Of a stretch of DNA of 64,000 nt, positions 1-64,000 are shown one piece after another. The notes below the pieces were generated by a model. It made no database searches, was not told where the DNA came from, and saw only the letters and a program-made list of their open reading frames with translations. The stretch lies in IMG/VR virus record IMGVR_UViG_3300035034_001213, positions 1-64,000 of that record; one strand, given 5' to 3'. A program made the translations under genes and the position numbers. Source of the DNA: a virus. Positions within the stretch are counted from its first letter, which is position 1. Each line of letters begins with the position of its first letter.

Positions 1-406
1 AGCCACCAGAAACCTCTGCGATGAAATCTTTCCATCCACGCTGAATTCGTCCACTGGCGTTGGCAGTGGCTCGCCCAATGCGTTTAATAACGTCGGCGAT
101 TCCTTCTTGACTGAATTCGGCTTCTTGAGCAAATTCCGGCCCGAAGTAGATTTCCAACGTCAACCGATACGCCTGTTCCAACTGAAGTCCGAGAGTAGCG
201 TCTTCTTGAGCAACGTCGTACAGTTTCGAAAACGCCTCCAAATGCTCTTCAGCGTCGCGCAAACCTTCCAGCTGCAGGGAGGCCGTGCGAATTTCACGCA
301 TGGCTTCGTTAACTCCACCGGTCGATTGCTCGAGACCGATATGATCTTCAAGAGTAAAGGACGCTGGTCGTTTTTCTTCAGCAAATAGTTCTTTGGACAG
401 CAACAT
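1..406 (-). CDS. Putative internal head (ejection-type) virion protein, partial (runs off the window edge)
   Basis: Not in the ORF track. My translation from ATG 406 is open to position 1: MLLSKELFAEEKR...FAQEAEFSQEGIADVIKRIGRA. An acidic propeptide, an S-Q-E site and a following amphipathic helix are typical of phiKZ head proteins cut by the prohead protease. Confidence 0.6.
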   Translation of the reverse strand, partial: MLLSKELFAEEKRPASFTLEDHIGLEQSTGGVNEAMREIRTASLQLEGLRDAEEHLEAFSKLYDVAQEDATLGLQLEQAYRLTLEIYFGPEFAQEAEFSQEGIADVIKRIGRATANASGRIQRGWKDFIAEVSGG

Positions 407-464
407 AGTTCAGAGTTCCATGTTTAGCTTAATAAAATACCCTTATGCTCATAGTAAACGACAT

Positions 465-483
465 AAGGGAGCCGAAGCTCCCT
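465..483 (-). terminator. Rho-independent terminator-like hairpin
   Basis: GGGAGC-TTCG-GCTCCC followed by TTATG on the minus strand, at the stop of 483..746. Confidence 0.65.
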
Positions 484-746
484 CAGTCGGTTTGATCAGA
501 GTCTAGGCTCACCCGAGGCCCTGAATCGGGTCCCAAGGTTTCCAACTGATTCATTGTGTTTCTCTGGAGAGATTCCGCAGTTTCCAACAAGGAAATGATT
601 GCCAAGTTGTTTGCACGGATAGGCGCGTTAATTGGACAATCGCCCATGAGCTTCGAATTTTTATCTCGAAGCTCATGTTGTACCCTAGACAAAAGCTCCT
701 CAAGCTTGTGACCGTCAGGGTTGTCAACACTCATCAAAATTGTCAT
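483..746 (-). CDS. Hypothetical protein
   Basis: 87-aa ORF directly downstream of the helicase, AGGA RBS, followed by a hairpin. Confidence 0.6.
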   Translation of the reverse strand: MTILMSVDNPDGHKLEELLSRVQHELRDKNSKLMGDCPINAPIRANNLAIISLLETAESLQRNTMNQLETLGPDSGPRVSLDSDQTD

Positions 747-757
747 GTAGGGTCCTA

Positions 758-2278
758 TTAAGTAAAGTCAATCCTCATTCCAGCTTCGGCGGTAGTCAAG
801 CTTTCCATCGACGAGTCTACGCCGTCGATATCATCCGGCACATATCCGACTTCTTGGAACGGTATGTAGAAGAACCGATACTTCAGAGGTGTTGCCTTAA
901 CGGTCCGATGCTTGCCACGGTGTATAGCCAGGTAGTGCTTCTTGTCACGTTCAACGATGTCGACGTAGACCTCCAGGTCGGCTTCGTTGGCAATACGCTT
1001 AGAGCCGTCCCAATAGTTCTTACCGGCGATTTCTGCAACGAAGTTACCAACCCCCGCTCGTTTCAAAGCCATGGCCTCCTGAGACAGCTGGTGAGGCGTC
1101 ACGAACAGGATGTTGCGGGACGACATGAACGTCCGGACCCGTTGCATTAGCATCCGAATGTCCTCACCAATCATACTCGATTGACAGCCTTTACGATTAA
1201 TCATGGCTAGGTAATCAAAGTACACTGCGTGGACCTCACACCCAGCCCCCTCGTAACGAAGGATGGTGTTATACAGATCTTGATACGTAAACGCGTTCGG
1301 ATCGATCCGAAGCATGTCAACGTTCCACCCCCTAGACGTTAGCTTATCGGCCACGTACGCGCCAGCGGTCTCCTCGTCGACCTGAGACACGTCGACGGCT
1401 TCGCCAGTCTCGTTCTCTTTCAGGGCAACGTACATCCGAATCAAATCTTCCTCAGCGCGGTTCTCGCTGGAGAAGTAAAGGATCATAGGCTTTTTGGTGG
1501 TGTCTTCTTGAATAGGGTCGTTGTACAAACACGCATGACGGAACAGGTCGTGAACCAAACCGGACTTGTAGCAGTGCGTCAGACCGCCCACCAGAACAAA
1601 CATACCTCGACGCATCTGATTCGATTCGCCGAGCATTCGGTTAAACGCTTGCCAGCCGGTTTTAAAGCCGCCAGCGCCGTCGGTGTCTTCTTTGGCTTTC
1701 TCCAATACTTTCTTCAAGCTGTCTGGGTTAGACATACTCATCAGGTTAAGGATAAAATCTTGTTGATCGTTGCTAGTGCCGTTTGAAAATGCTTCTAAGT
1801 CAGCCACAAGGTTCTCCACGTATTTTTTCCAATCCAGGGGTTTTTTGTTGTAAAACAATTCTCGGTGTGCTTTGTGAACGATTTCACGGATCGCCCACTG
1901 ATGTAAGAAGTTCTTCAGTTCGCCATGCAAACCGTTACACAACTTCATCATGGTTTCGTCATCAACGCCGTGATAACGGTCTACGTCTTCAAACGCTTGG
2001 AAGACAGTAAAGTCATCACCGGCGTTTAAACGAACTCGTTGAAGAAGCGCATTAAAGTCAAACGGCTCTTCTTCGGATTGGTCGCACATCCACATCACCG
2101 TCTCACGAAGCCCTACGATCGTATTGCGACCGCTGTCGGTTTCGGTGACTTGCTCGGGAAGCTTCAGTCTGGAAATGATGTCTTGCGCCAAGCTAATTGA
2201 CCGATGACTGATCCGTTTGCAGATCCCCTCACAATACAGTAATGTGATAATTTTAATCAGAACCAGTTTGGAATCCAT
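758..2278 (-). CDS. DnaB-like replicative helicase (phiKZ gp118-like)
   Basis: GFKTGWQAFNRMLG, variant Walker A GGLTHCYKS, YFSSEN, Walker B YFDYL, TPHQLS and RGKHR; divergent from the gp119/capsid genes as in phiKZ. Confidence 0.88.
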   Translation of the reverse strand: MDSKLVLIKIITLLYCEGICKRISHRSISLAQDIISRLKLPEQVTETDSGRNTIVGLRETVMWMCDQSEEEPFDFNALLQRVRLNAGDDFTVFQAFEDVDRYHGVDDETMMKLCNGLHGELKNFLHQWAIREIVHKAHRELFYNKKPLDWKKYVENLVADLEAFSNGTSNDQQDFILNLMSMSNPDSLKKVLEKAKEDTDGAGGFKTGWQAFNRMLGESNQMRRGMFVLVGGLTHCYKSGLVHDLFRHACLYNDPIQEDTTKKPMILYFSSENRAEEDLIRMYVALKENETGEAVDVSQVDEETAGAYVADKLTSRGWNVDMLRIDPNAFTYQDLYNTILRYEGAGCEVHAVYFDYLAMINRKGCQSSMIGEDIRMLMQRVRTFMSSRNILFVTPHQLSQEAMALKRAGVGNFVAEIAGKNYWDGSKRIANEADLEVYVDIVERDKKHYLAIHRGKHRTVKATPLKYRFFYIPFQEVGYVPDDIDGVDSSMESLTTAEAGMRIDFT

Positions 2279-2422
2279 TGTTCATCCTTCGGTTGGTGCG
2301 GGTTCAATTACGGGATTGGAAGGACTCCTTAGGACCCGTAACTGATGGTGAAAATCTTCGAGCTATACCATGCCCAGCTCCCGTCCAATTTGAATGTTGT
2401 ACCATAATGTGATGCAGACCTA

Positions 2423-2426
2423 TATG
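2423..2426 (+). promoter_or_regulatory. Candidate late promoter core (TATG), phiKZ P119L-like position
   Basis: TATG 24 nt before the gp119-like gene; phiKZ late promoters have a TATG core. A 4-mer alone is weak evidence. Confidence 0.4.
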
Positions 2427-2449
2427 AACAATTGACCAGGGAGTCACCC

Positions 2450-2998
2450 ATGCGGCTGATTTGTATCCCATTGTGGCTTTCACAAGCCCTGAACAGAGAA
2501 GGATTGGCGGAGAGCGCATTGCTGGATCAGTCAGCGTTGTCACCTTTCTTTCCGCAGAAAGACTTAGAGTGCTACGATAGACTCGCCAACGAGACTCGGA
2601 TGTATTTCGAATCCGTCTTCGGCGTGACTCTTCCTGGGCACGATGAAGCCCCAGTTCACATCGACCGTCCCTTGAACGCTTTCGAGAAAACAGGGATGGA
2701 TGCGGTCGTTGAACGACTGGAGCAAACTGATAAAACGGACTTAGCGTACAAACTGATCGGACGGCATTTGCCACCCGGCTTCCAGTGGAGTTTCGCGGTT
2801 CGCCCATTAAGTGGTCCTAACAGCACCGACACCGTTGGGTTGTTTGTGTACGTTTTTGAAGGTACCGGCAACGATAAAGTCGAAGCCGACAAAAAGTTTT
2901 TAGCAGAGTTGCTGGAACTATTGTATGCACACAATTTAACCATTGACAAGCTAGCCATGACTGGCTTTCTTGGAGCCTACGTTAAACGACTGGGCTAA
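2450..2998 (+). CDS. Virion structural protein (phiKZ gp119-like)
   Basis: Synteny between helicase and capsid genes; GGGAG RBS before ATG 2450. Confidence 0.6.
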   Translation: MRLICIPLWLSQALNREGLAESALLDQSALSPFFPQKDLECYDRLANETRMYFESVFGVTLPGHDEAPVHIDRPLNAFEKTGMDAVVERLEQTDKTDLAYKLIGRHLPPGFQWSFAVRPLSGPNSTDTVGLFVYVFEGTGNDKVEADKKFLAELLELLYAHNLTIDKLAMTGFLGAYVKRLG

Positions 2999-3094
2999 GC
3001 TTGTGCTGAAATGACCACCCCATTGTATAGTGGCTGTTCCCAAACACCGGCTACTGGCCCACTAGATTTCTTTTGATCAAAGGAACCAAAAGGT

Positions 3095-5251
3095 ATGTCC
3101 AACAGAACGCGTTTTGCAACACAACTGAATAATATCGTTTCCGAACTGGAAACTACTATTCGTTCAAACGGCGTCGCCGCCAGCGCTGAGCTGGTTCGTG
3201 GCACTTACTCGCAGGAATCTGCGGGTGTTTTCGCTCGTGATTTCGAAGATCAAACCCGCGACCTGCGCTCTGCAATCGCCGATCATCTTTCCGAACTTGA
3301 CCCCAGCTTCTCCCAAGAAGGCTTGGCCTCTGAAATGAGTGAGCCGATGCGCGCTGGTTTGATTGCAGCCCTGGCTTCCCAAGGCGGTGCTTCTGGTTAT
3401 CACAAGCAGGCCCTCTCCGCTGGTGACGCAAGTCAGTTCAGCCTGGAATCTGTTTACACCGGTCTTGGTGGTTCTATCGACGTTGCTGAAGGCGACGCGT
3501 ACTCTCAGGAGTCTTTCGACGAAACTGAGCTGGCGAACTTCGCTGCACAGAACATCATGTACAACGTACTGGCTTCACGTCAGGACGCGTTTGCCGAAGC
3601 TTTCTTCCCGACTAAGGTAGTTACTCCGGCCGAAGGTGGCATCGCCATCACCGTTGATCGCCAGGAAGTCCTGGACTACGCTCAGCACAAGTCTGACGGC
3701 TCTGCACTGGGTCTGAAGCGCAGCAACCTGATCGACGCGTTTGCCGATCACAACATCCTGAACCGTCCGGCGACCGAGCTGGTGCCTTGGGCCAAGAACG
3801 ACAACAGCAACGACGCATTCTTCGTCGCTGAGTCTGAAGTTGGCGCGATCGACATGGACATCTCTGGCACGACTGTTCGCACTCGTCCGCTGAAGATGGG
3901 CAAGAAGATCAACCTACTGGGTCTGTCTTCACATCCTGGTCTGATCGACAACGGCATCCTGGACACCACTGATCAAATCGCCCCAGGCTCACGTCTGAAG
4001 AACCTGTACATCCGTCTGAGTGACGGCGCTGCACCGGCGAATGTTGAAGTGATCAAGCTGGACGTGGGCAACATGACCCGCAACCAGTTCAAGAAATATC
4101 ACGAAGGTCAAGGTCGTGAAGTGGTTCTGAACTTCATCAGTTCTGCAATCACCATCGATGCCAACACCAAAGCCGCTGACGGTGCTGCCGTTTCTTTGCT
4201 GGACACCCAAGTCAACACTCCGAACCTGTCGGTTCAGTTGGCTCTGTCTGTCAATGGTAATGGTAACCTGAACGAAGGTTCTGTCGACATCCATTCTTCA
4301 CCTGTGCGTGTTGAAAGTGTTGTTAACGACGCTGGTGAAGTTCTGGCTCTGGATACCGGTGCTGGTCAAGCGGTCATTGATCGTCTGGAAACCCTGAGCG
4401 CAACCGTTATCGGTTACGACCTGGCGGCTCGTCGTTCTAACAGCAACTGGCGTTCCACTGGTGCCCTGATCGACGTGACTCCGTACACCGAGTCTTACGC
4501 GATCCAGCCTGGCTACCCGATCAGCGTTCTGACGCCGACCGACGACCAGCAGAATGGTGCCAAGATCAGCGGTATGATCAACGCTGCTCGCATCCGCAAC
4601 AGCAACAACGCCATCACTACTCTGATCAACTACGCAGAGCAGTTGGAAGCGTACAAGAACGCCATGGCTCGTGGTGTGAAGCTGGACATCGTTGGCGCTG
4701 GTCGTCACGTGGTTCGTCCTTACTTCACTTCCAAGGACCTGGACGTTTCTGCAGCCATTAGCTCAATCAGCTCGCACGAGCGTGCTGAAGACGTATCCGC
4801 CGTACTGGTTGATGCGATCCGTGACATGGCTTACCGCATGTACCGTGAGTCCAACTACGGCCCTGCTCTGGATCTGGCCAACGCTGGTACCCAGACCCGG
4901 CCTACGCTGCTGATCGGTTGTGATGCTGTTGTACAGCGTTACTTGATGATCTCTGGTGACGACCGTCTGTTGGGTGAGAACATGCAGCATCGCATCGTCT
5001 CTACCAATGACACTCGCATGATCGACAACATCTACCTGACTTTCACTCGCGAGCGTCCAGGCAGTGAAGACGGCCTGAGCTTCGGTGTACACGCGTACGT
5101 ACCCGAGCTGATCCAGCGTGTTACTACCAGCCGTAACGGCTCTACGTCCAAGAACGACCGTGTCGTTCCGCGTAGCATCCATGTCCCGGTTCTTCCGGTC
5201 ATGGGTCACCTTCGCATTCAGAAGCTGTCTGAGGCGATTGGTAACGTTTAA
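3095..5251 (+). CDS. Major capsid protein precursor (phiKZ gp120-like)
   Basis: 718 aa, strongly biased codons, N-terminal propeptide with SQE/SLE sites, RQDAFAEAFFPT and RRSNSNWRSTG motifs, strong terminator downstream, synteny. Confidence 0.92.
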   Translation: MSNRTRFATQLNNIVSELETTIRSNGVAASAELVRGTYSQESAGVFARDFEDQTRDLRSAIADHLSELDPSFSQEGLASEMSEPMRAGLIAALASQGGASGYHKQALSAGDASQFSLESVYTGLGGSIDVAEGDAYSQESFDETELANFAAQNIMYNVLASRQDAFAEAFFPTKVVTPAEGGIAITVDRQEVLDYAQHKSDGSALGLKRSNLIDAFADHNILNRPATELVPWAKNDNSNDAFFVAESEVGAIDMDISGTTVRTRPLKMGKKINLLGLSSHPGLIDNGILDTTDQIAPGSRLKNLYIRLSDGAAPANVEVIKLDVGNMTRNQFKKYHEGQGREVVLNFISSAITIDANTKAADGAAVSLLDTQVNTPNLSVQLALSVNGNGNLNEGSVDIHSSPVRVESVVNDAGEVLALDTGAGQAVIDRLETLSATVIGYDLAARRSNSNWRSTGALIDVTPYTESYAIQPGYPISVLTPTDDQQNGAKISGMINAARIRNSNNAITTLINYAEQLEAYKNAMARGVKLDIVGAGRHVVRPYFTSKDLDVSAAISSISSHERAEDVSAVLVDAIRDMAYRMYRESNYGPALDLANAGTQTRPTLLIGCDAVVQRYLMISGDDRLLGENMQHRIVSTNDTRMIDNIYLTFTRERPGSEDGLSFGVHAYVPELIQRVTTSRNGSTSKNDRVVPRSIHVPVLPVMGHLRIQKLSEAIGNV

Positions 5252-5296
5252 TCCAGCGATGGATTAACTTCAGGTGACATACCTGGTGTCCTAAGG

Positions 5297-5340
5297 GGCG
5301 GCATAGGGGCGGCCTTCGGGTCGTCCCCTATGCCGCCTTT
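5297..5340 (+). terminator. Long terminator hairpin after capsid gene
   Basis: GGCGGCATAGGGGCGGCC-TTCG-GGTCGTCCCCTATGCCGCC-TTT. Confidence 0.8.
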
Positions 5341-5357
5341 GAAAATAATTTCAAGAA

Positions 5358-5372
5358 TATATCATGCAGATG
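5358..5372 (+). promoter_or_regulatory. Putative phage promoter TATATCAY-N5-TG (copy 1)
   Basis: TATATCAT-GCAGA-TG, intergenic after a terminator; the same motif occurs at 8792, 20642, 32235 and 33905. Confidence 0.65.
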
Positions 5373-5411
5373 TACACGCCGCAATCAATCACCGGATGAA
5401 GACCATGTGAC

Positions 5412-6524
5412 ATGCAACATATCGAACCGCATCAGACTACTTACGTCGAGGTGAATGACGTAGAAGTCGACACAACCCTACGGCGGTCCAGTGGTCCTTT
5501 GGAATACACCATCTCTTACTACAATCATCTAAACTGTGACATCACGGTGACCCTTAGGAACGGTCTGCCGTTTAAACTCCCTGCTGGTGACGGTAGGAAA
5601 AACTGTATAGAGGTGTTAGTGACCTATTCGATCGATGCCCGCGTTGGCATTGATCCTAGAAGCACATTCCATCAACGAGCCAGTAACTCCGCAGAAAGTG
5701 CAGCGCTGCTGGCCGCCATTGAGAACTGCGAAAAAAGCGGTCGATTCAGCCGAAAGAGCTTTACTCTGAAGTACAGTGTAACGGCCGACGAGGTTGAAAA
5801 GAACAGTGGAGTCACCTACATTGCCGAGCTCGATTTAGTTCTGTCGGTCAGTGACGACGAGCGCCGAGCAATCCATCCTTATAGCCCCAGCAGTGACCGG
5901 TACCGGCTGATCGAGGCCGAGGTGAACGTCAACGACCCAGAGAAGTTTGGCTACGCCATGTATCTGGTGAGTAACAACGGGGCCATCGGGGATAGGTACA
6001 TCAACATAGGAGGTAACGCCTATCGAGTTCCAAGCACAACGAATAAATCTTTACGGGACGGGGTTTATGTATGTAGCAGCGGCAGGGTAGAAGCTCGAGG
6101 AAACGACCCTATCCCTGTAGCCGAGTTCTATCCGTTCGACCAAGCGTTCGAACTGCTCAAGTTGTATGACACGCCGGAGAGTGCTCTGAAACTAGGGGAT
6201 CAGTTGATCGCCCGGGAACAGGAACTCAAAGAACTGACCATGCACATGAAAGAGGTAGAACACTCGCATAAGCTGGAACGCATTAAATACGAACACGATT
6301 TTGCCGTTAAGAAACAAGAGTTGGAAGAGACTCGGATGGAATTGGACAATCAGTACGCAAAAGAAGAGCACGAGCGCCGGATGCGCGCCATGCGAGATAA
6401 GGAGTATCACGAGTCGCGTAGCTCAGCGCGTAAAGACTCCAGTGAGATCATTAAGATCATTCCAATTGTACTGACCGGGGTAATAGCCATCTCAGCGGCT
6501 ATTGCGAAATACAACAAAGATTAG
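5412..6524 (+). CDS. Conserved phiKZ-like protein with C-terminal coiled coil and hydrophobic anchor (gp122-like position)
   Basis: 370 aa, charged coiled coil then IIPIVLTGVIAISAAIA; directly upstream of the nvRNAP subunit. Confidence 0.65.
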   Translation: MQHIEPHQTTYVEVNDVEVDTTLRRSSGPLEYTISYYNHLNCDITVTLRNGLPFKLPAGDGRKNCIEVLVTYSIDARVGIDPRSTFHQRASNSAESAALLAAIENCEKSGRFSRKSFTLKYSVTADEVEKNSGVTYIAELDLVLSVSDDERRAIHPYSPSSDRYRLIEAEVNVNDPEKFGYAMYLVSNNGAIGDRYINIGGNAYRVPSTTNKSLRDGVYVCSSGRVEARGNDPIPVAEFYPFDQAFELLKLYDTPESALKLGDQLIAREQELKELTMHMKEVEHSHKLERIKYEHDFAVKKQELEETRMELDNQYAKEEHERRMRAMRDKEYHESRSSARKDSSEIIKIIPIVLTGVIAISAAIAKYNKD

Positions 6525-6536
6525 GATCTGTTGTTG

Positions 6537-8177
6537 ATGGACTCTCAACTATTAGAAGGGGTACTCAATGCGACACCTGAAATCAATTCCGACGTGGCGA
6601 ACGGACTAGCGACCAAGCAGTTGTTGGGTGCTGAGCAGTTTGTCGATGAGATCTTTCGCTGTGCAGCGGTGGATTTCCCAGACGGACTCACGTATGAAGG
6701 CTATCGGAGGTGTACGCCTCAGGAAGAATTCAACGAAGCAACACGTTCTCGGGACAACCGGCAGGTTTACGAACTTGCTCAAAGCGATTTCTACTTGGTG
6801 GCGTACTTCTTTAAATACAAGAAGGACGAGAATACGGAAGCGGAGGAACTCTTTCCCAGGTACTTGTATCTGCCGTATGTTCAGACAGGCGGTCTGCTGA
6901 ACGTGCGTGGAAAGAAGTTTGCCATTCACCCAGTTCTGGCTGACCCGGCATTTAGCGTTGGATCGAAGAGCATGTTCATTCAGCTCACCCGAGCCCGTCT
7001 GACGTTTGAGAGAACCACTCACCACTTCATGGCGAACGATGACCGAGAGTCTACGTACGTCGTTTGGTCGTGGGTACACAGCACCGCCCGAAATCGACAG
7101 CGGAGAAAATCAGGCAGTGCCAAGGTGATCTATTCTACCATGGCCAACTACCTCTTCGTTCGTCGAGGGTTTACGGAAGCTATGCGAGAATACGCAGGAG
7201 CTGACGTGGTGGTGGGAGAAGATGAGATCACCGCCAAAGACTACCCGTCCGACGAGTGGGTGATTTGCAGTACCGTGGGGAATAAACCGCGAGCATTCAT
7301 GGGTAATCAGTATCGCAGTACTCGCGTTCGCGTTGCGGTTCCCAAAGAGCAGTACACTCAGGCAGCGAAAAGCCTGATCGGTGCTTTCTTCTACATAGCC
7401 GACCATTTCCCCAACCGGGTAAAGCCGGAGTACGTAGACGACGTGTGGCTCTGGAAGGTTATCTTAGGCCACATCATCTACGAGCCCGGCACCGGCGAGG
7501 GTTTGATGGTCACCGAAATTGAGGATCACTTAGTCTCCCTCGACGAGTACCTTGATTCGATTGTGTGGAAGGAATTGAAAAGTTCAGGGGTGTCGTGCAG
7601 CGACATCTATGAATTGTTCATGTACGTGATTGAGACCCTGGCTCAGAAGACGGTGTCCTCCGATGTGGGAATCTCCAGCATCTACGGGAAACGCCTGATC
7701 ACGCTAAGGTACGTGTTGTTTGACATCGTGAGTCAGATCAATACGTTGATGTACAAGCTTCGAGCAGCTCAGAAGAAACGCAAAAAGCTTGAGATTACAG
7801 AAATCAATAACCTGATGAATATCTATTTACGCAGCAGCCGTATTGCCACCATCAGTAACCACGCGAAACACCCGGAGGTGAACCCTGTCTCTACGTCGAA
7901 TGACAATTTGTTCTTTGGTGTCACATCAACCATGTTGACCCAAGACAGTGCGTCTACCACCGGCGGTAAGAAGAGTAAGATTAACCTGAAGGACCCTAGC
8001 AAGCACTTGCACGCTAGCGTGGCTGAAGTTGGTTCATACAACAACATTCCTAAGTCCGACCCTACCGGGCGGAGTCGGATCAATCCCTGCGTTCACGTAG
8101 GACCCGATGGAATGGTGGAGCGTGACCATCAGAAGAAAGATCTGTTGGATCACGTTCAGAAATTGCTGATGCAGTAA
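6537..8177 (+). CDS. Non-virion RNA polymerase beta-like subunit (phiKZ gp123-like)
   Basis: RYLYLPYV..GG, HASVAEVGSY and PKSDPTGRSRINP motifs, ~546 aa, synteny after the capsid gene. Confidence 0.82.
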   Translation: MDSQLLEGVLNATPEINSDVANGLATKQLLGAEQFVDEIFRCAAVDFPDGLTYEGYRRCTPQEEFNEATRSRDNRQVYELAQSDFYLVAYFFKYKKDENTEAEELFPRYLYLPYVQTGGLLNVRGKKFAIHPVLADPAFSVGSKSMFIQLTRARLTFERTTHHFMANDDRESTYVVWSWVHSTARNRQRRKSGSAKVIYSTMANYLFVRRGFTEAMREYAGADVVVGEDEITAKDYPSDEWVICSTVGNKPRAFMGNQYRSTRVRVAVPKEQYTQAAKSLIGAFFYIADHFPNRVKPEYVDDVWLWKVILGHIIYEPGTGEGLMVTEIEDHLVSLDEYLDSIVWKELKSSGVSCSDIYELFMYVIETLAQKTVSSDVGISSIYGKRLITLRYVLFDIVSQINTLMYKLRAAQKKRKKLEITEINNLMNIYLRSSRIATISNHAKHPEVNPVSTSNDNLFFGVTSTMLTQDSASTTGGKKSKINLKDPSKHLHASVAEVGSYNNIPKSDPTGRSRINPCVHVGPDGMVERDHQKKDLLDHVQKLLMQ

Positions 8178-8191
8178 TCCAGATGTCTCTG

Positions 8192-8222
8192 AGGGGAGGG
8201 TCCGTAAAGGCCCTCCCCTTTT
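8192..8222 (+). terminator. Terminator hairpin
   Basis: AGGGGAGGGTCC-GTAAA-GGCCCTCCCCTTTT. Confidence 0.7.
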
Positions 8223-8266
8223 GGGCACTTGTCATTTTAATAACCTATAAATCAAAGGACAGTCTC

Positions 8267-8470
8267 ATGAACCGTGACCAGAGAAAGCGACTCAATCGAG
8301 CCGCCACTATCTTTGCACTGTACGGCATTATCCTAGGTCTTCCCTCAGCGTTGTTCAGTGGGAGTCTTGCTGACATCCCTGTGGTTGCGTTGATCTTTGG
8401 GTTACCAACCTTGTGGTTAGACCGACCCTCTTCGAGGACAACCTATGTCCGTGTCAAGGAACATTCATGA
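8267..8470 (+). CDS. Small membrane protein
   Basis: AAGGA RBS, MNRDQRK start, two hydrophobic segments. Confidence 0.55.
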   Translation: MNRDQRKRLNRAATIFALYGIILGLPSALFSGSLADIPVVALIFGLPTLWLDRPSSRTTYVRVKEHS

Positions 8471-8771
8471 TTTCAGTAAATTGATCTGTGAGTGTCTGAA
8501 ACTTGGCTGGGAGTATTCCCGAGGACAACCCAATGAACAGCAGCTGCAACATTGGGCGACGCTTGGGCGAGCGACCAGCGCGTTTAAGAAAAGTCACAAC
8601 GATTCAATCTGCACCAAACATCAAGTCATTCATTTGATCCGATGTAAAGAAGAAGCGTCTGTCCTAAAGGGCTATCGGCGACTGTGCTCTATTGGTTTGT
8701 GGACCGCGTGGATAGAAGACTATCCGGTGATTCGACCCGTGGAGCGAACGATCTTCAGTATTCAACCGTAG
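8445..8771 (+). CDS. Hypothetical protein
   Basis: 108-aa ORF with GAGGA RBS, overlapping the previous gene. Confidence 0.5.
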   Translation: MSVSRNIHDFSKLICECLKLGWEYSRGQPNEQQLQHWATLGRATSAFKKSHNDSICTKHQVIHLIRCKEEASVLKGYRRLCSIGLWTAWIEDYPVIRPVERTIFSIQP

Positions 8772-8791
8772 ATCTAAGTAGTTTGAAAAGA

Positions 8792-8806
8792 TATATCATC
8801 CGTGTG
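8792..8806 (+). promoter_or_regulatory. Putative phage promoter TATATCAY-N5-TG (copy 2)
   Basis: TTTGAAAAGA-TATATCAT-CCGTG-TG, intergenic. Confidence 0.65.
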
Positions 8807-8895
8807 ATGAGTGAATACACCAAGATTTTGGGTGGGGCTTAGCCTCAGAAACACCTTAGGCCTGCATAGGTCAGTGTGAACTTTAGGAGCTTTCG

Positions 8896-10851
8896 ATGCA
8901 ATACAACCAGCAACCCTTACCTGTATCTGCAGAACAATTGCAGTGCCGGTTCGTGCAGGGGAATCAACTTCCGCCTCTGCCGAACGTCCAGGAAGTGGGG
9001 CAGGTATCACAACAAGAAGCCTACAATCTCCATGGTGAGTTGATCAATCTCCTTCAAGCGGGGACTCAGAAAGGTCCGATTCGGGTCTTCTTGTTCAACC
9101 TCTATGGTCAGAATGGATTTGTGAACCAAGGGTACACCGATCTGTATGGCTTTGCGATTGAGTATTACCTGTTCCTACGTGCGTCTGGGCAACCCGATAT
9201 TCAGCGGGCCGTAGACGACACCGTCAAGTGCGACATTCCTCGGATAATGGCGCAATACCCAGCATTGCAAGGGCTCTTGAACCAACAGCAGATAAACGAT
9301 CTCAATCAGTTCGTCCAGCTGTCTCAAGCGATCTCTCAGCACATGCAGGCGTTCTACAGCCAACAGATGAATAACCAGAACGCTGGACCTCCTCAATGGG
9401 GCGGTCAGTCAAACACGATGAACTCAAACCAGGGACATCGTCCTGGTCCGGCCATGCAGTTTGGCAGTGGTGGTTTTACGGGACACGGCAATACGAATAT
9501 GGCGCCTGGTGGTGGTGGCGGTCGTCCAGGTGCTGGCGCTTGGTCACAGCCCAACCAACCGATCCAACAAACCACGCGACGTCCCGGTATGAGTGGTCCA
9601 AACGCTGGAAGTATGTTGACTCAGCCGAATGGACCTACGGGTTCGCCCGGCGGTTCTCGCCGTCCCGCTGTAGGCAGTCCAGCAACATCCAGCCTGAATA
9701 CCAACCCAGGGGTTATACCAGGTGCAGAACAAAAGGGAGATGACATGAGAGTTGTTACAGAAGAGAATCGCCAAATTGGTCATCTGAGCGCCGTTGCTGA
9801 GGTAAGAAACCCCACACCTCCCATCGACCGAGAAGTTGAACTAATCTCTTCTGAATACATCCCGGCCCGCACCAAGTCTCAACGGATCGTCAAGGGCGAG
9901 AAGAAAGGTAGAGCCGAATACAAACTTGTCGAGATTGAAGGAAGCCAAATGGAATACAGCGATCACGAAACCAACCCCGACCTGATAGAACTGTCGAGAA
10001 AACAAAAGACAGGACCTAAGGTTGGCCCTATACCCTCATGGGAAGGTATCTCAATGCCAAGCGAAATCAGCAAAGACGACACACCTGAAAACGTCGACAT
10101 CTTGTCAGTAGACGAGCCGCTGTATCTTAAAGAGACAGTAACCTCGTATTCAGTAATGCACGGCCGGTCTCTGGCGATGGAACAATACGACCGACTGAAT
10201 CTGAGCGGCGACGAACGAATGATCGAGTATTACATCGATCTTCTGACCCCCATCGGCGACAAGTCCCTGGCGGAAAACATTCAGAAGCTACGTGAGACAG
10301 TCACCCTGACTGAGCTGGTGGATGTTTTCAATCTTATGGCTAAAGAAATCGACGCGCGTGTGTGGTACCGTCTGCACGATTTGCTCACCGACGTGCTGCT
10401 GCGTCGCCTTCGCGGCGGCCTTGGCATGCGGATCAACGTCGATTCAATTACGGACGACTACGATGATCTGATGGACATGCTGGCTAAAGACTATCACACC
10501 AACGCGGTGGACCGGTTCAAGCGAAACACCCACATCGCCATCCTGAAAACTTTGAACATGCGTGAGAAAAACAACACGCTTCTTCTGAGCGAGACAATCA
10601 GCGTTACCGAACTTCCTTGGACCAGCAATCACATCGAGTTGGTTATGGAAGCAAAGTACGTCATGTTGAGTAAAGGAGTTAACGATCAGATGACAGCGGC
10701 TATGCTGAAACTGTTCGAGCGGACAAACGTCAAAGAGTGTAACATGTCTAGGCGTTACGTCGTCACCTTGGACAACGTAGTGATCGAACTGCATCCTGGT
10801 GATATGGGAACCAGCACGTTGCTGATTTCCAAAGGCAATCTTTGCTGCTAA
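8896..10851 (+). CDS. Large phiKZ-like protein with central Q/G/P/N-rich low-complexity region
   Basis: 651 aa, AGGAG RBS, apparently folded N- and C-terminal parts separated by a low-complexity linker. Confidence 0.7.
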   Translation: MQYNQQPLPVSAEQLQCRFVQGNQLPPLPNVQEVGQVSQQEAYNLHGELINLLQAGTQKGPIRVFLFNLYGQNGFVNQGYTDLYGFAIEYYLFLRASGQPDIQRAVDDTVKCDIPRIMAQYPALQGLLNQQQINDLNQFVQLSQAISQHMQAFYSQQMNNQNAGPPQWGGQSNTMNSNQGHRPGPAMQFGSGGFTGHGNTNMAPGGGGGRPGAGAWSQPNQPIQQTTRRPGMSGPNAGSMLTQPNGPTGSPGGSRRPAVGSPATSSLNTNPGVIPGAEQKGDDMRVVTEENRQIGHLSAVAEVRNPTPPIDREVELISSEYIPARTKSQRIVKGEKKGRAEYKLVEIEGSQMEYSDHETNPDLIELSRKQKTGPKVGPIPSWEGISMPSEISKDDTPENVDILSVDEPLYLKETVTSYSVMHGRSLAMEQYDRLNLSGDERMIEYYIDLLTPIGDKSLAENIQKLRETVTLTELVDVFNLMAKEIDARVWYRLHDLLTDVLLRRLRGGLGMRINVDSITDDYDDLMDMLAKDYHTNAVDRFKRNTHIAILKTLNMREKNNTLLLSETISVTELPWTSNHIELVMEAKYVMLSKGVNDQMTAAMLKLFERTNVKECNMSRRYVVTLDNVVIELHPGDMGTSTLLISKGNLCC

Positions 10852-10863
10852 CGCGGTATAACT

Positions 10864-10894
10864 GAGGAGGGGCTTCGGCTCCTCCTCTTTTTTT
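10864..10894 (+). terminator. Terminator hairpin
   Basis: GAGGAGGGGC-TTCG-GCTCCTCCTC followed by a T-run. Confidence 0.85.
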
Positions 10895-10938
10895 GTTTAC
10901 GCTTATACATCATCCCATGACACGAGATAACTAATGGG

Positions 10939-11319
10939 TTGAGTATGAGTAATTACATAGGCAACGTAGCCATTGTGCTCGGAGACCACGACACAGACGC
11001 TATTAAGACCCACCTGCGACGTAACTACGGTTTAGAGGTGGATACCGTGCAGCATGTAGCGCCTGATGCGCCCTACCGAGGAGAAATCCGAACTGAAGGC
11101 AATACCTTGCTCCATGTAGCCACTGAGATCACCCTCAAGAAGGAGTTGTACGAGTTGAAGTACATTGACTCAACCTTACCCTTAGAGGCCGTAGAGCTTA
11201 CGAGAGAGGCTCTCAGGAGGTCTAACCTAATTCTGGTTTTAATGAAAGACGACGAAGGCAGTCTGTGGTATTATCTATACAGCAACTCGTTGTATTCAGA
11301 AGAGGAGGATTACTACTAA
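10939..11319 (+). CDS. Hypothetical protein
   Basis: 126-aa ORF, TAATG-coupled to the next gene. Confidence 0.55.
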   Translation: MSMSNYIGNVAIVLGDHDTDAIKTHLRRNYGLEVDTVQHVAPDAPYRGEIRTEGNTLLHVATEITLKKELYELKYIDSTLPLEAVELTREALRRSNLILVLMKDDEGSLWYYLYSNSLYSEEEDYY

Positions 11320-11816
11320 TGACGTTTCGTGTCTTTTATCTCACCTTGCACCCCACTAACCAACCCAGTGGGACAGCCCTCTTTAAACTGACTGACCCAG
11401 AGATGGCTCGGTTGGTATTTCCATCGCCTAAGGAATCCTTGTCTAAGCTGGAATTACAAACTCGATTCGATGGTCTGATTTCCGCAGCTCGGGCGTTAGA
11501 CGTCGACGTTGTCGTTGCTAATCCCCCAGAAGAATATCGGGAGATGTTTGAGTTGAGTATGGCGGCTGCGGGTTTGATTGTGGTCTATGAAGATCATCAA
11601 ATCCTCAAAGACGGTACCTTATTTAAAGTGGGGTATCGACTGGCGTCTGTTGTTCCTGGTTCACCCCCCACCCCTAAGTTGGAAAATCTGTACGACGATT
11701 GGATCAACACCGTCTACAGCAAACTCACCGAACAGAACTTAGTAAAGGTCGTCGACCCATGGCAAACATACCTGCATCAGAAATTGCGAGAAATGTATCA
11801 GCCCCCACTACACTGA
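11319..11816 (+). CDS. Hypothetical protein
   Basis: GAGGAGG RBS, TAATG overlap start. Confidence 0.6.
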   Translation: MTFRVFYLTLHPTNQPSGTALFKLTDPEMARLVFPSPKESLSKLELQTRFDGLISAARALDVDVVVANPPEEYREMFELSMAAAGLIVVYEDHQILKDGTLFKVGYRLASVVPGSPPTPKLENLYDDWINTVYSKLTEQNLVKVVDPWQTYLHQKLREMYQPPLH

Positions 11817-11830
11817 ACGGAACTACCTTT

Positions 11831-12127
11831 ATGCCGGTGGTGGTTTTACTCCACGTCATCTGTGACAACGTTCTTATCCGTCAACTCAAAGCGCAGTTGA
11901 GCGCCGAGAACACCGTCCGTCTTGTTCAAGAAGACGACCAAGTTGTTTCTGAACTGGTTTATTTTGTCAACGGGACTCTGAGCAATTTCAATTGGGATTA
12001 CGTTCAGCTGATCGGTTCTGATGGAAGTCCTCTGAAACACATCGGTAACCCACAGCGACTTAGAGAAGGGTGCGGACATCCCCGTTTAAAGGCCCGCTTG
12101 TTAACTTACTTCCGACCCGCCATATAA
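11831..12127 (+). CDS. Hypothetical protein
   Basis: Operon-like packing; start estimated at ATG 11831. Confidence 0.45.
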   Translation: MPVVVLLHVICDNVLIRQLKAQLSAENTVRLVQEDDQVVSELVYFVNGTLSNFNWDYVQLIGSDGSPLKHIGNPQRLREGCGHPRLKARLLTYFRPAI

Positions 12128-12136
12128 GGAAAGCGT

Positions 12137-12532
12137 ATGACTGCGTTGATTAGAATGTACATTATTCACGCTGATCGCCCTACCGATGAGGTTAAACGCC
12201 GCCTGTTTCAGCAAAGTGGCTTCTACCCAGATAGGACCTATCAAATCTCAGATCAGAACAACGAACCGCCAACGCCATCACTGTGTCGATCGATCATGAG
12301 ACAACACCTCGAGAAACGACACATTTTGATCCACAATAAAGACGTACCGACAAACCTTGGATCGCTTACTCTTAAGGAAGTTCACCAATTGATTCGATAT
12401 TCCTTTGGGTACAAGAACATTCCAAAGGAGCTGTTTCACTCAGATCACGTCGAGTTGATTGACGTAGGTCACGTCGATGGTCGCCTGCACGATTGTCGAG
12501 AATTCTATAGCAGTAACGTCAAGTCTGAATAA
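12137..12532 (+). CDS. Hypothetical protein
   Basis: AAGGA RBS; ends at the terminator. Confidence 0.55.
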   Translation: MTALIRMYIIHADRPTDEVKRRLFQQSGFYPDRTYQISDQNNEPPTPSLCRSIMRQHLEKRHILIHNKDVPTNLGSLTLKEVHQLIRYSFGYKNIPKELFHSDHVELIDVGHVDGRLHDCREFYSSNVKSE

Positions 12533-12567
12533 GAGGAGGCCAGAAGGCCTCCTCTATATTTTTTTTT
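12528..12567. terminator. Bidirectional terminator between convergent genes
   Basis: AGAGGAGGCC-AGAA-GGCCTCCTCT with T-runs. Confidence 0.85.
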
Positions 12568-12570
12568 GCT

Positions 12571-13401
12571 TTAATTGTAAACAAAAACCAGTCGACCAGC
12601 GTACGCCGTACACTCTTCTGACAGTTCAATCACACACACATACGCGTAGGTGTGATCGCCCGTGTAGTAGACGCCGTCGTTCGCTCCGTTATAACTAACG
12701 ACCGATCCAGCCAGGTTATTGTCCCCTGGAGTTTGAAGGTCAACATACCAGTAAGGTCGCCGGTTCAAAGTAGGAATGTACTCCCCTTCAACACCGTCGG
12801 CCCCTATCACGTCGCCTACTTCGAGTGCCGCCAGCTTATCCTTTACGTCCGTGGCGTGTATCGATCCAAATCGTATCTCCGCCACCGCTCGGGTGGTATC
12901 CAACGACGCCGGATACACCAAGTCTGTGTAGGTTCCTGACACGATCACTGTATCTAACTCAGCCGGTGGAGTCAGCAGATCAACATAGAGCTGCCCCGTC
13001 CACATCAAAGACTCAGGTCGAGTCCGGATTGCGATCGGACCGATGTACCCAATGGAAAACGATTCATCGTGAACGTCGTCCTCTGTAAGAGCCAGTCGAT
13101 ACTTGGCGTTCAGCGCAGGAAGCAGTTCGTGAACCGACGCCGTCAGTGGTGCTGAGACCTGCATCTCAATGCCCGCTGTCAACGATCCAATGTCCTGACG
13201 CCTCACTCGAATCTGAGTGGACCCACTAAATCGATCTGGATCGCTGGACTGAACGGTCACCAAAACGTCGTTGCTTCCAGTGATGGTGTCTACAGGACCA
13301 AAAATCAGATCGGTAGCCGAAAAGGCCAGTCCTAACTTGAGATTGAGCTGTCTAGTTAGGTAGGCCTCTGCCTTTTGTTGATAAGGAAAGATGTTAGACA
13401 T
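12571..13401 (-). CDS. Virion structural protein (tail/baseplate-associated)
   Basis: RRQDIG and LLPALNAKYRLALTEDDV resemble phiKZ-type tail-associated N-terminal domains; coupled to the gp128-like gene. Confidence 0.6.
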   Translation of the reverse strand: MSNIFPYQQKAEAYLTRQLNLKLGLAFSATDLIFGPVDTITGSNDVLVTVQSSDPDRFSGSTQIRVRRQDIGSLTAGIEMQVSAPLTASVHELLPALNAKYRLALTEDDVHDESFSIGYIGPIAIRTRPESLMWTGQLYVDLLTPPAELDTVIVSGTYTDLVYPASLDTTRAVAEIRFGSIHATDVKDKLAALEVGDVIGADGVEGEYIPTLNRRPYWYVDLQTPGDNNLAGSVVSYNGANDGVYYTGDHTYAYVCVIELSEECTAYAGRLVFVYN

Positions 13402-15481
13402 TACTTGCGTCCTGTCGGATTACACCCGCGCCTTTAATGTTCACGTTGAAGTGAGCCACCACGTTTTGGGTCATCTCAATAGTTGTACCCAAATCAATAG
13501 TGGCTTTTCCAAGTCCTTTAGAGGCACTGAGTCGGATGGGTCGTACCCCAGCCCGCCGGTCGAAATTGCTACGGTGAGTTTTCATGGCGGTGGTGATAGG
13601 TTGCACTCGATGGATGTCGACTGGGAATCCCGTACGAGACGTGGAATCTAAGTCCGATACCCTCGGCATAACCGTATCCAAGATACGATACGACGTACTG
13701 TTGATGCTTTGTAAATACTGAACGCTGTAGCTTGAGAGTCTACCCATCAGATCCAACATAGATTCCTGAAGTTGAGCGAGAGCACTGGCGTTTCCTATTT
13801 CTTCACCAGTGACGCCCGTCAGGATGTTGTTAGCCAACAGATCCAGATCCAAGCTGCCCAATTGAGAGAAATCAAATCCCCGCTCTTGAAACCAAACGTC
13901 GTACGGTGTTCCTGCGTCCAGATCGCACGGCACGTCGTAGTAACAAAAGCTTGCAGCCCCTTCCGCCATACCTCGTGAGGGATGGTCTTCTGGGATTGCA
14001 TACATTCCCCGCTGGTAGTTCTGAGCGTATTGCAAGTCACTGCAGAATTCCCGAAACGCAGAGATAGACACGTACACCCCCATGGCTGGTTGGAACTCCA
14101 GCAGTTTGGCGAGGTAGACGTCGTTCAACCGATCGGAGTTAACCAGAACCCTTAGATCCTGAACCGTCGGTAGAATGGGTTTACGAACCCGGTTGGCCAT
14201 CAGCATTGGGATGGTAGGGAGGTCAAACCCACGAGCCTTGTTAAAGGCGTATAGGAAGATCACAAACGCTTCTTTCGCAGTGAGCGGTAGGGCAACCCCA
14301 GTGGTTGGATCGGAGACGTTCACAACCGCTAAGAAGCGATTGGTGGACGCCATGTACAACCAATGATTCAACAGAATGTCTTCCTTGGTGTAAGGCACGC
14401 TGTCGGTGGTGTCCAACAGAGCCGATTCAAACACCTTAGTGGGCAATCGATTGATCTGTGAGTGTTGCATAGTCCGAACCACGTCGTCTAGAACTTCATA
14501 GTGACGATCGTAGTTTGACCGAGCAACCCCGTACTGTTTGGTCATGACCTCGTCAACGGTCCGGCGATTACTGCTGCCGTCGCCTGGATGGTCATTCAAC
14601 GACTCGCGCCGCATTTCAATCTCTGGGTACAGCGTCTCCAGCTGTTCGAAATCGTCGTGCAGCATGTCGTACCGAGCCAACGGAAGGTTACGTTCGTTGA
14701 TGATCCGTTCAAGTAGGGTGTTGAACGTCTGCTGCATCCCAGCGTTGCGTTGCAGGTAGTTGATGTTCCGATACAAGAACAGTGCCTGCTTCAAAGTCAT
14801 CTGAGGCAGGTAGACGTCCAGTCCACCATGACTGGCCAAATATTCTCGGATGTGGAAACTGTGCGCTTCTTCAGTCAGACACGCTTCCAGCCGCAGGTTT
14901 AGAATCTCAACCGGTAAGTTGACAAACAAGATGCCCATTTGCGCAGCGGTGTAGTAGTCGTCTGTGACGCCGTACCCAGGCACTGTCCAACGAGACATGA
15001 ACGCATGCACCCAGCGCTGCAGTTTTGGAATGAGGCTCATTTCCTGAGATTCAACCAGCAGTTTGTCATAATGCAATATGTCGCCGTCTCTGGCAGCGAT
15101 CGCTGCGTCCAAGTCCACGGGGTTGAGAATCCCGAGGATTAAAGATTCTTGTTCAGGATAGCGGGCAACCAAGTCACGATAGTATCGAGAACCGTACACG
15201 TAGGCGTTGGCAGTGGCTCGATAAACTTGAAGGTTTTCTCGAGTAAACTCGATCTCCTCCAACGTGTCCATAGAGATAACTGTCATCATCGTATCTGTAG
15301 GATGATACAGCCCTGCTAAATTCCTATAGTACTTCCACGTTCGTGGATCGCTACTTGAAGCATTGCCAAACACTTCCAGTTCGGCGTTGATGGTTTCGGC
15401 AGCGACTTCAGACTTAATCACCATCGTTTTGGCCAGGGTCATTACCTGACTCACAAAGATACGATAGTAAGTGCTAGACAT
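13394..15481 (-). CDS. Virion structural protein (phiKZ gp128-like, baseplate-associated)
   Basis: WKYYRNLAGLYHPTD, HSFHIREYLASH and LSSYSVQ motifs; head-to-head with the portal gene. Confidence 0.72.
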   Translation of the reverse strand: MSSTYYRIFVSQVMTLAKTMVIKSEVAAETINAELEVFGNASSSDPRTWKYYRNLAGLYHPTDTMMTVISMDTLEEIEFTRENLQVYRATANAYVYGSRYYRDLVARYPEQESLILGILNPVDLDAAIAARDGDILHYDKLLVESQEMSLIPKLQRWVHAFMSRWTVPGYGVTDDYYTAAQMGILFVNLPVEILNLRLEACLTEEAHSFHIREYLASHGGLDVYLPQMTLKQALFLYRNINYLQRNAGMQQTFNTLLERIINERNLPLARYDMLHDDFEQLETLYPEIEMRRESLNDHPGDGSSNRRTVDEVMTKQYGVARSNYDRHYEVLDDVVRTMQHSQINRLPTKVFESALLDTTDSVPYTKEDILLNHWLYMASTNRFLAVVNVSDPTTGVALPLTAKEAFVIFLYAFNKARGFDLPTIPMLMANRVRKPILPTVQDLRVLVNSDRLNDVYLAKLLEFQPAMGVYVSISAFREFCSDLQYAQNYQRGMYAIPEDHPSRGMAEGAASFCYYDVPCDLDAGTPYDVWFQERGFDFSQLGSLDLDLLANNILTGVTGEEIGNASALAQLQESMLDLMGRLSSYSVQYLQSINSTSYRILDTVMPRVSDLDSTSRTGFPVDIHRVQPITTAMKTHRSNFDRRAGVRPIRLSASKGLGKATIDLGTTIEMTQNVVAHFNVNIKGAGVIRQDASNV

Positions 15482-15507
15482 GACAACTCTCCGGAGGATG
15501 GGGTTTT

Positions 15508-18198
15508 ATGGAGAAAAATGATAAACAACGCCGGGTCGACTTCGACTCGCGCGCCAAGCGTCAGCATGCGGTGGTCAGTAAGATTGTTACTGATAAGACC
15601 CGGGCGCAAGGATACGATGGAGAAGGTAATCGCAAGCCGATTACGCCACCACGTTCAGTACTAAACGCGGTTTCCGATAGAACTGCGAGTGTGACCCGAG
15701 ACATCGAGTCAATGGAACAGTTGCTTCCGGACATTGAGCTTGCCGCTCAGATTCTGGTCAGTAGCATTCTGTCACCCAAAGACATGGGTGCACCAAACCT
15801 GAACTTCACCTACACGACAACCTTTGAAAACGAAGACTTGGGCGGCAAACTGTTGAAGGTGGTCTCTGACTACTTCACAGAGGACTATAGGATTAACGAG
15901 CAGCTGTCGGAAATTCTACACGACATTTTGTTCCGTAAAGGGTCCTATCCTCGCATGATCATTCCCGAATCCAGTCTCGATCAGATCATCAACGATCGCG
16001 GTCGAGTTTCAATGGAGTCTATCCGGCCGTTTGTTAACGCAGACGACATGTCGGTTTCGAACTTGGGACTTCTTGGTGACTCCACCAAACAAGGTCGGGA
16101 GAAGACGGTCGGCAAAGACGACTCCAAGCTCAGTATGGAATCTTTGTTTGGAACAATCCACGGTACTGGGAGAAACGTTCCCAAGTACAGCGCGATCATG
16201 AGTACTATCACAGTGATCGACAACCCCGATGCGGTTAAGATGCCGAATCTCTATCGAAAGATCAGCAGCGATAAAACAACCAGTACGCTGGCCAGTCGCT
16301 TCATGACGCTCGAAGCCCGTCGTAAAGACGAGAAAGAGAAGAAGCAGAAGAAACGCAACGAACAAGCGCGGGAAAAAGCGATCGACTACGGAAAAAACGA
16401 CCGAGCCATCGAGCGAAACATGGATAGCGGTCGTGCTCACGAAATGGAACCGGTGGTTGAATTGAGAACCAAGTACAACTCAGATCGGGAAATGATTGGT
16501 CACCCGATGGTGGTGCATCTGTCTACCGAAGCAGTCATCCCAGCCCACATCCCATCGAACCCAAAAGAACACATTGGGTACTTCGTGTTGTTGGATCAGT
16601 TTGGCAATCCCATCAGTACTTCTACTGCCACAGACCACTACCGCGATTTGCAAGCCTCGTTTCAAAGCACCGGTCAAGAAAATCAAGTAACGGCTGTGTT
16701 GAAAGAACTGCGTGGTAATGCCGATCTCGGTGACGGTGGGCAGTCTACGGTTCAGTCCATTCACGAAGCAACCACCGCGTTCGCTGATGTGATTGAGCGG
16801 AACCTCTTGGATCGGATGCGCAAAGGCATGGGTCACGACTCCATTGAGTTGGCTCGTCCTAATGACGTGTATCAGATCATGTTGTGGCGGACCATGCAGC
16901 GTAAGCACACGCAGATGTTGTATGTGCCTGCGGAACTGATGTCCTACATGGCTTTCTACTACAACAACCAAGGGGTGGGTAAGTCCCTGCTGGAAGAGTC
17001 TCGCATTCTGGGCAGTATTCGAGTGATGCTGATGTTTGCCAACACCATGGCATCGATCCGTAACTCCACGTCTCGTACCGAGTTGGGCATTCAGTTAGAT
17101 CCGAACGATACCGATCCCATGAGCACGATCGATCAAGTGCGCGACGCGTTCATGCGGTCCCGGTCGGAACAGTACCCTTTAGGCGAGGGCGATCCGGCGG
17201 CGGTTGTCAAGTACTTGCAACAGTCGGGGGTAGATGTGGTCTACTCAGGTCACCCGGGTTTGCCAGAGATGCGGGTTGAGACCAATGAACGATCACCCGG
17301 TAAGGTGTTGATGGATCGAGACCTGGAAGAGAACCTAAGACATCAGCACATCATGTCCTTGGGCCTTTCTCCTGAGACGGTCGACACCAGCACGGGGATT
17401 GACTTTGCGACCACTTTGGTCAACTCAAGTCTTCTGTTGTCAAAACGAGTCGCGTTGTATCAGCGCGGGTTTGAAGACATGCAGAACGACTTCGTTCGTA
17501 AGTACACGCAGAACTCCGAGACTCTGATCACCAAACTGTTGGCGGCGATCGACGAACATGGCGACGCCGATGCGAAGAACGAACCCATGGACACGGTGGA
17601 TGCGTTCATTGCGGCAATGGATGTGGAGTTGCCGAAGCCAGACTCTGCAACCTTGGAAACTCAGATGGAGTCTTTCCGCTCGTACAGCGATGCGTTGGAC
17701 ATGGCGATGGATGCGTGGATCTCTGACGAGTTTGCCATCTTGGATGCCGAAGGTGATGTGGCTCAGTATCTGCGGGAAATGCGTTCGGCGGTGAAAGCGC
17801 ATTACCAGCGTCGTTGGCTGCGTGAGAACAACGTCTTACCAGAACTCGAAGAGATCACCGAGATGACCGAAGGCGGTGATGCGGTGTACAACTTCGCTGA
17901 GTCGCAAGGCAAACACATGGAAGCAGTCTTGAAGTCCATGCACGACTATCTGGAGAAAGCCAAGACAGCAGCTACCAAGCGGAACGAAAAGCTCGACGAC
18001 CAGCAGAAAGAACTCGGCGAACACGCACCGGGCGCTGACGGCATGAGCAGCAGTGGTGGCTTTGGTGACGACTCTGGGGGCTTTGGTGAAGATACATCAG
18101 ACGACTCTGCAGGATTCGGTGAAGAACCAGCTGCGGACGATGCGAGTGGATCGGACGACGGACTGGGCGACTTCGGAGACTTCCCAGATATCCCATAA
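15508..18198 (+). CDS. Portal protein (phiKZ gp129-like)
   Basis: 896 aa, LLPDIELAAQILVSSILSP, HIGYFVLLDQFGNP, internal SMES sites, acidic tail, synteny. Confidence 0.8.
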   Translation: MEKNDKQRRVDFDSRAKRQHAVVSKIVTDKTRAQGYDGEGNRKPITPPRSVLNAVSDRTASVTRDIESMEQLLPDIELAAQILVSSILSPKDMGAPNLNFTYTTTFENEDLGGKLLKVVSDYFTEDYRINEQLSEILHDILFRKGSYPRMIIPESSLDQIINDRGRVSMESIRPFVNADDMSVSNLGLLGDSTKQGREKTVGKDDSKLSMESLFGTIHGTGRNVPKYSAIMSTITVIDNPDAVKMPNLYRKISSDKTTSTLASRFMTLEARRKDEKEKKQKKRNEQAREKAIDYGKNDRAIERNMDSGRAHEMEPVVELRTKYNSDREMIGHPMVVHLSTEAVIPAHIPSNPKEHIGYFVLLDQFGNPISTSTATDHYRDLQASFQSTGQENQVTAVLKELRGNADLGDGGQSTVQSIHEATTAFADVIERNLLDRMRKGMGHDSIELARPNDVYQIMLWRTMQRKHTQMLYVPAELMSYMAFYYNNQGVGKSLLEESRILGSIRVMLMFANTMASIRNSTSRTELGIQLDPNDTDPMSTIDQVRDAFMRSRSEQYPLGEGDPAAVVKYLQQSGVDVVYSGHPGLPEMRVETNERSPGKVLMDRDLEENLRHQHIMSLGLSPETVDTSTGIDFATTLVNSSLLLSKRVALYQRGFEDMQNDFVRKYTQNSETLITKLLAAIDEHGDADAKNEPMDTVDAFIAAMDVELPKPDSATLETQMESFRSYSDALDMAMDAWISDEFAILDAEGDVAQYLREMRSAVKAHYQRRWLRENNVLPELEEITEMTEGGDAVYNFAESQGKHMEAVLKSMHDYLEKAKTAATKRNEKLDDQQKELGEHAPGADGMSSSGGFGDDSGGFGEDTSDDSAGFGEEPAADDASGSDDGLGDFGDFPDIP

Positions 18199-18209
18199 GC
18201 GTTAACGTG

Positions 18210-18250
18210 AAAGGCAGGGTCGAATGTTATGATCCTGCCTTTCTTTTCTC
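18210..18250 (+). terminator. Hairpin between portal and next gene (contains TATG)
   Basis: GAAAGGCAGG...CCTGCCTTTC plus T-rich tail; TATG at 18228-18231. Confidence 0.5.
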
Positions 18251-18274
18251 TTTTTCAGTAAGGAACACTCACCT

Positions 18275-19126
18275 ATGCGTAATGTAACACGTACCGTGTA
18301 CGGGGCGGCGATGCAGACCGCGATGTACATCGGCAAGTCGTATCAAGTTCAGGAAAACAGCACCCTGAACGAGAAGTTTGGTATTCAGGCGAATACCTTA
18401 CCCAGCGCCGAAGAACGCCACGCGGTCCGTTACTTTTGTATCGGTAATGGCGGTCACCGAGCCATCGTTGGTGCGGAAGGTCTCTCGTACACAACCCCCA
18501 ATCACCACGAAGCCACTGACGCGGCGTGTTTCAATCATTTGCCGTTTGTGCTTCGGGAAGTCACTGACGATTTGACCCAAGAACAGCGGGCGAAATACGG
18601 CCTGCGCCGGGAAGAGCAACACAACGGTCGTCAGTACTTTGCTTACTACGGTAAACGCCTGACACTGGACGCCGTTGAAGTGAACATGCAAAAGACTACG
18701 GTGGATGGGAACAATCAGACCTCCGAGCCTTTTGTACCGACCTCGTCTAACCTGAACCCTGAGCCCCTCGCAGGTACAGATCAGGAAACCAACGTCATTG
18801 AAGCTTCGGGCGAATACGTGTCGGGCAGTGCGGTCGTGACGATTGATTTCACAGCCGCCGATGCAGAAGAGCTGCGGAACGTGGCTTTGATCGTCTACGG
18901 CGACGAGAAGTACGCGGTCATTTCTGAGATAGCTCTGGTAGGTGGTGTGGATCGTGTAGTCACAGGCCCAGGCCCAGGCAACAACACCATTAACTACAAT
19001 GAAGTCATTTCCGCTCAGGCGACCACCTTCATTGCGTCTTACTATCAATTGGACATGCAGAACAACGGCTTCACCTTCACCGCAGACGTGGGTGTGACGG
19101 AACCTCTGTACGCCATCAGCGAGTAA
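18275..19126 (+). CDS. Virion structural protein (phiKZ gp130-like)
   Basis: STLNEKFGI, YFCIGNGGH, HLPFVLR and AVISEIALVGGVDR; synteny. Confidence 0.72.
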   Translation: MRNVTRTVYGAAMQTAMYIGKSYQVQENSTLNEKFGIQANTLPSAEERHAVRYFCIGNGGHRAIVGAEGLSYTTPNHHEATDAACFNHLPFVLREVTDDLTQEQRAKYGLRREEQHNGRQYFAYYGKRLTLDAVEVNMQKTTVDGNNQTSEPFVPTSSNLNPEPLAGTDQETNVIEASGEYVSGSAVVTIDFTAADAEELRNVALIVYGDEKYAVISEIALVGGVDRVVTGPGPGNNTINYNEVISAQATTFIASYYQLDMQNNGFTFTADVGVTEPLYAISE

Positions 19127-19131
19127 CGCGT

Positions 19132-19737
19132 ATGTTGATCGTACCCGACAGTGATGATCGGTTACGCATCGTCAGTTTTGATCCTGGCACCGACACCTTA
19201 GGCAGTAGTGTTTTAGAACTGAACGTTCGAACACTGCAGTTGACGGTGTTGGATGCTCAGACATTTGTGTCACGTCGTCCGATTCGATATCGCCCTGGAT
19301 ATCAACGAATCGAAGAGATCTACGGCGACCGGCTTGCACGGTTGTCCAGTCATCGACAGGCCGTGATGGGCCACTTGCATCGTTGGCAGCCTCATGTCGT
19401 TGCGTGTGAATCTCCGTTCATGGGGATGCGCGCTCAAGCGTTTGAGGCATTGATCGAATGCGTCAACGTGATACGCTGGGCGGTGCATGACTTTGACCCG
19501 ACGGTTCCTGTAGAAATGATCACTCCACCTCAGGCTAAGAAAACGGTGGGGGCGTCTTTTAAAGGGTCCGATAAAAACGACGTTCGATTAGGTATACAAA
19601 GTCTCTTCGAGAAATCCAACGGACAACTGGTCTATCGGGCGTACCAGCCCTTTGATCAAATCGACGAGCACAGCATCGATGCAATCGCTGTTGGTGTCTG
19701 TCATTACCAACAGTGGGTCGAGTTCCTCACCCACTGA
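19132..19737 (+). CDS. RuvC-like Holliday junction resolvase
   Basis: IVSFDPGT, VACESPF, PPQAKK and EHSIDAIAVG carry RNase H-fold catalytic residues. Confidence 0.8.
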   Translation: MLIVPDSDDRLRIVSFDPGTDTLGSSVLELNVRTLQLTVLDAQTFVSRRPIRYRPGYQRIEEIYGDRLARLSSHRQAVMGHLHRWQPHVVACESPFMGMRAQAFEALIECVNVIRWAVHDFDPTVPVEMITPPQAKKTVGASFKGSDKNDVRLGIQSLFEKSNGQLVYRAYQPFDQIDEHSIDAIAVGVCHYQQWVEFLTH

Positions 19738-19755
19738 TTTAATCAGGGGGTACCG

Positions 19756-20391
19756 ATGGGTATCGGAGCGATTTTAGGAAAACTCAATCCTGTCAAAACC
19801 AAAAGTAAACTGATGGTTGCAGCGGGGATCGTGGTTCTTGTTTTCACCGTCTGGGCATGGACGAAATGGGATGCCTGGAAGATTCTCAACCTGGAAAAAG
19901 AAAACCAGGCACTTGAGATTGAAAATCAGTCTTCCAAAAAAGCGGCTGACGACGCAGAGTCTGTTCGAGCCATTGATGAAACCGCCGTTGTTGGAACTCT
20001 TAAACGTCGAGAAGACGCGGAAGATAACAGCAACGAGATTCAAGAGCAGGTGAGAAATGATGTACGCCAATTACAACAAGAGTTGGAGAAAGGTCGTCAA
20101 GCTCTCGATAAGACTCGCGACGAACTGGCTTCTTTGGAAAAGCAACGGGATGAGTACAAGCGATCAAAACCAGACGTGGCGAAAGAAACGCCCATCGAAA
20201 GGTCTGAGTCACAAACTCCCCGGGTGGTGGTCAAGACGGTCGAAAGGTCTGTCCCGGCTGTTGACTCTCGGATTGCTCAGCGGATTGTTGACGGCATGTG
20301 GGACAACTACTGTGGTCAAGTATCGAACGATCGCGGTTGTCCCTCCCCTGCCGTTACTGAGGGAGGTGACTCCAGCACCGCCGCCCCCTAA
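19756..20391 (+). CDS. Putative i-spanin (Rz-like)
   Basis: N-terminal TM helix, long coiled coil, C-terminal Cys pair; overlapped by a lipoprotein ORF. Confidence 0.7.
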   Translation: MGIGAILGKLNPVKTKSKLMVAAGIVVLVFTVWAWTKWDAWKILNLEKENQALEIENQSSKKAADDAESVRAIDETAVVGTLKRREDAEDNSNEIQEQVRNDVRQLQQELEKGRQALDKTRDELASLEKQRDEYKRSKPDVAKETPIERSESQTPRVVVKTVERSVPAVDSRIAQRIVDGMWDNYCGQVSNDRGCPSPAVTEGGDSSTAAP

Positions 20392-20590
20392 GGACGCGTT
20401 CGTTTCAGCCAGTGACACAGACCGCTTGTTGATGCTGTCAGAGGCGTGGAATAAGCAGACAGATAAGGTGTTGGTTGGTAATGAAGGGATTCGTGGGTTG
20501 GTAAGGTGGCGAGAGGCCATCCTTGAATATTACGAGGACGACCCCGACGTGGAAGTCGTAGAGAGGAAGAACTTTCGACAAGGACGCTAA
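20150..20590 (+). CDS. Putative o-spanin (Rz1-like lipoprotein)
   Basis: +1 frame overlap of the i-spanin 3' end, lipobox LLTA-C, Pro-rich segment (PPLPLL, PAPPPP); start estimated. Confidence 0.7.
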   Translation: MSTSDQNQTWRKKRPSKGLSHKLPGWWSRRSKGLSRLLTLGLLSGLLTACGTTTVVKYRTIAVVPPLPLLREVTPAPPPPKDAFVSASDTDRLLMLSEAWNKQTDKVLVGNEGIRGLVRWREAILEYYEDDPDVEVVERKNFRQGR

Positions 20591-20612
20591 GGGTAGGCTT
20601 CGGCCTACCTTT
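20591..20612 (+). terminator. Terminator hairpin
   Basis: GGTAGGC-TTCG-GCCTACC-TTTATG. Confidence 0.75.
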
Positions 20613-20641
20613 ATGCTGTTTGATGGAGAAGATTTGAAGAA

Positions 20642-20656
20642 TATATCATGAAGGTG
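20642..20656 (+). promoter_or_regulatory. Putative phage promoter TATATCAY-N5-TG (copy 3)
   Basis: TTTGAAGAA-TATATCAT-GAAGG-TG at the head of the accessory region. Confidence 0.65.
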
Positions 20657-20732
20657 AATGGATTGGTCTTATAATCTATAACGGCGTCTATGAATGCTAT
20701 GAGCGAGCCACTGCGTCTTTAAGGAGAATACG

Positions 20733-21083
20733 GTGAAGGTAGATAGAATAATTAAGAAGCTTCGTAAAGCTGCCGACAAAATTCCAGACATGCACCGGTG
20801 CTTAGTTCGAATGAACACGTACAGCGCCGAGTGGACTGTGTCTGCAAAGAACAAAGTTGCGTTTCGTTTCATTCGGGATCAATTGGAATGTCAGGCGGCA
20901 AAAGACGTCAACCATTGTTATGGTATTGGTGGTAGTATGTCGATTCTCCAAACAGACACGCAACTCATCTTTGTGTTGAGAAATGAAAACCGGAAAGAGT
21001 ATCGGCGGGTAGTGTTGACCTGCGATCAAAAATCTGAAGAAGAAGTACTTGACGACTCTACCAACAACCTCGCCCCGTCTTAA
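20733..21083 (+). CDS. Hypothetical protein
   Basis: AAGGAG RBS, GTG start. Confidence 0.6.
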   Translation: MKVDRIIKKLRKAADKIPDMHRCLVRMNTYSAEWTVSAKNKVAFRFIRDQLECQAAKDVNHCYGIGGSMSILQTDTQLIFVLRNENRKEYRRVVLTCDQKSEEEVLDDSTNNLAPS

Positions 21084-21133
21084 CGTGACAGGGTTGTTTT
21101 ATCTTTTACTCACGGAACCGGAGACCGTAGTAC

Positions 21134-21835
21134 ATGTGCCCTCCCTATCACGAAGAATTTACATTGGCCCCAACCCAAAAACCTGAGGTTCGTTCGAAAC
21201 ACTACCTCAACCGCATTGTCGATGGAGAACCCCTTCCTGTTAGTCGTGCTCTGTTCTTACCGTCTATGATGGAGATGGTCCGAAACTTATGTCACGATGG
21301 ATTGCAGCGAGATCATCTCGTCCGCGATCTGAAGCTTCTGACCAATGCGGATCAGAAAGAACTCGATGCCTCAGTAGACTTTCTTTGCAAGCTTTATCGT
21401 CGAATGCCGTTCTCGATGCTTGAGCAGATCAGCGAAGGCGAGTTCTTGCGGATCTTAACAGAGATGAACTCCGGATTCTCTCCTGAAGAAGCCGCCGTGG
21501 GACTTTGGGGGATCGAAATACATCTCACAGATCTGGAGACGCCTTACGAACAACTGGCTTGGGGGTTGGAGTGGCTTCAGAAGAGCGACTACCTACCAGA
21601 CGTTCCTAAGGACACTGTTCTCACGACCGATCTAGGAGGTGACTGTCTACTCATTCGCGAAATCGAGAAGTTAGCTGACCGATTCTTAATCACGAGTTCT
21701 GGAGGGCATCATACTGGGTTAATTGCCTGGTTAGCTGATCACCCAGGCGTCGACCACGTCGTTCTTGAGTCCGACAGCTTTGGTCCACTGCGGTGCGGAC
21801 TGAAGACATCCAAAGGTACCCTGCGTTATGGGTAA
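21134..21835 (+). CDS. Hypothetical protein
   Basis: 233-aa ORF, GGAG RBS. Confidence 0.6.
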   Translation: MCPPYHEEFTLAPTQKPEVRSKHYLNRIVDGEPLPVSRALFLPSMMEMVRNLCHDGLQRDHLVRDLKLLTNADQKELDASVDFLCKLYRRMPFSMLEQISEGEFLRILTEMNSGFSPEEAAVGLWGIEIHLTDLETPYEQLAWGLEWLQKSDYLPDVPKDTVLTTDLGGDCLLIREIEKLADRFLITSSGGHHTGLIAWLADHPGVDHVVLESDSFGPLRCGLKTSKGTLRYG

Positions 21836-22199
21836 GGTAGGTTCAGACCGTAATCGGGTGAATATAAAAGGCGATGGCCTCGTACACGTTATAAGTCTTC
21901 CACAAGGCAATGAGGACGTCATGAACTGGGTTAAAGACATAGACCCTACCAATGCCAGGGTTTACAAAGTAGACGCTACAATCGACGGTGAGACGTTCTC
22001 AGACGCCTTTGCCGTTGGCAACATGATTGTACCGAAGTTCCCACCGTGGGACAGTCACGGTTCGTTTCATCCAGTCCTTCGATTGACGCTCAGTGCATTT
22101 TACCCCAAATTCATTGCTTACGTAATTGATTACTACGTTCAAACTAAGAAAGTCAAAGAATACCAAGTCGACCTACACGATCTAACGGTACTGAATTAA
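21828..22199 (+). CDS. Hypothetical protein
   Basis: Overlaps the previous stop; followed by a hairpin. Confidence 0.55.
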   Translation: MGKVGSDRNRVNIKGDGLVHVISLPQGNEDVMNWVKDIDPTNARVYKVDATIDGETFSDAFAVGNMIVPKFPPWDSHGSFHPVLRLTLSAFYPKFIAYVIDYYVQTKKVKEYQVDLHDLTVLN

Positions 22200-22202
22200 C
22201 CA

Positions 22203-22226
22203 GGGCGACCTTCGGGTCGCCTTTTA
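22203..22226 (+). terminator. Terminator hairpin
   Basis: GGCGACC-TTCG-GGTCGCC-TTTTATG. Confidence 0.8.
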
Positions 22227-22330
22227 TGCCGTCTGTAATATGTTATTTTTGATCCACTGGACTGATTTAATGGTAGACACCACGTCCAGTTACACTCGTG
22301 TTTTACCCGAATTATAACAGGAGCTCAACG

Positions 22331-22627
22331 ATGTCTAGGTTCAACTTCACGCAGTTTGGCACAGAATCTGAAATCGATGCCAAAGACGTTGGTCAACCTA
22401 AGTTTCGAGTCAACAAACCCGGTGATGACTCAGAGCAGATTTACGTGCTGTTAGGTTCCTTGCATATGCCGCTTGAAGACGAAAATGCAATTAAGGCGGT
22501 AGAATCGTACGTAAACTCAGGCTTCACTCGTGACCTGTTGAATAAAGCGCTAGGCATTTACTGCAGGCGCACCATTGACAACGACGTTACTTTCGAGTAT
22601 GTCCCACGACTCAGTGTGGCGTGCTAA
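22331..22627 (+). CDS. Hypothetical protein
   Basis: AGGAG RBS before ATG 22331. Confidence 0.55.
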   Translation: MSRFNFTQFGTESEIDAKDVGQPKFRVNKPGDDSEQIYVLLGSLHMPLEDENAIKAVESYVNSGFTRDLLNKALGIYCRRTIDNDVTFEYVPRLSVAC

Positions 22628-23048
22628 CCCTTCACCGGCTTTAAAGGACAACGAGCTGATGATTCATGAAACTTTGATACACCAACTCAGTGTAAAAGCT
22701 TTATGTAAAAAACTTGAGTTAAGTCCAAGGGATCTCGACGTTTTACTTTTGTTGCAAACCAGCCGCAGTTTGAGTACTCCGAGTATTCATCAATTGCTGA
22801 GTATCCGTAAAAGTGAAATGAACCGACGCCTCGGTCCGAAGTTGATTGAACTTGGGTGGTTGAAATCAGAGCAGGTCAATCATTCTCGAAAATCAGGCTT
22901 ACCAACGAATCGCTGGTGGGTACCCGAGGACAAACAAATGCTTATTAGCAATGCGTTGAATGAGATTCGACGAGACGTCCTTACTGAACTAGGGGCAGTC
23001 TACAACGAAGATTTATATTGGTTACCTCATTCCGAAGAAACCGTTTAA
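22575..23048 (+). CDS. Winged-helix DNA-binding protein (MarR/TrmB-like); true start probably downstream
   Basis: LELSPRDLDVLLLL...IHQLLSIRKSEMNRRLGPKLIELGWL pattern. Confidence 0.55.
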   Translation: MTTTLLSSMSHDSVWRANPSPALKDNELMIHETLIHQLSVKALCKKLELSPRDLDVLLLLQTSRSLSTPSIHQLLSIRKSEMNRRLGPKLIELGWLKSEQVNHSRKSGLPTNRWWVPEDKQMLISNALNEIRRDVLTELGAVYNEDLYWLPHSEETV

Positions 23049-23061
23049 CGAAGGATACACA

Positions 23062-23421
23062 ATGGCTACTCCAATAACCAAAGTTGCCCGTCTGATCGAG
23101 CAACTGAGTAAAGGGTTGCGAATAACACCACGTCAAACTGAAATGTTGCTGACGATATACGAGATGAAGTCCATCACGCTAGACGATTTGGCTGCCTTAT
23201 ACAACCTTAAGTCCTCGACCACGTCGACCCATGTCTTAAAGTTGATTCAGAAAGGATACGTCGAACAAGACGACCACTCTGGCTTTGACGTGTTTGTCGT
23301 TGAGAAGAATCATCGACACGAGTTGAACCGCTTAATCAACTTGTACATGAGGCGTTTGAAGTTCACAACCATGCGACTGATGCAGGAACACACTCACCGA
23401 ACAGGACGACCGGATGCTTAA
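23062..23421 (+). CDS. MarR-like winged-helix protein
   Basis: ITPRQTEMLLTIY...ITLDDLAALYNLKSSTTSTHVLKLIQKGYV. Confidence 0.65.
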   Translation: MATPITKVARLIEQLSKGLRITPRQTEMLLTIYEMKSITLDDLAALYNLKSSTTSTHVLKLIQKGYVEQDDHSGFDVFVVEKNHRHELNRLINLYMRRLKFTTMRLMQEHTHRTGRPDA

Positions 23422-23788
23422 GAGTCGGAGCAGTCTTCCACAGCGCAAGTTCGATCTGATGTGGAATTTCCAAAGAAAGAATCGACGTCACGTTTACTTG
23501 ATAGCGGGCGACATGTCGCCATCTCAGGTGCTGATGTATTTTAAGAACACGTTTGGTCTAGCGGCCGTGGTGGTTCACGTAACCCAGGAAACCACCACCC
23601 GGCGAATTGAAGAGGTCATCGATACCTACAGATGTTGCGTCTTCTACATAAGTGAGTTTCTTCCTGTGAGTATGCGAGAACTTAGACATCACCTTACCTC
23701 TGAGTCGTATTCTCCATCGCTTCTGAACGTGATAAATAAAGTGTATAGAGGGAACGATCCCAATCGTCAATGTTGGTTAGCGACATAG
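23414..23788 (+). CDS. Hypothetical protein
   Basis: Coupled ORF. Confidence 0.5.
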   Translation: MLKSRSSLPQRKFDLMWNFQRKNRRHVYLIAGDMSPSQVLMYFKNTFGLAAVVVHVTQETTTRRIEEVIDTYRCCVFYISEFLPVSMRELRHHLTSESYSPSLLNVINKVYRGNDPNRQCWLAT

Positions 23789-23807
23789 GGGACATTTAAA
23801 CGGGACA

Positions 23808-24200
23808 TTGAACGAAGGCGATGCGTTCAATGTAGTAAGGATTCTTACAGACATGACTAACTGTGGTATTATAAAAATACACGACGGCACCGCCGGACTT
23901 CCATTATTTGTAGTCACCGTCGAGGTCTCTTGTGGCACTGCTTATTCGTCAATATCGGATATGTTCAGAGACCCCCCGACCTTAGTCGACCTCACTCATT
24001 TACCAAACCCACTAGAGATCGTCGAGTCCGAATCAAATTCGCAGGACATAGTCTTATGTCTTTTAGCGGTTGATGTATACCTAAGCGATCGAGAAGACTT
24101 TAGTAATTGGACGATAAAACATAACTACCCCCCCAAGCTTCTAAGCCACATAGGCGACATCTACGTCGTCGTGGATATGAAACGGTGGGCTCAAAATTAA
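23808..24200 (+). CDS. Hypothetical protein
   Basis: 130-aa ORF in the operon; start uncertain. Confidence 0.45.
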   Translation: MNEGDAFNVVRILTDMTNCGIIKIHDGTAGLPLFVVTVEVSCGTAYSSISDMFRDPPTLVDLTHLPNPLEIVESESNSQDIVLCLLAVDVYLSDREDFSNWTIKHNYPPKLLSHIGDIYVVVDMKRWAQN

Positions 24201-24216
24201 TTAATGAGGAATAACC

Positions 24217-24510
24217 ATGGAAGACGAAAACGTAGTAAAAGCAGTTCCAGTCAGCGACCGTCCTCGCATCAAAGTTGAGATCACTGGAGATCAGAGTAAG
24301 ATCGGTAAGACTTGCGTGGGTGCGTTGATTGTTCAAGCGCTGCGGAACGCAGGTTTCGACGACATACGCGTTGACTGTGAAGACGGGGACCTTAAGACTC
24401 GGTTCTTGGAAGGAGTTGACATCACCCGGCTCGTTCCTATGCCTGGAATCGACGTCGTTGATCGAAACGGCTCGCCCACATCGGAAGACGCTGCCATATG
24501 GCGCGCGTGA
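24217..24510 (+). CDS. Small protein with P-loop-like motif
   Basis: GAGGA RBS; IKVEITGDQSKIGKT...LIVQALRNAG. Confidence 0.55.
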   Translation: MEDENVVKAVPVSDRPRIKVEITGDQSKIGKTCVGALIVQALRNAGFDDIRVDCEDGDLKTRFLEGVDITRLVPMPGIDVVDRNGSPTSEDAAIWRA

Positions 24511-24686
24511 TCCAAAATCTGTGTCCTTACTGCCAACACGAACTTCCCAAGCCTCATCGCATGTACGGTCAGATTTCGTTCAGTTGCAGTAACTGTCGTC
24601 GGTGGGGTCCTTGGAAATCAAGACTCCGACGCCGAGTCACCTCAAACCTACATCCGGTAACACACACAGACGTGAGTGTTCGTTGA
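24498..24686 (+). CDS. Small zinc-ribbon protein
   Basis: CPYC...CSNC. Confidence 0.45.
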   Translation: MARVIQNLCPYCQHELPKPHRMYGQISFSCSNCRRWGPWKSRLRRRVTSNLHPVTHTDVSVR

Positions 24687-24692
24687 AGAGAA

Positions 24693-25091
24693 TTGTGTAT
24701 GTCCAACATCAAGCTTCGACCTATGTTTACCGACACGTCCCCCAGCGTCGGTAAGTCCTTTCAGGTTCTTGTGGGAGTAGTTCCTTTCTTGCCCTTAGTG
24801 CGTTTGTACAACGAGCAAACCGGAAACATCACCTCGTTCGTTGGTATTGATCCTGAGGACAAATACGATCGCAATGCAATGGACTGGTACCGAACGTTGC
24901 CAGACAATGCTGTGTTGTATATCGAAGATAAGATCGAGAGCTACCCGGCGTTGGTTGATTATCTATCAAAGTTTCCTTATGGTCCTGAATTGATTCGATC
25001 GATTCGGCAGGTACATTACGCTTACATACCACCAGTGAAACCAAAACCTATACCCATGCCGAATCAGTCAATTAATTTACTGAGGGTATAG
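24693..25091 (+). CDS. Hypothetical protein
   Basis: 132-aa ORF in the operon. Confidence 0.5.
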   Translation: MCMSNIKLRPMFTDTSPSVGKSFQVLVGVVPFLPLVRLYNEQTGNITSFVGIDPEDKYDRNAMDWYRTLPDNAVLYIEDKIESYPALVDYLSKFPYGPELIRSIRQVHYAYIPPVKPKPIPMPNQSINLLRV

Positions 25092-25125
25092 ATTATCTCA
25101 TCGATTCATCCAAACGGAGGACGCT

Positions 25126-25422
25126 ATGCCGAGTACTTCACAGAAACAACACGACCTGATGGTGGCTGTCAGTAAAGATAAGGACCTGGCTGACAAACTC
25201 AAAGTCCAACAAAAGGTAGCAAAGGAGTTTGTTCAAAAAGACGAAGAGGAAGGCCTATGGCAAGAAGCCCCAGAACTTGATGTAGAAAGTCTCGAAGCAG
25301 TTTCCTTTGAAGACAAAAGCATCCTAGAGTTAATTCCCGAAGATGCATGGAACCCCGAGGTTAGTGAACCTCCATTCCGTTTAGAAGACCGCTTCGTTAA
25401 AGCGGACAACGACCCGACATAG
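25126..25422 (+). CDS. Small phage protein (MPSxS...VAKEF type), possible head protein
   Basis: GGAGG RBS; the N-terminus resembles a widespread small phage family; SLE/SFE protease-like sites. Confidence 0.55.
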   Translation: MPSTSQKQHDLMVAVSKDKDLADKLKVQQKVAKEFVQKDEEEGLWQEAPELDVESLEAVSFEDKSILELIPEDAWNPEVSEPPFRLEDRFVKADNDPT

Positions 25423-25520
25423 ACGTTCCGTTGTTGTCGTATACCCCCTGACGATACCCGATGTACGCCGACAAGAACCCTGCGTTTAGGTGATCGTTAC
25501 GATTGAGGAGACATGGGAGT

Positions 25521-25991
25521 ATGGACAAAACCGTACACACCGTGTTCGATTTTCGAACAGAACTCATGCGCGCCCCAGGCAGCTGTCAAATTCTAATGCG
25601 TACGACCGATAAGGGATTGCAAGTCATGCATATGAAAGAAGTTAACCGCGGCGGGCGACAGTTCATAATTCTTGAACCAATCGGGGTACCGGATGACTTA
25701 GTGTCATTGGCAACCCTAGCTACAGGGAATCGATTCCGCTTTCAAGAAATGCTCGACGAGGATTTCGAAGTTGTGAAAGTGGACGTAGAACCAGACCACG
25801 AGCTCATTATGGAAATTAGAAGCGTTAAGGACGGATGGCATGGGCGAGTTGGTCTAATGACTGGTGGCGTCGATTGGGATGTGGGTAAGTACTACGACAC
25901 TCGGGTATTACCGATGCGTCGAGGGGAAGATCGAGGTGAGAAGTTTTTCCTCGTCAACGGTCCCATTCCTGAAAGACGTGCAGGGCGATAA
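25521..25991 (+). CDS. Hypothetical protein
   Basis: GAGGAG/GGGAG RBS; hairpin at 26007-26039 follows. Confidence 0.55.
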   Translation: MDKTVHTVFDFRTELMRAPGSCQILMRTTDKGLQVMHMKEVNRGGRQFIILEPIGVPDDLVSLATLATGNRFRFQEMLDEDFEVVKVDVEPDHELIMEIRSVKDGWHGRVGLMTGGVDWDVGKYYDTRVLPMRRGEDRGEKFFLVNGPIPERRAGR

Positions 25992-26074
25992 TACCATTGA
26001 GCAAGTGGGGAGGGTATAGTTCACCTCCCCTAATTTTTTACAATAAAACAACCTCTAACATGGAAGATAAACGT

Positions 26075-26530
26075 ATGTCTGAGAACCGCACCAACTTGAC
26101 GTCAAACACCTCCTACTCAACGGCGCCCCCTCGTTCTTCCGTCAGTCGACCGATCTTGTCGTGTGATTTTGACGGGGTACTGCACAGCTACGTCAGTGGA
26201 TGGCAGGGTGCTGACGTTGTCGGTGACCCGCCCGTTGATGGTGCTATGCGCTTCTTGACCGACGCTACTGAGAAGTTTGAGGTTCACATCTTCTCGTCGC
26301 GTTCAGGAAAACCCGGTGGGATCTCAGCGATGTATGGGTTTCTGGCGAAAGGACTTAGACGCTACTGGGCCGACATGCCAGAGGTGGGGGAAAAGGTTCT
26401 ATCTCGGTTGAAGTTCCCTATGGAAAAACCACACGCCGCCGTGAGCATTGACGATCGAGCGGTGACCTTCACAGGAATATTTCCAGACGTGGACGAGTTG
26501 TTAAGTTTCCAGCCCTGGAACAAAAAATAG
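26075..26530 (+). CDS. HAD-superfamily phosphatase (polynucleotide kinase phosphatase-like)
   Basis: DFDGVL motif I, FSSR motif II, EKP motif III, IDDRA motif IV. Confidence 0.8.
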   Translation: MSENRTNLTSNTSYSTAPPRSSVSRPILSCDFDGVLHSYVSGWQGADVVGDPPVDGAMRFLTDATEKFEVHIFSSRSGKPGGISAMYGFLAKGLRRYWADMPEVGEKVLSRLKFPMEKPHAAVSIDDRAVTFTGIFPDVDELLSFQPWNKK

Positions 26531-26542
26531 CGATGCGTTCTT

Positions 26543-26917
26543 ATGTCCGAATTAATGATAGTTGCCGCTGTGCTGCTGGTGCTGACGTTCACGATATTGC
26601 TTCGTCAGTACGTTATTGCCCAGAAGTCGATTCAAGTCCGTCTGAGTGATCAGATAGAAGCGTACAAGAACACGTTGTCCTTAGCGTCATTGAACGAGAC
26701 TCACGCTGAGCTAGAGTTTTGTCGAATCATTCTAGAAGACGCTCAGAGACGTTCCTCGCTTGAGTTGAGTGACGAAGAACACAAACAACTACTGAGATCG
26801 ATTTACCTGTGTCTAAAAACAATAGAGACAGCGTGGTCCCAAGAAGGGGTTTCGTTTTCTTTACCTTACACACATCGTCCTTTGGCTACCAAGTCTCAAG
26901 CGACGTCTTCTTCTTAG
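26543..26917 (+). CDS. Membrane-anchored hypothetical protein
   Basis: N-terminal TM helix. Confidence 0.55.
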   Translation: MSELMIVAAVLLVLTFTILLRQYVIAQKSIQVRLSDQIEAYKNTLSLASLNETHAELEFCRIILEDAQRRSSLELSDEEHKQLLRSIYLCLKTIETAWSQEGVSFSLPYTHRPLATKSQATSSS

Positions 26918-26948
26918 TAACTTTATTAAAATCAATAAAGGAGTTTTC

Positions 26949-27341
26949 ATGGACTCGCCCGTCCTTATCCACGATCTCACCCTAGACGCCATGGCCAAGC
27001 GCATGGATCATAGCAGACGTACCATACAGGTACTCATGTTGATTGCCCATTATGGTGAATTGACCACCGATCAAATCGCAGACATGCTTGACATCACAAT
27101 CAAGACGCTCAGGAACAGTCACCTTCCAAGACTGCAAAAAGATCATTGGATCAAGTCTACGAAACTGCTCAACGCGCCCCTGGGCGATGAGAAGTGGAAG
27201 ATGGAAGCGGTGAAACGAAAACGCGTTGGCTTCTACTACGCCAGCGCTGAGGTTCAAGTCAAGGCTCGATTGAAAAAGTTTAGACACCTACATTATCCCA
27301 TTGTACCTAAAGGTCCGGTCCCTTTGGGATCTATGGAATAG
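26949..27341 (+). CDS. Winged-helix DNA-binding protein
   Basis: IQVLMLIAHYGELTTDQIADMLDITIKTLRNSHLPRLQKDHWI; AAGGAG RBS. Confidence 0.65.
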   Translation: MDSPVLIHDLTLDAMAKRMDHSRRTIQVLMLIAHYGELTTDQIADMLDITIKTLRNSHLPRLQKDHWIKSTKLLNAPLGDEKWKMEAVKRKRVGFYYASAEVQVKARLKKFRHLHYPIVPKGPVPLGSME

Positions 27342-27352
27342 TTTTTGTATTT

Positions 27353-27378
27353 AGGTCCGCGACGATGCGGACCTTTAT
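27353..27378 (+). terminator. Terminator-like hairpin
   Basis: AGGTCCGC-GACGAT-GCGGACCT-TTATG. Confidence 0.6.
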
Positions 27379-27405
27379 GCCCATTTCTTAAATAAGGAAT
27401 TCAAC

Positions 27406-27825
27406 ATGACCGCCAGCAACAATCCCCATAGGAACTTCGTGGCGATACTCGATGGTCCTCAAGGCGATCGGGAAGTTCCTCGAATGAAGATCTTGAATAG
27501 CCTCAGGGAACTCGGGTACGCCAAAGCCTTGTCTCATCACTACACCCCACGAGGCGATCTGATCGCAGGGCCAGACGACCCTAAGGAGTTGATCGATATC
27601 CATGAGAAACAATACGTCAAAGCCGCGGCGCATAAATTAATCGATGGGTCTTGCGTGTTGTTCTTTGAGGCCGAACCCAATGCAGAAGGTCTTACTCCCG
27701 ACATCGGCATGAAAGTGTGGAAGGAAGCTGACTTCGCGTACGTGCACGTAGACGGACAGTGGCACTGTCAAAAAGACGCTGAGTTGCAACCGGCAGAACA
27801 AATAAAGGAAGGCGACAATGGATAA
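27406..27825 (+). CDS. Hypothetical protein
   Basis: AAGGA RBS. Confidence 0.6.
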   Translation: MTASNNPHRNFVAILDGPQGDREVPRMKILNSLRELGYAKALSHHYTPRGDLIAGPDDPKELIDIHEKQYVKAAAHKLIDGSCVLFFEAEPNAEGLTPDIGMKVWKEADFAYVHVDGQWHCQKDAELQPAEQIKEGDNG

Positions 27826-28222
27826 CGTAGACGTTAAGTTGGCGATGATCGGTCTGGGTAAAACCCTACTTCGACTGAATCCGGCGACCGAACGGGCGTT
27901 GATAACCCGACTGACCTCAGCCCCCGCACATTTGGTACTTAATCAGGTAGCCAATCCAAAGGCCACTTTGATCTACAACTCGGACGAACGTGTGTGTAGG
28001 ACTTACTGCTTTGAACTCACCATCGGCGGTATGACTATCGGTCTCTCCTTGATGACCAATTACGACAACGCCAAAGACCCCACCAAACGGTTCGTTGAAT
28101 TCGTGCCGGTGTACGTACTGAGAGGCACCCGAGTCGACTGGTGGGCGTTTCAAAACGACGAACTGGTCATGGGTCTTCTGATCAATCAAATCAATACCCT
28201 AACCCTAACACTTGATCAATAA
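27818..28222 (+). CDS. Hypothetical protein
   Basis: Coupled ORF. Confidence 0.55.
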   Translation: MDNVDVKLAMIGLGKTLLRLNPATERALITRLTSAPAHLVLNQVANPKATLIYNSDERVCRTYCFELTIGGMTIGLSLMTNYDNAKDPTKRFVEFVPVYVLRGTRVDWWAFQNDELVMGLLINQINTLTLTLDQ

Positions 28223-28232
28223 GGAAGTACGC

Positions 28233-28346
28233 ATGGCCGATCACGTACAGTGCGAAAAATGTTACGAAGTCAAAGAAGTCAAAGAAGTTAGAGACAACGG
28301 CAACGATTGTCCTGACTGTGGTGGTAAATCGTTCAGACCAACCTGA
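28233..28346 (+). CDS. 37-aa zinc-ribbon microprotein
   Basis: Not in the ORF track: MADHVQCEKCYEVKEVKEVRDNGNDCPDCGGKSFRPT; AAGGA RBS. Confidence 0.6.
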   Translation: MADHVQCEKCYEVKEVKEVRDNGNDCPDCGGKSFRPT

Positions 28347-28422
28347 GGTCTTTAATTTTGATCAACACGACGTCCTAAGTAATACGGTGACGTTTCTACA
28401 AGAAGATAGGGTGGATTGACGT

Positions 28423-29340
28423 ATGAAACCAAACGTGGATGTAAACTGGCTACTCTCAGACTCGTTCGAACATAAATACTTGAACGATGTATTGTCGGGT
28501 AGTGAATTTCCTCGAACGTGGGAGTCTAAGTTCTGGCGGGATGAAATCTTCAGGTTCGCCGTCAAAAACGGGAAGTTAACTGAGACTACCATTCCCGAAC
28601 AGAAAGACGAAACCAAGCGGATAAGGCGTTTCGGTGTGGTCAAACAGTCGGTGACACTTGTGGGGTCAGATTACCGAGCTAAAGACATTGATGTAAGGGG
28701 CCTCGATAATTGGAAGGTTATTCCAATCGGGATTAGTCACGTCAAGGCCTTGGTCGGGAATCGAAAGAAACTTCAACTCGGTTCAGTAATAGAGGCAACC
28801 AATAATCGCTGGGTTGCTCAAATCCATTTGCATCGCGGGATGTGGGAAAGGAAACATCTTGGGGATTATTACAGTCGGATGCTCGTGGAAGTCCTTAAAA
28901 CCGAGGGGACTTATCGGATCGGAGAGATTATTTTTGAAAAGCCCGCTGGACGAACCCACGGTCCAAGGTCTATTAGAATTGACCAAGCCGTTCACAAACC
29001 CGTTGTTGAACTGGTACTCAACACGCTGATCGTGGTGATTACGAATAAGCGTCCGCCGAGAGTGGTGAATGCCCGACTTCCTAAGGAGCCCGATAACCTA
29101 GGCTACTACGATGGAAAACCGGCTACGAATCTCTTCTCCGACTCTCTCAAAGGAATAAGAACGTGCGGCTATCGGGACCCAGACCCATTCGTCGAGAACC
29201 AAGACGCGCCGTGGCTTCTTCGTCTCAACCCATTCTTTGCTATCTTTGGGTGGAAGTTCTGGTGGGAGTATGAGTACGTCTCTGGCCGATTGACCAAATC
29301 AAAAACCCACTGGATGCGTGTTGATAACCCCCCAGAATAA
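28423..29340 (+). CDS. Hypothetical protein
   Basis: 305-aa ORF. Confidence 0.6.
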   Translation: MKPNVDVNWLLSDSFEHKYLNDVLSGSEFPRTWESKFWRDEIFRFAVKNGKLTETTIPEQKDETKRIRRFGVVKQSVTLVGSDYRAKDIDVRGLDNWKVIPIGISHVKALVGNRKKLQLGSVIEATNNRWVAQIHLHRGMWERKHLGDYYSRMLVEVLKTEGTYRIGEIIFEKPAGRTHGPRSIRIDQAVHKPVVELVLNTLIVVITNKRPPRVVNARLPKEPDNLGYYDGKPATNLFSDSLKGIRTCGYRDPDPFVENQDAPWLLRLNPFFAIFGWKFWWEYEYVSGRLTKSKTHWMRVDNPPE

Positions 29341-29712
29341 ATAAGGACGCAGCGGTATGAAAGACTATCAATCTCTATTGCGAACCTCCAATCGTTTGGT
29401 GGCCGATGCTAGACCCGCTGAATTTTGGACAGACGACTCGACGGCAGTTATCTCTGCTGAAGAAATGTCGATAGCAATACAATGCTTACCGGTGGACGTT
29501 GAGATCGGAACGCTTTAAGAACCACCCGAAGTACGGTGTTCACAAAGGTGTACTGGTCAGTCAGTCGTGGTGCGGTCCTAAGACCTACGTCCATCGCAAG
29601 AAGACATACCGTCTGTGGGAACCGCCTGAAATAGACGTAGGGTAACTGCGTCAGGATAACGAATCCTCTTATCAAACAGACAGCAATCACTTTAACCTAT
29701 AAAGGATCTTTT

Positions 29713-30168
29713 ATGTTTAAGCTTCAACTGTCTAAACACGATGTCACTCGCCGACTGTCATCTGAGACTCGAGATGAAGTTGAAAAGGTAGCCGAGCGTT
29801 TGAACGGCTTGCCCGAAGAGAATAATCTTTTCGACTTCACGTTGTATTCAGCGGATGGCGATAAAGGTGTCTTTGTGATATCGGGGGTGGTGGTCAACTT
29901 CAAGCACGACCAAAGTAAGAACCATATCCATCGAGACAATCGGTTCATCATCGACTGTCTACACCTCGAAGGTTCAGCTATGGATCTAGATGGGATGGAC
30001 GAATCCTTGGCTGAGTTTGTTCGTCTTTGGCACGAAGGTCGCAGTGTCTCCTACGAGAATCTCATCGGGTACTTTAAAGGTCTGGACGATCGTACGGTTG
30101 TGATTTTATCGACCGAAGCTGACGAACCGGACCGCGATCTGAAGGCACCTGACTTGGAACGCGTTTGA
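29713..30168 (+). CDS. Hypothetical protein
   Basis: AAGGA RBS. Confidence 0.6.
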   Translation: MFKLQLSKHDVTRRLSSETRDEVEKVAERLNGLPEENNLFDFTLYSADGDKGVFVISGVVVNFKHDQSKNHIHRDNRFIIDCLHLEGSAMDLDGMDESLAEFVRLWHEGRSVSYENLIGYFKGLDDRTVVILSTEADEPDRDLKAPDLERV

Positions 30169-30268
30169 GAAACGTACGACCCCCCACCCCAAAAAAAAAA
30201 TCAAAGCAGTAAATGAAGTAGGACCAACCCCGCAAGGACGCGATTCGATAACTAAGAGGAATGTCATT

Positions 30269-31180
30269 ATGACACAATTCAACCCCCCACGTCGTCAAGC
30301 GACTGAAACAATCGTCAGGGCACTTACGTCTTTAACCGAAGAGATTGCGATTGACCTCGTCAAAGCGATCGGTCTGGAGAAGCTGTCTGACACACCAATC
30401 AGCTATCCCCATCGTAAGTTCAGTAAGAACTATGTCGGTCTCCCTGAAAAGGTCAGACTCTTTACACGCGTCTTCCACGCCATTGGAGTAGAAGGTCGGA
30501 AGTCCCTTGATAAGGCATTTCGTTTTGAGGTTGTTTCCAACGACCCCACTTGTTGGTCAGTCGTTATTAAGAAGGTTGCCTCGTTTGATTCCGCCAAAAC
30601 AATCTGCGTAGCGATCCACGCCAAAGAGAATTCGGACACCAAGAAACCGATGATTGCGTTCGACGTCATGGCCGTAGACGACGAAGACGTACCATCGACC
30701 GAGGTTGCTAAGGCAGACCGTAAGAACCTGACCGTCGAACAACTGCGCCGAGCCTACACCGCGTATTTGAAATGGGGGGGCTGGCTACTGCCGCACGAAC
30801 CTACGATGGGTATGATCGGTCTACCCAATCGCATGCACGAGATGACCATCGTGTTGTCAGGATTAGGTACGGCTTCTCTGTCAGCGCTGATTGTGGAGTT
30901 GAATGCCCAAGTCATGGTTGAAGAATACGAGTTGATTCTAGGTGACGTTCCTGTGAAAGGCGAGAACGGCAGGGACGATGATGTAGAGTGGACGTTAACG
31001 CACTATCGTGCGATCGGCAGAAACTACTTCGACGTTCACTACGTACTGTGTCATCGGTCTGGTCCAAAAGAATTCACGCAGTTATCAGTACTAGAACGTA
31101 TGAATAGGTTCTCAGAGAACTGCCGACTTAGAGCAAACAAGTACGACAACGTCCTAACTCTGAATCGTCGATCCCAATAA
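30269..31180 (+). CDS. Hypothetical protein
   Basis: 303 aa, GAGGA RBS. Confidence 0.65.
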   Translation: MTQFNPPRRQATETIVRALTSLTEEIAIDLVKAIGLEKLSDTPISYPHRKFSKNYVGLPEKVRLFTRVFHAIGVEGRKSLDKAFRFEVVSNDPTCWSVVIKKVASFDSAKTICVAIHAKENSDTKKPMIAFDVMAVDDEDVPSTEVAKADRKNLTVEQLRRAYTAYLKWGGWLLPHEPTMGMIGLPNRMHEMTIVLSGLGTASLSALIVELNAQVMVEEYELILGDVPVKGENGRDDDVEWTLTHYRAIGRNYFDVHYVLCHRSGPKEFTQLSVLERMNRFSENCRLRANKYDNVLTLNRRSQ

Positions 31181-31190
31181 GGAGCTTCCT

Positions 31191-31568
31191 GTGATTGAAC
31201 ATCCATCATTAATGTTTGCCTATGAAGTGGTTGACCACATCGCCGAGTTGGACGATGAAGAACAAAGTGCTAAGGCCGATCTTTTGGTTGAGACGTTTCG
31301 TGATCACGAAATCAGTGGATTGATGGTCACTAACGTCATGACCAATAATCGAGTCACGATATCGATACGCGCGTCAGATCGACGACCTAAGATCGTCTAC
31401 GGTTCGGTGGCGCACTTCGATCCAGTTTCCGGCCGCGTTCTGGGCGGTGGTGTGACGGTGGTCTATCGACACAAAGACCCAGAGACCATTGCGTCTTTGT
31501 GTATGGACTTCTTGATCCGCAGTCGACCAGTGTGGATAATCGGACATAACGAAGAAGAAAGCGAATAA
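31191..31568 (+). CDS. Hypothetical protein
   Basis: AAGGAG RBS, GTG start. Confidence 0.6.
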   Translation: MIEHPSLMFAYEVVDHIAELDDEEQSAKADLLVETFRDHEISGLMVTNVMTNNRVTISIRASDRRPKIVYGSVAHFDPVSGRVLGGGVTVVYRHKDPETIASLCMDFLIRSRPVWIIGHNEEESE

Positions 31569-31569
31569 T

Positions 31570-31603
31570 GAGGAGGACCTTCGGGTCCTCCTTTTATTTT
31601 TTT
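31570..31603 (+). terminator. Terminator hairpin
   Basis: AGGAGGACC-TTCG-GGTCCTCCT plus T-run. Confidence 0.85.
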
Positions 31604-31719
31604 GTCTATAGACGACTATGGACCTCTGTGGATCTATACGGACATCTGTCGAAAATTAAAGGTTACAGACGAGAAAAATCCAATGAAAGCAACCAATCAT
31701 TACAGAAGGAATACCCCCA

Positions 31720-32178
31720 ATGAATACTAATGAGACGTGGAACATTGAGTGTCGTTCATACGGACGAGTAGCTATAGATCAACTCAAAACTAAACCTGAT
31801 CTCGATCCCAATACTGCACCGTTAGAAGAAATGCTGGCACACGCCATGGTGTTCAGTTACTTCACGTTTGCACTGATCGAAGAAATTCAGGATCTGTTGG
31901 TTAGACACCACACATTCAAGATGGGCCTGATTGACTTTGATCAGTCCGTTAAACTGGCTGCAACGATGTTGGGTCATGAACATCCGGAGTTTGGTCAATA
32001 CAGCATTCCGATGGCCGAGGACGCGCTAAGGGATAAGTTCGACCCAAGTACTCCGGCACCCATGGTTATGGCGATGGGATTTGGATTTGAACAAGACGAT
32101 GGTAGTTTTTTGGAAGGTCAGATGGACGCGGACGGTAACTACTCAGAGAGTGTCACAGATACTCCTACCAGACATTGA
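31720..32178 (+). CDS. Hypothetical protein
   Basis: AAGGA RBS; followed by a hairpin at 32187-32210. Confidence 0.6.
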   Translation: MNTNETWNIECRSYGRVAIDQLKTKPDLDPNTAPLEEMLAHAMVFSYFTFALIEEIQDLLVRHHTFKMGLIDFDQSVKLAATMLGHEHPEFGQYSIPMAEDALRDKFDPSTPAPMVMAMGFGFEQDDGSFLEGQMDADGNYSESVTDTPTRH

Positions 32179-32234
32179 TAGTACATAGAGGGGTTCGTCC
32201 CCTCTTTTTTGTTGATTCTACACAATCACAGACC

Positions 32235-32249
32235 TATATCACACAGGTG
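32235..32249 (+). promoter_or_regulatory. Putative phage promoter TATATCAY-N5-TG (copy 4)
   Basis: CAGACC-TATATCAC-ACAGG-TG after a terminator. Confidence 0.65.
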
Positions 32250-32277
32250 AAGTACACAACCTAACCTTTAAAGGAAC

Positions 32278-33840
32278 GTGATTATGAAAACTGTAAACAA
32301 CATTGCATCTGTATCTATCCTGGTTATGGCAATTGCAGGCTGCGGTGGAGGTGGAGGCGACAGTTCTAACGACACCACTACTCCAGTCTCACCAGATACC
32401 GGCGATACACCCACAACCACCAACGTCATGACTCCAACGTCTGAACTGAAAGGCGTTCAGACAGGCAGCTTTCAAGACGCGGCCGTTAAAGGTCTGACGT
32501 ATTGGACCGCTTCCAACGGTCTGGGTGTTACTGGCGACGCTGGTAGTTTCAGCTTTGTCCCAGGTGAAGTCATTGCGTTGTACATCGGTAACGAGCTGCT
32601 CATCCTCACGGACGCTGAGCTGTACTCTACGCCTATGGACACGTTGTCTGTACGTAGTATCACCGAACCGGGTGAAGGCCACCCACACCAGTCTCTGAAC
32701 GTTCTGAGGCTACTCCAGACCATCGACACCACTCCCGATCAAGATCTGATCGCTATTCCCGAAAGCTTTCACAACGATCGCAACGGTAATGTGGTTGGAC
32801 TGAACTTCGCTCAAGACACCGAAGCCTTCGCCAACTCGGCGGAAGTGGCGGCGATCTTGACTGAAGCGGGTAAGCAAGGCGAGCAACTGATCGATCGCAG
32901 TGTGGCGGCCGCGCACCTCAAAGCGACTCTGGAAGGTCTTGACAATAACGTCATCGATCTGCGGGGTACTTGGGTGGCGAACTCGTCTTACCTGGATCGC
33001 TTTGGTGAGACGCCCGAGTCTTCTTGTATGGAAGTGGGTCCAGCTACGTGGGTCGTGGGTGATAACGACGTGTTTCTGTACGGCGATGAGCTGAACAGCG
33101 ACAGCAACGGGTCCACCACTACCTGTAACGGTGAGGATTACGGTCAGGCCGACATCAGCGATTGGCCGGGTGTCAACAACGCGACCCGTGACGGCAACGC
33201 CGGTGTTGAGTGGTTGATTGCCGATAATGGTGCCCTGGACTTCAACTGTGGTCCGGAATGCACCTTAGCTGAGCTGCGCGGTACGATCGACGATTGGGAA
33301 GAGCGTTGCTTAGCCAACGATTTCTACACCTACAAGAACGAAGGTTCTATCATCGATCAAAGCGACACAGATTACTGTGCAGAAAGTGAGGACCACAACG
33401 GTCCAGTCGTAGGCTACTCTGAAATCACTTACGCCGATCGGCTGGGCGGTGATCGTATCCTGCGAGTCAAGCGTGACTTCTATGCCATCACCGCGCCTGC
33501 GTCTACCGCCGAGCGCGCTGACGACTTTGTCGAAAGTGGATTGGGGTTGGATATCATGAACCGTGAAGAGGCGCTGGCAGGGACGTTGGATCTGACTCAG
33601 GGTGAATGGGTTGAAAAGGTAATCTCCTCAACCGATACCCAAACGGTTGACGGTGGTACCTACGTCTTCCCGTTGGACAATGGCAACGTGGACTTGAAGT
33701 GTGCAGCAGGCTTTAACGCATGCACTTGGGAAGAACTGAACGACAGCTACAACGACGTCCAGTACATCCACGTCAGAGGCACTAACGTCATCAACTGGGT
33801 AGACGGCGACACAGTCGGTACGCTGACACGAGTCGAGTAA
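32278..33840 (+). CDS. Host-like secreted lipoprotein
   Basis: Signal peptide with lipobox IAG-C, GGGGG and T/P linker, VKGLTY...GVTGDAGSFSFVPGEVIALYIG domain resembling gammaproteobacterial surface lipoproteins; acidic, with multiple Cys. Confidence 0.75.
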   Translation: MIMKTVNNIASVSILVMAIAGCGGGGGDSSNDTTTPVSPDTGDTPTTTNVMTPTSELKGVQTGSFQDAAVKGLTYWTASNGLGVTGDAGSFSFVPGEVIALYIGNELLILTDAELYSTPMDTLSVRSITEPGEGHPHQSLNVLRLLQTIDTTPDQDLIAIPESFHNDRNGNVVGLNFAQDTEAFANSAEVAAILTEAGKQGEQLIDRSVAAAHLKATLEGLDNNVIDLRGTWVANSSYLDRFGETPESSCMEVGPATWVVGDNDVFLYGDELNSDSNGSTTTCNGEDYGQADISDWPGVNNATRDGNAGVEWLIADNGALDFNCGPECTLAELRGTIDDWEERCLANDFYTYKNEGSIIDQSDTDYCAESEDHNGPVVGYSEITYADRLGGDRILRVKRDFYAITAPASTAERADDFVESGLGLDIMNREEALAGTLDLTQGEWVEKVISSTDTQTVDGGTYVFPLDNGNVDLKCAAGFNACTWEELNDSYNDVQYIHVRGTNVINWVDGDTVGTLTRVE

Positions 33841-33847
33841 GTAGATT

Positions 33848-33880
33848 GAGGAGGGCAGAACACCGCCCTCCTTATTTTTT
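33848..33880 (+). terminator. Terminator hairpin
   Basis: AGGAGGGC...GCCCTCCT plus T-run. Confidence 0.75.
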
Positions 33881-33904
33881 GTTCACTCCATTAAAATACA
33901 AACC

Positions 33905-33919
33905 TATATCACAGTAATG
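33905..33919 (+). promoter_or_regulatory. Putative phage promoter TATATCAY-N5-TG (copy 5)
   Basis: CAAACC-TATATCAC-AGTAA-TG after a terminator. Confidence 0.65.
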
Positions 33920-33951
33920 CATTGAACATACAAACCTTTAGGAGAATACTC

Positions 33952-34215
33952 ATGGACCGTGAAATCAAAGCAATCAAGAACACCATCAGTTCAGTGAAGA
34001 AAATCAGCACGTCAACCGACCGTGCCTTAGAGCAACTCAAGATATTAGATTCTGAGATCCAAGCGCAAAGTCAGCGGATCTTTCAAGACTGGACCACGGG
34101 GGCCACCGATCAAGATGAGTACAATCGTCAGATGGACGAACTCGCCGATCGGCAGCGTCGGGAGGGTAATCTCATCGAAGAGACTTACCTTAAACTCACT
34201 CGCAACACCGGGTGA
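33952..34215 (+). CDS. Small coiled-coil protein
   Basis: AGGAG RBS before ATG 33952. Confidence 0.6.
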   Translation: MDREIKAIKNTISSVKKISTSTDRALEQLKILDSEIQAQSQRIFQDWTTGATDQDEYNRQMDELADRQRREGNLIEETYLKLTRNTG

Positions 34216-34568
34216 TCGACATGACTGTACCCAAGAAAAGACGACCTCGGTCTAAAGCCGAGTTCGTTCGCTTACTGTGGACAAGTCCCCAGGCCGAGTT
34301 TGACGACGACATACCCACGGCGTTGTCGTACCTGATCATCCCGAGGGATAAGTACCACACTCTAATCGTCTCTATGGACAGTGCTCTGGGCGATGTCACA
34401 ATCCCAGACTGGGTATGGTGGCCCTGTTACCTGACCGACAGAGACGAAGTTGAAAAGCTTGTGAACAAGTCTCAAGTTCAATACCTACCGATCGATGAAT
34501 TGAGAAACACCAGCCAGCGATATCTAGACAACCTGTACGACAACCCGAACGACACGCCGTTCACCTAA
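34212..34568 (+). CDS. Hypothetical protein
   Basis: Coupled ORF. Confidence 0.55.
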   Translation: MIDMTVPKKRRPRSKAEFVRLLWTSPQAEFDDDIPTALSYLIIPRDKYHTLIVSMDSALGDVTIPDWVWWPCYLTDRDEVEKLVNKSQVQYLPIDELRNTSQRYLDNLYDNPNDTPFT

Positions 34569-34585
34569 CCTTTAGGAGTACTACT

Positions 34586-34753
34586 ATGAATTTCTTTCAA
34601 TCCGTATCTGCAAACGATATCAGTTGGATGGTTATAGTCTTTTTGATTTGGGCCGCTGTCGATTTCGCCATCGTTAAACGCGTCGATAAGAAAAAGACTA
34701 AGCAAGTTGAAGCCAAGCGTTTTGAAAACCGTAAACCCACAATTCTTTACTAA
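34586..34753 (+). CDS. 55-aa single-pass membrane protein
   Basis: Not in the ORF track: MNFFQSVSANDISWMVIVFLIWAAVDFAIVKRVDKKK...; AGGAG RBS. Confidence 0.6.
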   Translation: MNFFQSVSANDISWMVIVFLIWAAVDFAIVKRVDKKKTKQVEAKRFENRKPTILY

Positions 34754-34763
34754 GGAACGCACC

Positions 34764-35180
34764 ATGAGTCAACCGCAGTACTTCGCCTACGGGGTCAGTG
34801 GCTACATCGACTCGAACGGACTCTCGTTTACCCCTAAGGTAACCGCGTCTACGGATCTGAATGTCATTCTGGAAAGAGCTACACCGGTCTTGACCGACAT
34901 ACTTGACGAAGTTACAGGGGAGGATCATGACGAAGACCACATCAAGTCTATGATTCTAGGTCACCTATTGGGGATGGAGTTGATGGACCCTGTAGAGTTG
35001 TTCAGTGAGATGAACACCGACGGGCAGTACGACGGTGCCCCAAAGTTCTATGTCGCCATTGGCATGGACGAAGCAGATCTGGAAGATCTCTTGATCGGAA
35101 TGGTTGGTGACCCCGACGACGATGAAGAGGACTATCTGGAAGAAGAAGACGAAGAACCTGAAGACGACACCGAGCTGTAA
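34764..35180 (+). CDS. Highly acidic protein
   Basis: AAGGA RBS; D/E-rich throughout, with a DDDEEDYLEEEDEE tail. Confidence 0.6.
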   Translation: MSQPQYFAYGVSGYIDSNGLSFTPKVTASTDLNVILERATPVLTDILDEVTGEDHDEDHIKSMILGHLLGMELMDPVELFSEMNTDGQYDGAPKFYVAIGMDEADLEDLLIGMVGDPDDDEEDYLEEEDEEPEDDTEL

Positions 35181-35247
35181 CCCAAAGCGATGAGACCAGT
35201 CGGTCTTGTCGTTTATTCTGATTTAAAACTTTAGAAGGAAACGTGTA

Positions 35248-36408
35248 ATGACTAGAACAACTACGATTATCGTCCACCCAGGAGAACAGTACCTGTCATC
35301 GTCGTGTGTGGATTCGGCAGATGAGTTGGCTCAGAAGCTTTTGGACCATCCGTTTACCGATCTCAGAACCATCAATAGCGAAGAGAGGCGTGCCTTGATG
35401 GATGTTTATCACATGACGCCTTTAGACTTCCGCGACTACTACGCGGGTAAAAGCAAATATAAGGTAAGTTACGTCGAATCGGTTATCGAGTTCAGTAAAG
35501 ACAGCAAATCAGTTGACTTGTTAAAGCTTGCTGGACTCGACGGTCGCGGTAAGGTCGTCAATGTTTCGATATCAGGACAGATAGCTCTGGTACAGACCGG
35601 AGGACACGTCAACGATCTTAATCTAATCCAACACAGCGACGACCTGGATGTGGTGTCTTTTTCCACGAGTTGGAATGACGTCGTCATTAACTGTAAACAG
35701 GTAGGCAACAAATTGATTGTAAAGCCGCTCACCAATTATTTAGCCGTAAATCCTTGGGAGCTCAAAACAACAGTGATACTCCATTGTATCATTCCAGAAT
35801 CCTCAGAACCTGCACACAAGGAGATTAAAACAGTGAAACCTGAGAGTTTGAAAAAGTCTTCAATTCAGCGGGCCCAGGAAAACCACACCTGGCAAGAAGA
35901 GATCACCTACCCAGTCCACCGCATGGGACTGAGAGTCGGCGATACACTGTTTGCCATTGAAGGCGAACCAGACGTGGGTCAGTTGAGAGAAGAGTGGTTT
36001 GGCCGTCATGACACCCGCACGACTCAACTGAAGGTTTGTTACTTGACGCCTGAGTTGGCGGTACTTCGTCAGAATGAACTGATCGAGGTGGCTAACAGCT
36101 TCGTTGGTCGAGTGACTTACACCACTACCGTTAAGAACGGTACCTACTACGCGTTGGTAGTGAATGAAGGCGATCCGATGGATCTGATCATGCAGTTGGA
36201 CACCGGTTTCTGGAAGACGCGTAAGGTTGCTCACCCTACGGTGATCGAACGTTGGCAGGACGCTGACATTGTGGAAGTCGTTGACTGGACGCGCGCGCTG
36301 TTGCTTCAGGCCAACTGGAGGATGGCTACGGAAGTTAAAACCAAATCAAAGGCTAAGGCGACCGTCACCTGGCAGAAACCGCCAAAGAAAGAAAGTGCTG
36401 CTAAGTAA
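35248..36408 (+). CDS. Hypothetical protein
   Basis: 386 aa; a possible internal start (AGGAG...GTG near 35833) suggests two domains. Confidence 0.6.
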   Translation: MTRTTTIIVHPGEQYLSSSCVDSADELAQKLLDHPFTDLRTINSEERRALMDVYHMTPLDFRDYYAGKSKYKVSYVESVIEFSKDSKSVDLLKLAGLDGRGKVVNVSISGQIALVQTGGHVNDLNLIQHSDDLDVVSFSTSWNDVVINCKQVGNKLIVKPLTNYLAVNPWELKTTVILHCIIPESSEPAHKEIKTVKPESLKKSSIQRAQENHTWQEEITYPVHRMGLRVGDTLFAIEGEPDVGQLREEWFGRHDTRTTQLKVCYLTPELAVLRQNELIEVANSFVGRVTYTTTVKNGTYYALVVNEGDPMDLIMQLDTGFWKTRKVAHPTVIERWQDADIVEVVDWTRALLLQANWRMATEVKTKSKAKATVTWQKPPKKESAAK

Positions 36409-36571
36409 ATAGGATGGGTGCAGGTTTGTTATTTTGTACAGGCCTGTACCATCTATTGACCTTAAACGGCGGCTTCTGGAGTGATCCAGCGGTGAGACAT
36501 CTGAGCTCACCGAATACCCAGACTTTATGCTGTTTTGATTTTTTATTGCAACCTTTATAAGGATACTGATC

Positions 36572-37672
36572 ATGAGATCAACTGGAATGGTAGTCGATTT
36601 AAATGAAGCTGTGTTCACGCGGGCCTTGGACGTCCCGGCTTCGGTCATGGACCTTGTCACCACCACAGATTCAATCCATAGGGTGATAAAACGACACAAT
36701 CTCAACTCCAAAACGTTCTACCGTGAGTTTTATAGCGTCTTTGGTGTGACCGTCTCTTCCTTTAGACACTTGGCGGGAGGAATGTTTATACCTAAGAAGT
36801 CAAGAGAGGTGCGGTACCTTGAGGTATGCTTACCAACGCAAACGGTTACGACTGATCAACGTTTTGACTTCTCGGCTAGGTTACCTAGCGATCACCTGGA
36901 AAAGATTCAAGGCGCTTGTCGAATCTTAGGTACACGGCTCGCTGAGGTGGAAGTTACTACGCCTACGGGAAAAGTTTATCGGGAGTCAAACATAGAGTTG
37001 GACGTGAAAGGTACCAGTAAATTTCATCTAGAATCCGAGTGTATTACTGTATCTCTCGATCAAGGTAAAATCGCAATCGCCAATCTCGAGCCAGGCACGA
37101 CAACGTTCTTTAATGAAGACGACGTTCAACTGTCCGGTTGGGCGAGCGGAATCGATCATTGTCCAACCCAAGCAGGGTTCCTGGTTTGCGTAAAGATCAA
37201 AATCCCATATATCACCGGGGAAACGTGTCAGGGAGTTGACGGGCGGTGGAGGTCCTTGGAAGGACCAATTTGGACGTTTGTCGAAGACCTTGTTTCACAT
37301 CCGATTCAATCGGTCACAAATAAGACCGTAGAAGATGAGTCGAGTAAAGAAGAAGTTCCTGACGAGTACTTCGTCACGGTCAATCCGGTGTCTCACAATG
37401 GAGGACTGTCTCCATTGGAGCCTGGATTTTCTGTGTTGGTGGTGATGAACAATCAGTTCCGCTTCTTAGCGCATATGTCAGCGAAAAATAGCGATGCGCC
37501 TTACAAAACCGTGAAAGAACTGATGATGTCAAAACACGGACCTTGGTTTAAGGCTCAGGTGCGTGAAATTCTTGAACGGTACGTTGATGGTGAAATGACG
37601 TTGGTCTTTGGATTCCCGTTAGAATCTATTACACCGCCCAACTTGCAATGGCGTCCAAGCCCGAGGGCATAG
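36572..37672 (+). CDS. Protein with N-terminal AraC-like HTH
   Basis: SIHRVIKRHNLNSKTFYREFYSVFGVTVSSFR. Confidence 0.55.
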   Translation: MRSTGMVVDLNEAVFTRALDVPASVMDLVTTTDSIHRVIKRHNLNSKTFYREFYSVFGVTVSSFRHLAGGMFIPKKSREVRYLEVCLPTQTVTTDQRFDFSARLPSDHLEKIQGACRILGTRLAEVEVTTPTGKVYRESNIELDVKGTSKFHLESECITVSLDQGKIAIANLEPGTTTFFNEDDVQLSGWASGIDHCPTQAGFLVCVKIKIPYITGETCQGVDGRWRSLEGPIWTFVEDLVSHPIQSVTNKTVEDESSKEEVPDEYFVTVNPVSHNGGLSPLEPGFSVLVVMNNQFRFLAHMSAKNSDAPYKTVKELMMSKHGPWFKAQVREILERYVDGEMTLVFGFPLESITPPNLQWRPSPRA

Positions 37673-37680
37673 CGTCGACT

Positions 37681-37706
37681 GGGGAGCATAATGCTCCCCT
37701 TTTTTT
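37681..37706 (+). terminator. Terminator hairpin
   Basis: GGGGAGCAT-A-ATGCTCCCC plus T-run. Confidence 0.75.
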
Positions 37707-37724
37707 ATTCTCTGAGGAACCTTT

Positions 37725-38189
37725 ATGTTTAATCCAGAATATGCAGACGCGATTGTCGAGAACATGCCAGTCACCATGTTGCGATGTTGGGGATTGGTGT
37801 TGTCTGACTACCCTAACGTTCTTAAACAGACGGTGGAGACCATGGCAACCGAAGACCCACGAATTGTCACTCGCTACACTGAACAGGTAGACATCAAAGA
37901 CGCTGCGCTTTTGGTGGAGCTCCAGATCGACGTCTTAGAACCTGAGATGGCCGAAGTAACGGGGCCAGAGATTGCTGTAGTACCCAAAGGCCATTGGATC
38001 GGTAAACGAGAGTGGACCGTTCACGACGTGACGTTAAGTACCTCTAGCGACGACGGACGTGGGGAGATCACTTGCGATGTGGTCATTACCTATAACGATT
38101 ATCTTGCAAGAGATTGTGAGACCTACGAAGACACTGACAACCTCAAATACGAGCGATCTGCTCAGGTGGTGTTCTACGTAAAAGCCTAG
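37725..38189 (+). CDS. Hypothetical protein
   Basis: GAGGA RBS. Confidence 0.6.
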   Translation: MFNPEYADAIVENMPVTMLRCWGLVLSDYPNVLKQTVETMATEDPRIVTRYTEQVDIKDAALLVELQIDVLEPEMAEVTGPEIAVVPKGHWIGKREWTVHDVTLSTSSDDGRGEITCDVVITYNDYLARDCETYEDTDNLKYERSAQVVFYVKA

Positions 38190-38198
38190 GAGTTTGAT

Positions 38199-39293
38199 AT
38201 GCCTTCGACATGGCGACTTCAAGTCATTAAAGACAACCTGTTATTACAACTGATCAACTACCATCATCTAACGATTGATGACTTGGTGGAACGTCATCTG
38301 GTATCTAAGACTCGGCTGTACGAGCACTTTCGAGACGTCTTTCGTACAACCCCCGGTGCTTGGCGTAAACGGTATTGGCGTGGGTGTCATTGGGCAGCTC
38401 GCTTCTACTACAACGCCTTTGAGTTGACGGTGTGTCACGAGTTCCAAGATCAACGCATCGACGATACGTGTTACATAGACCCGATACTGGACGACGAAGA
38501 CACGCCCATGACGTGGGACGTCATCCGAGTAAAAGCAACGATCGAGGGGCGCGTTCACGATTTTCGAACCAACCGTCCGATCTACGTGGGGCAATGGGAG
38601 GACATCCATTCTTCGGACAACAAGTTCACGCTGTCTATCCGTCTCTCTCGGGGGGGACGACACCCAGTGGTTACGGCGTACCTGAGTTTGGGCGGTCATC
38701 TTAGCGGTCAGATCTCTAAGTCGTACGACCTGGATGTGACGGTGCGTACCCACATGGTTGGGTATGACGTGAATCAGTTAAAGCCTGCTCCTGTGGAACT
38801 GGCTCTACCCAAACCTATCTACATGAAGTTGGTGGATACCGGAGCTGAGTTTGACTTGAACCTAAGATCGGTCTACCTGTTGAAACTGGGCCCACAGACT
38901 TTGATCTTAGGGCTCTATGAAGGGTTAGATGAAACCGACGTGAATCGTCTTCACCCTCAATGGACAATGACGCCGTTAAACAACGCTCTGAGACGAAAGT
39001 TGAGGACGGCGTTCCACACGAGCGAGTACGTGGAGGTCACGATGAGAACCGCTATCGAGATGCAAAAGCGGGTCGGTGCAGTAATGGATCAGATGGTAGG
39101 GGTGCCGGTGTGCTTCTTTAAGAAGAACGATCGGAATTACCTAGTTAAGTTCGACGGAGACTCGGACCTAACCTTGTTGACGAAACTGTATCCTTACATG
39201 GAGTCTTCCCCCACCCGGATTGCTGAGTCGGCCATACCGACCCTAGCCAATCGGTACCAGGCTAAGGTGATTCACTTAAACGACTTATCCTGA
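38199..39293 (+). CDS. Protein with N-terminal AraC-like HTH
   Basis: LTIDDLVERHLVSKTRLYEHFRDVFRTTPGAWRKR; AGGAG RBS. Confidence 0.6.
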   Translation: MPSTWRLQVIKDNLLLQLINYHHLTIDDLVERHLVSKTRLYEHFRDVFRTTPGAWRKRYWRGCHWAARFYYNAFELTVCHEFQDQRIDDTCYIDPILDDEDTPMTWDVIRVKATIEGRVHDFRTNRPIYVGQWEDIHSSDNKFTLSIRLSRGGRHPVVTAYLSLGGHLSGQISKSYDLDVTVRTHMVGYDVNQLKPAPVELALPKPIYMKLVDTGAEFDLNLRSVYLLKLGPQTLILGLYEGLDETDVNRLHPQWTMTPLNNALRRKLRTAFHTSEYVEVTMRTAIEMQKRVGAVMDQMVGVPVCFFKKNDRNYLVKFDGDSDLTLLTKLYPYMESSPTRIAESAIPTLANRYQAKVIHLNDLS

Positions 39294-39310
39294 AAAGCAG
39301 TTAAAACGAC

Positions 39311-39346
39311 ATAAGAGGAGGTCCGAAGGCCTCCTCTATTTTTTTT
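39311..39346. terminator. Bidirectional terminator at the convergence of the accessory and tail blocks
   Basis: AGAGGAGGTC-CGAA-GGCCTCCTCT plus T-run. Confidence 0.85.
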
Positions 39347-39382
39347 GTCTTATCGTTTTAAATCACGATACCTATCTACTCA

Positions 39383-39637
39383 TCACTTGCCCATGATCTC
39401 GTCGTATCGGTTATTCGATTGAACGATGTAAGCCGCTCCGTATTTCAGAGGCGCGTGTTCTCCTGGGTGGACGATGCCTGCCAGTAGAGGCCCTGCCGAA
39501 TACAGGATTACCGGCAAGTCTTCGATCTCTCGACCGGCCAGCCGACACAAGGTCCCATAACTCACGGTTCGGTCGTATTTTACTTTACAATCCACCCCGT
39601 TAATGCTGATGGTCATCTTTACCGTGGGTTCTGACAC
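39383..39637 (-). CDS. Small beta-grasp/ubiquitin-like protein (multi-ubiquitin-domain-like)
   Basis: ISING...VSYGTLCRLAG...ILYSAG...GIVHPGEHAPLKYGAAYIV; GGAGG RBS. Confidence 0.55.
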   Translation of the reverse strand: MSEPTVKMTISINGVDCKVKYDRTVSYGTLCRLAGREIEDLPVILYSAGPLLAGIVHPGEHAPLKYGAAYIVQSNNRYDEIMGK

Positions 39638-39693
39638 AACTTACCTCCACGTTGGTTGATCGTACAAACAAGATATCTTTACGGGCTTTAGAG

Positions 39694-39927
39694 TTAGTCT
39701 CGCCCGGTCAACATGACCGTGTAAGACGCACCTTCCACCAACGGTACATCGTCGCCGCATTTGATGGTTTTTAATTTATCACCCGGATAGAGCGTGCATG
39801 TAACCTTGGGTCGGTATTCTACTGGCTGTACAGCCAGGGTACACAGTTTAGCGTAGTTGATGCTTTCAGCGGATATAATGTCGTGTTTTAGACCATTAAC
39901 GGTAATACCAATGGTTTTCTGTGTCAC
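39694..39927 (-). CDS. Small beta-grasp/ubiquitin-like protein (multi-ubiquitin-domain-like)
   Basis: ITVNG...INYAKLCTLA...KVTCT...IKCGDDVPLVEGASYTVMLTG; apparent paralog of its neighbour. Confidence 0.55.
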   Translation of the reverse strand: MTQKTIGITVNGLKHDIISAESINYAKLCTLAVQPVEYRPKVTCTLYPGDKLKTIKCGDDVPLVEGASYTVMLTGRD

Positions 39928-39943
39928 AGAGTGATTTTTCCTT

Positions 39944-40747
39944 CTAGTTGAGTGTGTGTCTTTCGTAGGCCGCGGCCATTTTTTGGTCGTACTTATTTTT
40001 TGCGTAAGCAGGACCGTTGTACACCCTTGCGAACGTTGGCCAGTCTTTCGACTTCAAGGCCTTCAGTAATCTGGCGTCGGCCAAGATAAACTTAACAAAC
40101 CCATCCAACTGATGGCCTTCATTTGTGGAGTGCTTCTCCACGAAGTCTTGTATTGATGGGTAACCCAAGTTGTCCCAATGGAATCCCATTAACTGATATC
40201 GCCCGTAGGATGCGCTTTCTAAAGCAGCCTCGTCAGACAGCTTTCTAGCTGTCTGTAAGCGCGTCCATTCGTGAGAGCCACCACGGTAGCCCCCAGTGCT
40301 CGTATTGACGATGTCTGGTCTCTCAGAGCGTCCTAGATCCGCTGCCAGAGTCAGTCCCCGACTATTGAGTCGACGATTCATCCAGTGGCGCTCAAACAGC
40401 ACTTTGGGTTGGCCTTCTTTGACAAACCCCCCACCAGAGGACTCCACTTCAGAGACGGCTTTGATGGCTGCGATCTCCACGCCTAACGTGTCGGCTGCGC
40501 GGGCGATGTCCTGTGCGGTTAACTGCCAGGGGTCAACGTGATTTCCTCTGAGTTGTTCCCAGGTCCGTTTACCTGCGATACCATCGTCCAATAGGTTGTT
40601 CGCCTTTTGAAAGCTTACTAACGCTGCGTGGGTACCGGGACCGAAGGCGCCGTCGGCCATTCCAGTAAGAAACCCTTTGTCTCTGAGGAGACGCTGAAGC
40701 TTCATAACGACTTTACCACTAGAACCTATCTTAATCATCCGGGACAT
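39944..40747 (-). CDS. Modular endolysin: peptidoglycan-binding domain plus N-acetylmuramidase (DUF3380-type)
   Basis: DGAFGPGT..LVSFQ..DGIAG..TW; AVSEVESSG, LFERH, SYGRYQLMGFH, FARVYNGPAY. Confidence 0.9.
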   Translation of the reverse strand: MSRMIKIGSSGKVVMKLQRLLRDKGFLTGMADGAFGPGTHAALVSFQKANNLLDDGIAGKRTWEQLRGNHVDPWQLTAQDIARAADTLGVEIAAIKAVSEVESSGGGFVKEGQPKVLFERHWMNRRLNSRGLTLAADLGRSERPDIVNTSTGGYRGGSHEWTRLQTARKLSDEAALESASYGRYQLMGFHWDNLGYPSIQDFVEKHSTNEGHQLDGFVKFILADARLLKALKSKDWPTFARVYNGPAYAKNKYDQKMAAAYERHTLN

Positions 40748-40786
40748 ACATAACACCTACTTAGAACGGATTGTTTAGAAATTTCG

Positions 40787-40818
40787 TAAGAGGAGGGCAT
40801 TTAACCCTCCTCTATATT
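40787..40818. terminator. Hairpin of the AGAGGAGG family
   Basis: AGAGGAGGG-CATTTAA-CCCTCCTCT. Confidence 0.6.
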
Positions 40819-40824
40819 CGGTTT

Positions 40825-41049
40825 TTAGAATGGACTGTTAGCTGGTGTTAACGCGCTGCCTGATGAGAAGCCTGAGCTACTGGTGACAGCCGAGACGTTC
40901 CATCCAGTGCCGTTTGATCGATAGTCGATGACTGGAAGTCTAGGATGGCTTGTTTGTACGCATCGATCGCGGTATTCAGCTCTGTACGCTTGGTATTTAA
41001 GTCTGCAATGGTGCTCGTGCGTTTCCCCAGTCTTTTTAAACGATGTCAT
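40825..41049 (-). CDS. Possible small hypothetical protein
   Basis: 74-aa ORF between two hairpins; weak RBS. Confidence 0.3.
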   Translation of the reverse strand: MTSFKKTGETHEHHCRLKYQAYRAEYRDRCVQTSHPRLPVIDYRSNGTGWNVSAVTSSSGFSSGSALTPANSPF

Positions 41050-41089
41050 AAGATAAAGCCGAAATACAGGAGAGCCTAAGCCCTCCTTT

Positions 41090-41854
41090 TTATTTCGTTG
41101 ATTTAAAGAACGTCTCACCCATCCAACCGATAGGATCGTACTTGTGAAAACGCACGGCCCCAGGTTTCTCATGATGATTGGCGTGCCAACAGTCTCCTAG
41201 AACAAAAGGAAACATCAACACGCTGTTGTGCGGTTCGTCGATGTGGTCTCTACCCCAATTGTGACCCCAAGTATTGGCGAGTGATTGGAGCTGCCAAGTT
41301 AAGGCCACGGGCGCCCAAACTAATGCAAGGGCCCAGACCGGCGGCAATAGAAACAACGCCCCAAAGAAGATAGGGCCGTAGATGTGCCAGTAGTGATTGT
41401 GGAACCACACGTGCCACTTCGATCGAAGAAGTCGTCCTGCGTGTCGGCCGCTGACCTTACGAAACGTGTACCCCAACAACTGAACCGACAACCAATGACT
41501 CCTCGCTGGGCTGTGAGGGTCACCAGAGAGCCCCTGATGCTTGTGGTGAGCATTATGAGTCGCTACCCATCCGAGTGTACTCCCCTGAAGAGACAGGCCG
41601 CCTATGAAGGTCAAGAGCGCTTCTATTGGCCATGGGACGTTGACTGCGTTGTGAGTCAACACCCGATGGTACATGAAACTGATGCCCAACTGACTGATCA
41701 CGTACCCCAACAACAACGACACACCCAACGGGCCCCAGGCACCTTGGATCATCAGTGCCAGAATCGATAGGTGACACAGAACGATCATAGCGTAGTGCAT
41801 CACTCGGTTCATTGGCAGCGTTTCAATGTTCAGCGTTTGTAATAAGGTACTCAT
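41090..41854 (-). CDS. Membrane fatty-acid desaturase (delta-9/DesC-like), copy 6
   Basis: His boxes HRVLTH, HNAHH and GDCWHANHH; DPHSP; TM helices. Confidence 0.9.
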   Translation of the reverse strand: MSTLLQTLNIETLPMNRVMHYAMIVLCHLSILALMIQGAWGPLGVSLLLGYVISQLGISFMYHRVLTHNAVNVPWPIEALLTFIGGLSLQGSTLGWVATHNAHHKHQGLSGDPHSPARSHWLSVQLLGYTFRKVSGRHAGRLLRSKWHVWFHNHYWHIYGPIFFGALFLLPPVWALALVWAPVALTWQLQSLANTWGHNWGRDHIDEPHNSVLMFPFVLGDCWHANHHEKPGAVRFHKYDPIGWMGETFFKSTK

Positions 41855-41881
41855 ACTGCTTCCTCGTTTATAGAGTCGGCC

Positions 41882-42805
41882 TTACAACACCGCAACGTTG
41901 TAGGCTTTCTCAAAGATCTTATCTAGATCGCCGTACCGATCCAGCTGTCGTTTTACGTTCGCCCGGATCTGAGTCACAAAGGCATCGTCCAGATGTTCAG
42001 AAACCATCATCGCTCGATTGTAATACATCCGGTAAGGTATCTGAATGAACAGTCGGTCGATTTTATCAATAGGTAACCATGGGGCTTTCTTACTTGAGAA
42101 ATCCGTGATGGTAGCGTGTAACATACGAACTTGATGTCGCATGCATTGCGACGACGAAAAGATTTCGCACATCACCTCTTCAGGCTTTACCAACATTCGA
42201 CCAAGCAACAGACCCTTCTTCAGATCGCCCATCACCCGATTGAGGTAATGTTTCGGCATACCGCGATCCAAACAGTCACCGCTCATGTAGTGACTCAGAA
42301 GCGTTTCACAGTTCAGGACGTCTCTTAAGACCGTCAGATTGAACACCACGGTACCCATAGAGAAATAGCTACGCGACCGCATGTAACGATCCAAGTACCT
42401 CGGGTCGTATTTAGGGTATGCCTTTCCCCAAGTTGTCAATTCAAACGGGCGATCTGGACGCATAACAACGGCCTGATCTTTAAGGTCCACGTTCGCAATG
42501 TCAAGAAGCGGTCTGTTACACAGAGTCGTCACATTAAACAAAACCATCACCGACTGATCGGTCTGGTTTAAAGCGTGGTCCAACGCCGATACTGAGTTAG
42601 CGTCATTTAACTGAATGTACTCCAGATCGGTGAACGCATTTTCGAGACGCTGACGAGTCAAGACGTCGTCGTAGAAAACCGTGAGAGTCCAACTCGGATT
42701 TTTTCGACGGTAGGTACTGATCGAAACAATCGCTTGATTGATACTTTCCCACGGAACCACAAATCCAGAGATGACCATAGTTCCTCCGTTAGAACGTTCG
42801 TTCAC
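41882..42805 (-). CDS. GT8-like glycosyltransferase (degenerate motifs)
   Basis: AIVSIST, YFSMGTVVFNL, YLN and TDFSSKKAPW align with GT8 motifs, but the DxD is replaced by FNVTTL. Confidence 0.55.
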   Translation of the reverse strand: MNERSNGGTMVISGFVVPWESINQAIVSISTYRRKNPSWTLTVFYDDVLTRQRLENAFTDLEYIQLNDANSVSALDHALNQTDQSVMVLFNVTTLCNRPLLDIANVDLKDQAVVMRPDRPFELTTWGKAYPKYDPRYLDRYMRSRSYFSMGTVVFNLTVLRDVLNCETLLSHYMSGDCLDRGMPKHYLNRVMGDLKKGLLLGRMLVKPEEVMCEIFSSSQCMRHQVRMLHATITDFSSKKAPWLPIDKIDRLFIQIPYRMYYNRAMMVSEHLDDAFVTQIRANVKRQLDRYGDLDKIFEKAYNVAVL

Positions 42806-43082
42806 GTAGCTGAATTTTGAGATCAGTCGTGAAATCGGGTAATTCCGTTATACTCGGTCCCATGTCAAGACCTTTTTCAACCAACGACCTTAACTGCGGT
42901 GTCAGCAGGTTCACGTTAGGAGGCGTCGGCTCAAGCTTTGCAATTTCTGCACGCATTTGATCTACGGGCATTTCTGGATTATCAACGATCGTCTGAGGCA
43001 AAGGATGACTCGATTGCATCCACCCCCAATCCACCAAAACCGTCTGACTTGCCAGATCCAGATCTTTCACTTTGAATTTCAT
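42789..43082 (-). CDS. Hypothetical protein
   Basis: GGAG RBS before MKFKVKDL; overlaps both neighbours. Confidence 0.5.
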   Translation of the reverse strand: MKFKVKDLDLASQTVLVDWGWMQSSHPLPQTIVDNPEMPVDQMRAEIAKLEPTPPNVNLLTPQLRSLVEKGLDMGPSITELPDFTTDLKIQLRERTF

Positions 43083-43956
43083 AAGGCGCTCCAAGTCCTG
43101 ACTTACTTTCGTTAGAATACCGTTGTCGGTGCAGCGTGTCCATCACCTCTAAAACTTGATCCAGTTTGCTAGAGGGGTCGTTAACCCAAACGACCCCACT
43201 GTACGGACTGGCCAACAGACGACAGAGTGCTTCGTAAGGATCGGATTGAATTTTGATGACTTCGTACAACTGCCTATAGATGTTTCTGTTCACGCATTCG
43301 TGTTGGACGTCGATCAACCCTACTGGTTTTTTCATCAACTTACCAAGCAAACCTAGTTCGCTGGCGGACGTACAGTAAACGACCTCAGATCGCCTAAGCA
43401 GATCGTGGCCGCTGACATGATTCCCGTAGACCGCCTCTGGAAAACTCTGTTCGATGCGAATCAACCAATCGTCCAGAGTAATGGGGTGCGGTTTGATCTT
43501 AGCGCCTTTCTTATATAGTTCATACACAAAGTGCCAATCGACCGCATGTTCCAATAGATTAGACCCAGGGAGAAAAATGACCGCTGGGATAGACTCGGTA
43601 TCAAACTGAGGGATCAGTCGATACTTGTCCAAACGCTTGGATAACAGTTCGGTAGGATCGATTGGCGTTACGGTTTGATCGTTGACTCCGTTAATAACGG
43701 ACTCGTACCGCAACGCGTCGTCGCAGTGTGTGATCAACAACGCGTGAGAAAAAAGTTCGGTGTAATGAATGCTCTTGAACTTGGGGTCGTGACTGTAGTA
43801 AACGTCGTAGAGAACTTCCTTATCCGTTTTACGTTCTAACGCCGTTGATAGGTCCACTAAATCGTTCAACTGGTCCGATCGTCCCACCGTACCTGTTTTT
43901 TGAATCTTCGTATACCCATCCCCTAACCGATCGTCAGCAAAGTTAGGTCGTGTCAT
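42982..43956 (-). CDS. GT-B-type protein resembling KpsS/KpsC or sialyltransferase-like CMP-sugar transferases
   Basis: VIFLPGSN, IKPHP and HDLLRRSEVVYCTSASELGL..LMKKPV. Confidence 0.5.
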   Translation of the reverse strand: MTRPNFADDRLGDGYTKIQKTGTVGRSDQLNDLVDLSTALERKTDKEVLYDVYYSHDPKFKSIHYTELFSHALLITHCDDALRYESVINGVNDQTVTPIDPTELLSKRLDKYRLIPQFDTESIPAVIFLPGSNLLEHAVDWHFVYELYKKGAKIKPHPITLDDWLIRIEQSFPEAVYGNHVSGHDLLRRSEVVYCTSASELGLLGKLMKKPVGLIDVQHECVNRNIYRQLYEVIKIQSDPYEALCRLLASPYSGVVWVNDPSSKLDQVLEVMDTLHRQRYSNESKSGLGAPYEIQSERSGSGKSDGFGGLGVDAIESSFASDDR

Positions 43957-43958
43957 AA

Positions 43959-44207
43959 CTAGCTTCCTTCGAGTACGTTCCCCTCAGTTGGGGTAATCCC
44001 ACACTTAGCCAGCTCGTCCTTAACTCTCGCTTCGATCCGAGCGTTCATGGTAGCTTCCAGCTGTTGCATGGTTTGTTCAAGTCGATTGTCGAACGTTGTC
44101 AAATGTTCAAGCAACGCGTCCGTTAAGGTCTCTGCTTTTGTAAGCGCTTGTGTCGCTCGCTCATGAACTGACTGTTCAGATTCATTCTCTATATCCGCCA
44201 TGGTCAA
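43959..44207 (-). CDS. Small coiled-coil protein
   Basis: GAGGA RBS, heptad pattern. Confidence 0.6.
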   Translation of the reverse strand: MTMADIENESEQSVHERATQALTKAETLTDALLEHLTTFDNRLEQTMQQLEATMNARIEARVKDELAKCGITPTEGNVLEGS

Positions 44208-44213
44208 TTCCTC

Positions 44214-44927
44214 TTAGTAAGTATACGTTGTAAGTCTCAAACTGGTCCGCGTCGTGTTAAACGTGGTGTTGATATTAATCGTCGTTGTTGTGTTTCTAGA
44301 CATCGCAGTGTCTCTGGACGTCACTCGATCGGTTATCACTGACGTGGTAATGGTAGTACTGCGGTCAGTTGTTCTCGACGTGGGAACGCTTGTGATTCTC
44401 GACGTCGTTGCGGAGGTTGACCTTGATGTAGTTCGATTAAACCCAGCTGAAACGAGCGTACTGTAGGTCGTGGTTTCGGTGATAGTTCCGCCTTTGCTAT
44501 CGGTGTAACTTGTGCTTCTACTCGTCGTTCTGTACGTTGGGGGAACGGAGGTCGAGAACGACGTTGTGTAGGTTGTCGTAAATGCGGTTGAGTATGAGGA
44601 CGTGTACGAGGTCGTAAATTGTGTGTTTACCGTTGTGTCTCTGAGGGTTGAAAACGAGGTCGTAAACGAGGTCGCTGCCACCCACTCGGTGGTTGTAGTT
44701 TCTGAAACCGACGTTGATCTTGACGTGCTCTGAATAATCGGGACACTGGTGGTGATTGTCCTCTGATAGGTTACCCCGGCTAACATACTGAAGCTGATTG
44801 GGGCAACGCTTGGCAACGCAGGAAACCCACGCCCAAGTAAAGAGGACAATTGGTTACTACTCAGAGTCCCTTGAAACTCAGACACTACGTCGGAAAAGGT
44901 AATGGGGGGAAGTGCCGGTAGAGCCAT
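44214..44927 (-). CDS. Tail-fibre-associated protein with Thr/Ser-rich (mucin-like) domain
   Basis: N-terminus MALP..PITFSDVVSEF...PISFS resembles phage fibre-associated N-domains; about 180 aa of TTSRSTS/FTTSY-type repeats; directly after the tail fibre. Confidence 0.65.
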   Translation of the reverse strand: MALPALPPITFSDVVSEFQGTLSSNQLSSLLGRGFPALPSVAPISFSMLAGVTYQRTITTSVPIIQSTSRSTSVSETTTTEWVAATSFTTSFSTLRDTTVNTQFTTSYTSSYSTAFTTTYTTSFSTSVPPTYRTTSRSTSYTDSKGGTITETTTYSTLVSAGFNRTTSRSTSATTSRITSVPTSRTTDRSTTITTSVITDRVTSRDTAMSRNTTTTININTTFNTTRTSLRLTTYTY

Positions 44928-44970
44928 CGGTCTCTCCTAGGATAAGGGACGTCCGTGTCCATTGACGGCG

Positions 44971-47328
44971 CTATTGACGATTGGTTAGCAAATCAAAGAG
45001 TTGATCAATTTGATTCTGCATCCCAGCCATCTCGACTTTCATCTCATCCAGTTCAGTGGATTTCTCATTGAAACCTTGAACCAATAGAGGTATGATGTCG
45101 GTATACGCCAGTGCTTTCTTATCATCTTCACGGTAACGCAGCAGCTCTGGAAAAACCTCCGCCGCCTCATGCGCCAGGAAACCAAAGCGTACCCGCCGCT
45201 CAGGGTCATCCTTGAAGATGTATTGCTTGGCCAACAGTCGGGTCAATTTCTCACTGACCGGACCAATCGACTCGATCGCTTCTTTTAACGACTCATCTGA
45301 CGAGTAGACAAAGTCCGCTGCCGTGATGATACCGGTAACCGTACTGTCTCCAGACTTCGTCACGTATTGAGAATCGTGATCGCCGCTCGTACGGTGGTCA
45401 TTCATCGCTTTGGCTTGCAAGATAGTCGTTGTCGCACTCGACGTACGTGACGCGGTGGTCGGTTGATTTACTTCAGCACCAGTCTCTATGCCGTTAAGTT
45501 TCGACTTGTCACCGATGCTTTGGAAACCAGCGTCAGTCGTACTGGCCACAGGAACCGTAGCCGCAACGCCAGTCGACGACGTTATTGTTCGGTTATTGCC
45601 TGAGCCCCCAACCGCCAGATCCGTATTCACGTTCACTTCAGCGCCAGCTTCAACGCCGTCCAACTTGGTTTTATCGGACGAAGACATCCAACCTGCCAAG
45701 GTAACCGTTGCACTACCGATGCTGGTATTGCTACCCGTCGACGACGTGATGGTCACTGATCCGGCAGCTCGATTCACCCCCAGATCAGTGCCAACGTTCA
45801 CTTGGGCACCAGCGGCGATTCCGTTAAGTTTCGACTTGTCGCCGATACTCATAAAACCAGCGTCTGTTGTCGTAACAACCGGTACTGCAACGTTACTGCC
45901 GGTGCTGGAGGCGAGCGTTAAGCTGTCGCCGGTTCCCGTCAACGAAAGGTTTGTGTCAACGTTGGGTTGCGCACCAGACTGAACGCTGTTTAACTTGGTT
46001 TTGTCCGCCGAAGTTAAAAGTCCAGCGGCAGCGGTTGTTGCCGAAGGGAGAACAACGTTCGTACCGTTGCTGTTGGTGATTGTAATGGTGCCTGAAGAGA
46101 CCGACTTGTCAAGGTTCGTTGAAACGTTGACTTGTGCTCCGACTTCAACCCCAATTAACTTATCGTAGTTAGCAATCGACATCAAACCCGCTGTGGTGCT
46201 GGACGACACAGGTAACGCGACATTCGACCCGGTGGAAGATACGATAGTCCTGGCGTTGCCACTGCCACCTAAGGACAAGTTTGTGTTGACGTTAACTTGT
46301 GCTCCGGCAGCGATGCCTGAGAGTTTGGTTTTCTCAGCCGCGGTGTAGTCCTCGCTGGACAGTCCTTTACCAGAAATCTTATCGACCTTGCCGTTCAAAG
46401 ACGCGTCGAGTTGGGTCTGCGTGTAATACCGTGCGTCGTGGTCGGCACTCTGGCGGTGGTTGTTCATCCCCGCTGCTTGAAGTACCGATGTGGTACTGGT
46501 ACTGGTTCGAGACGCCGTAGTGGTTGGGTTTACCTGTGCCCCAGCGGCAATGCCCGACAACTTGGTAAATTGAGCGGGGGACATCAACCCTGCGTCGACT
46601 GCATCTGCCAAGTCTAAGACAAACCCAGTACCGTTGCTGTTGGTGATAACGTACGAGGTGGCACTGCGAGTAACCGATAGATTACTATTAATGTTGCTTT
46701 CAGCACCTGGCTGGATGCTGTTTAGCTTAGTCAACAGGGCGTCGGTAAAGTCGTTCTCGGACAAGGCCTTGCCCGTTACCTTATCGACTTTGTCGTTCAA
46801 AGCGGTCCCCAACCCTGAGATTGAGGCGATCGACAGATTGTCTAGGTCTGCCCGGTTGAGCTTGATGTAATCGACAATTTCTTGCAACTCATTCAGCGTT
46901 GTATCGTCACTGTTGATGAGTGCGTTGATTTGATCGACCGCATCTTTAAGAACCTTGCCCTGGGCGGCAGACAGGGGTACGTCTGTGCTGGTGCTGGTGA
47001 GGTTGTCGACGATGGACGAAATATCGACCTTCAAAGCCAAGGCCGCGTCCGCCAGCGTCTTCGTGTAGTATCGAGCGTCGTGGTCGTCGCTGGCGACGTG
47101 ATCAAAAATACCCTTAGCCGTCAACAGACTGCCTTCGCTATTGATGGTTCTCAACGAAGTAATGGCGTTTGGCAATTCACCGAGGCCTACTTGGGCCTTA
47201 GTGACAGCGTGTGGATTCGACGTATCGGCGATGTGCGTGTCTGTTGAGACGAGGAGAGTATCGAGCTTCTCCTTCAATGCAGCAAAGACGGCATCGATCG
47301 ACGACTTAAGCTGAACGTTATCGGTCAT
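44971..47328 (-). CDS. Long tail fibre with C-terminal peptidase S74 intramolecular chaperone
   Basis: NPHAVTKAQVGLG, HDARYYT repeats, AGLMS..DKTKL.GI.AGAQVN repeats, SD..LK..I, GFLAHE..EVFPEL, coiled-coil end. Confidence 0.88.
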   Translation of the reverse strand: MTDNVQLKSSIDAVFAALKEKLDTLLVSTDTHIADTSNPHAVTKAQVGLGELPNAITSLRTINSEGSLLTAKGIFDHVASDDHDARYYTKTLADAALALKVDISSIVDNLTSTSTDVPLSAAQGKVLKDAVDQINALINSDDTTLNELQEIVDYIKLNRADLDNLSIASISGLGTALNDKVDKVTGKALSENDFTDALLTKLNSIQPGAESNINSNLSVTRSATSYVITNSNGTGFVLDLADAVDAGLMSPAQFTKLSGIAAGAQVNPTTTASRTSTSTTSVLQAAGMNNHRQSADHDARYYTQTQLDASLNGKVDKISGKGLSSEDYTAAEKTKLSGIAAGAQVNVNTNLSLGGSGNARTIVSSTGSNVALPVSSSTTAGLMSIANYDKLIGVEVGAQVNVSTNLDKSVSSGTITITNSNGTNVVLPSATTAAAGLLTSADKTKLNSVQSGAQPNVDTNLSLTGTGDSLTLASSTGSNVAVPVVTTTDAGFMSIGDKSKLNGIAAGAQVNVGTDLGVNRAAGSVTITSSTGSNTSIGSATVTLAGWMSSSDKTKLDGVEAGAEVNVNTDLAVGGSGNNRTITSSTGVAATVPVASTTDAGFQSIGDKSKLNGIETGAEVNQPTTASRTSSATTTILQAKAMNDHRTSGDHDSQYVTKSGDSTVTGIITAADFVYSSDESLKEAIESIGPVSEKLTRLLAKQYIFKDDPERRVRFGFLAHEAAEVFPELLRYREDDKKALAYTDIIPLLVQGFNEKSTELDEMKVEMAGMQNQIDQLFDLLTNRQ
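45480..46800 (-). repeat. Roughly 55-aa tandem repeats inside the tail fibre
   Basis: Recurrent AG(L/F/W)MS..DK.KL.GI.AGA.VN; near-identical DNA at 45491-45534 and 45821-45864. Confidence 0.75.
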
Positions 47329-47404
47329 AGCGGTAATTCCCCGTACCCAAAAATAATAAGACGAGGGCGCCCTGGTCTCAGGAGCCCTCGTTGGTGATCC
47401 AAAC

Positions 47405-47875
47405 TCAACTCGCCGGTGACGTACTGCAAAGTCCGGGAAACGATAACGTTTCCCATAACGCAGTTAAGGTGAGTTCCGACTCCGTCCACGCAATGACCGA
47501 CCCAGCCTTGCTAAGCGCCGAAGCTATAAGCGCCGGACTCGACCACTCGTTACGTACCTCACCTTGGTAAAGGACGCTTTGAGGCAGATTGGTCTCTGGC
47601 TTTGAAAGCTGCTGTTGCAAGAACTTTCTTAGGGCACTCGTGTCGAGTACCCTTGTCATGGTGACGGCTCGGTCTGGATACCGTGAATCAAAATTATCCA
47701 GGGTCATGAACATCACCCCAGCTTTCGAATCGATCATGCACACTCGGTCGTTTAACTGAATGGCCACACGATCGCCTGGGCGGTTCGTTAGGGTGCGGCG
47801 AATCTTAGCCAACCACCCAAAATCACTGATGAACCACACTTTGACCCAAGTCTGTTTTCTACCCTTCTTTGTCAT
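47405..47875 (-). CDS. Hypothetical protein
   Basis: Probable start MTKKGRK overlapping the upstream gene. Confidence 0.5.
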   Translation of the reverse strand: MTKKGRKQTWVKVWFISDFGWLAKIRRTLTNRPGDRVAIQLNDRVCMIDSKAGVMFMTLDNFDSRYPDRAVTMTRVLDTSALRKFLQQQLSKPETNLPQSVLYQGEVRNEWSSPALIASALSKAGSVIAWTESELTLTALWETLSFPGLCSTSPAS

Positions 47876-48110
47876 CGATTTTCTTCCCTGACCACTTCTC
47901 ATAGATGTCCTTGACCGCCTCAACGTCCTTAGTGTTGTTGAATGCGTTACCGATGAGCTTAACGATTTTGTCGTCGATTTCGTTGTCGGTCTTAGCAGCC
48001 ATCTTAACCAAAAGAGAAACGATGATCTGCTTAACGGCCTTGTTGCCAAGAAGACTCACGATAACAACGCCAATTTTACCGAGGATGCTGTCTTTCTGTT
48101 GTTCGCTCAT
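47859..48110 (-). CDS. Small amphipathic/membrane protein (TDNxIDD motif), possible holin-like
   Basis: AGGAG RBS; hydrophobic N-half; AKTDNEIDDKIV. Confidence 0.5.
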   Translation of the reverse strand: MSEQQKDSILGKIGVVIVSLLGNKAVKQIIVSLLVKMAAKTDNEIDDKIVKLIGNAFNNTKDVEAVKDIYEKWSGKKIDDKEG

Positions 48111-48181
48111 TGCTTAGCTCCTGTTTTTCGAAAAAAGAAATACTGTCATATCATTTCCAAGGTTTGGGGACTACCACAGAC

Positions 48182-49057
48182 CTAAGGGGTAAGTGTGGGT
48201 AATTGGGAAGGATTGATGTCGCTGTTCAGAGCAAAGTCAGACACTGCGTTCTCATCAATCGCTCTGGATAGATCCCACGTGCTGAGGTCGTCTGTCATAC
48301 CGGTACTGTTGGCAAAGAATGAGTTTGCATTAGCGATGTTGGTGGTCGTCCAATGCGCCAGCCGCAAGGGTTCAACCAATGACGTCCCACGGAACATATT
48401 CGAGGCATCGGAAGCGGTTCTGAAATGAGGCTCGTCTGTGGCCGTGACGCTGAAGTTTCTCTTGGCGTCGAACGCGTTGGCCCAATTGTCCATAATGAAC
48501 TCAGCACCCCACGCCTCGATATCCACCAACCAATCTCGGTCGTCTATCAAGCTGCCGCTGGAGTCGTAAGAGCCTTCGGCAGTGCCTGTGACTCGAACTC
48601 GGTAACTCCCAGGCTCCTCGTACGTGTGTGAGGGTTTGGCGCCATTAACGAAATCCTCCATGCTACCGTCGCCCCACTTGATCGTACCGGTGAAGTTAAT
48701 AAAGCTTAACTCCACAGTAGCGTTCTCAGCATCGACCTTATCGGTCTTCACCAGCCAGACCATTGGATTGCCCAAGATACCGGTCATCAAAATAGCGGCA
48801 ATCTCACTGCGTCTCAACTCGCCCATCAATTCTGGGTTTGAGAAGAACTCGTCGGTGAACATCGATGGGTTGTCCCGTTTAGCTTGAAGTACTACCCACG
48901 CAAAAGCATCGCCTTCGTTTTGCGCTAAGGATAGAGCCGAATCAAGATTCGCTCGAGTAATAAGACCGTCAGCAAAATCGAGAACGGCCTGCTTGTAGGC
49001 ATCGATCGCTGAGTTCATCTCGGTACATTTAACGTTTACATCTGCCAGCGTTGCCAT
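48182..49057 (-). CDS. PKD-like plus DUF285/BspA-like repeat protein
   Basis: IKWGDG...SHTYEEPGSYRVRVTG; DIEAWG, SNMFRG, LAHWTTTN, DLSTWDLSR. Confidence 0.65.
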   Translation of the reverse strand: MATLADVNVKCTEMNSAIDAYKQAVLDFADGLITRANLDSALSLAQNEGDAFAWVVLQAKRDNPSMFTDEFFSNPELMGELRRSEIAAILMTGILGNPMVWLVKTDKVDAENATVELSFINFTGTIKWGDGSMEDFVNGAKPSHTYEEPGSYRVRVTGTAEGSYDSSGSLIDDRDWLVDIEAWGAEFIMDNWANAFDAKRNFSVTATDEPHFRTASDASNMFRGTSLVEPLRLAHWTTTNIANANSFFANSTGMTDDLSTWDLSRAIDENAVSDFALNSDINPSQLPTLTP

Positions 49058-49095
49058 CGGGTTACCTTAATAAAGACGTGGATTCATAAAATGGG

Positions 49096-49130
49096 AATAA
49101 GAGGAGGCCCGAAGGCCTCCTCTATTTTTT
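49096..49130. terminator. Terminator after the desaturase array
   Basis: AGAGGAGGCC-CGAA-GGCCTCCTCT. Confidence 0.8.
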
Positions 49131-49934
49131 CGTCGCGGCTTTCAAAACATCGCTCAAATCGCAGGCGTCGTGGCCACGTCTAGGTTTCTTTATCAACCAA
49201 ATTACCCAAGCGGCTGGATCGATCTCCCACCATTTTATTTGCGTGTTCCAACGAGTTGGATACATGTGATGGTTGTTGTGCAGTCCATCGCCTAAAGTCA
49301 TTACGTGCATAAACCAACTGTTTCTACTTTCATCGGTTGTGTCGTAGTTACGGTACCCCCACTGATGTCCAGCAACATTGAACAGTCCTTTCAGATGAAA
49401 CATACACGCAGCCGGAATGCAGTATGCGTAAGCTGCGATCTTCCAATCAATCAAAGTCAGGACAAGGCTGAACATCAATAGAATAGGTACGTAGTATTTA
49501 TGCGTAAACTTGAAGAAGGGGTCTTTCAGTTCTTTCTTGATCAACCTGAGTTCAAGGTGCGGTACGTAATCGGTCCAGTCGCTGAACCACGACGTTAAAA
49601 CCCCTCGACCAACAGGACTGTGAGGGTCCTTCTCAGTGTCTGTGTGCTTATGATGCGATCGATGGACCAACGTGTTGGTCAACGGTGAGGCGATGGTGCA
49701 CAACATACCACAGAAGATTAGAAGATACCGAATAGGTGCGTAGGTCTCAAACGAGTTGTGGGCAAGCATGCGGTGGTAGCCTATCGTGACTCCTAAGAAT
49801 CCGTATGTTAAATAGGCGATCAACGAGACCTGAAGCCAAAACCACCAACCATTATACACTGCCGCAGAAATGAACGACAATGCTCCAATCTGCAACGCGA
49901 GCTGCAAGTACTTCAGTTGTCGAACTTCAGACAT
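49122..49934 (-). CDS. Membrane fatty-acid desaturase, copy 5
   Basis: HRMLAH, HRSHH, DPHSP, GDGLHNNHH, WWEIDP. Confidence 0.92.
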   Translation of the reverse strand: MSEVRQLKYLQLALQIGALSFISAAVYNGWWFWLQVSLIAYLTYGFLGVTIGYHRMLAHNSFETYAPIRYLLIFCGMLCTIASPLTNTLVHRSHHKHTDTEKDPHSPVGRGVLTSWFSDWTDYVPHLELRLIKKELKDPFFKFTHKYYVPILLMFSLVLTLIDWKIAAYAYCIPAACMFHLKGLFNVAGHQWGYRNYDTTDESRNSWFMHVMTLGDGLHNNHHMYPTRWNTQIKWWEIDPAAWVIWLIKKPRRGHDACDLSDVLKAATKK

Positions 49935-49946
49935 TAGTCTTCTCCA

Positions 49947-50705
49947 CTATGTCGGTTTTTTGATAAGCCAGATTATCCAAGCCGCTGGGTCTAGTTCCCA
50001 CCAGCGAATTTGAGTGTTCCAACGACCGGGGTATTTATGGTGGTTGTTGTGCCACCCGTCGCCGAACGACAATATGTGCATTGGCCAACAGTTGCGACTA
50101 TCCTCGTCAGTATCAAACGATCGATACCCCCAGGAGTGACCGAAGACGTTTGAAAACCCTTTGTAATGATAAAAGAACAAAGCCGGTACGCAGTACAAGT
50201 ACACAGCTACTTTCCAATCAACCAATGCCAGCATTACCACAAACAACAATAAGATTGTAGCGTAATGTTGATGCGTGAACTTAAAGAAGGGGTCTTTCAA
50301 CTCCTTTCTAGCGGTTCGAAGATCTAACTTCAAATCAATGCCCATCCAGTCTCCAAACCAAGTTCCTTTGTATCCCATTACGCTTGGACTGTGTGGGTCC
50401 CTAGCTCGGTCTGTGTGTTTGTGATGCGATCGGTGAACCAGTACGCCAGTCAACGGTGAGGATACCGAACACAGCATTCCACAGAAGATCAGCAGATACC
50501 GAATGGGAGCGTAGGTCTCAAACGAGTTGTGGGCAAGCATGCGGTGGTAGCCTATCGTCGTTCCAAGAACACCCACAACAAAATACACCAATAGTGCCCA
50601 ACCAAACCACGACCACATCTCTTGATAGATCCCATAAGGAATGGCCACAATCGCAATCGCGTGTGTGGCGATTTGAAAATATTTCAATTTGGTTGACGGT
50701 TGCAT
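49947..50705 (-). CDS. Membrane fatty-acid desaturase, copy 4
   Basis: HRMLAH, HRSHH, DPHSP, GDGWHNNHH; TAATG-coupled start. Confidence 0.92.
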   Translation of the reverse strand: MQPSTKLKYFQIATHAIAIVAIPYGIYQEMWSWFGWALLVYFVVGVLGTTIGYHRMLAHNSFETYAPIRYLLIFCGMLCSVSSPLTGVLVHRSHHKHTDRARDPHSPSVMGYKGTWFGDWMGIDLKLDLRTARKELKDPFFKFTHQHYATILLLFVVMLALVDWKVAVYLYCVPALFFYHYKGFSNVFGHSWGYRSFDTDEDSRNCWPMHILSFGDGWHNNHHKYPGRWNTQIRWWELDPAAWIIWLIKKPT

Positions 50706-51463
50706 TAGTACCTCGGTTTCTTTATCAAACGGATAACGACGGTTGGAATATCGACTTCCCACCAACGATCCCAGTTGTTCCAGTCGTTAGGGCGTGCATG
50801 ATGATTGTTGTGAAATCCTTCACCGCCTAATAACCAAGACACTAGCAACGAGTTGACTGACGCATCGTCCGTATCGTAGTTTCGATAGCCCGACGTATGG
50901 ATCCACGCGTTTGCAAAACCAAAGAGGATTCTTAGTAATGCAATCGGTAGTGCATACGCAAACAAAAACAAACGCCAATCGATGACTAACAGCAACGCTA
51001 CCCAACTGTAGATGATCTTAAAGTACTGGCGGTGAAAGAACAACATGTCTGGATCTCGAGTCAGATCCCGTATCGAACGAGGCGAACACTTCGACGTATC
51101 CATACCGATCGAGAACCAGGCTCTGAAGAACCCCATTGTCTTAGGACTGTGTGGATCTCCAGGTTTATCTGGGTACATGTGATGGGTTCTGTGTACCATG
51201 GCCCAAGTGACTGGTGAACCAAGACACATCAATGTACCACAGAACAGTAGAAACCACCGAACCGGAGTGTACGTAACAAAGCTGCGGTGCGATACGTATC
51301 GATGAAAGCCAACCGCGTTACCAAAGACGCTGAGAGTCAAGTAAACTCCCAACGTCCACCACAGCCAATGCCATTGCTGACTGTGGATTAGGTAAGTAAC
51401 CGCGACTATTCCAAAGACCGCATTGAACATCGTCAGTATGTTCGACTTGCGAGCTTCAGTCAT
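50705..51463 (-). CDS. Membrane fatty-acid desaturase, copy 3
   Basis: HRYVSH, HRTHH, DPHSP, GEGFHNNHH; AGGAG RBS. Confidence 0.92.
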   Translation of the reverse strand: MTEARKSNILTMFNAVFGIVAVTYLIHSQQWHWLWWTLGVYLTLSVFGNAVGFHRYVSHRSFVTYTPVRWFLLFCGTLMCLGSPVTWAMVHRTHHMYPDKPGDPHSPKTMGFFRAWFSIGMDTSKCSPRSIRDLTRDPDMLFFHRQYFKIIYSWVALLLVIDWRLFLFAYALPIALLRILFGFANAWIHTSGYRNYDTDDASVNSLLVSWLLGGEGFHNNHHARPNDWNNWDRWWEVDIPTVVIRLIKKPRY

Positions 51464-51473
51464 AGAGGTTCTC

Positions 51474-52271
51474 CTAGGCGGTTCTGTGTTTGGGCAAAGG
51501 ATGACCACGATGATGAATCAACTTAATGACCTGAGCCGGAATGTCCCATTCCCACCAACGTTCACGTGTATTCCACCGCGACGGATGCGCGTGATGATTG
51601 TTATGCCAACCTTCACCCATGGTCATGACGTTAGCGATCCAACTGTTCAAGCTGGTGTCGCCTTCCAACTGATGGTTACGATACCCATGAAGATGTGGGA
51701 TGACCACGATACCGCTGGCGCTGTGTAATGACAACACGGCCGGTAAAGCGTAGACGAAAGCTACCCCTTGCCAACCCAAGGTCAGGAACAGCAAGAGCGT
51801 CCAACCTGCCAACACATGGAAGTAGTAGTTATGCGTCCAGATGTATAAGGGATCCCGTCTCATCGTCTTCGAGACTCGACCAGCTTGTCGAAATCCTGAA
51901 GTATTCCAAGCACCGAACCATGCTTTCAATGGTCCTATGGCGTGTGGACTGTGCGGGTCGTGTTCACCATCCGTGTGAATGTGGTGGATGCGATGCACAA
52001 TGGACCAGGCCATCGGAGAACCCACGGTAGTGATGATGCCACAGAACATCAAAACGTATTCAACCGGTCGGTATGTCTTAAACGCCCCGTGCGCTAAGAA
52101 ACGATGAAACCCAACATTGATTCCTAGGATACCGATTACCCAATAGGTCAACCATGCGGTCAACAACCACATCCATTCACCCATGTAGATCGCCCAGCCC
52201 ACTGCAGGAATGGCAATTAGATGCGTGACTACTTGGAGCAGTCGTACACCGTTGTTGTGTGTCAATTTCAT
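51474..52271 (-). CDS. Membrane fatty-acid desaturase, copy 2
   Basis: HRFLAH, HRIHH, DPHSP, GEGWHNNHH. Confidence 0.92.
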   Translation of the reverse strand: MKLTHNNGVRLLQVVTHLIAIPAVGWAIYMGEWMWLLTAWLTYWVIGILGINVGFHRFLAHGAFKTYRPVEYVLMFCGIITTVGSPMAWSIVHRIHHIHTDGEHDPHSPHAIGPLKAWFGAWNTSGFRQAGRVSKTMRRDPLYIWTHNYYFHVLAGWTLLLFLTLGWQGVAFVYALPAVLSLHSASGIVVIPHLHGYRNHQLEGDTSLNSWIANVMTMGEGWHNNHHAHPSRWNTRERWWEWDIPAQVIKLIHHRGHPLPKHRTA

Positions 52272-52273
52272 TA

Positions 52274-53035
52274 CTACCCTCTCTTCTTGATAAGTCGAAT
52301 AAACATTGCGGTAGGATCAAGTTCCCACCATCTATGTTGAAGATTCCATTGACTGGGAAACGTGTGATGGTTGTTGTGCCACCCTTCGCCAACCGATAAG
52401 ATGTTGCAAAGCCAGCTGTTCTTTGAATGATCGTTATCTGGGTAGTTTTGATACCCCCAAGAATGACTCATAATCGATAGACAGAAGCCTACTACGAACG
52501 AATGCAGCGCCGCTGGAACGATGTACACGGCCAGAAGCCACTCAGGCCCTCCGAACAATAACAGTCCAAGACCATAAAGCGCATTCAATAAAAAATAATG
52601 CGTGTGAACCCAAAACATGATCGGATCACGAACCACGTCTCTGACGGAAACCCGCCGGTCTTGCATGTCGACGTATTTCAAACACAGAAGCGCTTTCCAG
52701 AAACCCATGTGACGATGACAATGTGGGTCCTTAGGCGTCTCGGTATAACGATGATGAACTCGATGCATCCAGGCCCAACTGATGGGAGTTCCCATCGCCA
52801 AAGGCACACTCATCAACGCCATGATCAATTCAATGGGTCGGTACGTCTTGTAGCTTCGATGCGAAACGTATCGATGCATGTACGCGTTGAACCCAATGCA
52901 TTGTTGAACACAATAGACACCGAGGGTTACCCAGAGCAACTCAGGGAAGGCCACCGCCAAGTAGATAACACTTGGAATAAACGCTAACCATAACCCGTTT
53001 CTAAAGACGTTCAATCGTTGTACGCTATACTCCAT
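52274..53035 (-). CDS. Membrane fatty-acid desaturase, copy 1
   Basis: HRYVSH, HRVHH, DPHC, GEGWHNNHH, WWELDP. Confidence 0.92.
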   Translation of the reverse strand: MEYSVQRLNVFRNGLWLAFIPSVIYLAVAFPELLWVTLGVYCVQQCIGFNAYMHRYVSHRSYKTYRPIELIMALMSVPLAMGTPISWAWMHRVHHRYTETPKDPHCHRHMGFWKALLCLKYVDMQDRRVSVRDVVRDPIMFWVHTHYFLLNALYGLGLLLFGGPEWLLAVYIVPAALHSFVVGFCLSIMSHSWGYQNYPDNDHSKNSWLCNILSVGEGWHNNHHTFPSQWNLQHRWWELDPTAMFIRLIKKRG

Positions 53036-54221
53036 ATCTGGTGACTCCTAAAACACTGTTCAATCCACCAAAGCCAAATGCGTTCTTGATAAACGAATTG
53101 ACTGGACCAGTAACTTGGTGTTTGGGAAGGTTAATCGGTTTTATGTCGGGGTCAGCTTCGAATTTACCGTTTGAGATGATAAACTCATACTTCATTTGAT
53201 ACAAGCTGTAGATCAACTCAATAATGCCAGACGCCGTGAGGGTGTGACCAATCAAACGTTTAAACGCAACGACTGGAATCTCATTGCCAATCACGTTTGA
53301 GATTGCTTCTGCTTCAACGACATCGCCATTAGGGGTTGAGGTCGCGTGTGCTGAGATGAAATCCGGACGGTGTCCCAACATAGCCATCTTACCTAAAACC
53401 TCAGACATGGACGCTGAGGCCCCCTCACCGGAAGGGTTCGTCATGTCTTCGCCGTCTGAATAATCAGCGTAGGCTATAGGCTGACCATACGCTTTAGTAC
53501 CACCACGTTGACGGAAGTATTCTTCCGATTCGAGAATAACACACCCGCCACCTTCACCATGTGTAAACCCACCACGATGTTTGACAAACGGCACACTGGC
53601 GTACGCTAGGTCGTCGCCTCGATAGAGTGCTCTCATGGCATCAAAGCCACGCATACCCTCATCGATGTATTTTTCAGTACTTACACAAATAACCACATCT
53701 GCACGACCAAGTTCGATCAGATCCATACCTTGGGTCACCGCGCGTAGTCCTGTAGCACACGCGTGTTGCACTGTGTGCGTTGGGCCTTTCAACTTAAGAA
53801 CGGTAGAGAGAGGTCCAGTTACAACCGTCGGAAGAGTCTTCATGAGATCAAACGGTTTGACCCGTGGGAAGTCCTTCTGAACAATACTACGCATGGAAGG
53901 CATGTCGCCAGCACCGCTGCCTGAGCACAAGGCTACTCGTCGAGTATTTATGTCGTCTAAACACAACCCCGCGTCCGCTAATGCGTCTAGTACTACTGCG
54001 TAGGAGATGTTTAAATGATCCATTTGATAACTACGAGGAATCCCGGGCGCCAGTAACCGTGAGTCGTCAATGCATTTGGAAACACTGCTCGCCTTGTTCC
54101 TGGGATCGTTACTTTCGTACCGTTGGATCGAAACTGTCTCTTGTTTCAGATTGCCAACAATTTCTCCCTCCCAACGTCCAATTGAGGTAATACACCCCAC
54201 ACCCGTTATTACACAACTCAT
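53025..54221 (-). CDS. Beta-ketoacyl-ACP synthase (FabF/FabB type)
   Basis: VITGVG, catalytic HACATG, GEGGG, HATST, KRLIGHT and NAFGFGG; Cys-His-His triad intact. Confidence 0.92.
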   Translation of the reverse strand: MSCVITGVGCITSIGRWEGEIVGNLKQETVSIQRYESNDPRNKASSVSKCIDDSRLLAPGIPRSYQMDHLNISYAVVLDALADAGLCLDDINTRRVALCSGSGAGDMPSMRSIVQKDFPRVKPFDLMKTLPTVVTGPLSTVLKLKGPTHTVQHACATGLRAVTQGMDLIELGRADVVICVSTEKYIDEGMRGFDAMRALYRGDDLAYASVPFVKHRGGFTHGEGGGCVILESEEYFRQRGGTKAYGQPIAYADYSDGEDMTNPSGEGASASMSEVLGKMAMLGHRPDFISAHATSTPNGDVVEAEAISNVIGNEIPVVAFKRLIGHTLTASGIIELIYSLYQMKYEFIISNGKFEADPDIKPINLPKHQVTGPVNSFIKNAFGFGGLNSVLGVTRYGV

Positions 54222-54278
54222 ACCGATGTCCTATCTCAAGATGAGGTGTCTCCGATGAAACACCCATCGATTGGTTTA

Positions 54279-54806
54279 CTAGATGTACTCGATCTCGATA
54301 GCCCCGACCTGCGCGCCATTGGACCCAGCATTGATCGTAACCGGTGTACCGCTTAGGGTAATGATTTCAACACCCACAACCGGCTGGCCATCGATATCGA
54401 TATCACCCTCGGCTACAGAGAGAAATCCCAATATCGACAGAGTCGTAGATTCGTTGGGACCGAGGATTAGGCGATGCGGTGCCAGCTGTCGATGGTTGGT
54501 GTTAAACGTATCTAGACAATACCCAACGGTTCCGTCTTCCTGAATGGTCATTCGACTCCAATGTGCATTGTGGGTTGTTTGGAAAGGGGTCGATGAGGTG
54601 ATCAAGTCTTCTCTGAACGTGTTTGTCTTTAAAATACTACCAGAGACTATGAACCGACAGTCGTTCGTGGGGACGTAGTCATCAGCTTCCACTTCTACGT
54701 GAGTCGGCTGTTCACCGAAAATAATAGATTCCCCAGTGTCGCCAATAAAGAAAGCAACCGCCACATCACCATCTGGCAGTTTTAAACGATTTAGACGCGT
54801 TCTCAT
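54279..54806 (-). CDS. Hypothetical beta-rich (possibly cupin-like) protein
   Basis: LSVAEGDIDIDG; beta-strand pattern; within the cluster. Confidence 0.5.
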   Translation of the reverse strand: MRTRLNRLKLPDGDVAVAFFIGDTGESIIFGEQPTHVEVEADDYVPTNDCRFIVSGSILKTNTFREDLITSSTPFQTTHNAHWSRMTIQEDGTVGYCLDTFNTNHRQLAPHRLILGPNESTTLSILGFLSVAEGDIDIDGQPVVGVEIITLSGTPVTINAGSNGAQVGAIEIEYI

Positions 54807-54816
54807 TATAACCCCT

Positions 54817-55371
54817 TCATTCTTTTAAATAAACATCAATAGGTATCGCAAGTCTAAGTCCAGGCTCGTGATTCTCAACGCTGTGCTGTAAGTACGATGG
54901 AAAGATAACCAGACCGCCGTGTTCGGTTTTGTATTTGTACGGCTGAAAGTGATTGTTGATCACATCCGTTGGGTATCCTCGAGACGCCAGTCCTCTTGGG
55001 TCAAACAAAGTTAAATACCCTTCCCTTGCCTCCAAGTAATAAATTGCAGAAACGTGGGCACCGCTGTGGTGGTGGATTGGTGTCCCGCACCCGTCGCTGC
55101 TGTTTCTTACCCAGCCAGTCCAGCTGTCTAGTAAAGGTTCGTAATTAAACTGATCCCAGGCGTACTGCATGATCTTGGGGATCAAGGTCTCCTCTACAAA
55201 CTCTTTCAGGTTCGGGTACTGTCTTAGATGCAAACTTCTGGTGTCGTCGATTGGAAGTCCGTCGGTACTCCTCGGTTGCATCATCGCTTCGTAAATCAAC
55301 GTTTCGTGCTGTTTAGAGACGACCGAATCTTCACGTATCGCGACAGTCCATGGATGAACGTCAATTGTCAT
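54817..55371 (-). CDS. Putative 2OG-Fe(II) oxygenase (TIGR02466-like)
   Basis: HHHSGAHVSAIYY, LFDPRG, FPSYLQHSV, RLAI. Confidence 0.82.
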   Translation of the reverse strand: MTIDVHPWTVAIREDSVVSKQHETLIYEAMMQPRSTDGLPIDDTRSLHLRQYPNLKEFVEETLIPKIMQYAWDQFNYEPLLDSWTGWVRNSSDGCGTPIHHHSGAHVSAIYYLEAREGYLTLFDPRGLASRGYPTDVINNHFQPYKYKTEHGGLVIFPSYLQHSVENHEPGLRLAIPIDVYLKE

Positions 55372-55380
55372 GGAATATCC

Positions 55381-55947
55381 TTACTTAGGTTTACTCAAGT
55401 ACAAATCGACTGGAATAGAAATTCTCATCTTTTTATCATGTCCGTCAACGTAGTGTTGAAGATACGACGGGAATACAAGAAGCAATCCTTCTTTTGGATC
55501 TTCGCTGAACAAATTAAAAAATTCATTCCGAACCACCGTCGGGTATCCTCGGCACGCAGACCCTCGGGGGTCGACCAGATTGAGTGCGCCGCCATTGGTA
55601 GTTAATGGATAGTAGATCGCTGACAGAACGGCCCCACTGTGTTCGTGAAGTTTCATACCTTCGCCACCGGTCGTTACTCGGACCCAAGCGTTGTATGTGT
55701 ACTCCACGGCTTCTAATTCCCAGTGCTCGTAAAGATACGACAGCAGCGCTGGGAGAACTCGATCTTCAAGCATCCGATGGATCTGTGGAAACGTCTTTAA
55801 TGAAACGGTGTTGTCATCCAGATCCAGATCGTCGAAGTTTCGGTTTGTAGACCGTATCAGCGCTTCGGTTATCAATTCGTCGTTGTCTACGTTTTCGAGT
55901 ATCTCCCGACGGACCACTGTCCGCCATGGTTCTATATCTTGAAACAT
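55381..55947 (-). CDS. Putative 2OG-Fe(II) oxygenase (TIGR02466-like)
   Basis: HEHSGAVLSAIYY, LVDPRG, FPSYLQHYV, RISI; GGAGG RBS. Confidence 0.82.
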   Translation of the reverse strand: MFQDIEPWRTVVRREILENVDNDELITEALIRSTNRNFDDLDLDDNTVSLKTFPQIHRMLEDRVLPALLSYLYEHWELEAVEYTYNAWVRVTTGGEGMKLHEHSGAVLSAIYYPLTTNGGALNLVDPRGSACRGYPTVVRNEFFNLFSEDPKEGLLLVFPSYLQHYVDGHDKKMRISIPVDLYLSKPK

Positions 55948-56357
55948 GCGGCCTCCGCCATACACTCGTCTTTGAAATATTGGACCGTGAAATCCACCCA
56001 CCGACCTTTTAGGGGAATGTTCTCAATGCCCCCTAAGGCCTCCAATATGATGTCGTACGATTCCTTGTCTTGGGTGTAGGGTACAAAGTATTCATCAGTT
56101 CCGTATAAAAGCATGGGGTCGTTTAAGACCTCATAGAACGGTTCGTTGAAGTGTTCCCAAAGTAACCGAGAATAAATCAAAGCAACCGCGTATGACTTTC
56201 CTGGATAAACCGATTCTTCCCGAGGGTCTAACAAATACTCCAAAGCCGGACCTACGACGTCTTCTCGATCAATGATCGTCTCAAAGTTTTCGACAGCGTC
56301 GGTGTGGACTTGGGTCATAAGGTGATATAGCTTCTGATTGGCTTTCCATTCTTTCAT
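55932..56357 (-). CDS. Hypothetical protein of the radical SAM cluster
   Basis: ATGA-coupled to the upstream radical SAM gene. Confidence 0.6.
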   Translation of the reverse strand: MKEWKANQKLYHLMTQVHTDAVENFETIIDREDVVGPALEYLLDPREESVYPGKSYAVALIYSRLLWEHFNEPFYEVLNDPMLLYGTDEYFVPYTQDKESYDIILEALGGIENIPLKGRWVDFTVQYFKDECMAEAACFKI

Positions 56358-57442
56358 GAAGCACGCCGCTCCCAGTTAAACTCTTCACGCATCTCCCTTG
56401 CGGTTGAAATACAGTGTTCGGAGTCGGTAATGGTCATCACTTTCTGGACTCCCCGCTCAGCGCACTTGGCAATGAACTCACACCCGTCACAGATGCCGTT
56501 GGTTTGCGCCAACGACAGACACTCGATCATACCGTCCTCTTCTTGACGAAAGATGTTCTCGAAGGTCCAGGGACCGTCCACTCGATGCTCCGGTTCAAAG
56601 GAGGAGAAGGCTTCCACAATGAACGGAGGCACAAACATCTCACCGTTGCGGTACACCACGTCCCAGTCTTCCCCTTCGTTCATCTGCAACTCAACGATTT
56701 CGAAATGTTCCTGACGCTCGTTCGCAGCCATCCGTGACTGGATAAGCAACCGGTTTAGGTGTTCAAGACTGGACAGGAAATTTTCTTGATTGACGGGATC
56801 TCTGAGGCTCTCTCGACCGTGAGGAAGAATGAAATCGCTGTGCGACGTCGGATGGAGATTGACGTGGTACGCTCGAGTAAGGATGTCCTTAGTCAGAGTG
56901 AAGCCGCGTTTATGATCGTTGGCGATCGACTCCTCAAAGTTAACGACGCTGTAGACTCGAGTGATCTTAACGGTACTTAAGCAGCTTTCGAAATACGCCA
57001 CCCTGTTACGAATGCCTTCGATGTACGCTGGGTTGTCAATGTGACGCACCTCAAACGGCACCGTAAACTTCAGAAGACCGTTAGGAATCAACGCTTCGAC
57101 TTGTTCCGCCAACTTTTCATAGACCTCAGGTTTCGGATCTAGGAACGCACAGTTCAAGGTGGTCTTGAGAAACCGCTGAGCAATCTGCTTGATCCTCGGG
57201 TGTTCCAAGATCAAGTTTTTGTTCTCGGAGCTGAGGATGTCTGTGGGACCCAAGATAAAGTTGAGGACCTCCAACTCAGCGGTTTCAAAGGTATCGATCA
57301 TTCGATCAATGCGATCAAACTCTTCAAGGGTTGGGAATCGATTGTCTTCTTTCTCAACCATACATCCCGAACAATTGTGTCGACAGCCACTTGCGATTTC
57401 CATAGTGAAGTCGATTAACTTATTAACTTGTGACTTGTGCAT
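56354..57442 (-). CDS. Atypical radical SAM-like protein with C-terminal Cys cluster
   Basis: CRHNCSGC (CxxxCxxC); C-terminal CDGCEFIAKC...HC; no GGE motif. Confidence 0.68.
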   Translation of the reverse strand: MHKSQVNKLIDFTMEIASGCRHNCSGCMVEKEDNRFPTLEEFDRIDRMIDTFETAELEVLNFILGPTDILSSENKNLILEHPRIKQIAQRFLKTTLNCAFLDPKPEVYEKLAEQVEALIPNGLLKFTVPFEVRHIDNPAYIEGIRNRVAYFESCLSTVKITRVYSVVNFEESIANDHKRGFTLTKDILTRAYHVNLHPTSHSDFILPHGRESLRDPVNQENFLSSLEHLNRLLIQSRMAANERQEHFEIVELQMNEGEDWDVVYRNGEMFVPPFIVEAFSSFEPEHRVDGPWTFENIFRQEEDGMIECLSLAQTNGICDGCEFIAKCAERGVQKVMTITDSEHCISTAREMREEFNWERRAS

Positions 57443-57446
57443 AATT

Positions 57447-58502
57447 TCACCAACTGCATTTATAGCTGAGTTTACCGAGCACCGACAAACACTCATGCGT
57501 TCCTAATAACCTCTGTACTCGATGTACCCCTCGAGTTGCGCACTTGCTGACAAACCGACACCGAGAACATTCGTTAGATTCACCAGCACGGGTGATGGAT
57601 TCGAAAAAGGTCTCTTGATCGGCCTGTTGGATCTTGTCAAGTGTCCAGGGTTTCTTGAATTTGAAGTCGTCGTGAAAAATGGTGATCGGACTGTTAATAA
57701 GGGGGGCTATATACAGGTCGCCATTGCGATACGCCAGATGATAATCGCACCCAACGTGCTCACCCAGATCGTCGATCTTAAACTCGTACCCTTTGTCCAC
57801 CTGATTGGCAAACATTTCGTTTTGCTTCAAGATGGTTCTTAAGAACTCTTCTCGGTCTTCGTTAACCGACAGGTCACGGCGGCCGTAATGAAACACAAAC
57901 GTGGTGGTGTCTGACTTTTCAAACAACTCGATGTGTCGGGTCTTATGGAGCGTCTCTTCACTGACAACGCCTTTGTCCATCAGCGACTCGGTCATATTCA
58001 CGATCGCGGTAACACTCCCGATCCCCACCGACTTCAGATTTTCATTCAACCAGTTGATGCGACCCCGGAGCTTTTCAACGTACCCCAAGTTGTCGTGATG
58101 CTTTAATTCGAAGGGTACCAGAAACTCCGCGTTCAACCCTGGCATAAACGCCTCGAGCTCTTCAGCAAACTGAACGTACGCGTCCGGATCGGGGTTCAAG
58201 AAGGAGCAGTTGAACACCACCGACTTAAACCCTTTTAACATCTTTCGAACCGCAGGGTGAGTTAATACGTCTTGTCGATTGCTGGCGGACATGATGTCTA
58301 CCGGTGCAAACTCCATCCAAGACATCTCCCATCCACGACTGCGTACGTCGTCAATAATCTCACTGAGCGCTGCGAGATCGGCTTCTGTGTATGGGGTAAT
58401 GTCTTTGGTGTTAACGCTGCACCCAGAACACCCGTAGTCACAGTCTTTTAACAACTCCAGCGCTAGATTGCCGATGTTGTCCCCTCGAACCATGGTTGTC
58501 AT
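57447..58502 (-). CDS. Atypical radical SAM-like protein with C-terminal Cys cluster
   Basis: CDYGCSGC; C-terminal CSRCRFVSKC...EC; apparent paralog of its neighbour. Confidence 0.68.
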   Translation of the reverse strand: MTTMVRGDNIGNLALELLKDCDYGCSGCSVNTKDITPYTEADLAALSEIIDDVRSRGWEMSWMEFAPVDIMSASNRQDVLTHPAVRKMLKGFKSVVFNCSFLNPDPDAYVQFAEELEAFMPGLNAEFLVPFELKHHDNLGYVEKLRGRINWLNENLKSVGIGSVTAIVNMTESLMDKGVVSEETLHKTRHIELFEKSDTTTFVFHYGRRDLSVNEDREEFLRTILKQNEMFANQVDKGYEFKIDDLGEHVGCDYHLAYRNGDLYIAPLINSPITIFHDDFKFKKPWTLDKIQQADQETFFESITRAGESNECSRCRFVSKCATRGVHRVQRLLGTHECLSVLGKLSYKCSW

Positions 58503-59443
58503 TGCGATTCAGCCCATTTTAACAAATGTAGAAACCCGTTGCACGAGTGCGTCGTATCGGTGACTTTACGAAGATGTTCAGACAAACACTTACCGGCGTA
58601 GTCACATTCCGAACACTTGGAATCAAGTACCTTGAGCTTCTCTCCTGCACACCAACCAAAGTATTCCTCGATACTGTCCAACTCCAAAAAGTATTCGTTG
58701 TCTTGTTCATCAAAGTCCAAGACGCCGAACTTCCCAGTTGGGGTGATGTAGACGTGGTCGTCGGAGAACGAATGTCCCCGACCTTCCAAACAATCTTGTA
58801 TGTTCAACGCGTTCACAAAATCAAACTTCATCTTATCTTGGCGCTTGTACAACACCTTGATAAACGCCTCGTAGTCGTGATAACTCACCGGCAGTTGATT
58901 GGCTTGATTAGGACTGTACGGCTTGATCTCTACCGACGTGAGATTTGACAACAGGTTTAACGTGTTGATGATCTCATCTGGGTCTTTCGCCATTACTTCG
59001 GGAGTAGCCAACATCAAAATCGAAAAGTCGCGTTCCATTTTTAACATCTGCTGAAAGACGTGGTCGTGCTTTTCTCGAGCCTCAAAGTCGTAGCTCACTG
59101 AGATGCCCCAGCTCACGTCGTGGACCGCAGGATTGTTCATGGATAGATTGGTGATGATGTTAAGATCGTCAATCCCACGATCGTGTAACCCGTCCTTCAG
59201 TGCGCCGATGTATTCCGGTGGCAACAACAAAGGTTCGCCACCGTACAGATCCACCATCTCTACCTTCCGGTGAATCATTACCTCATCGATCCGATCAAAC
59301 AACCGATGCAACGTCAAGCGCTTCTTGTCGCCGAGTTGTTCTGACGTGAGATAACAAAACCCACATCGGAAATTACAGAAGTACGAAGGATTAATGCTAA
59401 GATTAATCGGAATCTCAGGTAACGTCAAAGAGTTTGAGTTCAT
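58499..59443 (-). CDS. Radical SAM/SPASM-type protein
   Basis: CNFRCGFC, LYGGEP, ITNL, C-terminal CSECDYAGKC...SC. Confidence 0.88.
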   Translation of the reverse strand: MNSNSLTLPEIPINLSINPSYFCNFRCGFCYLTSEQLGDKKRLTLHRLFDRIDEVMIHRKVEMVDLYGGEPLLLPPEYIGALKDGLHDRGIDDLNIITNLSMNNPAVHDVSWGISVSYDFEAREKHDHVFQQMLKMERDFSILMLATPEVMAKDPDEIINTLNLLSNLTSVEIKPYSPNQANQLPVSYHDYEAFIKVLYKRQDKMKFDFVNALNIQDCLEGRGHSFSDDHVYITPTGKFGVLDFDEQDNEYFLELDSIEEYFGWCAGEKLKVLDSKCSECDYAGKCLSEHLRKVTDTTHSCNGFLHLLKWAESQ

Positions 59444-60512
59444 CGTTACTCTCATCTACGTAGGGGGTGGGAATCAATTGCCCAGTCAATCCATTGGCCT
59501 CGATGATCTCTGGGGCAAGAGCTTTCATCTTACGACAGTGCTCTTCAACACGACCTGTCTTTTTAGCGTCGCGTATGCTCTTCTTACACCCATTGCATAT
59601 AGAGAACATTGGACAGAAGAAACAGTCTTTCTTCAGACTTTGCAGTTCATAGACTTGAAGCGGCAGTTTCATCTCCCCTTCCATCTCCTCGTTAAAGTCG
59701 ATGGGGTATTCTCGATCGTCCCCAAACGACCCACAAGAATAATAGCCACCATTGGGTTGCATGGTGCGAATACCAGAGTCGCAGTTACGAGACAAAGGAC
59801 AAGCGTCAGAACCTTTGGCTAAAACTTGAAGCATCTGCTTAGTGCTGTACTCCCAGGGTGCCAGACCTTCCCGCCACACCGCCAAATACGCTTTGTACAT
59901 ATCGGCGACTAAGAAATGTTGATCTTCACTGCCCATGGTGCCTTTACGGGTTTGTATTACCGGACCCGAAGCGTTGGTGTAGTTGATCTTACATTCCACA
60001 TCCATCGCTTTGGCTAAACGTACTGTCTTCACCACATCGTCGACGTTCGTTTCATCGATTACTGAGATGAACGATGGGCGATACCCCACCAGCTCCAACA
60101 TGAGGTCTGAGACGGCCCAGAACTCCTCTTCGGTGAAAGGGGTATAATCACCCTTCAAACGCTTGTTACCGTACTGGAAGCTCGTAGCAACGCCCACACG
60201 AGGGTGTTTGAACAACTCCAGCCACATCTGAGGTTTCTTGTAGAACGGCCAGAGGTTGGTCGTCAGTGAAATGGACGTGTGGGGCATATCCAACTCATCC
60301 AGAATCTCAATCATTTCCCAGTAGTACGACACGGGCATCATAAGGGGATCGCCGCCGTTGATGATGATCGTATCGGTTTGTGGGAATCGTTGAAGAAACC
60401 GTTTGATGTCCGGAAGCTCAACGATGTCGTTGCTGTCCTCAGCGATGTCGGTGCTTGAGCAGAAGGTGCACTTAAAGTTACACTTCTCAGTTGGCTTAAT
60501 TATCAAATCGAT
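59415..60512 (-). CDS. Radical SAM/SPASM-type protein
   Basis: IIKPTEKCNFKCTFC, NGGDP, TTNL, CPLSRNC, YSCG, CFFC..FSICNGC; start probably ATC at 60512. Confidence 0.9.
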   Translation of the reverse strand: MDLIIKPTEKCNFKCTFCSSTDIAEDSNDIVELPDIKRFLQRFPQTDTIIINGGDPLMMPVSYYWEMIEILDELDMPHTSISLTTNLWPFYKKPQMWLELFKHPRVGVATSFQYGNKRLKGDYTPFTEEEFWAVSDLMLELVGYRPSFISVIDETNVDDVVKTVRLAKAMDVECKINYTNASGPVIQTRKGTMGSEDQHFLVADMYKAYLAVWREGLAPWEYSTKQMLQVLAKGSDACPLSRNCDSGIRTMQPNGGYYSCGSFGDDREYPIDFNEEMEGEMKLPLQVYELQSLKKDCFFCPMFSICNGCKKSIRDAKKTGRVEEHCRKMKALAPEIIEANGLTGQLIPTPYVDESNDELKLFDVT

Positions 60513-60543
60513 TTTACTACCCTCCTAGCCGTTAAGGGCTCGT

Positions 60544-61602
60544 TTAAACATTCATGGCAGGAATGCGTTTATCCGGTCCTTCGACGACCGAGTCAATGTA
60601 CCGATGCGTGACTTTGTAGACACACTCATCCATCTCTTCCCGGAACCGGTAATTGTGTTGCATGAAACAACCCAACTCACAACGCTGGAAATACTCACAG
60701 GTCAAGCACCCATATTTCTCCATGAAGTGCTCTTCAATCGCCGAGTTGTCGGTTTTGTCCAACGGCACCTCGTAAATCTCTTCCGCCACCTTGGGATCGA
60801 TCAGATTACCGCAGCCGCACGTGGTCCCGTCTTCTAAGACCAGTTTACTCGACCGACACGACAGTGCCGAAGGCTGACGTCTTAACCACCCGGCGACCGG
60901 CTCACAGTTCGGGTAGTGGTCAATCAAAAACTTGAACATGCGTAACAAGTCATGATCGCTTGGGGCTGCGTTGGTTTTCTCATCCGGCATGAGGTAATCG
61001 AAGTACAACTTAAACCCTTGATCGTACGCCCAACTAAAGAACTCGTCTTGGTCTTTGACGAAGTGTTCGATGTTTTGCTTGGTCATCAAAAGACTGACGC
61101 TTCGAACCACGCGCGGTCCATAGTAAGCCAGGTTCTTCTTGAAGATCTCTAACTGCGCTCGATTGAATCTTCCTTTTGGATCGTAGGACACCGTCACTGT
61201 GGTGCTTCCGCCCAAGGTTCTTGCTCTTTCTAAGAAGTCGTCCAGTAGCGGGCGGTCCTCCGTGACCAGATTTGTCACCCAGTTCAACGTCACCGCTATG
61301 TTCTTCGCCCGACATTGATCGATAATCGCTTCACTGAACCGAACGTAGGTGTCGGCCAATTCGGGGGTAAAGACCTCTGGTGCAAAGACCTCACCCCCCA
61401 TAATGTTAAACACCACTTTGCGTTTGGTTTCTTTTTGCAGAAGCGCTTCAACAGAAGAGAGCTTGCCCATGACATCATCGACCCCCACTAAGGAGTCGTG
61501 ATCCTGCCAACAGAAACTGCATGACAGGTTACAGTAGGTGAACAGATGTAACGTGTACTCCTGCTCTTCATCGCGCTTGTTCTGTAAAAAGACGTCCATC
61601 AT
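60544..61602 (-). CDS. Radical SAM/SPASM-type protein
   Basis: CNLSCSFC, MGGEV, VTNL, C-terminal CLTCEYFQRCELGC...EC. Confidence 0.9.
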   Translation of the reverse strand: MMDVFLQNKRDEEQEYTLHLFTYCNLSCSFCWQDHDSLVGVDDVMGKLSSVEALLQKETKRKVVFNIMGGEVFAPEVFTPELADTYVRFSEAIIDQCRAKNIAVTLNWVTNLVTEDRPLLDDFLERARTLGGSTTVTVSYDPKGRFNRAQLEIFKKNLAYYGPRVVRSVSLLMTKQNIEHFVKDQDEFFSWAYDQGFKLYFDYLMPDEKTNAAPSDHDLLRMFKFLIDHYPNCEPVAGWLRRQPSALSCRSSKLVLEDGTTCGCGNLIDPKVAEEIYEVPLDKTDNSAIEEHFMEKYGCLTCEYFQRCELGCFMQHNYRFREEMDECVYKVTHRYIDSVVEGPDKRIPAMNV

Positions 61603-62615
61603 AATTCAAAGCCTTTACAGTCCTCCGCTGTCAACGTCACGGCCCAATGGATCACGTGGACTTTGAGTTTGTCCATGTCGGCCCAGTCGAGGTAGTCCGT
61701 GTGTTCGGTGCTTGTGCGGAGCATGGAAATGAATTGAGTCACCACTTCGTCATCGCTCAAAGGCGCTAACGTGTCGATGATCTTCAACTTGGCGCGTTCG
61801 CCTGCGATTTGCGTTTTCTCGATCTGAACTTCCTGATCCAGATACACCGCCATGTCTCGCAGCACCGCCTCTTGAGCCGGTTCTTTTAAACGAGTGATGC
61901 GAAGACTCAGGTTCGGGTCGTTCAAAAAATTGAGTCTGGGTATCTTACGCAGTATGTCGAAATCACCCAGGTACTTAGCAGCGGTGTATCCGTACTTCTT
62001 CTGCATGTTCTCAGAAAAGAACAGAGACACCAGGTTCCGCTGTATCTCATCGATGTGATTGTGCATCGATCGTAACGCAAATACTCGAATCGGATCGGCT
62101 AAGTTCGCACGTTTGTTCCCAGACAAATGGTCCAAGAGTTTGTATTCCAACGACACTCGTTCTGGCATGTCTCGAACCAAAGCCCTCAGTTCTGGATCTT
62201 GCTCCACGATTGAGAGACCAACCAACGTTTCTTTCAGCACGTCGGTCTTTGGCAGCGGTACGCCTTGAGTGCTGAGTGACAGAAACTCCAGATTCAGTAG
62301 CTGAAGCAATTGTTCTGAACTGGCGTTTGGAAACAACGCTTTGAGCCACTTAGCCACTAATTGCCCGTAGGACTCGACACTGGTGTAGATAACTACCTTC
62401 TTGTCACCCAGTCCTTTGTACTTAGCAATCAGATCGGAGAAACCGCTTTTAACGAATTTCTCTTCGTCAGGCTCCACCCCCATGACAAAGGGACCAGAGA
62501 TTAAAGTTTCATCAAAATTCTCACCTAAGGCCTTTGAAGCCAGGAAGAACGTGTTCTGCTCGTCTTTGAGTACGTCCACACCTAGGTAGATGCGATTAAA
62601 CAAATGATACATCAC
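61599..62615 (-). CDS. Hypothetical protein of the radical SAM cluster
   Basis: 338 aa, 4-nt overlaps with both neighbours. Confidence 0.65.
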   Translation of the reverse strand: MMYHLFNRIYLGVDVLKDEQNTFFLASKALGENFDETLISGPFVMGVEPDEEKFVKSGFSDLIAKYKGLGDKKVVIYTSVESYGQLVAKWLKALFPNASSEQLLQLLNLEFLSLSTQGVPLPKTDVLKETLVGLSIVEQDPELRALVRDMPERVSLEYKLLDHLSGNKRANLADPIRVFALRSMHNHIDEIQRNLVSLFFSENMQKKYGYTAAKYLGDFDILRKIPRLNFLNDPNLSLRITRLKEPAQEAVLRDMAVYLDQEVQIEKTQIAGERAKLKIIDTLAPLSDDEVVTQFISMLRTSTEHTDYLDWADMDKLKVHVIHWAVTLTAEDCKGFEL

Positions 62616-63337
62616 GTTTCCTTAAGCGACTCTTGCTGTTTTTGTAAGACTGCAACCGCCGACTGAAATTCATCGTCGGATATCATGTGGCCGTCGGCCA
62701 GTGCCGTCGTTAACACGTGCACGTCGTTCTCAGGAATTGACCAGTATGCGAACAGGTTCTTACCTTTGAACATGTAGTCGTTGAAGTACTTGGTGTAGTT
62801 CTTGACCAAGTTCTCACTGATTACGTTCATTGTCAATGGAAACAATGGGTTGTCGAACAAATGTACGAAGTTGATGCCTTTTGTATCAGCGGTTTCATCT
62901 AGGGGGAAGTGCTCCACCACCGATGAGATTGTTTCATCGTTGATCGTGGTCATCATGTACAGACTCATGGAGTCGATCAACGACAACCATTTACCAAGGA
63001 TCTCGGTGTGGTCTTTGATCCACTTATCCGTAATCCAATTGCATTCAGCAATGCCTTTGATGTGCAAGATGACCTCAAGCACCATGGTCTCAAGGGTTGG
63101 GCATTTCAGCAACGTTGGTAGTGTGAGGTAGGCTTCAAGTACGTCCCACGCTTCGTCGCCATTGAACGTGACGTCCACTGGGAGTTCCAAGTTACTTAGA
63201 TACACCAACGCTTGATACGGACTGACCCTTTCTCGGGAAGCGCTAAGATCAACCAAAAGCGAGACTTCTTTATCGCCAATGATTTCTCTGAGAGTTTCAA
63301 CCGGAATAGGCACGGTGGTTTCTATTACTCTACTCAT
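62612..63337 (-). CDS. Hypothetical protein of the radical SAM cluster
   Basis: TAATG-coupled to the Cys/His-motif gene; YLSNL motif. Confidence 0.65.
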   Translation of the reverse strand: MSRVIETTVPIPVETLREIIGDKEVSLLVDLSASRERVSPYQALVYLSNLELPVDVTFNGDEAWDVLEAYLTLPTLLKCPTLETMVLEVILHIKGIAECNWITDKWIKDHTEILGKWLSLIDSMSLYMMTTINDETISSVVEHFPLDETADTKGINFVHLFDNPLFPLTMNVISENLVKNYTKYFNDYMFKGKNLFAYWSIPENDVHVLTTALADGHMISDDEFQSAVAVLQKQQESLKET

Positions 63338-63888
63338 TATCGCCGACCTCTTGAGTTATGGCACCGAGAGTGACATCGAGTGTGACAGACATCTCGAGTT
63401 AATAACGTAGCCCCTCCCCGAGCGAATGCTAAATAGTTGTTTCTTAGAGACTCGATGAAGTCATACGTATCCGATTGATCAACGTCGTTTCCGGCGATAA
63501 CGGTGGTTATATCCGGAAATCCAGTGTCGGCAGCGTATTGAGGGGCCAAATGAGCCACCGCTGTGACGTTGTAAATCAATCTTTTGCTGTTGTTGTAATA
63601 CCCAGATCGGGTTCGATAAATAGTGATCTGCGTGTTACGAACATTGAAATACCCTTGTGCAACCCCGATCAAACTGCTCCTACATCTCAATGCGTCCAAT
63701 TCCCCATCGGTGCCTCGTATTGAAGCATATGAAGGCATCGTGTAATCGCCACCAGTGCTTCCACCAAACCATCCCAGAAGGGAACCGGAAGGGTAATTGT
63801 TGGTGCCCCACGAAATACCACTTCTTTGCAGCTCTCTTACCCGGGTTAGAAACCGGTTGTAGACGTCGTATACCCTAATGTCAGCCAT
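63337..63888 (-). CDS. Putative radical SAM substrate protein with C-terminal CHxx repeat
   Basis: Ends VCHTRCHSRCHNSRGRR; first gene of the radical SAM run; AGGA RBS. Confidence 0.65.
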   Translation of the reverse strand: MADIRVYDVYNRFLTRVRELQRSGISWGTNNYPSGSLLGWFGGSTGGDYTMPSYASIRGTDGELDALRCRSSLIGVAQGYFNVRNTQITIYRTRSGYYNNSKRLIYNVTAVAHLAPQYAADTGFPDITTVIAGNDVDQSDTYDFIESLRNNYLAFARGGATLLTRDVCHTRCHSRCHNSRGRR

Positions 63889-64000
63889 GTCAAGCTTCCT
63901 ATATATTTAAATGTCCATACGATCTAACGTTCCTCTATCCCACGTTCAAAGCAGGGATGATCTCTGTCTCTCCGTACTTAAAATGAGAGAGTAACATTCT

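Follow-up and report, generated by a model that had tools for sequence, protein, structure and literature searches.

Why should a phage carry a gene for a beta-ketoacyl-ACP synthase followed by a row of five fatty-acid desaturase genes, with a sixth further off? The locus lies in a stretch of 64,000 nucleotides (the window) of the 73,033-base record IMGVR_UViG_3300035034_001213, which is a fragment of an uncultured phiKZ-like jumbo phage from lake water. The match to the PhiKZ major capsid protein reaches 619 bits, and the capsid protein is 75% identical to that of a complete relative, G001 (222,493 bases with terminal repeats), which encodes chimallin and a PhuZ-like tubulin. A six-frame search of the whole record returned exactly six desaturases; desaturase genes were present in only four of 14 control genomes. 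The phiKZ-like context proposed in the initial annotation is thus borne out, and the genes it named (a ketosynthase, five tandem desaturases and a sixth at 41090, all on the minus strand) were all recovered in place (Table 1). Genes for tail fibres and endolysin lie among the desaturase genes.

Table 1. Features of the ketosynthase–desaturase locus, in window coordinates
Feature	Position	Strand	Evidence
Desaturase 6 (Des6), 254 aa, detached	41090..41854	-	PF00487 45.6 bits; third His box HANHH
Palindromic GC-rich hairpin, 24 nt	49100..49123		Overlaps Des5 stop codon
Desaturase 5 (Des5), 270 aa, duplicate partner of Des4	49122..49934	-	PF00487 70.0 bits; homologues; tree
Desaturase 4 (Des4), 252 aa	49947..50705	-	PF00487 63.8 bits; ORF open to 50765
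Desaturase 3 (Des3), 252 aa	50705..51463	-	PF00487 59.8 bits; ORF open to 51508
Desaturase 2 (Des2), 265 aa	51474..52271	-	PF00487 56.7 bits; G002 orthologue 79% identical
Desaturase 1 (Des1), 253 aa	52274..53035	-	PF00487 63.1 bits; His boxes; orthologues in G001 and G002
FabB/FabF-type beta-ketoacyl-ACP synthase, 398 aa	53025..54221	-	PF00109, PF02801; Cys155-His292-His326 and Lys321
175-aa protein, just upstream of ketosynthase	54279..54806	-	G002 ORF in same place, 42% identical
Two PF13759-type 2OG-Fe(II) oxygenase paralogues	54817-55371, 55381-56001	-	Pfam

The ketosynthase has both domains of the FabB/FabF enzymes (PF00109, 90.3 bits; PF02801, 69 bits; Pfam cut-off 20.8 bits) and a C-terminal GFGG motif, and is 31–34% identical to cellular members. 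The triad, annotated from the start as intact, is so: Cys155, His292, His326 and Lys321 are invariant in the alignment (A2) of the 16 sequences of its clade and align with the active-site motifs of FabB 7pps, the top solved match (E 7.6e-50). Its scores lie under the equivalog cut-offs of both TIGR03150 fabF (236.8 against 493.75 bits) and the FabB model (208.5 against 630 bits). Unlike FabB and FabF, it belongs to a separate small clade, with 15 metagenome relatives at 43–72% identity and, beyond them, about 34% over the full length, and it has no adjoining ACP or fatty-acid synthesis genes.

All six desaturases exceed the PF00487 cut-off of 29.7 bits (range 45.6–70.0) and carry the His boxes HRxxxH, H(R/N)xHH and H(N/A)NHH with every metal-binding histidine kept. 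The 25 columns invariant across the six include the eight box histidines as well as H105, H144 and H191, and the third box is H-type, not Q-type, in each. A profile of 40 viral desaturases matched SCD1 (4ZYO) over 237 of its 250 positions (E 8.4e-38), SCD1 being the sole solved family matched, while the best NCBIfam model for the phage proteins was the DesA family, at 38–90 bits against a cut-off of 400. Judged from these sequence matches, all six are of the delta-9 (SCD1) type; SCD1 (4ZYO, 4YMK) and bacterial DesA/DesC have the same boxes (HRxxxH, HRxHH, HNxHH). The phage enzymes are 50–100 residues shorter than these cellular relatives, share no more than 38% identity with the best of the 80 cellular loci kept, and mostly fall within a viral family of short desaturases.

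Des1 to Des5 form a tandem row on the minus strand (49122-53035). The coupling of the ketosynthase to Des1 consists of an 11-nt overlap between the stop of the former and the start of the latter, and the gaps along the row, from the ketosynthase through Des1 to Des5, are -11, 2, 10, -1 and 12 nt. The most likely start codon of Des3 is ATG 51463, which follows AGGAGA, and that of Des4 is ATG 50705, which overlaps the Des3 stop as TAATG; the two lengths in Table 1 follow from these corrected starts. The hairpin at the end of Des5 recurs at 12532 and 39314 (three matches against none expected in shuffles) and probably marks the end of the transcription unit as a terminator. Upstream of the ketosynthase, the 175-aa protein has no match in Pfam, PHROG or NCBIfam, and its phmmer relatives were confined to loci that derive from G001 and a second related phage, G002; like the two oxygenases beyond it, it is a neighbour that may or may not belong to the module.

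Module gene order is common to G001 and G002. The desaturase tree, a quick search with a cellular outgroup of only eight rows, contains five old paralogue lineages whose orthologues stand in the same order in both relatives. Support is 100 for Des1 with its G001 and G002 orthologues (SH-aLRT) and for the Des2 clade, and 99 for the Des3 clade, for Des6 with G001_d5 and G002_d5, and for Des4 plus Des5, the only lineage-specific duplication among the six, as sister group to the one d4 gene that G001 and G002 each have. By this tree, the copies did not arise recently; they are old paralogues, and non-redundant.

Desaturase arrays are a viral trait: at least two desaturases occur in 38 of 77 viral loci, counted as fetched and non-dereplicated, against one of 80 cellular loci, and in other viral contigs the arrays reach 11 genes, some of them including an ACP. 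Of 80 metagenome loci retrieved for their similarity to the ketosynthase, 23 have a ketosynthase with one to five desaturases directly after it. These cassettes fall in two ketosynthase clades, and at 7 of 13 junctions the desaturase ATG lies within the last ketosynthase codons.

Five-copy phage desaturases and a phage fabF with a desaturase are already in print. Cyanophages carry DesC-like genes (Roitman et al. 2017, PMC5776448), and viruses of Arctic cryopeg and sea ice have desaturases in ‘five copies each’, read as serving membrane fluidity, with elevated dosage discussed (Zhong et al. 2020, PMC7300359). These viral desaturases (vFAD) are, like those of the window phage, of delta-9/SCD1 type with three His boxes, and lie between phage genes, and several divergent copies have been reported from one virus. 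As far as the main text of that paper goes, the window array differs from them in being joined to a ketosynthase, in belonging to a phiKZ-like jumbo phage and in its ordered orthologous paralogue lineages; the words ketoacyl, ketosynthase, acyl carrier and jumbo do not occur in that main text. Freshwater pelagimyophages PMP-D pair fabF with a stearoyl-CoA desaturase (Zaragoza-Solas et al. 2020, PMC7029224), and so resemble the window phage, also from freshwater, in having both a FabF-type ketosynthase and a delta-9-type desaturase; the one-line mention there concerns single genes of T4-like phages and includes no array, coupling or analysis.

The partners of such enzymes are missing. ACP (PF00550) was found in none of the three records, complete G001 included, at E≤0.1, and the 254 ORFs of G001 yielded at E≤1e-4 no AMP-binding, thioesterase or acyltransferase family and no FabD/G/Z/I, ferredoxin or rubredoxin family. 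The lack of ACP, acyl-AMP ligase and thioesterase, remarked at first for the window, therefore holds beyond it, and since it extends to a complete relative, host parts would be needed. With the redox partner absent as well, the locus is not a polyyne-type cluster. Bacterial polyynes are built on ACP by a desaturase triad (Kim et al. 2022, PMC9828172), and the polyyne (cay/pgn) and alkyne (JamABC) cassettes have, like the window array, membrane desaturases side by side, which in those cassettes share one acyl chain. According to the same paper, such cassettes depend on an acyl-AMP ligase, a thioesterase and an ACP dedicated to the pathway, and a redox partner is among the conserved core genes, rubredoxin or ferritin raising the yield; the window lineage has none of these. 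Moreover, the cay/pgn desaturases have HXXHH/QXXHH boxes, with CayE/PgnH like delta-12 desaturases (PMC9828172), whereas the six phage enzymes are H-type throughout and of delta-9 type. Of the sequential desaturation to polyunsaturated or acetylenic chains first proposed, the part that stands is that old, non-redundant paralogues fit distinct or sequential steps; the resemblance to acetylenase or polyyne clusters fails, and the results lend no support to virion acylation or to a link with the early membrane compartment, two of the uses first suggested.

We favour, at roughly even confidence, the view that the genes form a conserved accessory lipid module re-tailoring host acyl chains by way of host ACP, fatty-acid synthesis and electron donors, and we infer the following course for what it acts on and makes, for its reliance on the host, and for when and to what advantage it works. 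A condensing enzyme of FabB/FabF type is translationally coupled to a row of short (~250 aa), four-helix, di-iron, oxygen-dependent desaturases. Since ACP, reductases, dehydratase, ligase, thioesterase and electron donor are all missing from the phage, the ketosynthase would have to draw on host acyl-ACP and malonyl-ACP, and host FabG, FabZ and FabI would finish each cycle. The desaturases would be embedded in the inner membrane of the host and take electrons from host ferredoxin, flavodoxin or rubredoxin, and the five lineages most likely diverge in the position of the double bond, the length of the chain or the lipid that serves as substrate. Ketosynthase and desaturases together would raise and diversify host acyl unsaturation during infection, possibly with more than one double bond per chain, and the membrane would be kept working in cold water once the host can no longer regulate it.

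Four points count against re-tailoring. Five to 11 different desaturases exceed the known need of membrane fluidity, and the phage arrays L095, L052 and L084, with their own ACP, AcpS, ketosynthase and dehydratase, point to carrier-bound rather than phospholipid-bound chemistry. Third, a ketosynthase is not known to act on lipid-bound chains, so that its tight coupling to Des1 suggests acyl-ACP, or what is made directly from it, as the substrate of one desaturase or more. The fourth concerns the stepwise route of cyanobacteria, in which DesC, DesA, DesB and DesD act in turn on the same chains with oxygen and ferredoxin and set membrane unsaturation (PMC5776448). Several different membrane desaturases are at work there, as in the window phage. 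DesC, DesA, DesB and DesD belong, however, to different desaturase subfamilies, as is usual in known sequential membrane pathways, unlike the six delta-9-type enzymes found here, and no ketosynthase is known to be linked to them.

A dedicated pathway, in which one chain on a (host) ACP is desaturated stepwise by the paralogues with at least one ketosynthase extension, seems rather unlikely, though several observations suit it. Its models would be the aerobic elongase–desaturase route to polyunsaturated acids or a polyene/polyyne route such as the ACP-held triad products (PMC9828172), and its product a special lipid, for example for the early vesicle, the virion, signalling or a toxin. The age, non-redundancy and fixed order of the paralogues agree with it, as does the coupled ketosynthase–Des1 junction, which recurs in two ketosynthase clades. 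So do other phage arrays: in L095 a ketosynthase and an ACP lie within a row of 11 desaturases, accompanied by AcpS, Rieske and rubrerythrin proteins; L052 encodes an SDR, ketosynthase, ACP, FabA/Z and AcpS beside two desaturases; and L177 combines a FabI-like reductase with a ketosynthase and five desaturases. Of 50 viral records with desaturases, 8 contain ACP genes; none was found in the other 42, mostly fragments. The window lineage, however, lacks ACP, ligase, redox partner and release enzyme even in its complete genome, and its third His boxes and SCD1 fold speak against the polyyne model.

It is improbable that some paralogues are instead hydroxylases or epoxygenases, or desaturases of lipid A acyl groups, isoprenoids or alkyl lipids, which would change the cell surface and, for example, block superinfection. 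In this membrane di-iron superfamily a few changes switch between desaturation, hydroxylation and acetylenation, and both the deep divergence of the paralogues and their interleaving with tail-fibre and endolysin genes would fit; but the delta-9-type motifs are complete in every one, no solved structure other than SCD1 was matched, and with a ketosynthase linked to them ordinary acyl chains are the likelier substrate.

Quite improbable, too, is a joint pathway with the radical-SAM/2OG-oxygenase cassette that adjoins the module (55.9-65.5 kb), by which an acyl group would be attached to, or modified with, the small Cys-His-rich peptide encoded there. In all three related phages the two gene sets lie next to each other in the same orientation and are tightly packed, and PF13759-type oxygenases adjoin desaturases in eight further viral loci. 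Yet of 100 loci with desaturases, only four, which derive from G001 and G002, have the proteins of the radical-SAM cassette, with one further paralogue match in L069; the second-clade ketosynthase–desaturase cassettes lack them, and acyltransferase and ligase are absent.

Simple gene dosage, named in the initial annotation as a case that would refute its proposal, would mean that every copy yields one and the same delta-9 monoene and that the copy number serves just to increase the enzyme supply, and is very improbable: the single His-box type and fold family, the Des4/Des5 pair and the dosage argument of PMC7300359 speak for it, but the copies are only 23–37% identical to Des1, each has its own orthologue in two phages whose capsids are far more alike than the paralogues are, the window lineages also occur in unrelated arrays, and even Des4 and Des5 share only 60% identity.

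A ketosynthase and six desaturases of the SCD1/DesC (delta-9) type, from five old lineages, form a module that is conserved in a group of jumbo phages. In the window phage all seven genes score above the curated Pfam cut-offs. The six desaturases match PF00487 at 45.6–70.0 bits (cut-off 29.7), and a six-frame search of the whole record with this model gives exactly six matches. As the initial annotation had stated, each desaturase retains its three His boxes (HRxxxH, H(R/N)xHH and H(N/A)NHH). The eight metal-binding His residues are invariant in the alignment of the six, which has 25 invariant columns, as well as in an alignment of 40 short viral desaturases; used as a profile against solved structures, the latter found SCD1 as its sole match (4ZYO, E 8.4e-38; 4YMK, E 2.1e-37). 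The predicted model of Des1 in the Atlas is confident (pTM 0.89). A simple hydropathy scan places hydrophobic stretches in each of the six proteins ahead of the first His box and in the interval from the second to the third, short of resolving four helices in each. Among NCBIfam models the desaturases score highest on the DesA family (NF049918), with 38.4–89.5 bits versus an equivalog cut-off of 400. Judged by sequence, the desaturases clearly resemble the delta-9-type membrane desaturases and fall outside the curated equivalogs. In the Atlas clusters nearest to Des1, 60–74% of the members of known taxon are viral. None of 50,697 phage records was matched by the 5.1-kb stretch in Megablast, and tblastn with Des5 against the same records recovered 3 only, at 27–30% identity.

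The ketosynthase (398 aa) contains the domains PF00109 (90.3 bits) and PF02801 (69 bits). Cys155, His292, Lys321 and His326 are invariant in an alignment of 16 sequences of its clade; the triad and the Lys align with the FabB motifs of 7pps, and the C-terminal GFGG motif is kept. The enzyme matches FabB and FabF about equally, both among solved structures (FabB 7pps, E 7.6e-50; FabF entries, about 1e-42) and in NCBIfam, where it misses both equivalog cut-offs (fabF, TIGR03150, 236.8 bits versus 493.75; FabB, NF005935, 208.5 versus 630). It therefore clearly resembles an elongating ketoacyl-ACP synthase, outside the curated equivalogs. Fifteen metagenome relatives are 43–72% identical to it; beyond these, full-length matches reach at most 34%, and a few partial ones 39–40% over about two-thirds of the query. 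The positions of the module and of its neighbours are listed in the table.

Genes of the lipid module and its surroundings in the window
Feature	Position	Strand	Remark
183-aa protein ending CHTRCHSRCHNSRGRR	63337-63888	-	radical-SAM cassette
Ketosynthase	53025-54221	-	Pfam
Five tandem desaturases (Des1 to Des5)	49122-53035	-	Pfam
PKD + DUF285 protein, after the array	48182-49057	-	within minus-strand run
Tail fibre	44971-47328	-	
Sixth desaturase (Des6)	41090-41854	-	Pfam
Endolysin	39944-40756	-	

Between about 65.5 and 39.9 kb all genes are on the minus strand. The coupling of an intact ketosynthase triad to the first desaturase, proposed in the initial annotation, is borne out by the conservation of C155, H292 and H326 and by an 11-nt overlap between the ketosynthase stop and the Des1 start. 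With the likely ATG starts of Des3 at 51463 and of Des4 at 50705, successive genes from the ketosynthase to Des5 are spaced by -11, 2, 10, -1 and 12 nt. The Des5 stop codon is overlapped by a perfect 24-nt GC-rich palindrome, AGAGGAGGnCCGAAGGnCTCCTCT (49100-49123), and near-identical palindromes occupy two more gene-cluster borders (12532-12555 and 39314-39337), giving three observed matches versus none in shuffled sequences. The palindrome at the Des5 stop codon probably marks the end of the transcription unit, acting as an RNA-end element or phage terminator. The number of sigma-70-like promoter sites (19) did not exceed the shuffle mean (20.9), and consequently no promoter is claimed. The sequencing runs with matches are DNA runs labelled as lake water and salt lake metagenomes, of which the best may be the source, and no RNA run was listed.

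The window covers bases 1-64000 of an IMG/VR virus record that is linear, 73,033 bases long and 27% complete according to CheckV. The major capsid protein is of the PhiKZ type (PF25620, 619 bits) and shares about 33% identity with its counterparts in cultured jumbo phages of Erwinia, Xanthomonas and Pseudomonas; a divergent DnaB helicase, virion proteins, a tail fibre and an endolysin are also encoded. Capsid, helicase, tail-fibre and endolysin genes share one record with the desaturases, which accordingly lie among phage genes, as viral desaturase auxiliary genes (vFAD) do. A tRNA scan found none. The ORFs scanned on this fragment, which is 27% complete, include neither chimallin nor tubulin. 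Both proteins, the latter PhuZ-like, are encoded along with many phiKZ virion families by the related contig G001, which is 222,493 bases long, has terminal repeats and is 100% complete. Since the capsid protein of G001 is 75% identical to that of the window phage, the latter is probably a nucleus-forming jumbo phage. G001 also carries at least eight DUF285 paralogues spread over its genome (loci L010, L013, L014, L016 and L019).

Loci with the same arrangement were found by using the 16-sequence ketosynthase alignment as query; a single ketosynthase sequence recovered none. G001 and a second related contig, G002 (170,557 bases), share the order radical-SAM array, two 2OG oxygenases, ketosynthase, tandem desaturases and tail fibre. 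The desaturases of G001 are three in tandem and two detached, those of G002 four in tandem and one more (Pfam detects four, a family-specific HMM five). A 175-aa protein encoded upstream of the ketosynthase was considered as a conserved partner and rejected, being restricted to the G001/G002 lineage.

Within the window phage the other paralogues are 23–37% identical to Des1, and Des4 and Des5 are 60% identical to each other; orthologues in the window phage, G001 and G002 share 59–79% protein identity. In a tree of 70 desaturases (62 viral and 8 cellular outgroup sequences; quick IQ-TREE, mixture model, SH-aLRT), each window desaturase groups with a single gene from each of G001 and G002, with gene order kept. 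The orthologue groups of Des1 and Des2 have SH-aLRT supports of 100, those of Des3 and Des6 of 99; Des4 and Des5 join the single d4 gene of G001 and that of G002, also at 99, and are the only duplication inside the window-phage lineage. For several lineages the nearest relatives include genes from arrays of unrelated viral contigs; Des6, for instance, joins L045_d4 and L073_d3 (support 99), and Des1 joins L095_d6 and L091_d3 (support 84). Such old orthologous lineages in a shared order argue against recent dosage duplication and speak for paralogues that would have been kept for separate functions.

The pattern extends well beyond this lineage. Short desaturases are widespread in IMG/VR, with at least 565 relatives among the 610 pattern-matched stretches listed. 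Of 77 viral loci kept (not dereplicated), 39 have one desaturase and 38 two or more, the largest arrays being those of L095 (11) and L091 (7). Among the best 80 cellular loci, identity to the query does not exceed 38%; one of them has two desaturases, and two have a ketosynthase within 6 kb. A ketosynthase followed directly by one to five desaturases was present in 23 of 80 metagenome loci fetched by ketosynthase likeness. Desaturase-linked ketosynthases form two clades in a FastTree phylogeny of weaker support: that of the window, with 10 rows, and a second with 22 desaturase-linked rows and one other. At 7 of 13 junctions, from both clades, the desaturase ATG lies within the last ketosynthase codons (R-Y-x-x-stop), with overlaps of 8–17 nt. 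In the clade of L177, the ketosynthase is preceded by conserved unknown ORFs, about 115 and 170 aa long (L137, L151, L159 and L177). A protein of about 205 aa that follows the ketosynthase and two desaturases in the second clade was rejected as a window-like 2OG oxygenase (hhalign probability 5.4%).

Some of these loci carry further fatty-acid genes. The richest array seen (L095:3782-19625) has a ketosynthase and an 80-aa ACP within its 11 desaturases, and L095 also carries an AcpS-type transferase, a Rieske protein, an ATP-grasp enzyme and a rubrerythrin. At L052:8442-18381 (L093 is similar), two tandem desaturases are followed by SDR and radical-SAM genes, and the opposite strand encodes a ketosynthase, an ACP-like protein, a FabA/FabZ dehydratase and AcpS; on this phage contig the desaturases and these genes make up a near-complete small fatty-acid synthesis set. 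On the metagenome contig L177 (4478-10527), and also in L173, a ketosynthase and five tandem desaturases are followed by a strongly FabI-like enoyl-ACP reductase (PF13561, 260 bits). An ACP was also found in the desaturase-bearing locus L084. Overall, 8 of 50 desaturase-bearing viral records, mostly fragments, have an ACP; of the two that are at least 90% complete, one has it. Arrays at L091:6201-11020, L084:13050-18625 and L045:7706-12426 adjoin genes for B12-binding radical-SAM, cupin, Rieske, AspH-like hydroxylase and ATP-grasp proteins; these neighbours may represent one oxidative tailoring island or a shared accessory-gene hot spot.

No carrier or partner of this kind was found in the window lineage. 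ACP (PF00550) was absent, at E<=0.1, from six-frame searches of the window record, G001 and G002. No AMP-binding ligase was found in the ORFs of window 1-35180 and 35248-64000, of record 63935-72967 or of G001, and neither a thioesterase nor a rubredoxin/ferritin redox partner in the scanned ORFs of the window record or of G001. The scan of G001 against Pfam (E<=1e-4) covered 254 ORFs of at least 60 aa, each lying whole within one of the segments set by eleven 20-kb cuts; these ORFs include no AMP-binding ligase, thioesterase, acyltransferase or FabD/G/Z/I, nor any ferredoxin, rubredoxin, flavodoxin or cytochrome b5 family. The absence of ACP, ligase, thioesterase and redox families agrees with the earlier view that host parts would be needed.

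The explanation we favour, with about even confidence, is a re-tailoring of host acyl chains that draws on host ACP, reductive enzymes and reductants. The ketosynthase would use host ACP and host reductive enzymes; the desaturases would enter the host inner membrane and consume host reductants and oxygen. Together they would both raise and diversify acyl-chain unsaturation while host regulation is off.

The main rival, to which we give appreciably less credence, is a carrier-bound stepwise pathway leading to a polyunsaturated or otherwise special chain. Pointing in this direction are the coupling of ketosynthase to desaturase, the ACP borne by arrays of other phages, and the fact that the paralogues are many and old. 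The polyunsaturated or acetylenic lipid proposed in the initial annotation invites comparison with the cay, pgn and jam cassettes. According to PMC9828172, polyyne cassettes are defined by a ligase, a dedicated ACP and a thioesterase; a rubredoxin/ferritin belongs to the conserved core and raises the yield, outside the minimal set, and some of the desaturases carry a QXXHH-type box. The phage array is like these cassettes in having at least three desaturases side by side (here five in tandem and one more). It differs from them in lacking ligase, dedicated ACP, thioesterase and redox partner, and its third box is of the H type in all six desaturases and QXXHH in none.

A broader proposal, to which we give the same low credence as to this rival, is that the cassette is an old, mainly viral aerobic pathway of elongation and desaturation on ACP-bound chains (host ACP here, phage ACP elsewhere), making polyunsaturated, conjugated or acetylenic chains. 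On this view, an array of 5–11 different desaturases would serve as an assembly line, with a special infection lipid as its product. Bacteria are otherwise not known to make such chains except by large Pfa-type synthases or polyyne clusters. A chemistry that differs from fatty-acid desaturation seems unlikely for enzymes whose profile matches SCD1 alone among solved structures.

Even less probable is a joint pathway of the lipid genes with the radical-SAM cassette encoded upstream of the ketosynthase. This cassette occupies the minus strand from window 55932-64000 on to record base 65466 (L007:3935-5466) and comprises four clear radical-SAM/SPASM-type genes, two phrog_31457 genes with weak radical-SAM matches, a cupin-like gene and unknowns. 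It resembles maturase systems of the His-Xaa-Ser type, with weak NCBIfam matches to HxsB and HxsC. Among 100 desaturase-bearing loci, its proteins were found only in four derived from G001/G002, apart from one paralogue match in L069. The idea that the cassette travels with desaturase arrays was therefore rejected, and we treat it as a separate module beside the lipid genes. Plain dosage of one desaturase activity is very improbable in view of the old lineages kept in order.

The usual view of a phage desaturase is that of a lone helper gene whose product loosens the host membrane. The module described here is a real, conserved feature, and in contrast to that view its copies are old, different, fixed in order and joined to a chain-extending enzyme; moreover, unrelated large phages have the ketosynthase–desaturase cassette too, in some cases together with a carrier protein of its own. 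At stake is whether phages only adjust the fluidity of membranes or possess a lipid pathway of several distinct steps. If the latter is true, lakes and oceans would have in them a new source of unusual unsaturated lipids, and they would offer a new set of compact desaturases (about 250 aa), possibly differing in position specificity. For nucleus-forming phages, it would raise the question of whether they shape the membranes needed early in infection.

Single viral desaturases are well known (PMC5776448, PMC7678222), and two cryopeg viruses with ‘five copies each’ have been reported (PMC7300359). On phage ketosynthase–desaturase arrays, the literature searches yielded nothing beyond a one-line mention of fabF and stearoyl-CoA desaturase in freshwater pelagimyophages (PMC7029224). 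Nor did they yield a description of a ketosynthase-coupled array, of ordered orthologous lineages of desaturase paralogues or of such a module in phiKZ-like phages; the supplementary files of PMC7300359 may show more. Two surveys of jumbo phages (PMC13573597, PMC12625630) use none of the terms desaturase, ketoacyl and fatty acid in their main texts.

Elsewhere in the window, the region 19132-35180 contains about 25 small plus-strand ORFs that have no Pfam family, except for one MarR-like gene (23062-23421); a similar MarR-like gene is present in G001.

What the first reader, a model, noticed from the sequence alone, without database searches (positions are those of the whole stretch)
55932..63888. 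RiPP-like radical SAM system whose apparent substrate is a 183-aa protein with a C-terminal CHTR-CHSR-CHNS-RGRR tail
Seen: a Cys-every-fourth-residue/His motif at the very end of the first gene, followed by two accessory ORFs and five Fe-S enzymes with SPASM-like Cys clusters. Established: radical SAM/SPASM enzymes form thioether or C-C crosslinks on Cys-rich peptides (sacti-/ranthipeptides), and CXXX-repeat and His-Xaa-Ser peptides are known radical SAM targets. Inference: here the core peptide is fused to a folded, Gly/aromatic-rich, possibly virion-tip protein, meaning RiPP chemistry applied to a structural protein. The motif could instead be a metal site.
Basis: partly seen in the sequence, partly recalled or inferred. 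Interest (0 to 1): 0.85.

Follow-up and report, generated by a model that had tools for sequence, protein, structure and literature searches.

The report
Phage protein tail remodelled by radical enzymes
A giant-phage operon pairs a folded 183-residue protein ending in an almost invariant Cys-His repeat tail with six radical SAM enzymes and several oxygenases; the same uncharacterised kit recurs in many large phages and in predatory Bdellovibrio-like bacteria.

Summary
The gene at 63888-63337 (-) ends ...VCHTRCHSRCHNSRGRR*. It is followed by two proteins of no known family, five CX3CX2C radical SAM enzymes, a 141-aa protein and two 2OG oxygenases. A sixth radical SAM/SPASM gene and a JmjC-like cupin lie just upstream, beyond the window.

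The tail is the most conserved part of a large family. Of the best 150 of 399 cluster representatives, 131 end exactly CH..CH..CH..R.RR. Linkage to radical SAM genes holds both ways: 77 of 80 viral loci found by the motif alone, and 32 of 32 loci found through the enzyme that had enough flank.

The body models as a compact alpha/beta domain (pLDDT 90.7) with no solved look-alike; the tail is flexible. The enzymes resemble protein- and peptide-modifying SPASM enzymes, and the cupin resembles histidyl hydroxylases.

Best reading (about 0.6): the tail is modified on the protein and stays attached. No RRE, protease or exporter was found. Virion or fibre association is a lead only. The chemistry is unknown. 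The closest known analogue is the HXS defence system, but this is not a member of it. Unexpectedly, 27 of 39 real genomic loci are from Bdellovibrionota.

The parts
63337..63888 (-). CH-tail protein (183 aa). Residues 1-168 form a folded alpha/beta body. Residues 168-183 are the tail CHTR-CHSR-CHNS-RGRR (DNA 63337-63387 including the stop).
   Evidence: ORF. Motif matches once in the window and in 0 of 100 shuffles. AF2 model has pLDDT 90.7 overall and about 57 in the tail. Family of 399 representatives; 131 of the best 150 carry the exact tail.
63935..64000 (-). 3' end of the upstream radical SAM/SPASM gene rS_U (353 aa; whole gene at G000 63935-64996). The rest of this gene, and the JmjC-like cupin at G000 64984-65466, lie outside the window.
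   Evidence: Pfam Radical_SAM 35.5 bits. SPASM TIGR04085 30.8 bits against a cut-off of 27, and anSME 47 bits over the full length. Profile against PDB: 8vpo at 2.1e-9 and anSME 4k37 at 7.4e-8. Cupin profile against PDB: MINA53 histidyl hydroxylase at 2.5e-7.
62612..63337 (-). Accessory protein acc241 (241 aa, phrog_20767, no known family). Its start overlaps the tail gene's stop codon.
   Evidence: 145 homologues. AF2 pLDDT 90.4. No PDB fold match: Foldseek gives nothing at E<=1e-3, and the best VIA Z is 5.0 over 58 residues. Present beside the tail gene in 20 of 20 loci.
61599..62615 (-). Accessory protein acc338 (338 aa, no family, fast-evolving).
   Evidence: BLAST finds it in 8 of 20 loci, at 23-62% identity.
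60544..61602 (-). Radical SAM/SPASM-like enzyme rS_A (352 aa).
   Evidence: CNLSCSFC at residue 24, GGEV motif, C-terminal CX2CX5CX3C. phrog_1802 at 2.7e-47.
59415..60506 (-). Radical SAM/SPASM-like enzyme rS_B (363 aa). It is the most conserved enzyme of the set (58-62% identity to most relatives, up to 75%) and part of the minimal set.
   Evidence: Pfam Radical_SAM 41 bits. DynA and anSME align over the full length but below their cut-offs. Identities. Retained in the reduced loci L200 and L201.
58499..59455 (-). Radical SAM enzyme rS_C (318 aa) with a partial SPASM or twitch-like Cys cluster.
57447..58502 (-). Divergent radical SAM-like enzyme rS_D (351 aa, phrog_31457). CX3CX2C is present; the GGE motif is not.
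   Evidence: Absent from loci L008, L009 and L022.
56354..57496 (-). Divergent radical SAM-like enzyme rS_E (380 aa), a paralogue of rS_D (29% identity, E 1e-61).
55932..56357 (-). Conserved 141-aa protein p141 (phrog_20737, unknown function).
   Evidence: The profile against PDB gave only spurious repeat hits.
55381..56001 (-). 2OG-Fe(II) oxygenase (PF13759; matches TIGR02466 below its cut-off).
54817..55371 (-). Second 2OG-Fe(II) oxygenase.

Best explanation
This is a conserved protein-maturation system of large phages, also found in Bdellovibrionota.

The substrate. The 183-aa protein folds into a compact alpha/beta domain. Its last 16 residues, (C-H-x-S/R)x3-R-G-R-R, stay exposed.

The proposed chemistry (inferred). 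The radical SAM/SPASM enzymes abstract hydrogen atoms from this tail and install covalent changes: cross-links and/or oxidation at Cys, His, or the residue two after His. rS_U and rS_B form the minimal pair. rS_A, C, D and E add lineage-specific steps. The JmjC-like cupin and the 2OG oxygenases hydroxylate tail residues; His is the most likely target of the cupin.

The accessory proteins (inferred). The two proteins of no known family are assumed to hold or present the folded body.

The product (inferred). It stays attached to the protein rather than being released as a peptide.

Shown here: the genes, the motifs, the conservation, the two-way genomic linkage, the folded body, and the family-level affinities of the enzymes. 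Inferred: that the tail is the substrate, every chemical step, and the role of the accessories.

The final role is unknown. The favoured guess is an oligomeric component associated with the virion or its fibres.
For: 1. Selection is concentrated on the tail.
- All 21 tail proteins (the window's, 18 from IMG/VR loci and 2 from isolates) end [IV]CHxxCHxxCHxxR[GS]RR*, although the bodies are only 30-46% identical.
- 131 of the best 150 of 399 representatives end exactly so.
- The repeat number varies from 2 to 4, and tail genes occur as tandem pairs. This is typical of modular substrate cores.

2. Linkage is two-way.
- In 20 of 20 loci the order is cupin, rS_U, tail, acc241, rS_A.
- 77 of 80 viral loci found by the motif alone hold a radical SAM-like ORF. 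The 3 misses are short loci or have the match at the locus edge.
- Of 36 loci found through rS_B, 32 have at least 7.6 kb upstream, and all 32 hold a tail-family gene: 29 strict, 3 variant.

3. The genes look translationally coupled (TAATG overlap).

4. The body has pLDDT 90.7. The tail has about 57 and starts right after the last strand.

5. The enzymes resemble those that modify proteins or peptides.
- rS_U aligns over its full length to anSME, DynA and PapB, and passes the SPASM domain cut-off.
- Its profile hits anSME 4k37 at 7.4e-8 and CteB at 1.6e-6.
- CX3CX2C starts at residues 9-38. This leaves no room for an RRE, as in anSME, which acts on whole proteins (the anSME substrate is recalled).

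6. The cupin profile's best solved relative is the histidyl hydroxylase MINA53 (2.5e-7). The H-x-D...H residues are invariant.

7. No peptidase or transporter family appears among the cluster genes.

8. There is a precedent for a radical SAM-matured protein with HxS repeats: HxsA, 214 aa, with a +8 Da change on SHRSS (PMC13128918, sections 9 and 10 read).
Against: - No biochemical datum exists for any member.
- Cys and His at i, i+1, i+4... are classic metal ligands.
- Relatives fused to an S74 trimerisation chaperone suggest a trimer in which Cys3 and His3 layers could bind metal without any covalent chemistry.
- The number of radical SAM genes (2 to 7) does not track the number of repeats. 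L200 and L201 have 4 repeats but only rS_U and rS_B. So some enzymes may have another substrate, such as the neighbouring fibres.
- No RRE-like recognition domain was found.
- All enzyme matches lie far below the families' curated cut-offs, so the chemistry cannot be transferred.
- In the RSL2 record the neighbouring fibre homologue is labelled 'virion structural protein', but the tail protein is only 'hypothetical protein'.
Confidence: 0.6

Rival explanations
1. The tail is a structural metal site. The protein trimerises, and stacked Cys3 and His3 layers bind Fe, Zn or Cu along the axis, as His layers do in some phage fibres. The radical SAM enzymes act on something else, such as the fibres or a small molecule.
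For: - Cys and His are invariant.
- 2 of the best 150 relatives carry a Peptidase_S74 intramolecular chaperone right after the repeats. That domain is a hallmark of trimeric fibres.
- Fibre genes lie directly upstream in 16 of 20 loci.
- Metal-binding His layers in the T4 gp37 fibre tip are recalled, not tested here.
Against: - Metal binding does not explain the near-invariant Ser two residues after each His (121, 96 and 112 of 131), nor the terminal R.RR.
- It does not explain the variable repeat number (2-4).
- It does not explain the absolute two-way linkage with radical SAM genes, which holds even where no fibre gene is near, as in the Bdellovibrionota loci.
Confidence: 0.2
2. This is a classical RiPP. 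The 165-aa body is only a long leader, and the modified tail is cut off and released as a small bioactive peptide.
For: - The core is C-terminal, repeats vary, and precursor genes occur in tandem.
- The enzymes resemble RiPP maturases.
- Long folded leaders exist in other RiPP classes (NHLP/Nif11; recalled).
Against: - No peptidase or exporter family is present in the cluster.
- No Gly-Gly-type cleavage site precedes the core.
- The body is a conserved, confidently folded domain.
- In some relatives the body is fused to fibre-type domains.
Confidence: 0.1
3. The tail is a scaffold or carrier. Radical SAM enzymes build a metallocluster or cofactor on its Cys/His ligands, or the protein feeds clusters or electrons to the enzymes.
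For: - Many Fe-S enzymes sit in one operon.
- The tail is rich in metal ligands.
- Scaffold-based assembly by radical SAM enzymes is known for NifB and HydE/G/F (recalled, not tested here).
Against: - There is no similarity to any known scaffold or ferredoxin family.
- The enzymes' nearest relatives modify peptides and proteins.
- The model does not explain the conserved Ser, or the cupin that resembles histidyl hydroxylases.
Confidence: 0.07

Closest known systems
HXS antiphage system, HxsA/B/C/D (PMC13128918; abstract and sections 9 and 10 read, plus passages)
   Same: A protein of about 200 aa, not a short peptide, carries His-x-Ser repeats. It is matured by paired radical SAM enzymes with a small accessory protein. 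A covalent change maps to an S-H-R-S-S repeat. The repeats are rich in basic residues.
   Different: - The HxsA model does not match the tail protein. Its only hit in the contig is the endolysin's peptidoglycan-binding domain, at 22.8 bits against a cut-off of 121.65.
- HxsB scores 38 bits and HxsC 31 bits, against cut-offs of 370 and 268.
- No HxsD match, no signal peptide and no peptidoglycan-binding domain.
- Here a Cys precedes every His.
- There are 4-7 enzymes plus oxygenases.
- The system is carried by phages and predatory bacteria, not by enteric hosts as a defence island.
Anaerobic sulfatase-maturating enzyme (anSME; TIGR03942, PDB 4k37)
   Same: It has the same compact architecture: radical SAM plus SPASM, about 350-370 aa, no RRE. 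The alignment to rS_U and rS_B runs over the full length. It acts on a Cys or Ser of a whole protein (recalled).
   Different: Scores are 47 and 39 bits against a cut-off of 349. The target motif C/S-x-P/A-x-R (recalled) is not the same as C-H-x-S. No sulfatase is present.
Cyclophane-forming and thioether-forming RiPP maturases (XyeB, GrrM, YhhB, AmcB, FxsB; HtkB His-C2 to Lys-C-beta; PapB, CteB)
   Same: These are radical SAM/SPASM enzymes that cross-link a residue to one two or three positions away, within short repeated motifs. His-x-x cyclophanes are known (PMC11499958; abstract seen in the search listing). Weak matches are listed.
   Different: All matches are far below the cut-offs and mostly cover only the N-terminal core. 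The substrates of those enzymes are short leader-core peptides with RRE recognition.
Ribosomal oxygenases MINA53, NO66 and YcfD (JmjC protein hydroxylases)
   Same: The cupin encoded two genes upstream has MINA53 as its best solved relative (E 2.5e-7 over 114 profile positions). The H-x-D...H residues are invariant. These enzymes hydroxylate His or Arg in proteins.
   Different: The cupin has only about 160 aa, a bare barrel. The Pfam JmjC_2 hit is below its cut-off (17.2 bits against 22). The substrate is untested.

Membership tests
Radical SAM/SPASM RiPP systems (sacti-, ranthi-, cyclophane peptides) | Maturase with a CX3CX2C radical SAM cluster | tested here: met
   All six enzymes have CX3CX2C within residues 9-45. 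Pfam Radical_SAM is above its cut-off for rS_U, rS_B and rS_C.
Radical SAM/SPASM RiPP systems (sacti-, ranthi-, cyclophane peptides) | SPASM or twitch auxiliary-cluster domain | tested here: met
   For rS_U, TIGR04085 scores 30.8 bits against a cut-off of 27. The other five show only the CX2CX5C(X2-3C) motif or sub-threshold hits.
Radical SAM/SPASM RiPP systems (sacti-, ranthi-, cyclophane peptides) | Short precursor peptide made of leader plus core | tested here: not met
   The precursor has 183 aa. Residues 1-168 form a confidently folded domain (pLDDT 90.7). Relatives have 124-364 aa.
Radical SAM/SPASM RiPP systems (sacti-, ranthi-, cyclophane peptides) | RiPP recognition element (PqqD-like), either fused or stand-alone | tested here: inconclusive
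   No Pfam or NCBIfam hit in any accessory protein. The enzymes have no N-terminal extension. The acc241 model gave no PqqD-like match. acc338 and p141 were not modelled.
Radical SAM/SPASM RiPP systems (sacti-, ranthi-, cyclophane peptides) | Leader peptidase and/or exporter in the cluster | tested here: not met
   No such family is found among the genes from 54279 to G000 65466.
HXS system (HxsABCD) | [quoted passage not shown] | tested here: not met
   The model does not match the tail protein. The family consensus does read C-H-x-S three times, but the window's copy reads HTR, HSR, HNS.
HXS system (HxsABCD) | HxsB (TIGR03978), HxsC (TIGR03977) and HxsD (TIGR03976) | tested here: not met
   HxsB scores 38.3 bits against 370 (rS_U). 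HxsC scores 31 bits against 267.9 (rS_B). No HxsD hit at E<=0.1.
CXXX-repeat peptide modification system | TIGR04115 rSAM_Cxxx_rpt maturase | tested here: not met
   The best score in the whole contig is 13.6 bits, against a cut-off of 350.
Anaerobic sulfatase maturase (TIGR03942) | Equivalog score, and a sulfatase substrate with C/S-x-P/A-x-R | tested here: not met
   Scores are 47.3 bits (rS_U) and 38.8 bits (rS_B), against a cut-off of 349. No sulfatase is present in the contig's Pfam results.
Tail-fibre or spike proteins with an S74 intramolecular chaperone | C-terminal Peptidase_S74 domain | tested here: not met
   The window's protein has no Pfam hit. Only 2 of the best 150 relatives carry the domain: P0069 and P0144.
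Virion structural protein | Detected in purified virions | not testable with these tools
   The Atu_ph07 paper places a cluster of virion proteins at 'CDS 170-215'. The homologue is RefSeq gp170, and the numbering may be off by one. Table S5 was closed.

The most novel reading that the evidence does not exclude
Jumbo phages and predatory Bdellovibrionota share one apparatus. Radical SAM enzymes, together with a histidyl-hydroxylase-like cupin, turn the (Cys-His-x-Ser)n end of a trimeric, fibre-associated protein into a covalently cross-linked, oxidised 'staple' or reactive tip. This would be a radical-chemistry post-translational modification of a structural or adhesion protein, used when attacking Gram-negative cell envelopes.
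Probability: 0.2. Interest if true: 0.92.

Novelty: new variant of a known kind. Interest (0 to 1): 0.8.

Why it matters
Radical SAM maturation is known mainly for short peptides and a few cellular proteins. Here a large, strictly conserved, uncharacterised family of phage proteins appears to be its target.

- The family has 399 clusters at 50% identity.
- Each locus invests two to seven radical SAM genes plus oxygenases in it.
- Cultured phages carry it: Pseudomonas DT01, Agrobacterium Atu_ph07, Sinorhizobium Phosso and Burkholderia S13. The chemistry and the phenotype are therefore directly testable.

If the tail is modified, this would add a new cross-link or oxidation chemistry on a C-H-x-S motif. 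It would be a second example, after HxsA, of a radical SAM-matured protein in phage-bacterium conflict.

The presence of the same kit in Bdellovibrionota chromosomes links two kinds of bacterial predator.

Tried and rejected
- Complex prediction. I sent rS_U (alignment A4), three 4Fe-4S clusters, SAM and the tail protein (alignment A2). The score was 0.02 against a mark of 0.32. The verdict was 'no answer' and the controls were not run. This is no evidence either way.
- The look-up of sequencing runs. Six DNA runs (lake-water metagenomes) were listed and no RNA holder, so nothing can be said on expression.
- ESM Atlas for acc241 and acc338. The Atlas's own models were poor (pLDDT 0.39 and 0.41) and no family emerged.
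- Fold searches of the tail-protein model. Foldseek against PDB gave 0 hits at E<=1e-3. VIA-wide gave a best Z of 4.7. BFVD returned only uncharacterised phage proteins.
- Fold searches of the acc241 model. Foldseek gave 0 hits at E<=1e-3. The best VIA Z was 5.0, over a 58-residue beta-alpha-beta unit. No RRE was listed; that absence is not proof.
- Sequence and profile searches of PDB. rS_B and rS_U as single sequences gave nothing useful. The profiles of p141, acc241 and the tail family gave nothing credible.
- PADLOC. Only generic similarity between the N-terminal radical SAM core and pVip.
- The first word-based homology search found only 3 proteins. The exhaustive profile search was needed.
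- A one-to-one match between the three repeats and the three terminal Arg was rejected. Two-repeat tails still end R.RR, and four-repeat tails may lack Arg.
- A link to the downstream KAS and desaturase genes was rejected as part of the core. Those genes are absent from DT01 and RSL2, and from most loci.
- Literature. Searches found no paper on this tail family. No paper assigned a function to the phage radical SAM cluster. The FLC6, RP12/RP31 and S13 papers only list the annotations (passages seen). The RSL2/RSF1 virion proteome paper is not in the library.
- Supplementary Table S5 of PMC6102473 could settle whether Atu_ph07 gp170 is in the virion. It was not seen.

Full report
**What is there**

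The window is part of a 73,033-base viral contig. IMG/VR classes it as linear, and CheckV puts completeness at 27%. Its nearest cultured relatives are jumbo phages: Pseudomonas phage pPa_SNUABM_DT01, and the Ralstonia/Burkholderia Chiangmaivirus group of RSL2, RSF1, FLC6, FLC8 and S13.

The minus strand carries one tight gene string, in this order:
- tail-fibre-repeat proteins (outside the window);
- a 160-aa cupin (G000 64984-65466);
- the radical SAM/SPASM gene rS_U (63935-64996);
- the 183-aa protein of the finding (63888-63337);
- acc241 (63337-62612);
- acc338 (62615-61599);
- rS_A, rS_B, rS_C, rS_D and rS_E (61602-56354);
- p141 (56357-55932);
- two 2OG-Fe(II) oxygenases (56001-54817).

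The 183-aa protein ends VCHTRCHSRCHNSRGRR*. The motif with its stop codon occurs once in the window and in none of 100 shuffles. It occurs nowhere else in the contig. The stop codon overlaps the next start codon.

All six enzymes carry CX3CX2C near the N-terminus and a C-terminal CX2CX5C(X2-3C) cluster. Pfam Radical_SAM passes its cut-off for rS_U, rS_B and rS_C. The SPASM domain model passes for rS_U. rS_D and rS_E are divergent paralogues of each other (29% identity) and lack the GGE motif.

**The tail is the conserved core of a large family**

A word-based search found only three relatives. A profile search of 1.84 billion representatives found 399 at E<=1e-3 and 182 at E<=1e-10.

Of the best 150 representatives:
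- 131 end exactly CH..CH..CH..R.RR;
- 11 more hold three consecutive CH.. units with another ending or position;
- 8 have fewer units.

The consensus is V-C-H-[S/A]-S-C-H-S-[S/N]-C-H-[G/S]-S-R-G-R-R. Ser fills the fourth place of each unit in 121, 96 and 112 of the 131. In a 105-sequence alignment the mean column identity is 22%. The only invariant columns are one Cys and three Arg of the tail, and the remaining Cys and His of the tail are at least 90% conserved.

The window's copy is unusual in having Arg at the fourth place of units 1 and 2.

**Linkage to radical SAM genes**

Loci found through the protein (18 IMG/VR loci plus two isolates):
- All 20 show cupin, rS_U, tail protein, acc241 and rS_A in that order. 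The RSL2 tail gene was seen by translation, not by BLAST.
- rS_B is present in the 18 loci that reach far enough.
- Fibre homologues lie directly upstream in 16 of the 20.

Loci found by the DNA motif alone. Of the 80 listed loci, 77 contain at least one radical SAM-like ORF. The three exceptions are short loci or have the match at the locus edge.

Loci found through the enzyme. Of 36 loci found via rS_B, 29 have a strict tail ORF upstream and one has a variant pair. Six showed none at first. Four of those six have under 4 kb of upstream sequence. The other two hold a family member with a degenerate tail, found with an HMM. So all 32 loci with at least 7.6 kb upstream carry the gene.

**Variants**

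- A second architecture has two tandem tail-bearing genes of about 127 aa, with rS_D/E-like enzymes.
- Reduced loci (L200, L201) keep only rS_U and rS_B, together with acc338 (plus acc241 and a 2OG oxygenase in L201), next to two fibre genes.

**Structure**

With the 105-sequence alignment, AlphaFold2 gives pLDDT 90.7 and pTM 0.84. The model has three long helices packed on a four-stranded sheet. The tail starts at the end of the last strand and has pLDDT of about 57.

- Foldseek found no PDB match at E<=1e-3.
- An exhaustive VIA search gave a best Z of 4.7.
- BFVD returned only uncharacterised phage proteins.

acc241 also models well (pLDDT 90.4), again with no convincing solved relative and no PqqD-like hit. 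The enzymes have no N-terminal extension for an RRE. So the RRE idea is unsupported, though acc338 and p141 were not modelled.

**What the enzymes resemble**

- rS_U aligns end to end with the anaerobic sulfatase maturase (47 bits), DynA and PapB, and more weakly with HxsB and cyclophane synthases. All are far below the family cut-offs.
- Its profile hits PDB 8vpo (2.1e-9), anSME 4k37 (7.4e-8, full length) and CteB (1.6e-6).
- rS_B behaves similarly. It is the most conserved enzyme, at 58-62% identity to most relatives.
- The cupin profile's best solved relative is the histidyl hydroxylase MINA53 (2.5e-7). NO66 and the arginine hydroxylase YcfD follow more weakly. The H-x-D...H residues are invariant.
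- No peptidase or transporter family appears in the cluster.

Taken together, the gene set looks like machinery for oxidative modification of a protein side chain. It does not look like machinery for making and exporting a small peptide.

**Leads on the role of the product**

- Two of the best 150 relatives carry (CHxS)4, then a Gly/Asp/Pro linker, then a Peptidase_S74 intramolecular chaperone. That is the trimerisation and self-cleavage module of tail fibres and spikes. Another relative has an N-terminal glycine-rich domain. The contig holding one S74 fusion keeps the same neighbours.
- In Agrobacterium phage Atu_ph07 the homologue is RefSeq gp170, between radical SAM genes. The paper on that phage states that most of the 131 virion proteins found by ESI-MS/MS map to three clusters, one of them 'CDS 170-215' (passages). 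The numbering may differ by one from RefSeq, and the supplementary table was closed.
- Against this, the RSL2 record labels the tail protein only 'hypothetical', while the fibre homologue is labelled 'virion structural protein'.

Virion or fibre association is thus a lead, not a finding.

**An unexpected distribution**

The same DNA motif scan over one genome per prokaryotic species gave 47 stretches.
- Eight are chance matches, with no ORF and no cluster genes.
- The other 39 are real loci. 37 of them have cluster genes inside the 8-kb locus.
- 27 of the 39 carry Bdellovibrionota labels. They include contigs of 1.29, 2.45 and 2.84 Mb.

In one Halobacteriovoraceae contig the complete kit is flanked by housekeeping genes: serine dehydratase, an Mrp-type ATPase, a class A PBP and a lytic transglycosylase. 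The kit there comprises the tail protein, acc241, acc338, rS_A, B, C and U, p141, the cupin and a 2OG oxygenase. It also sits next to a protein with a pilin-like N-terminus and an S74 chaperone.

The Bdellovibrionota tail proteins have no signal peptide (by eye).

In a quick rS_B tree the nine Bdellovibrionota rows cluster together among phage rows. The tree needs 3 label changes, and one origin is not excluded. The root rests on very distant paralogues and is unreliable.

Most of these records are MAGs. The remaining 12 real loci look like phage contigs binned into MAGs.

**Comparison with what is known**

The nearest described system is HXS (PMC13128918). HxsA is a 214-aa protein with five HxS repeats. 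It is matured by the radical SAM enzymes HxsB and HxsC together with HxsD. It carries a +8 Da change on SHRSS and blocks phage DNA entry.

The present system works like it in outline, but it fails every membership test: HxsA, HxsB, HxsC and HxsD. It also fails the CXXX-repeat maturase model (13.6 bits against 350), and it matches no PADLOC system.

I found no paper on this tail family or on the function of the phage cluster.

**Verdict**

- That the tail is the radical SAM substrate is the best-supported reading, at about 0.6. It rests wholly on comparative and structural inference.
- A structural metal site in a trimer is the main rival, at about 0.2.
- I class the system as a new variant of a known kind: radical SAM maturation of a ribosomal product.
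- It is of high interest because it is widespread, strictly conserved, wholly uncharacterised, and testable in cultured phages.

Noticed in passing
L142-L199 (genome contigs; e.g. L196/L197 = G003:C1:290000-326000): The full tail-protein and radical SAM kit sits in Bdellovibrionota genomes. 27 of 39 real genomic loci carry that label, some on contigs of 1.3-2.8 Mb. In the one case examined, the flanks are housekeeping genes.
   Followed up: partly
window 41090-41854 and 49122-54221 (-): Six fatty-acid-desaturase paralogues (Pfam FA_desaturase, E 1e-11 to 4e-19) and a FabF-like beta-ketoacyl synthase lie downstream of the cluster in this phage. The nearest relative, L005, also has the KAS. DT01 and RSL2 do not.
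   Followed up: partly
L023, L047, L056, L060, L065, L075, L080, L084, L087, L089, L094, L096, L098, L099: There is a short form of the system: two tandem genes of about 127 aa, each ending in the same tail, next to several rS_D/E-like enzymes. It occurs mostly on viral contigs of 5-66 kb (one of 151 kb). Tandem pairs of about 250 aa occur in L072, L091 and L095.
   Followed up: partly
L196:9765-11006 (-); homologues in L146, L155, L168, L174, L187: A 413-aa protein with a pilin-like hydrophobic N-terminus and a C-terminal Peptidase_S74 chaperone lies beside the Bdellovibrionota clusters. A 512-aa neighbour (L196:11370-12908) recurs in L172 and L180.
   Followed up: partly
L194:9866-16933 (-): A 2355-aa protein with RCC1 repeats and a Big_2 domain lies between the acc241-like gene and rS_U in one Bacteriovoracaceae genome.
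   Followed up: no
L004:2568-4211, 6087-7232, 8109-9968 (G000 65567-72967) and window 44971-47328: Several fibre proteins carry many copies of an NPH-x-VTKAQVGLG-x-V-x-N repeat, and one has an S74 chaperone. These fibre genes flank the cluster on both sides.
   Followed up: partly
L272:4739-5428; L282 (two tandem genes ending near 8548 and 9170, - strand): Some tails are degenerate (CHYS-CFTS-SCHFS-RGRR; CHSS-CHSN-VTCYNS-RGRR) yet still sit in complete clusters. These are natural 'mutants' that could show which positions are needed.
   Followed up: no
window 63337-63387: The window's own tail has Arg at the fourth place of repeats 1 and 2. There, 121 and 96 of 131 relatives have Ser, and none of the listed commonest residues at either place is Arg.
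   Followed up: yes
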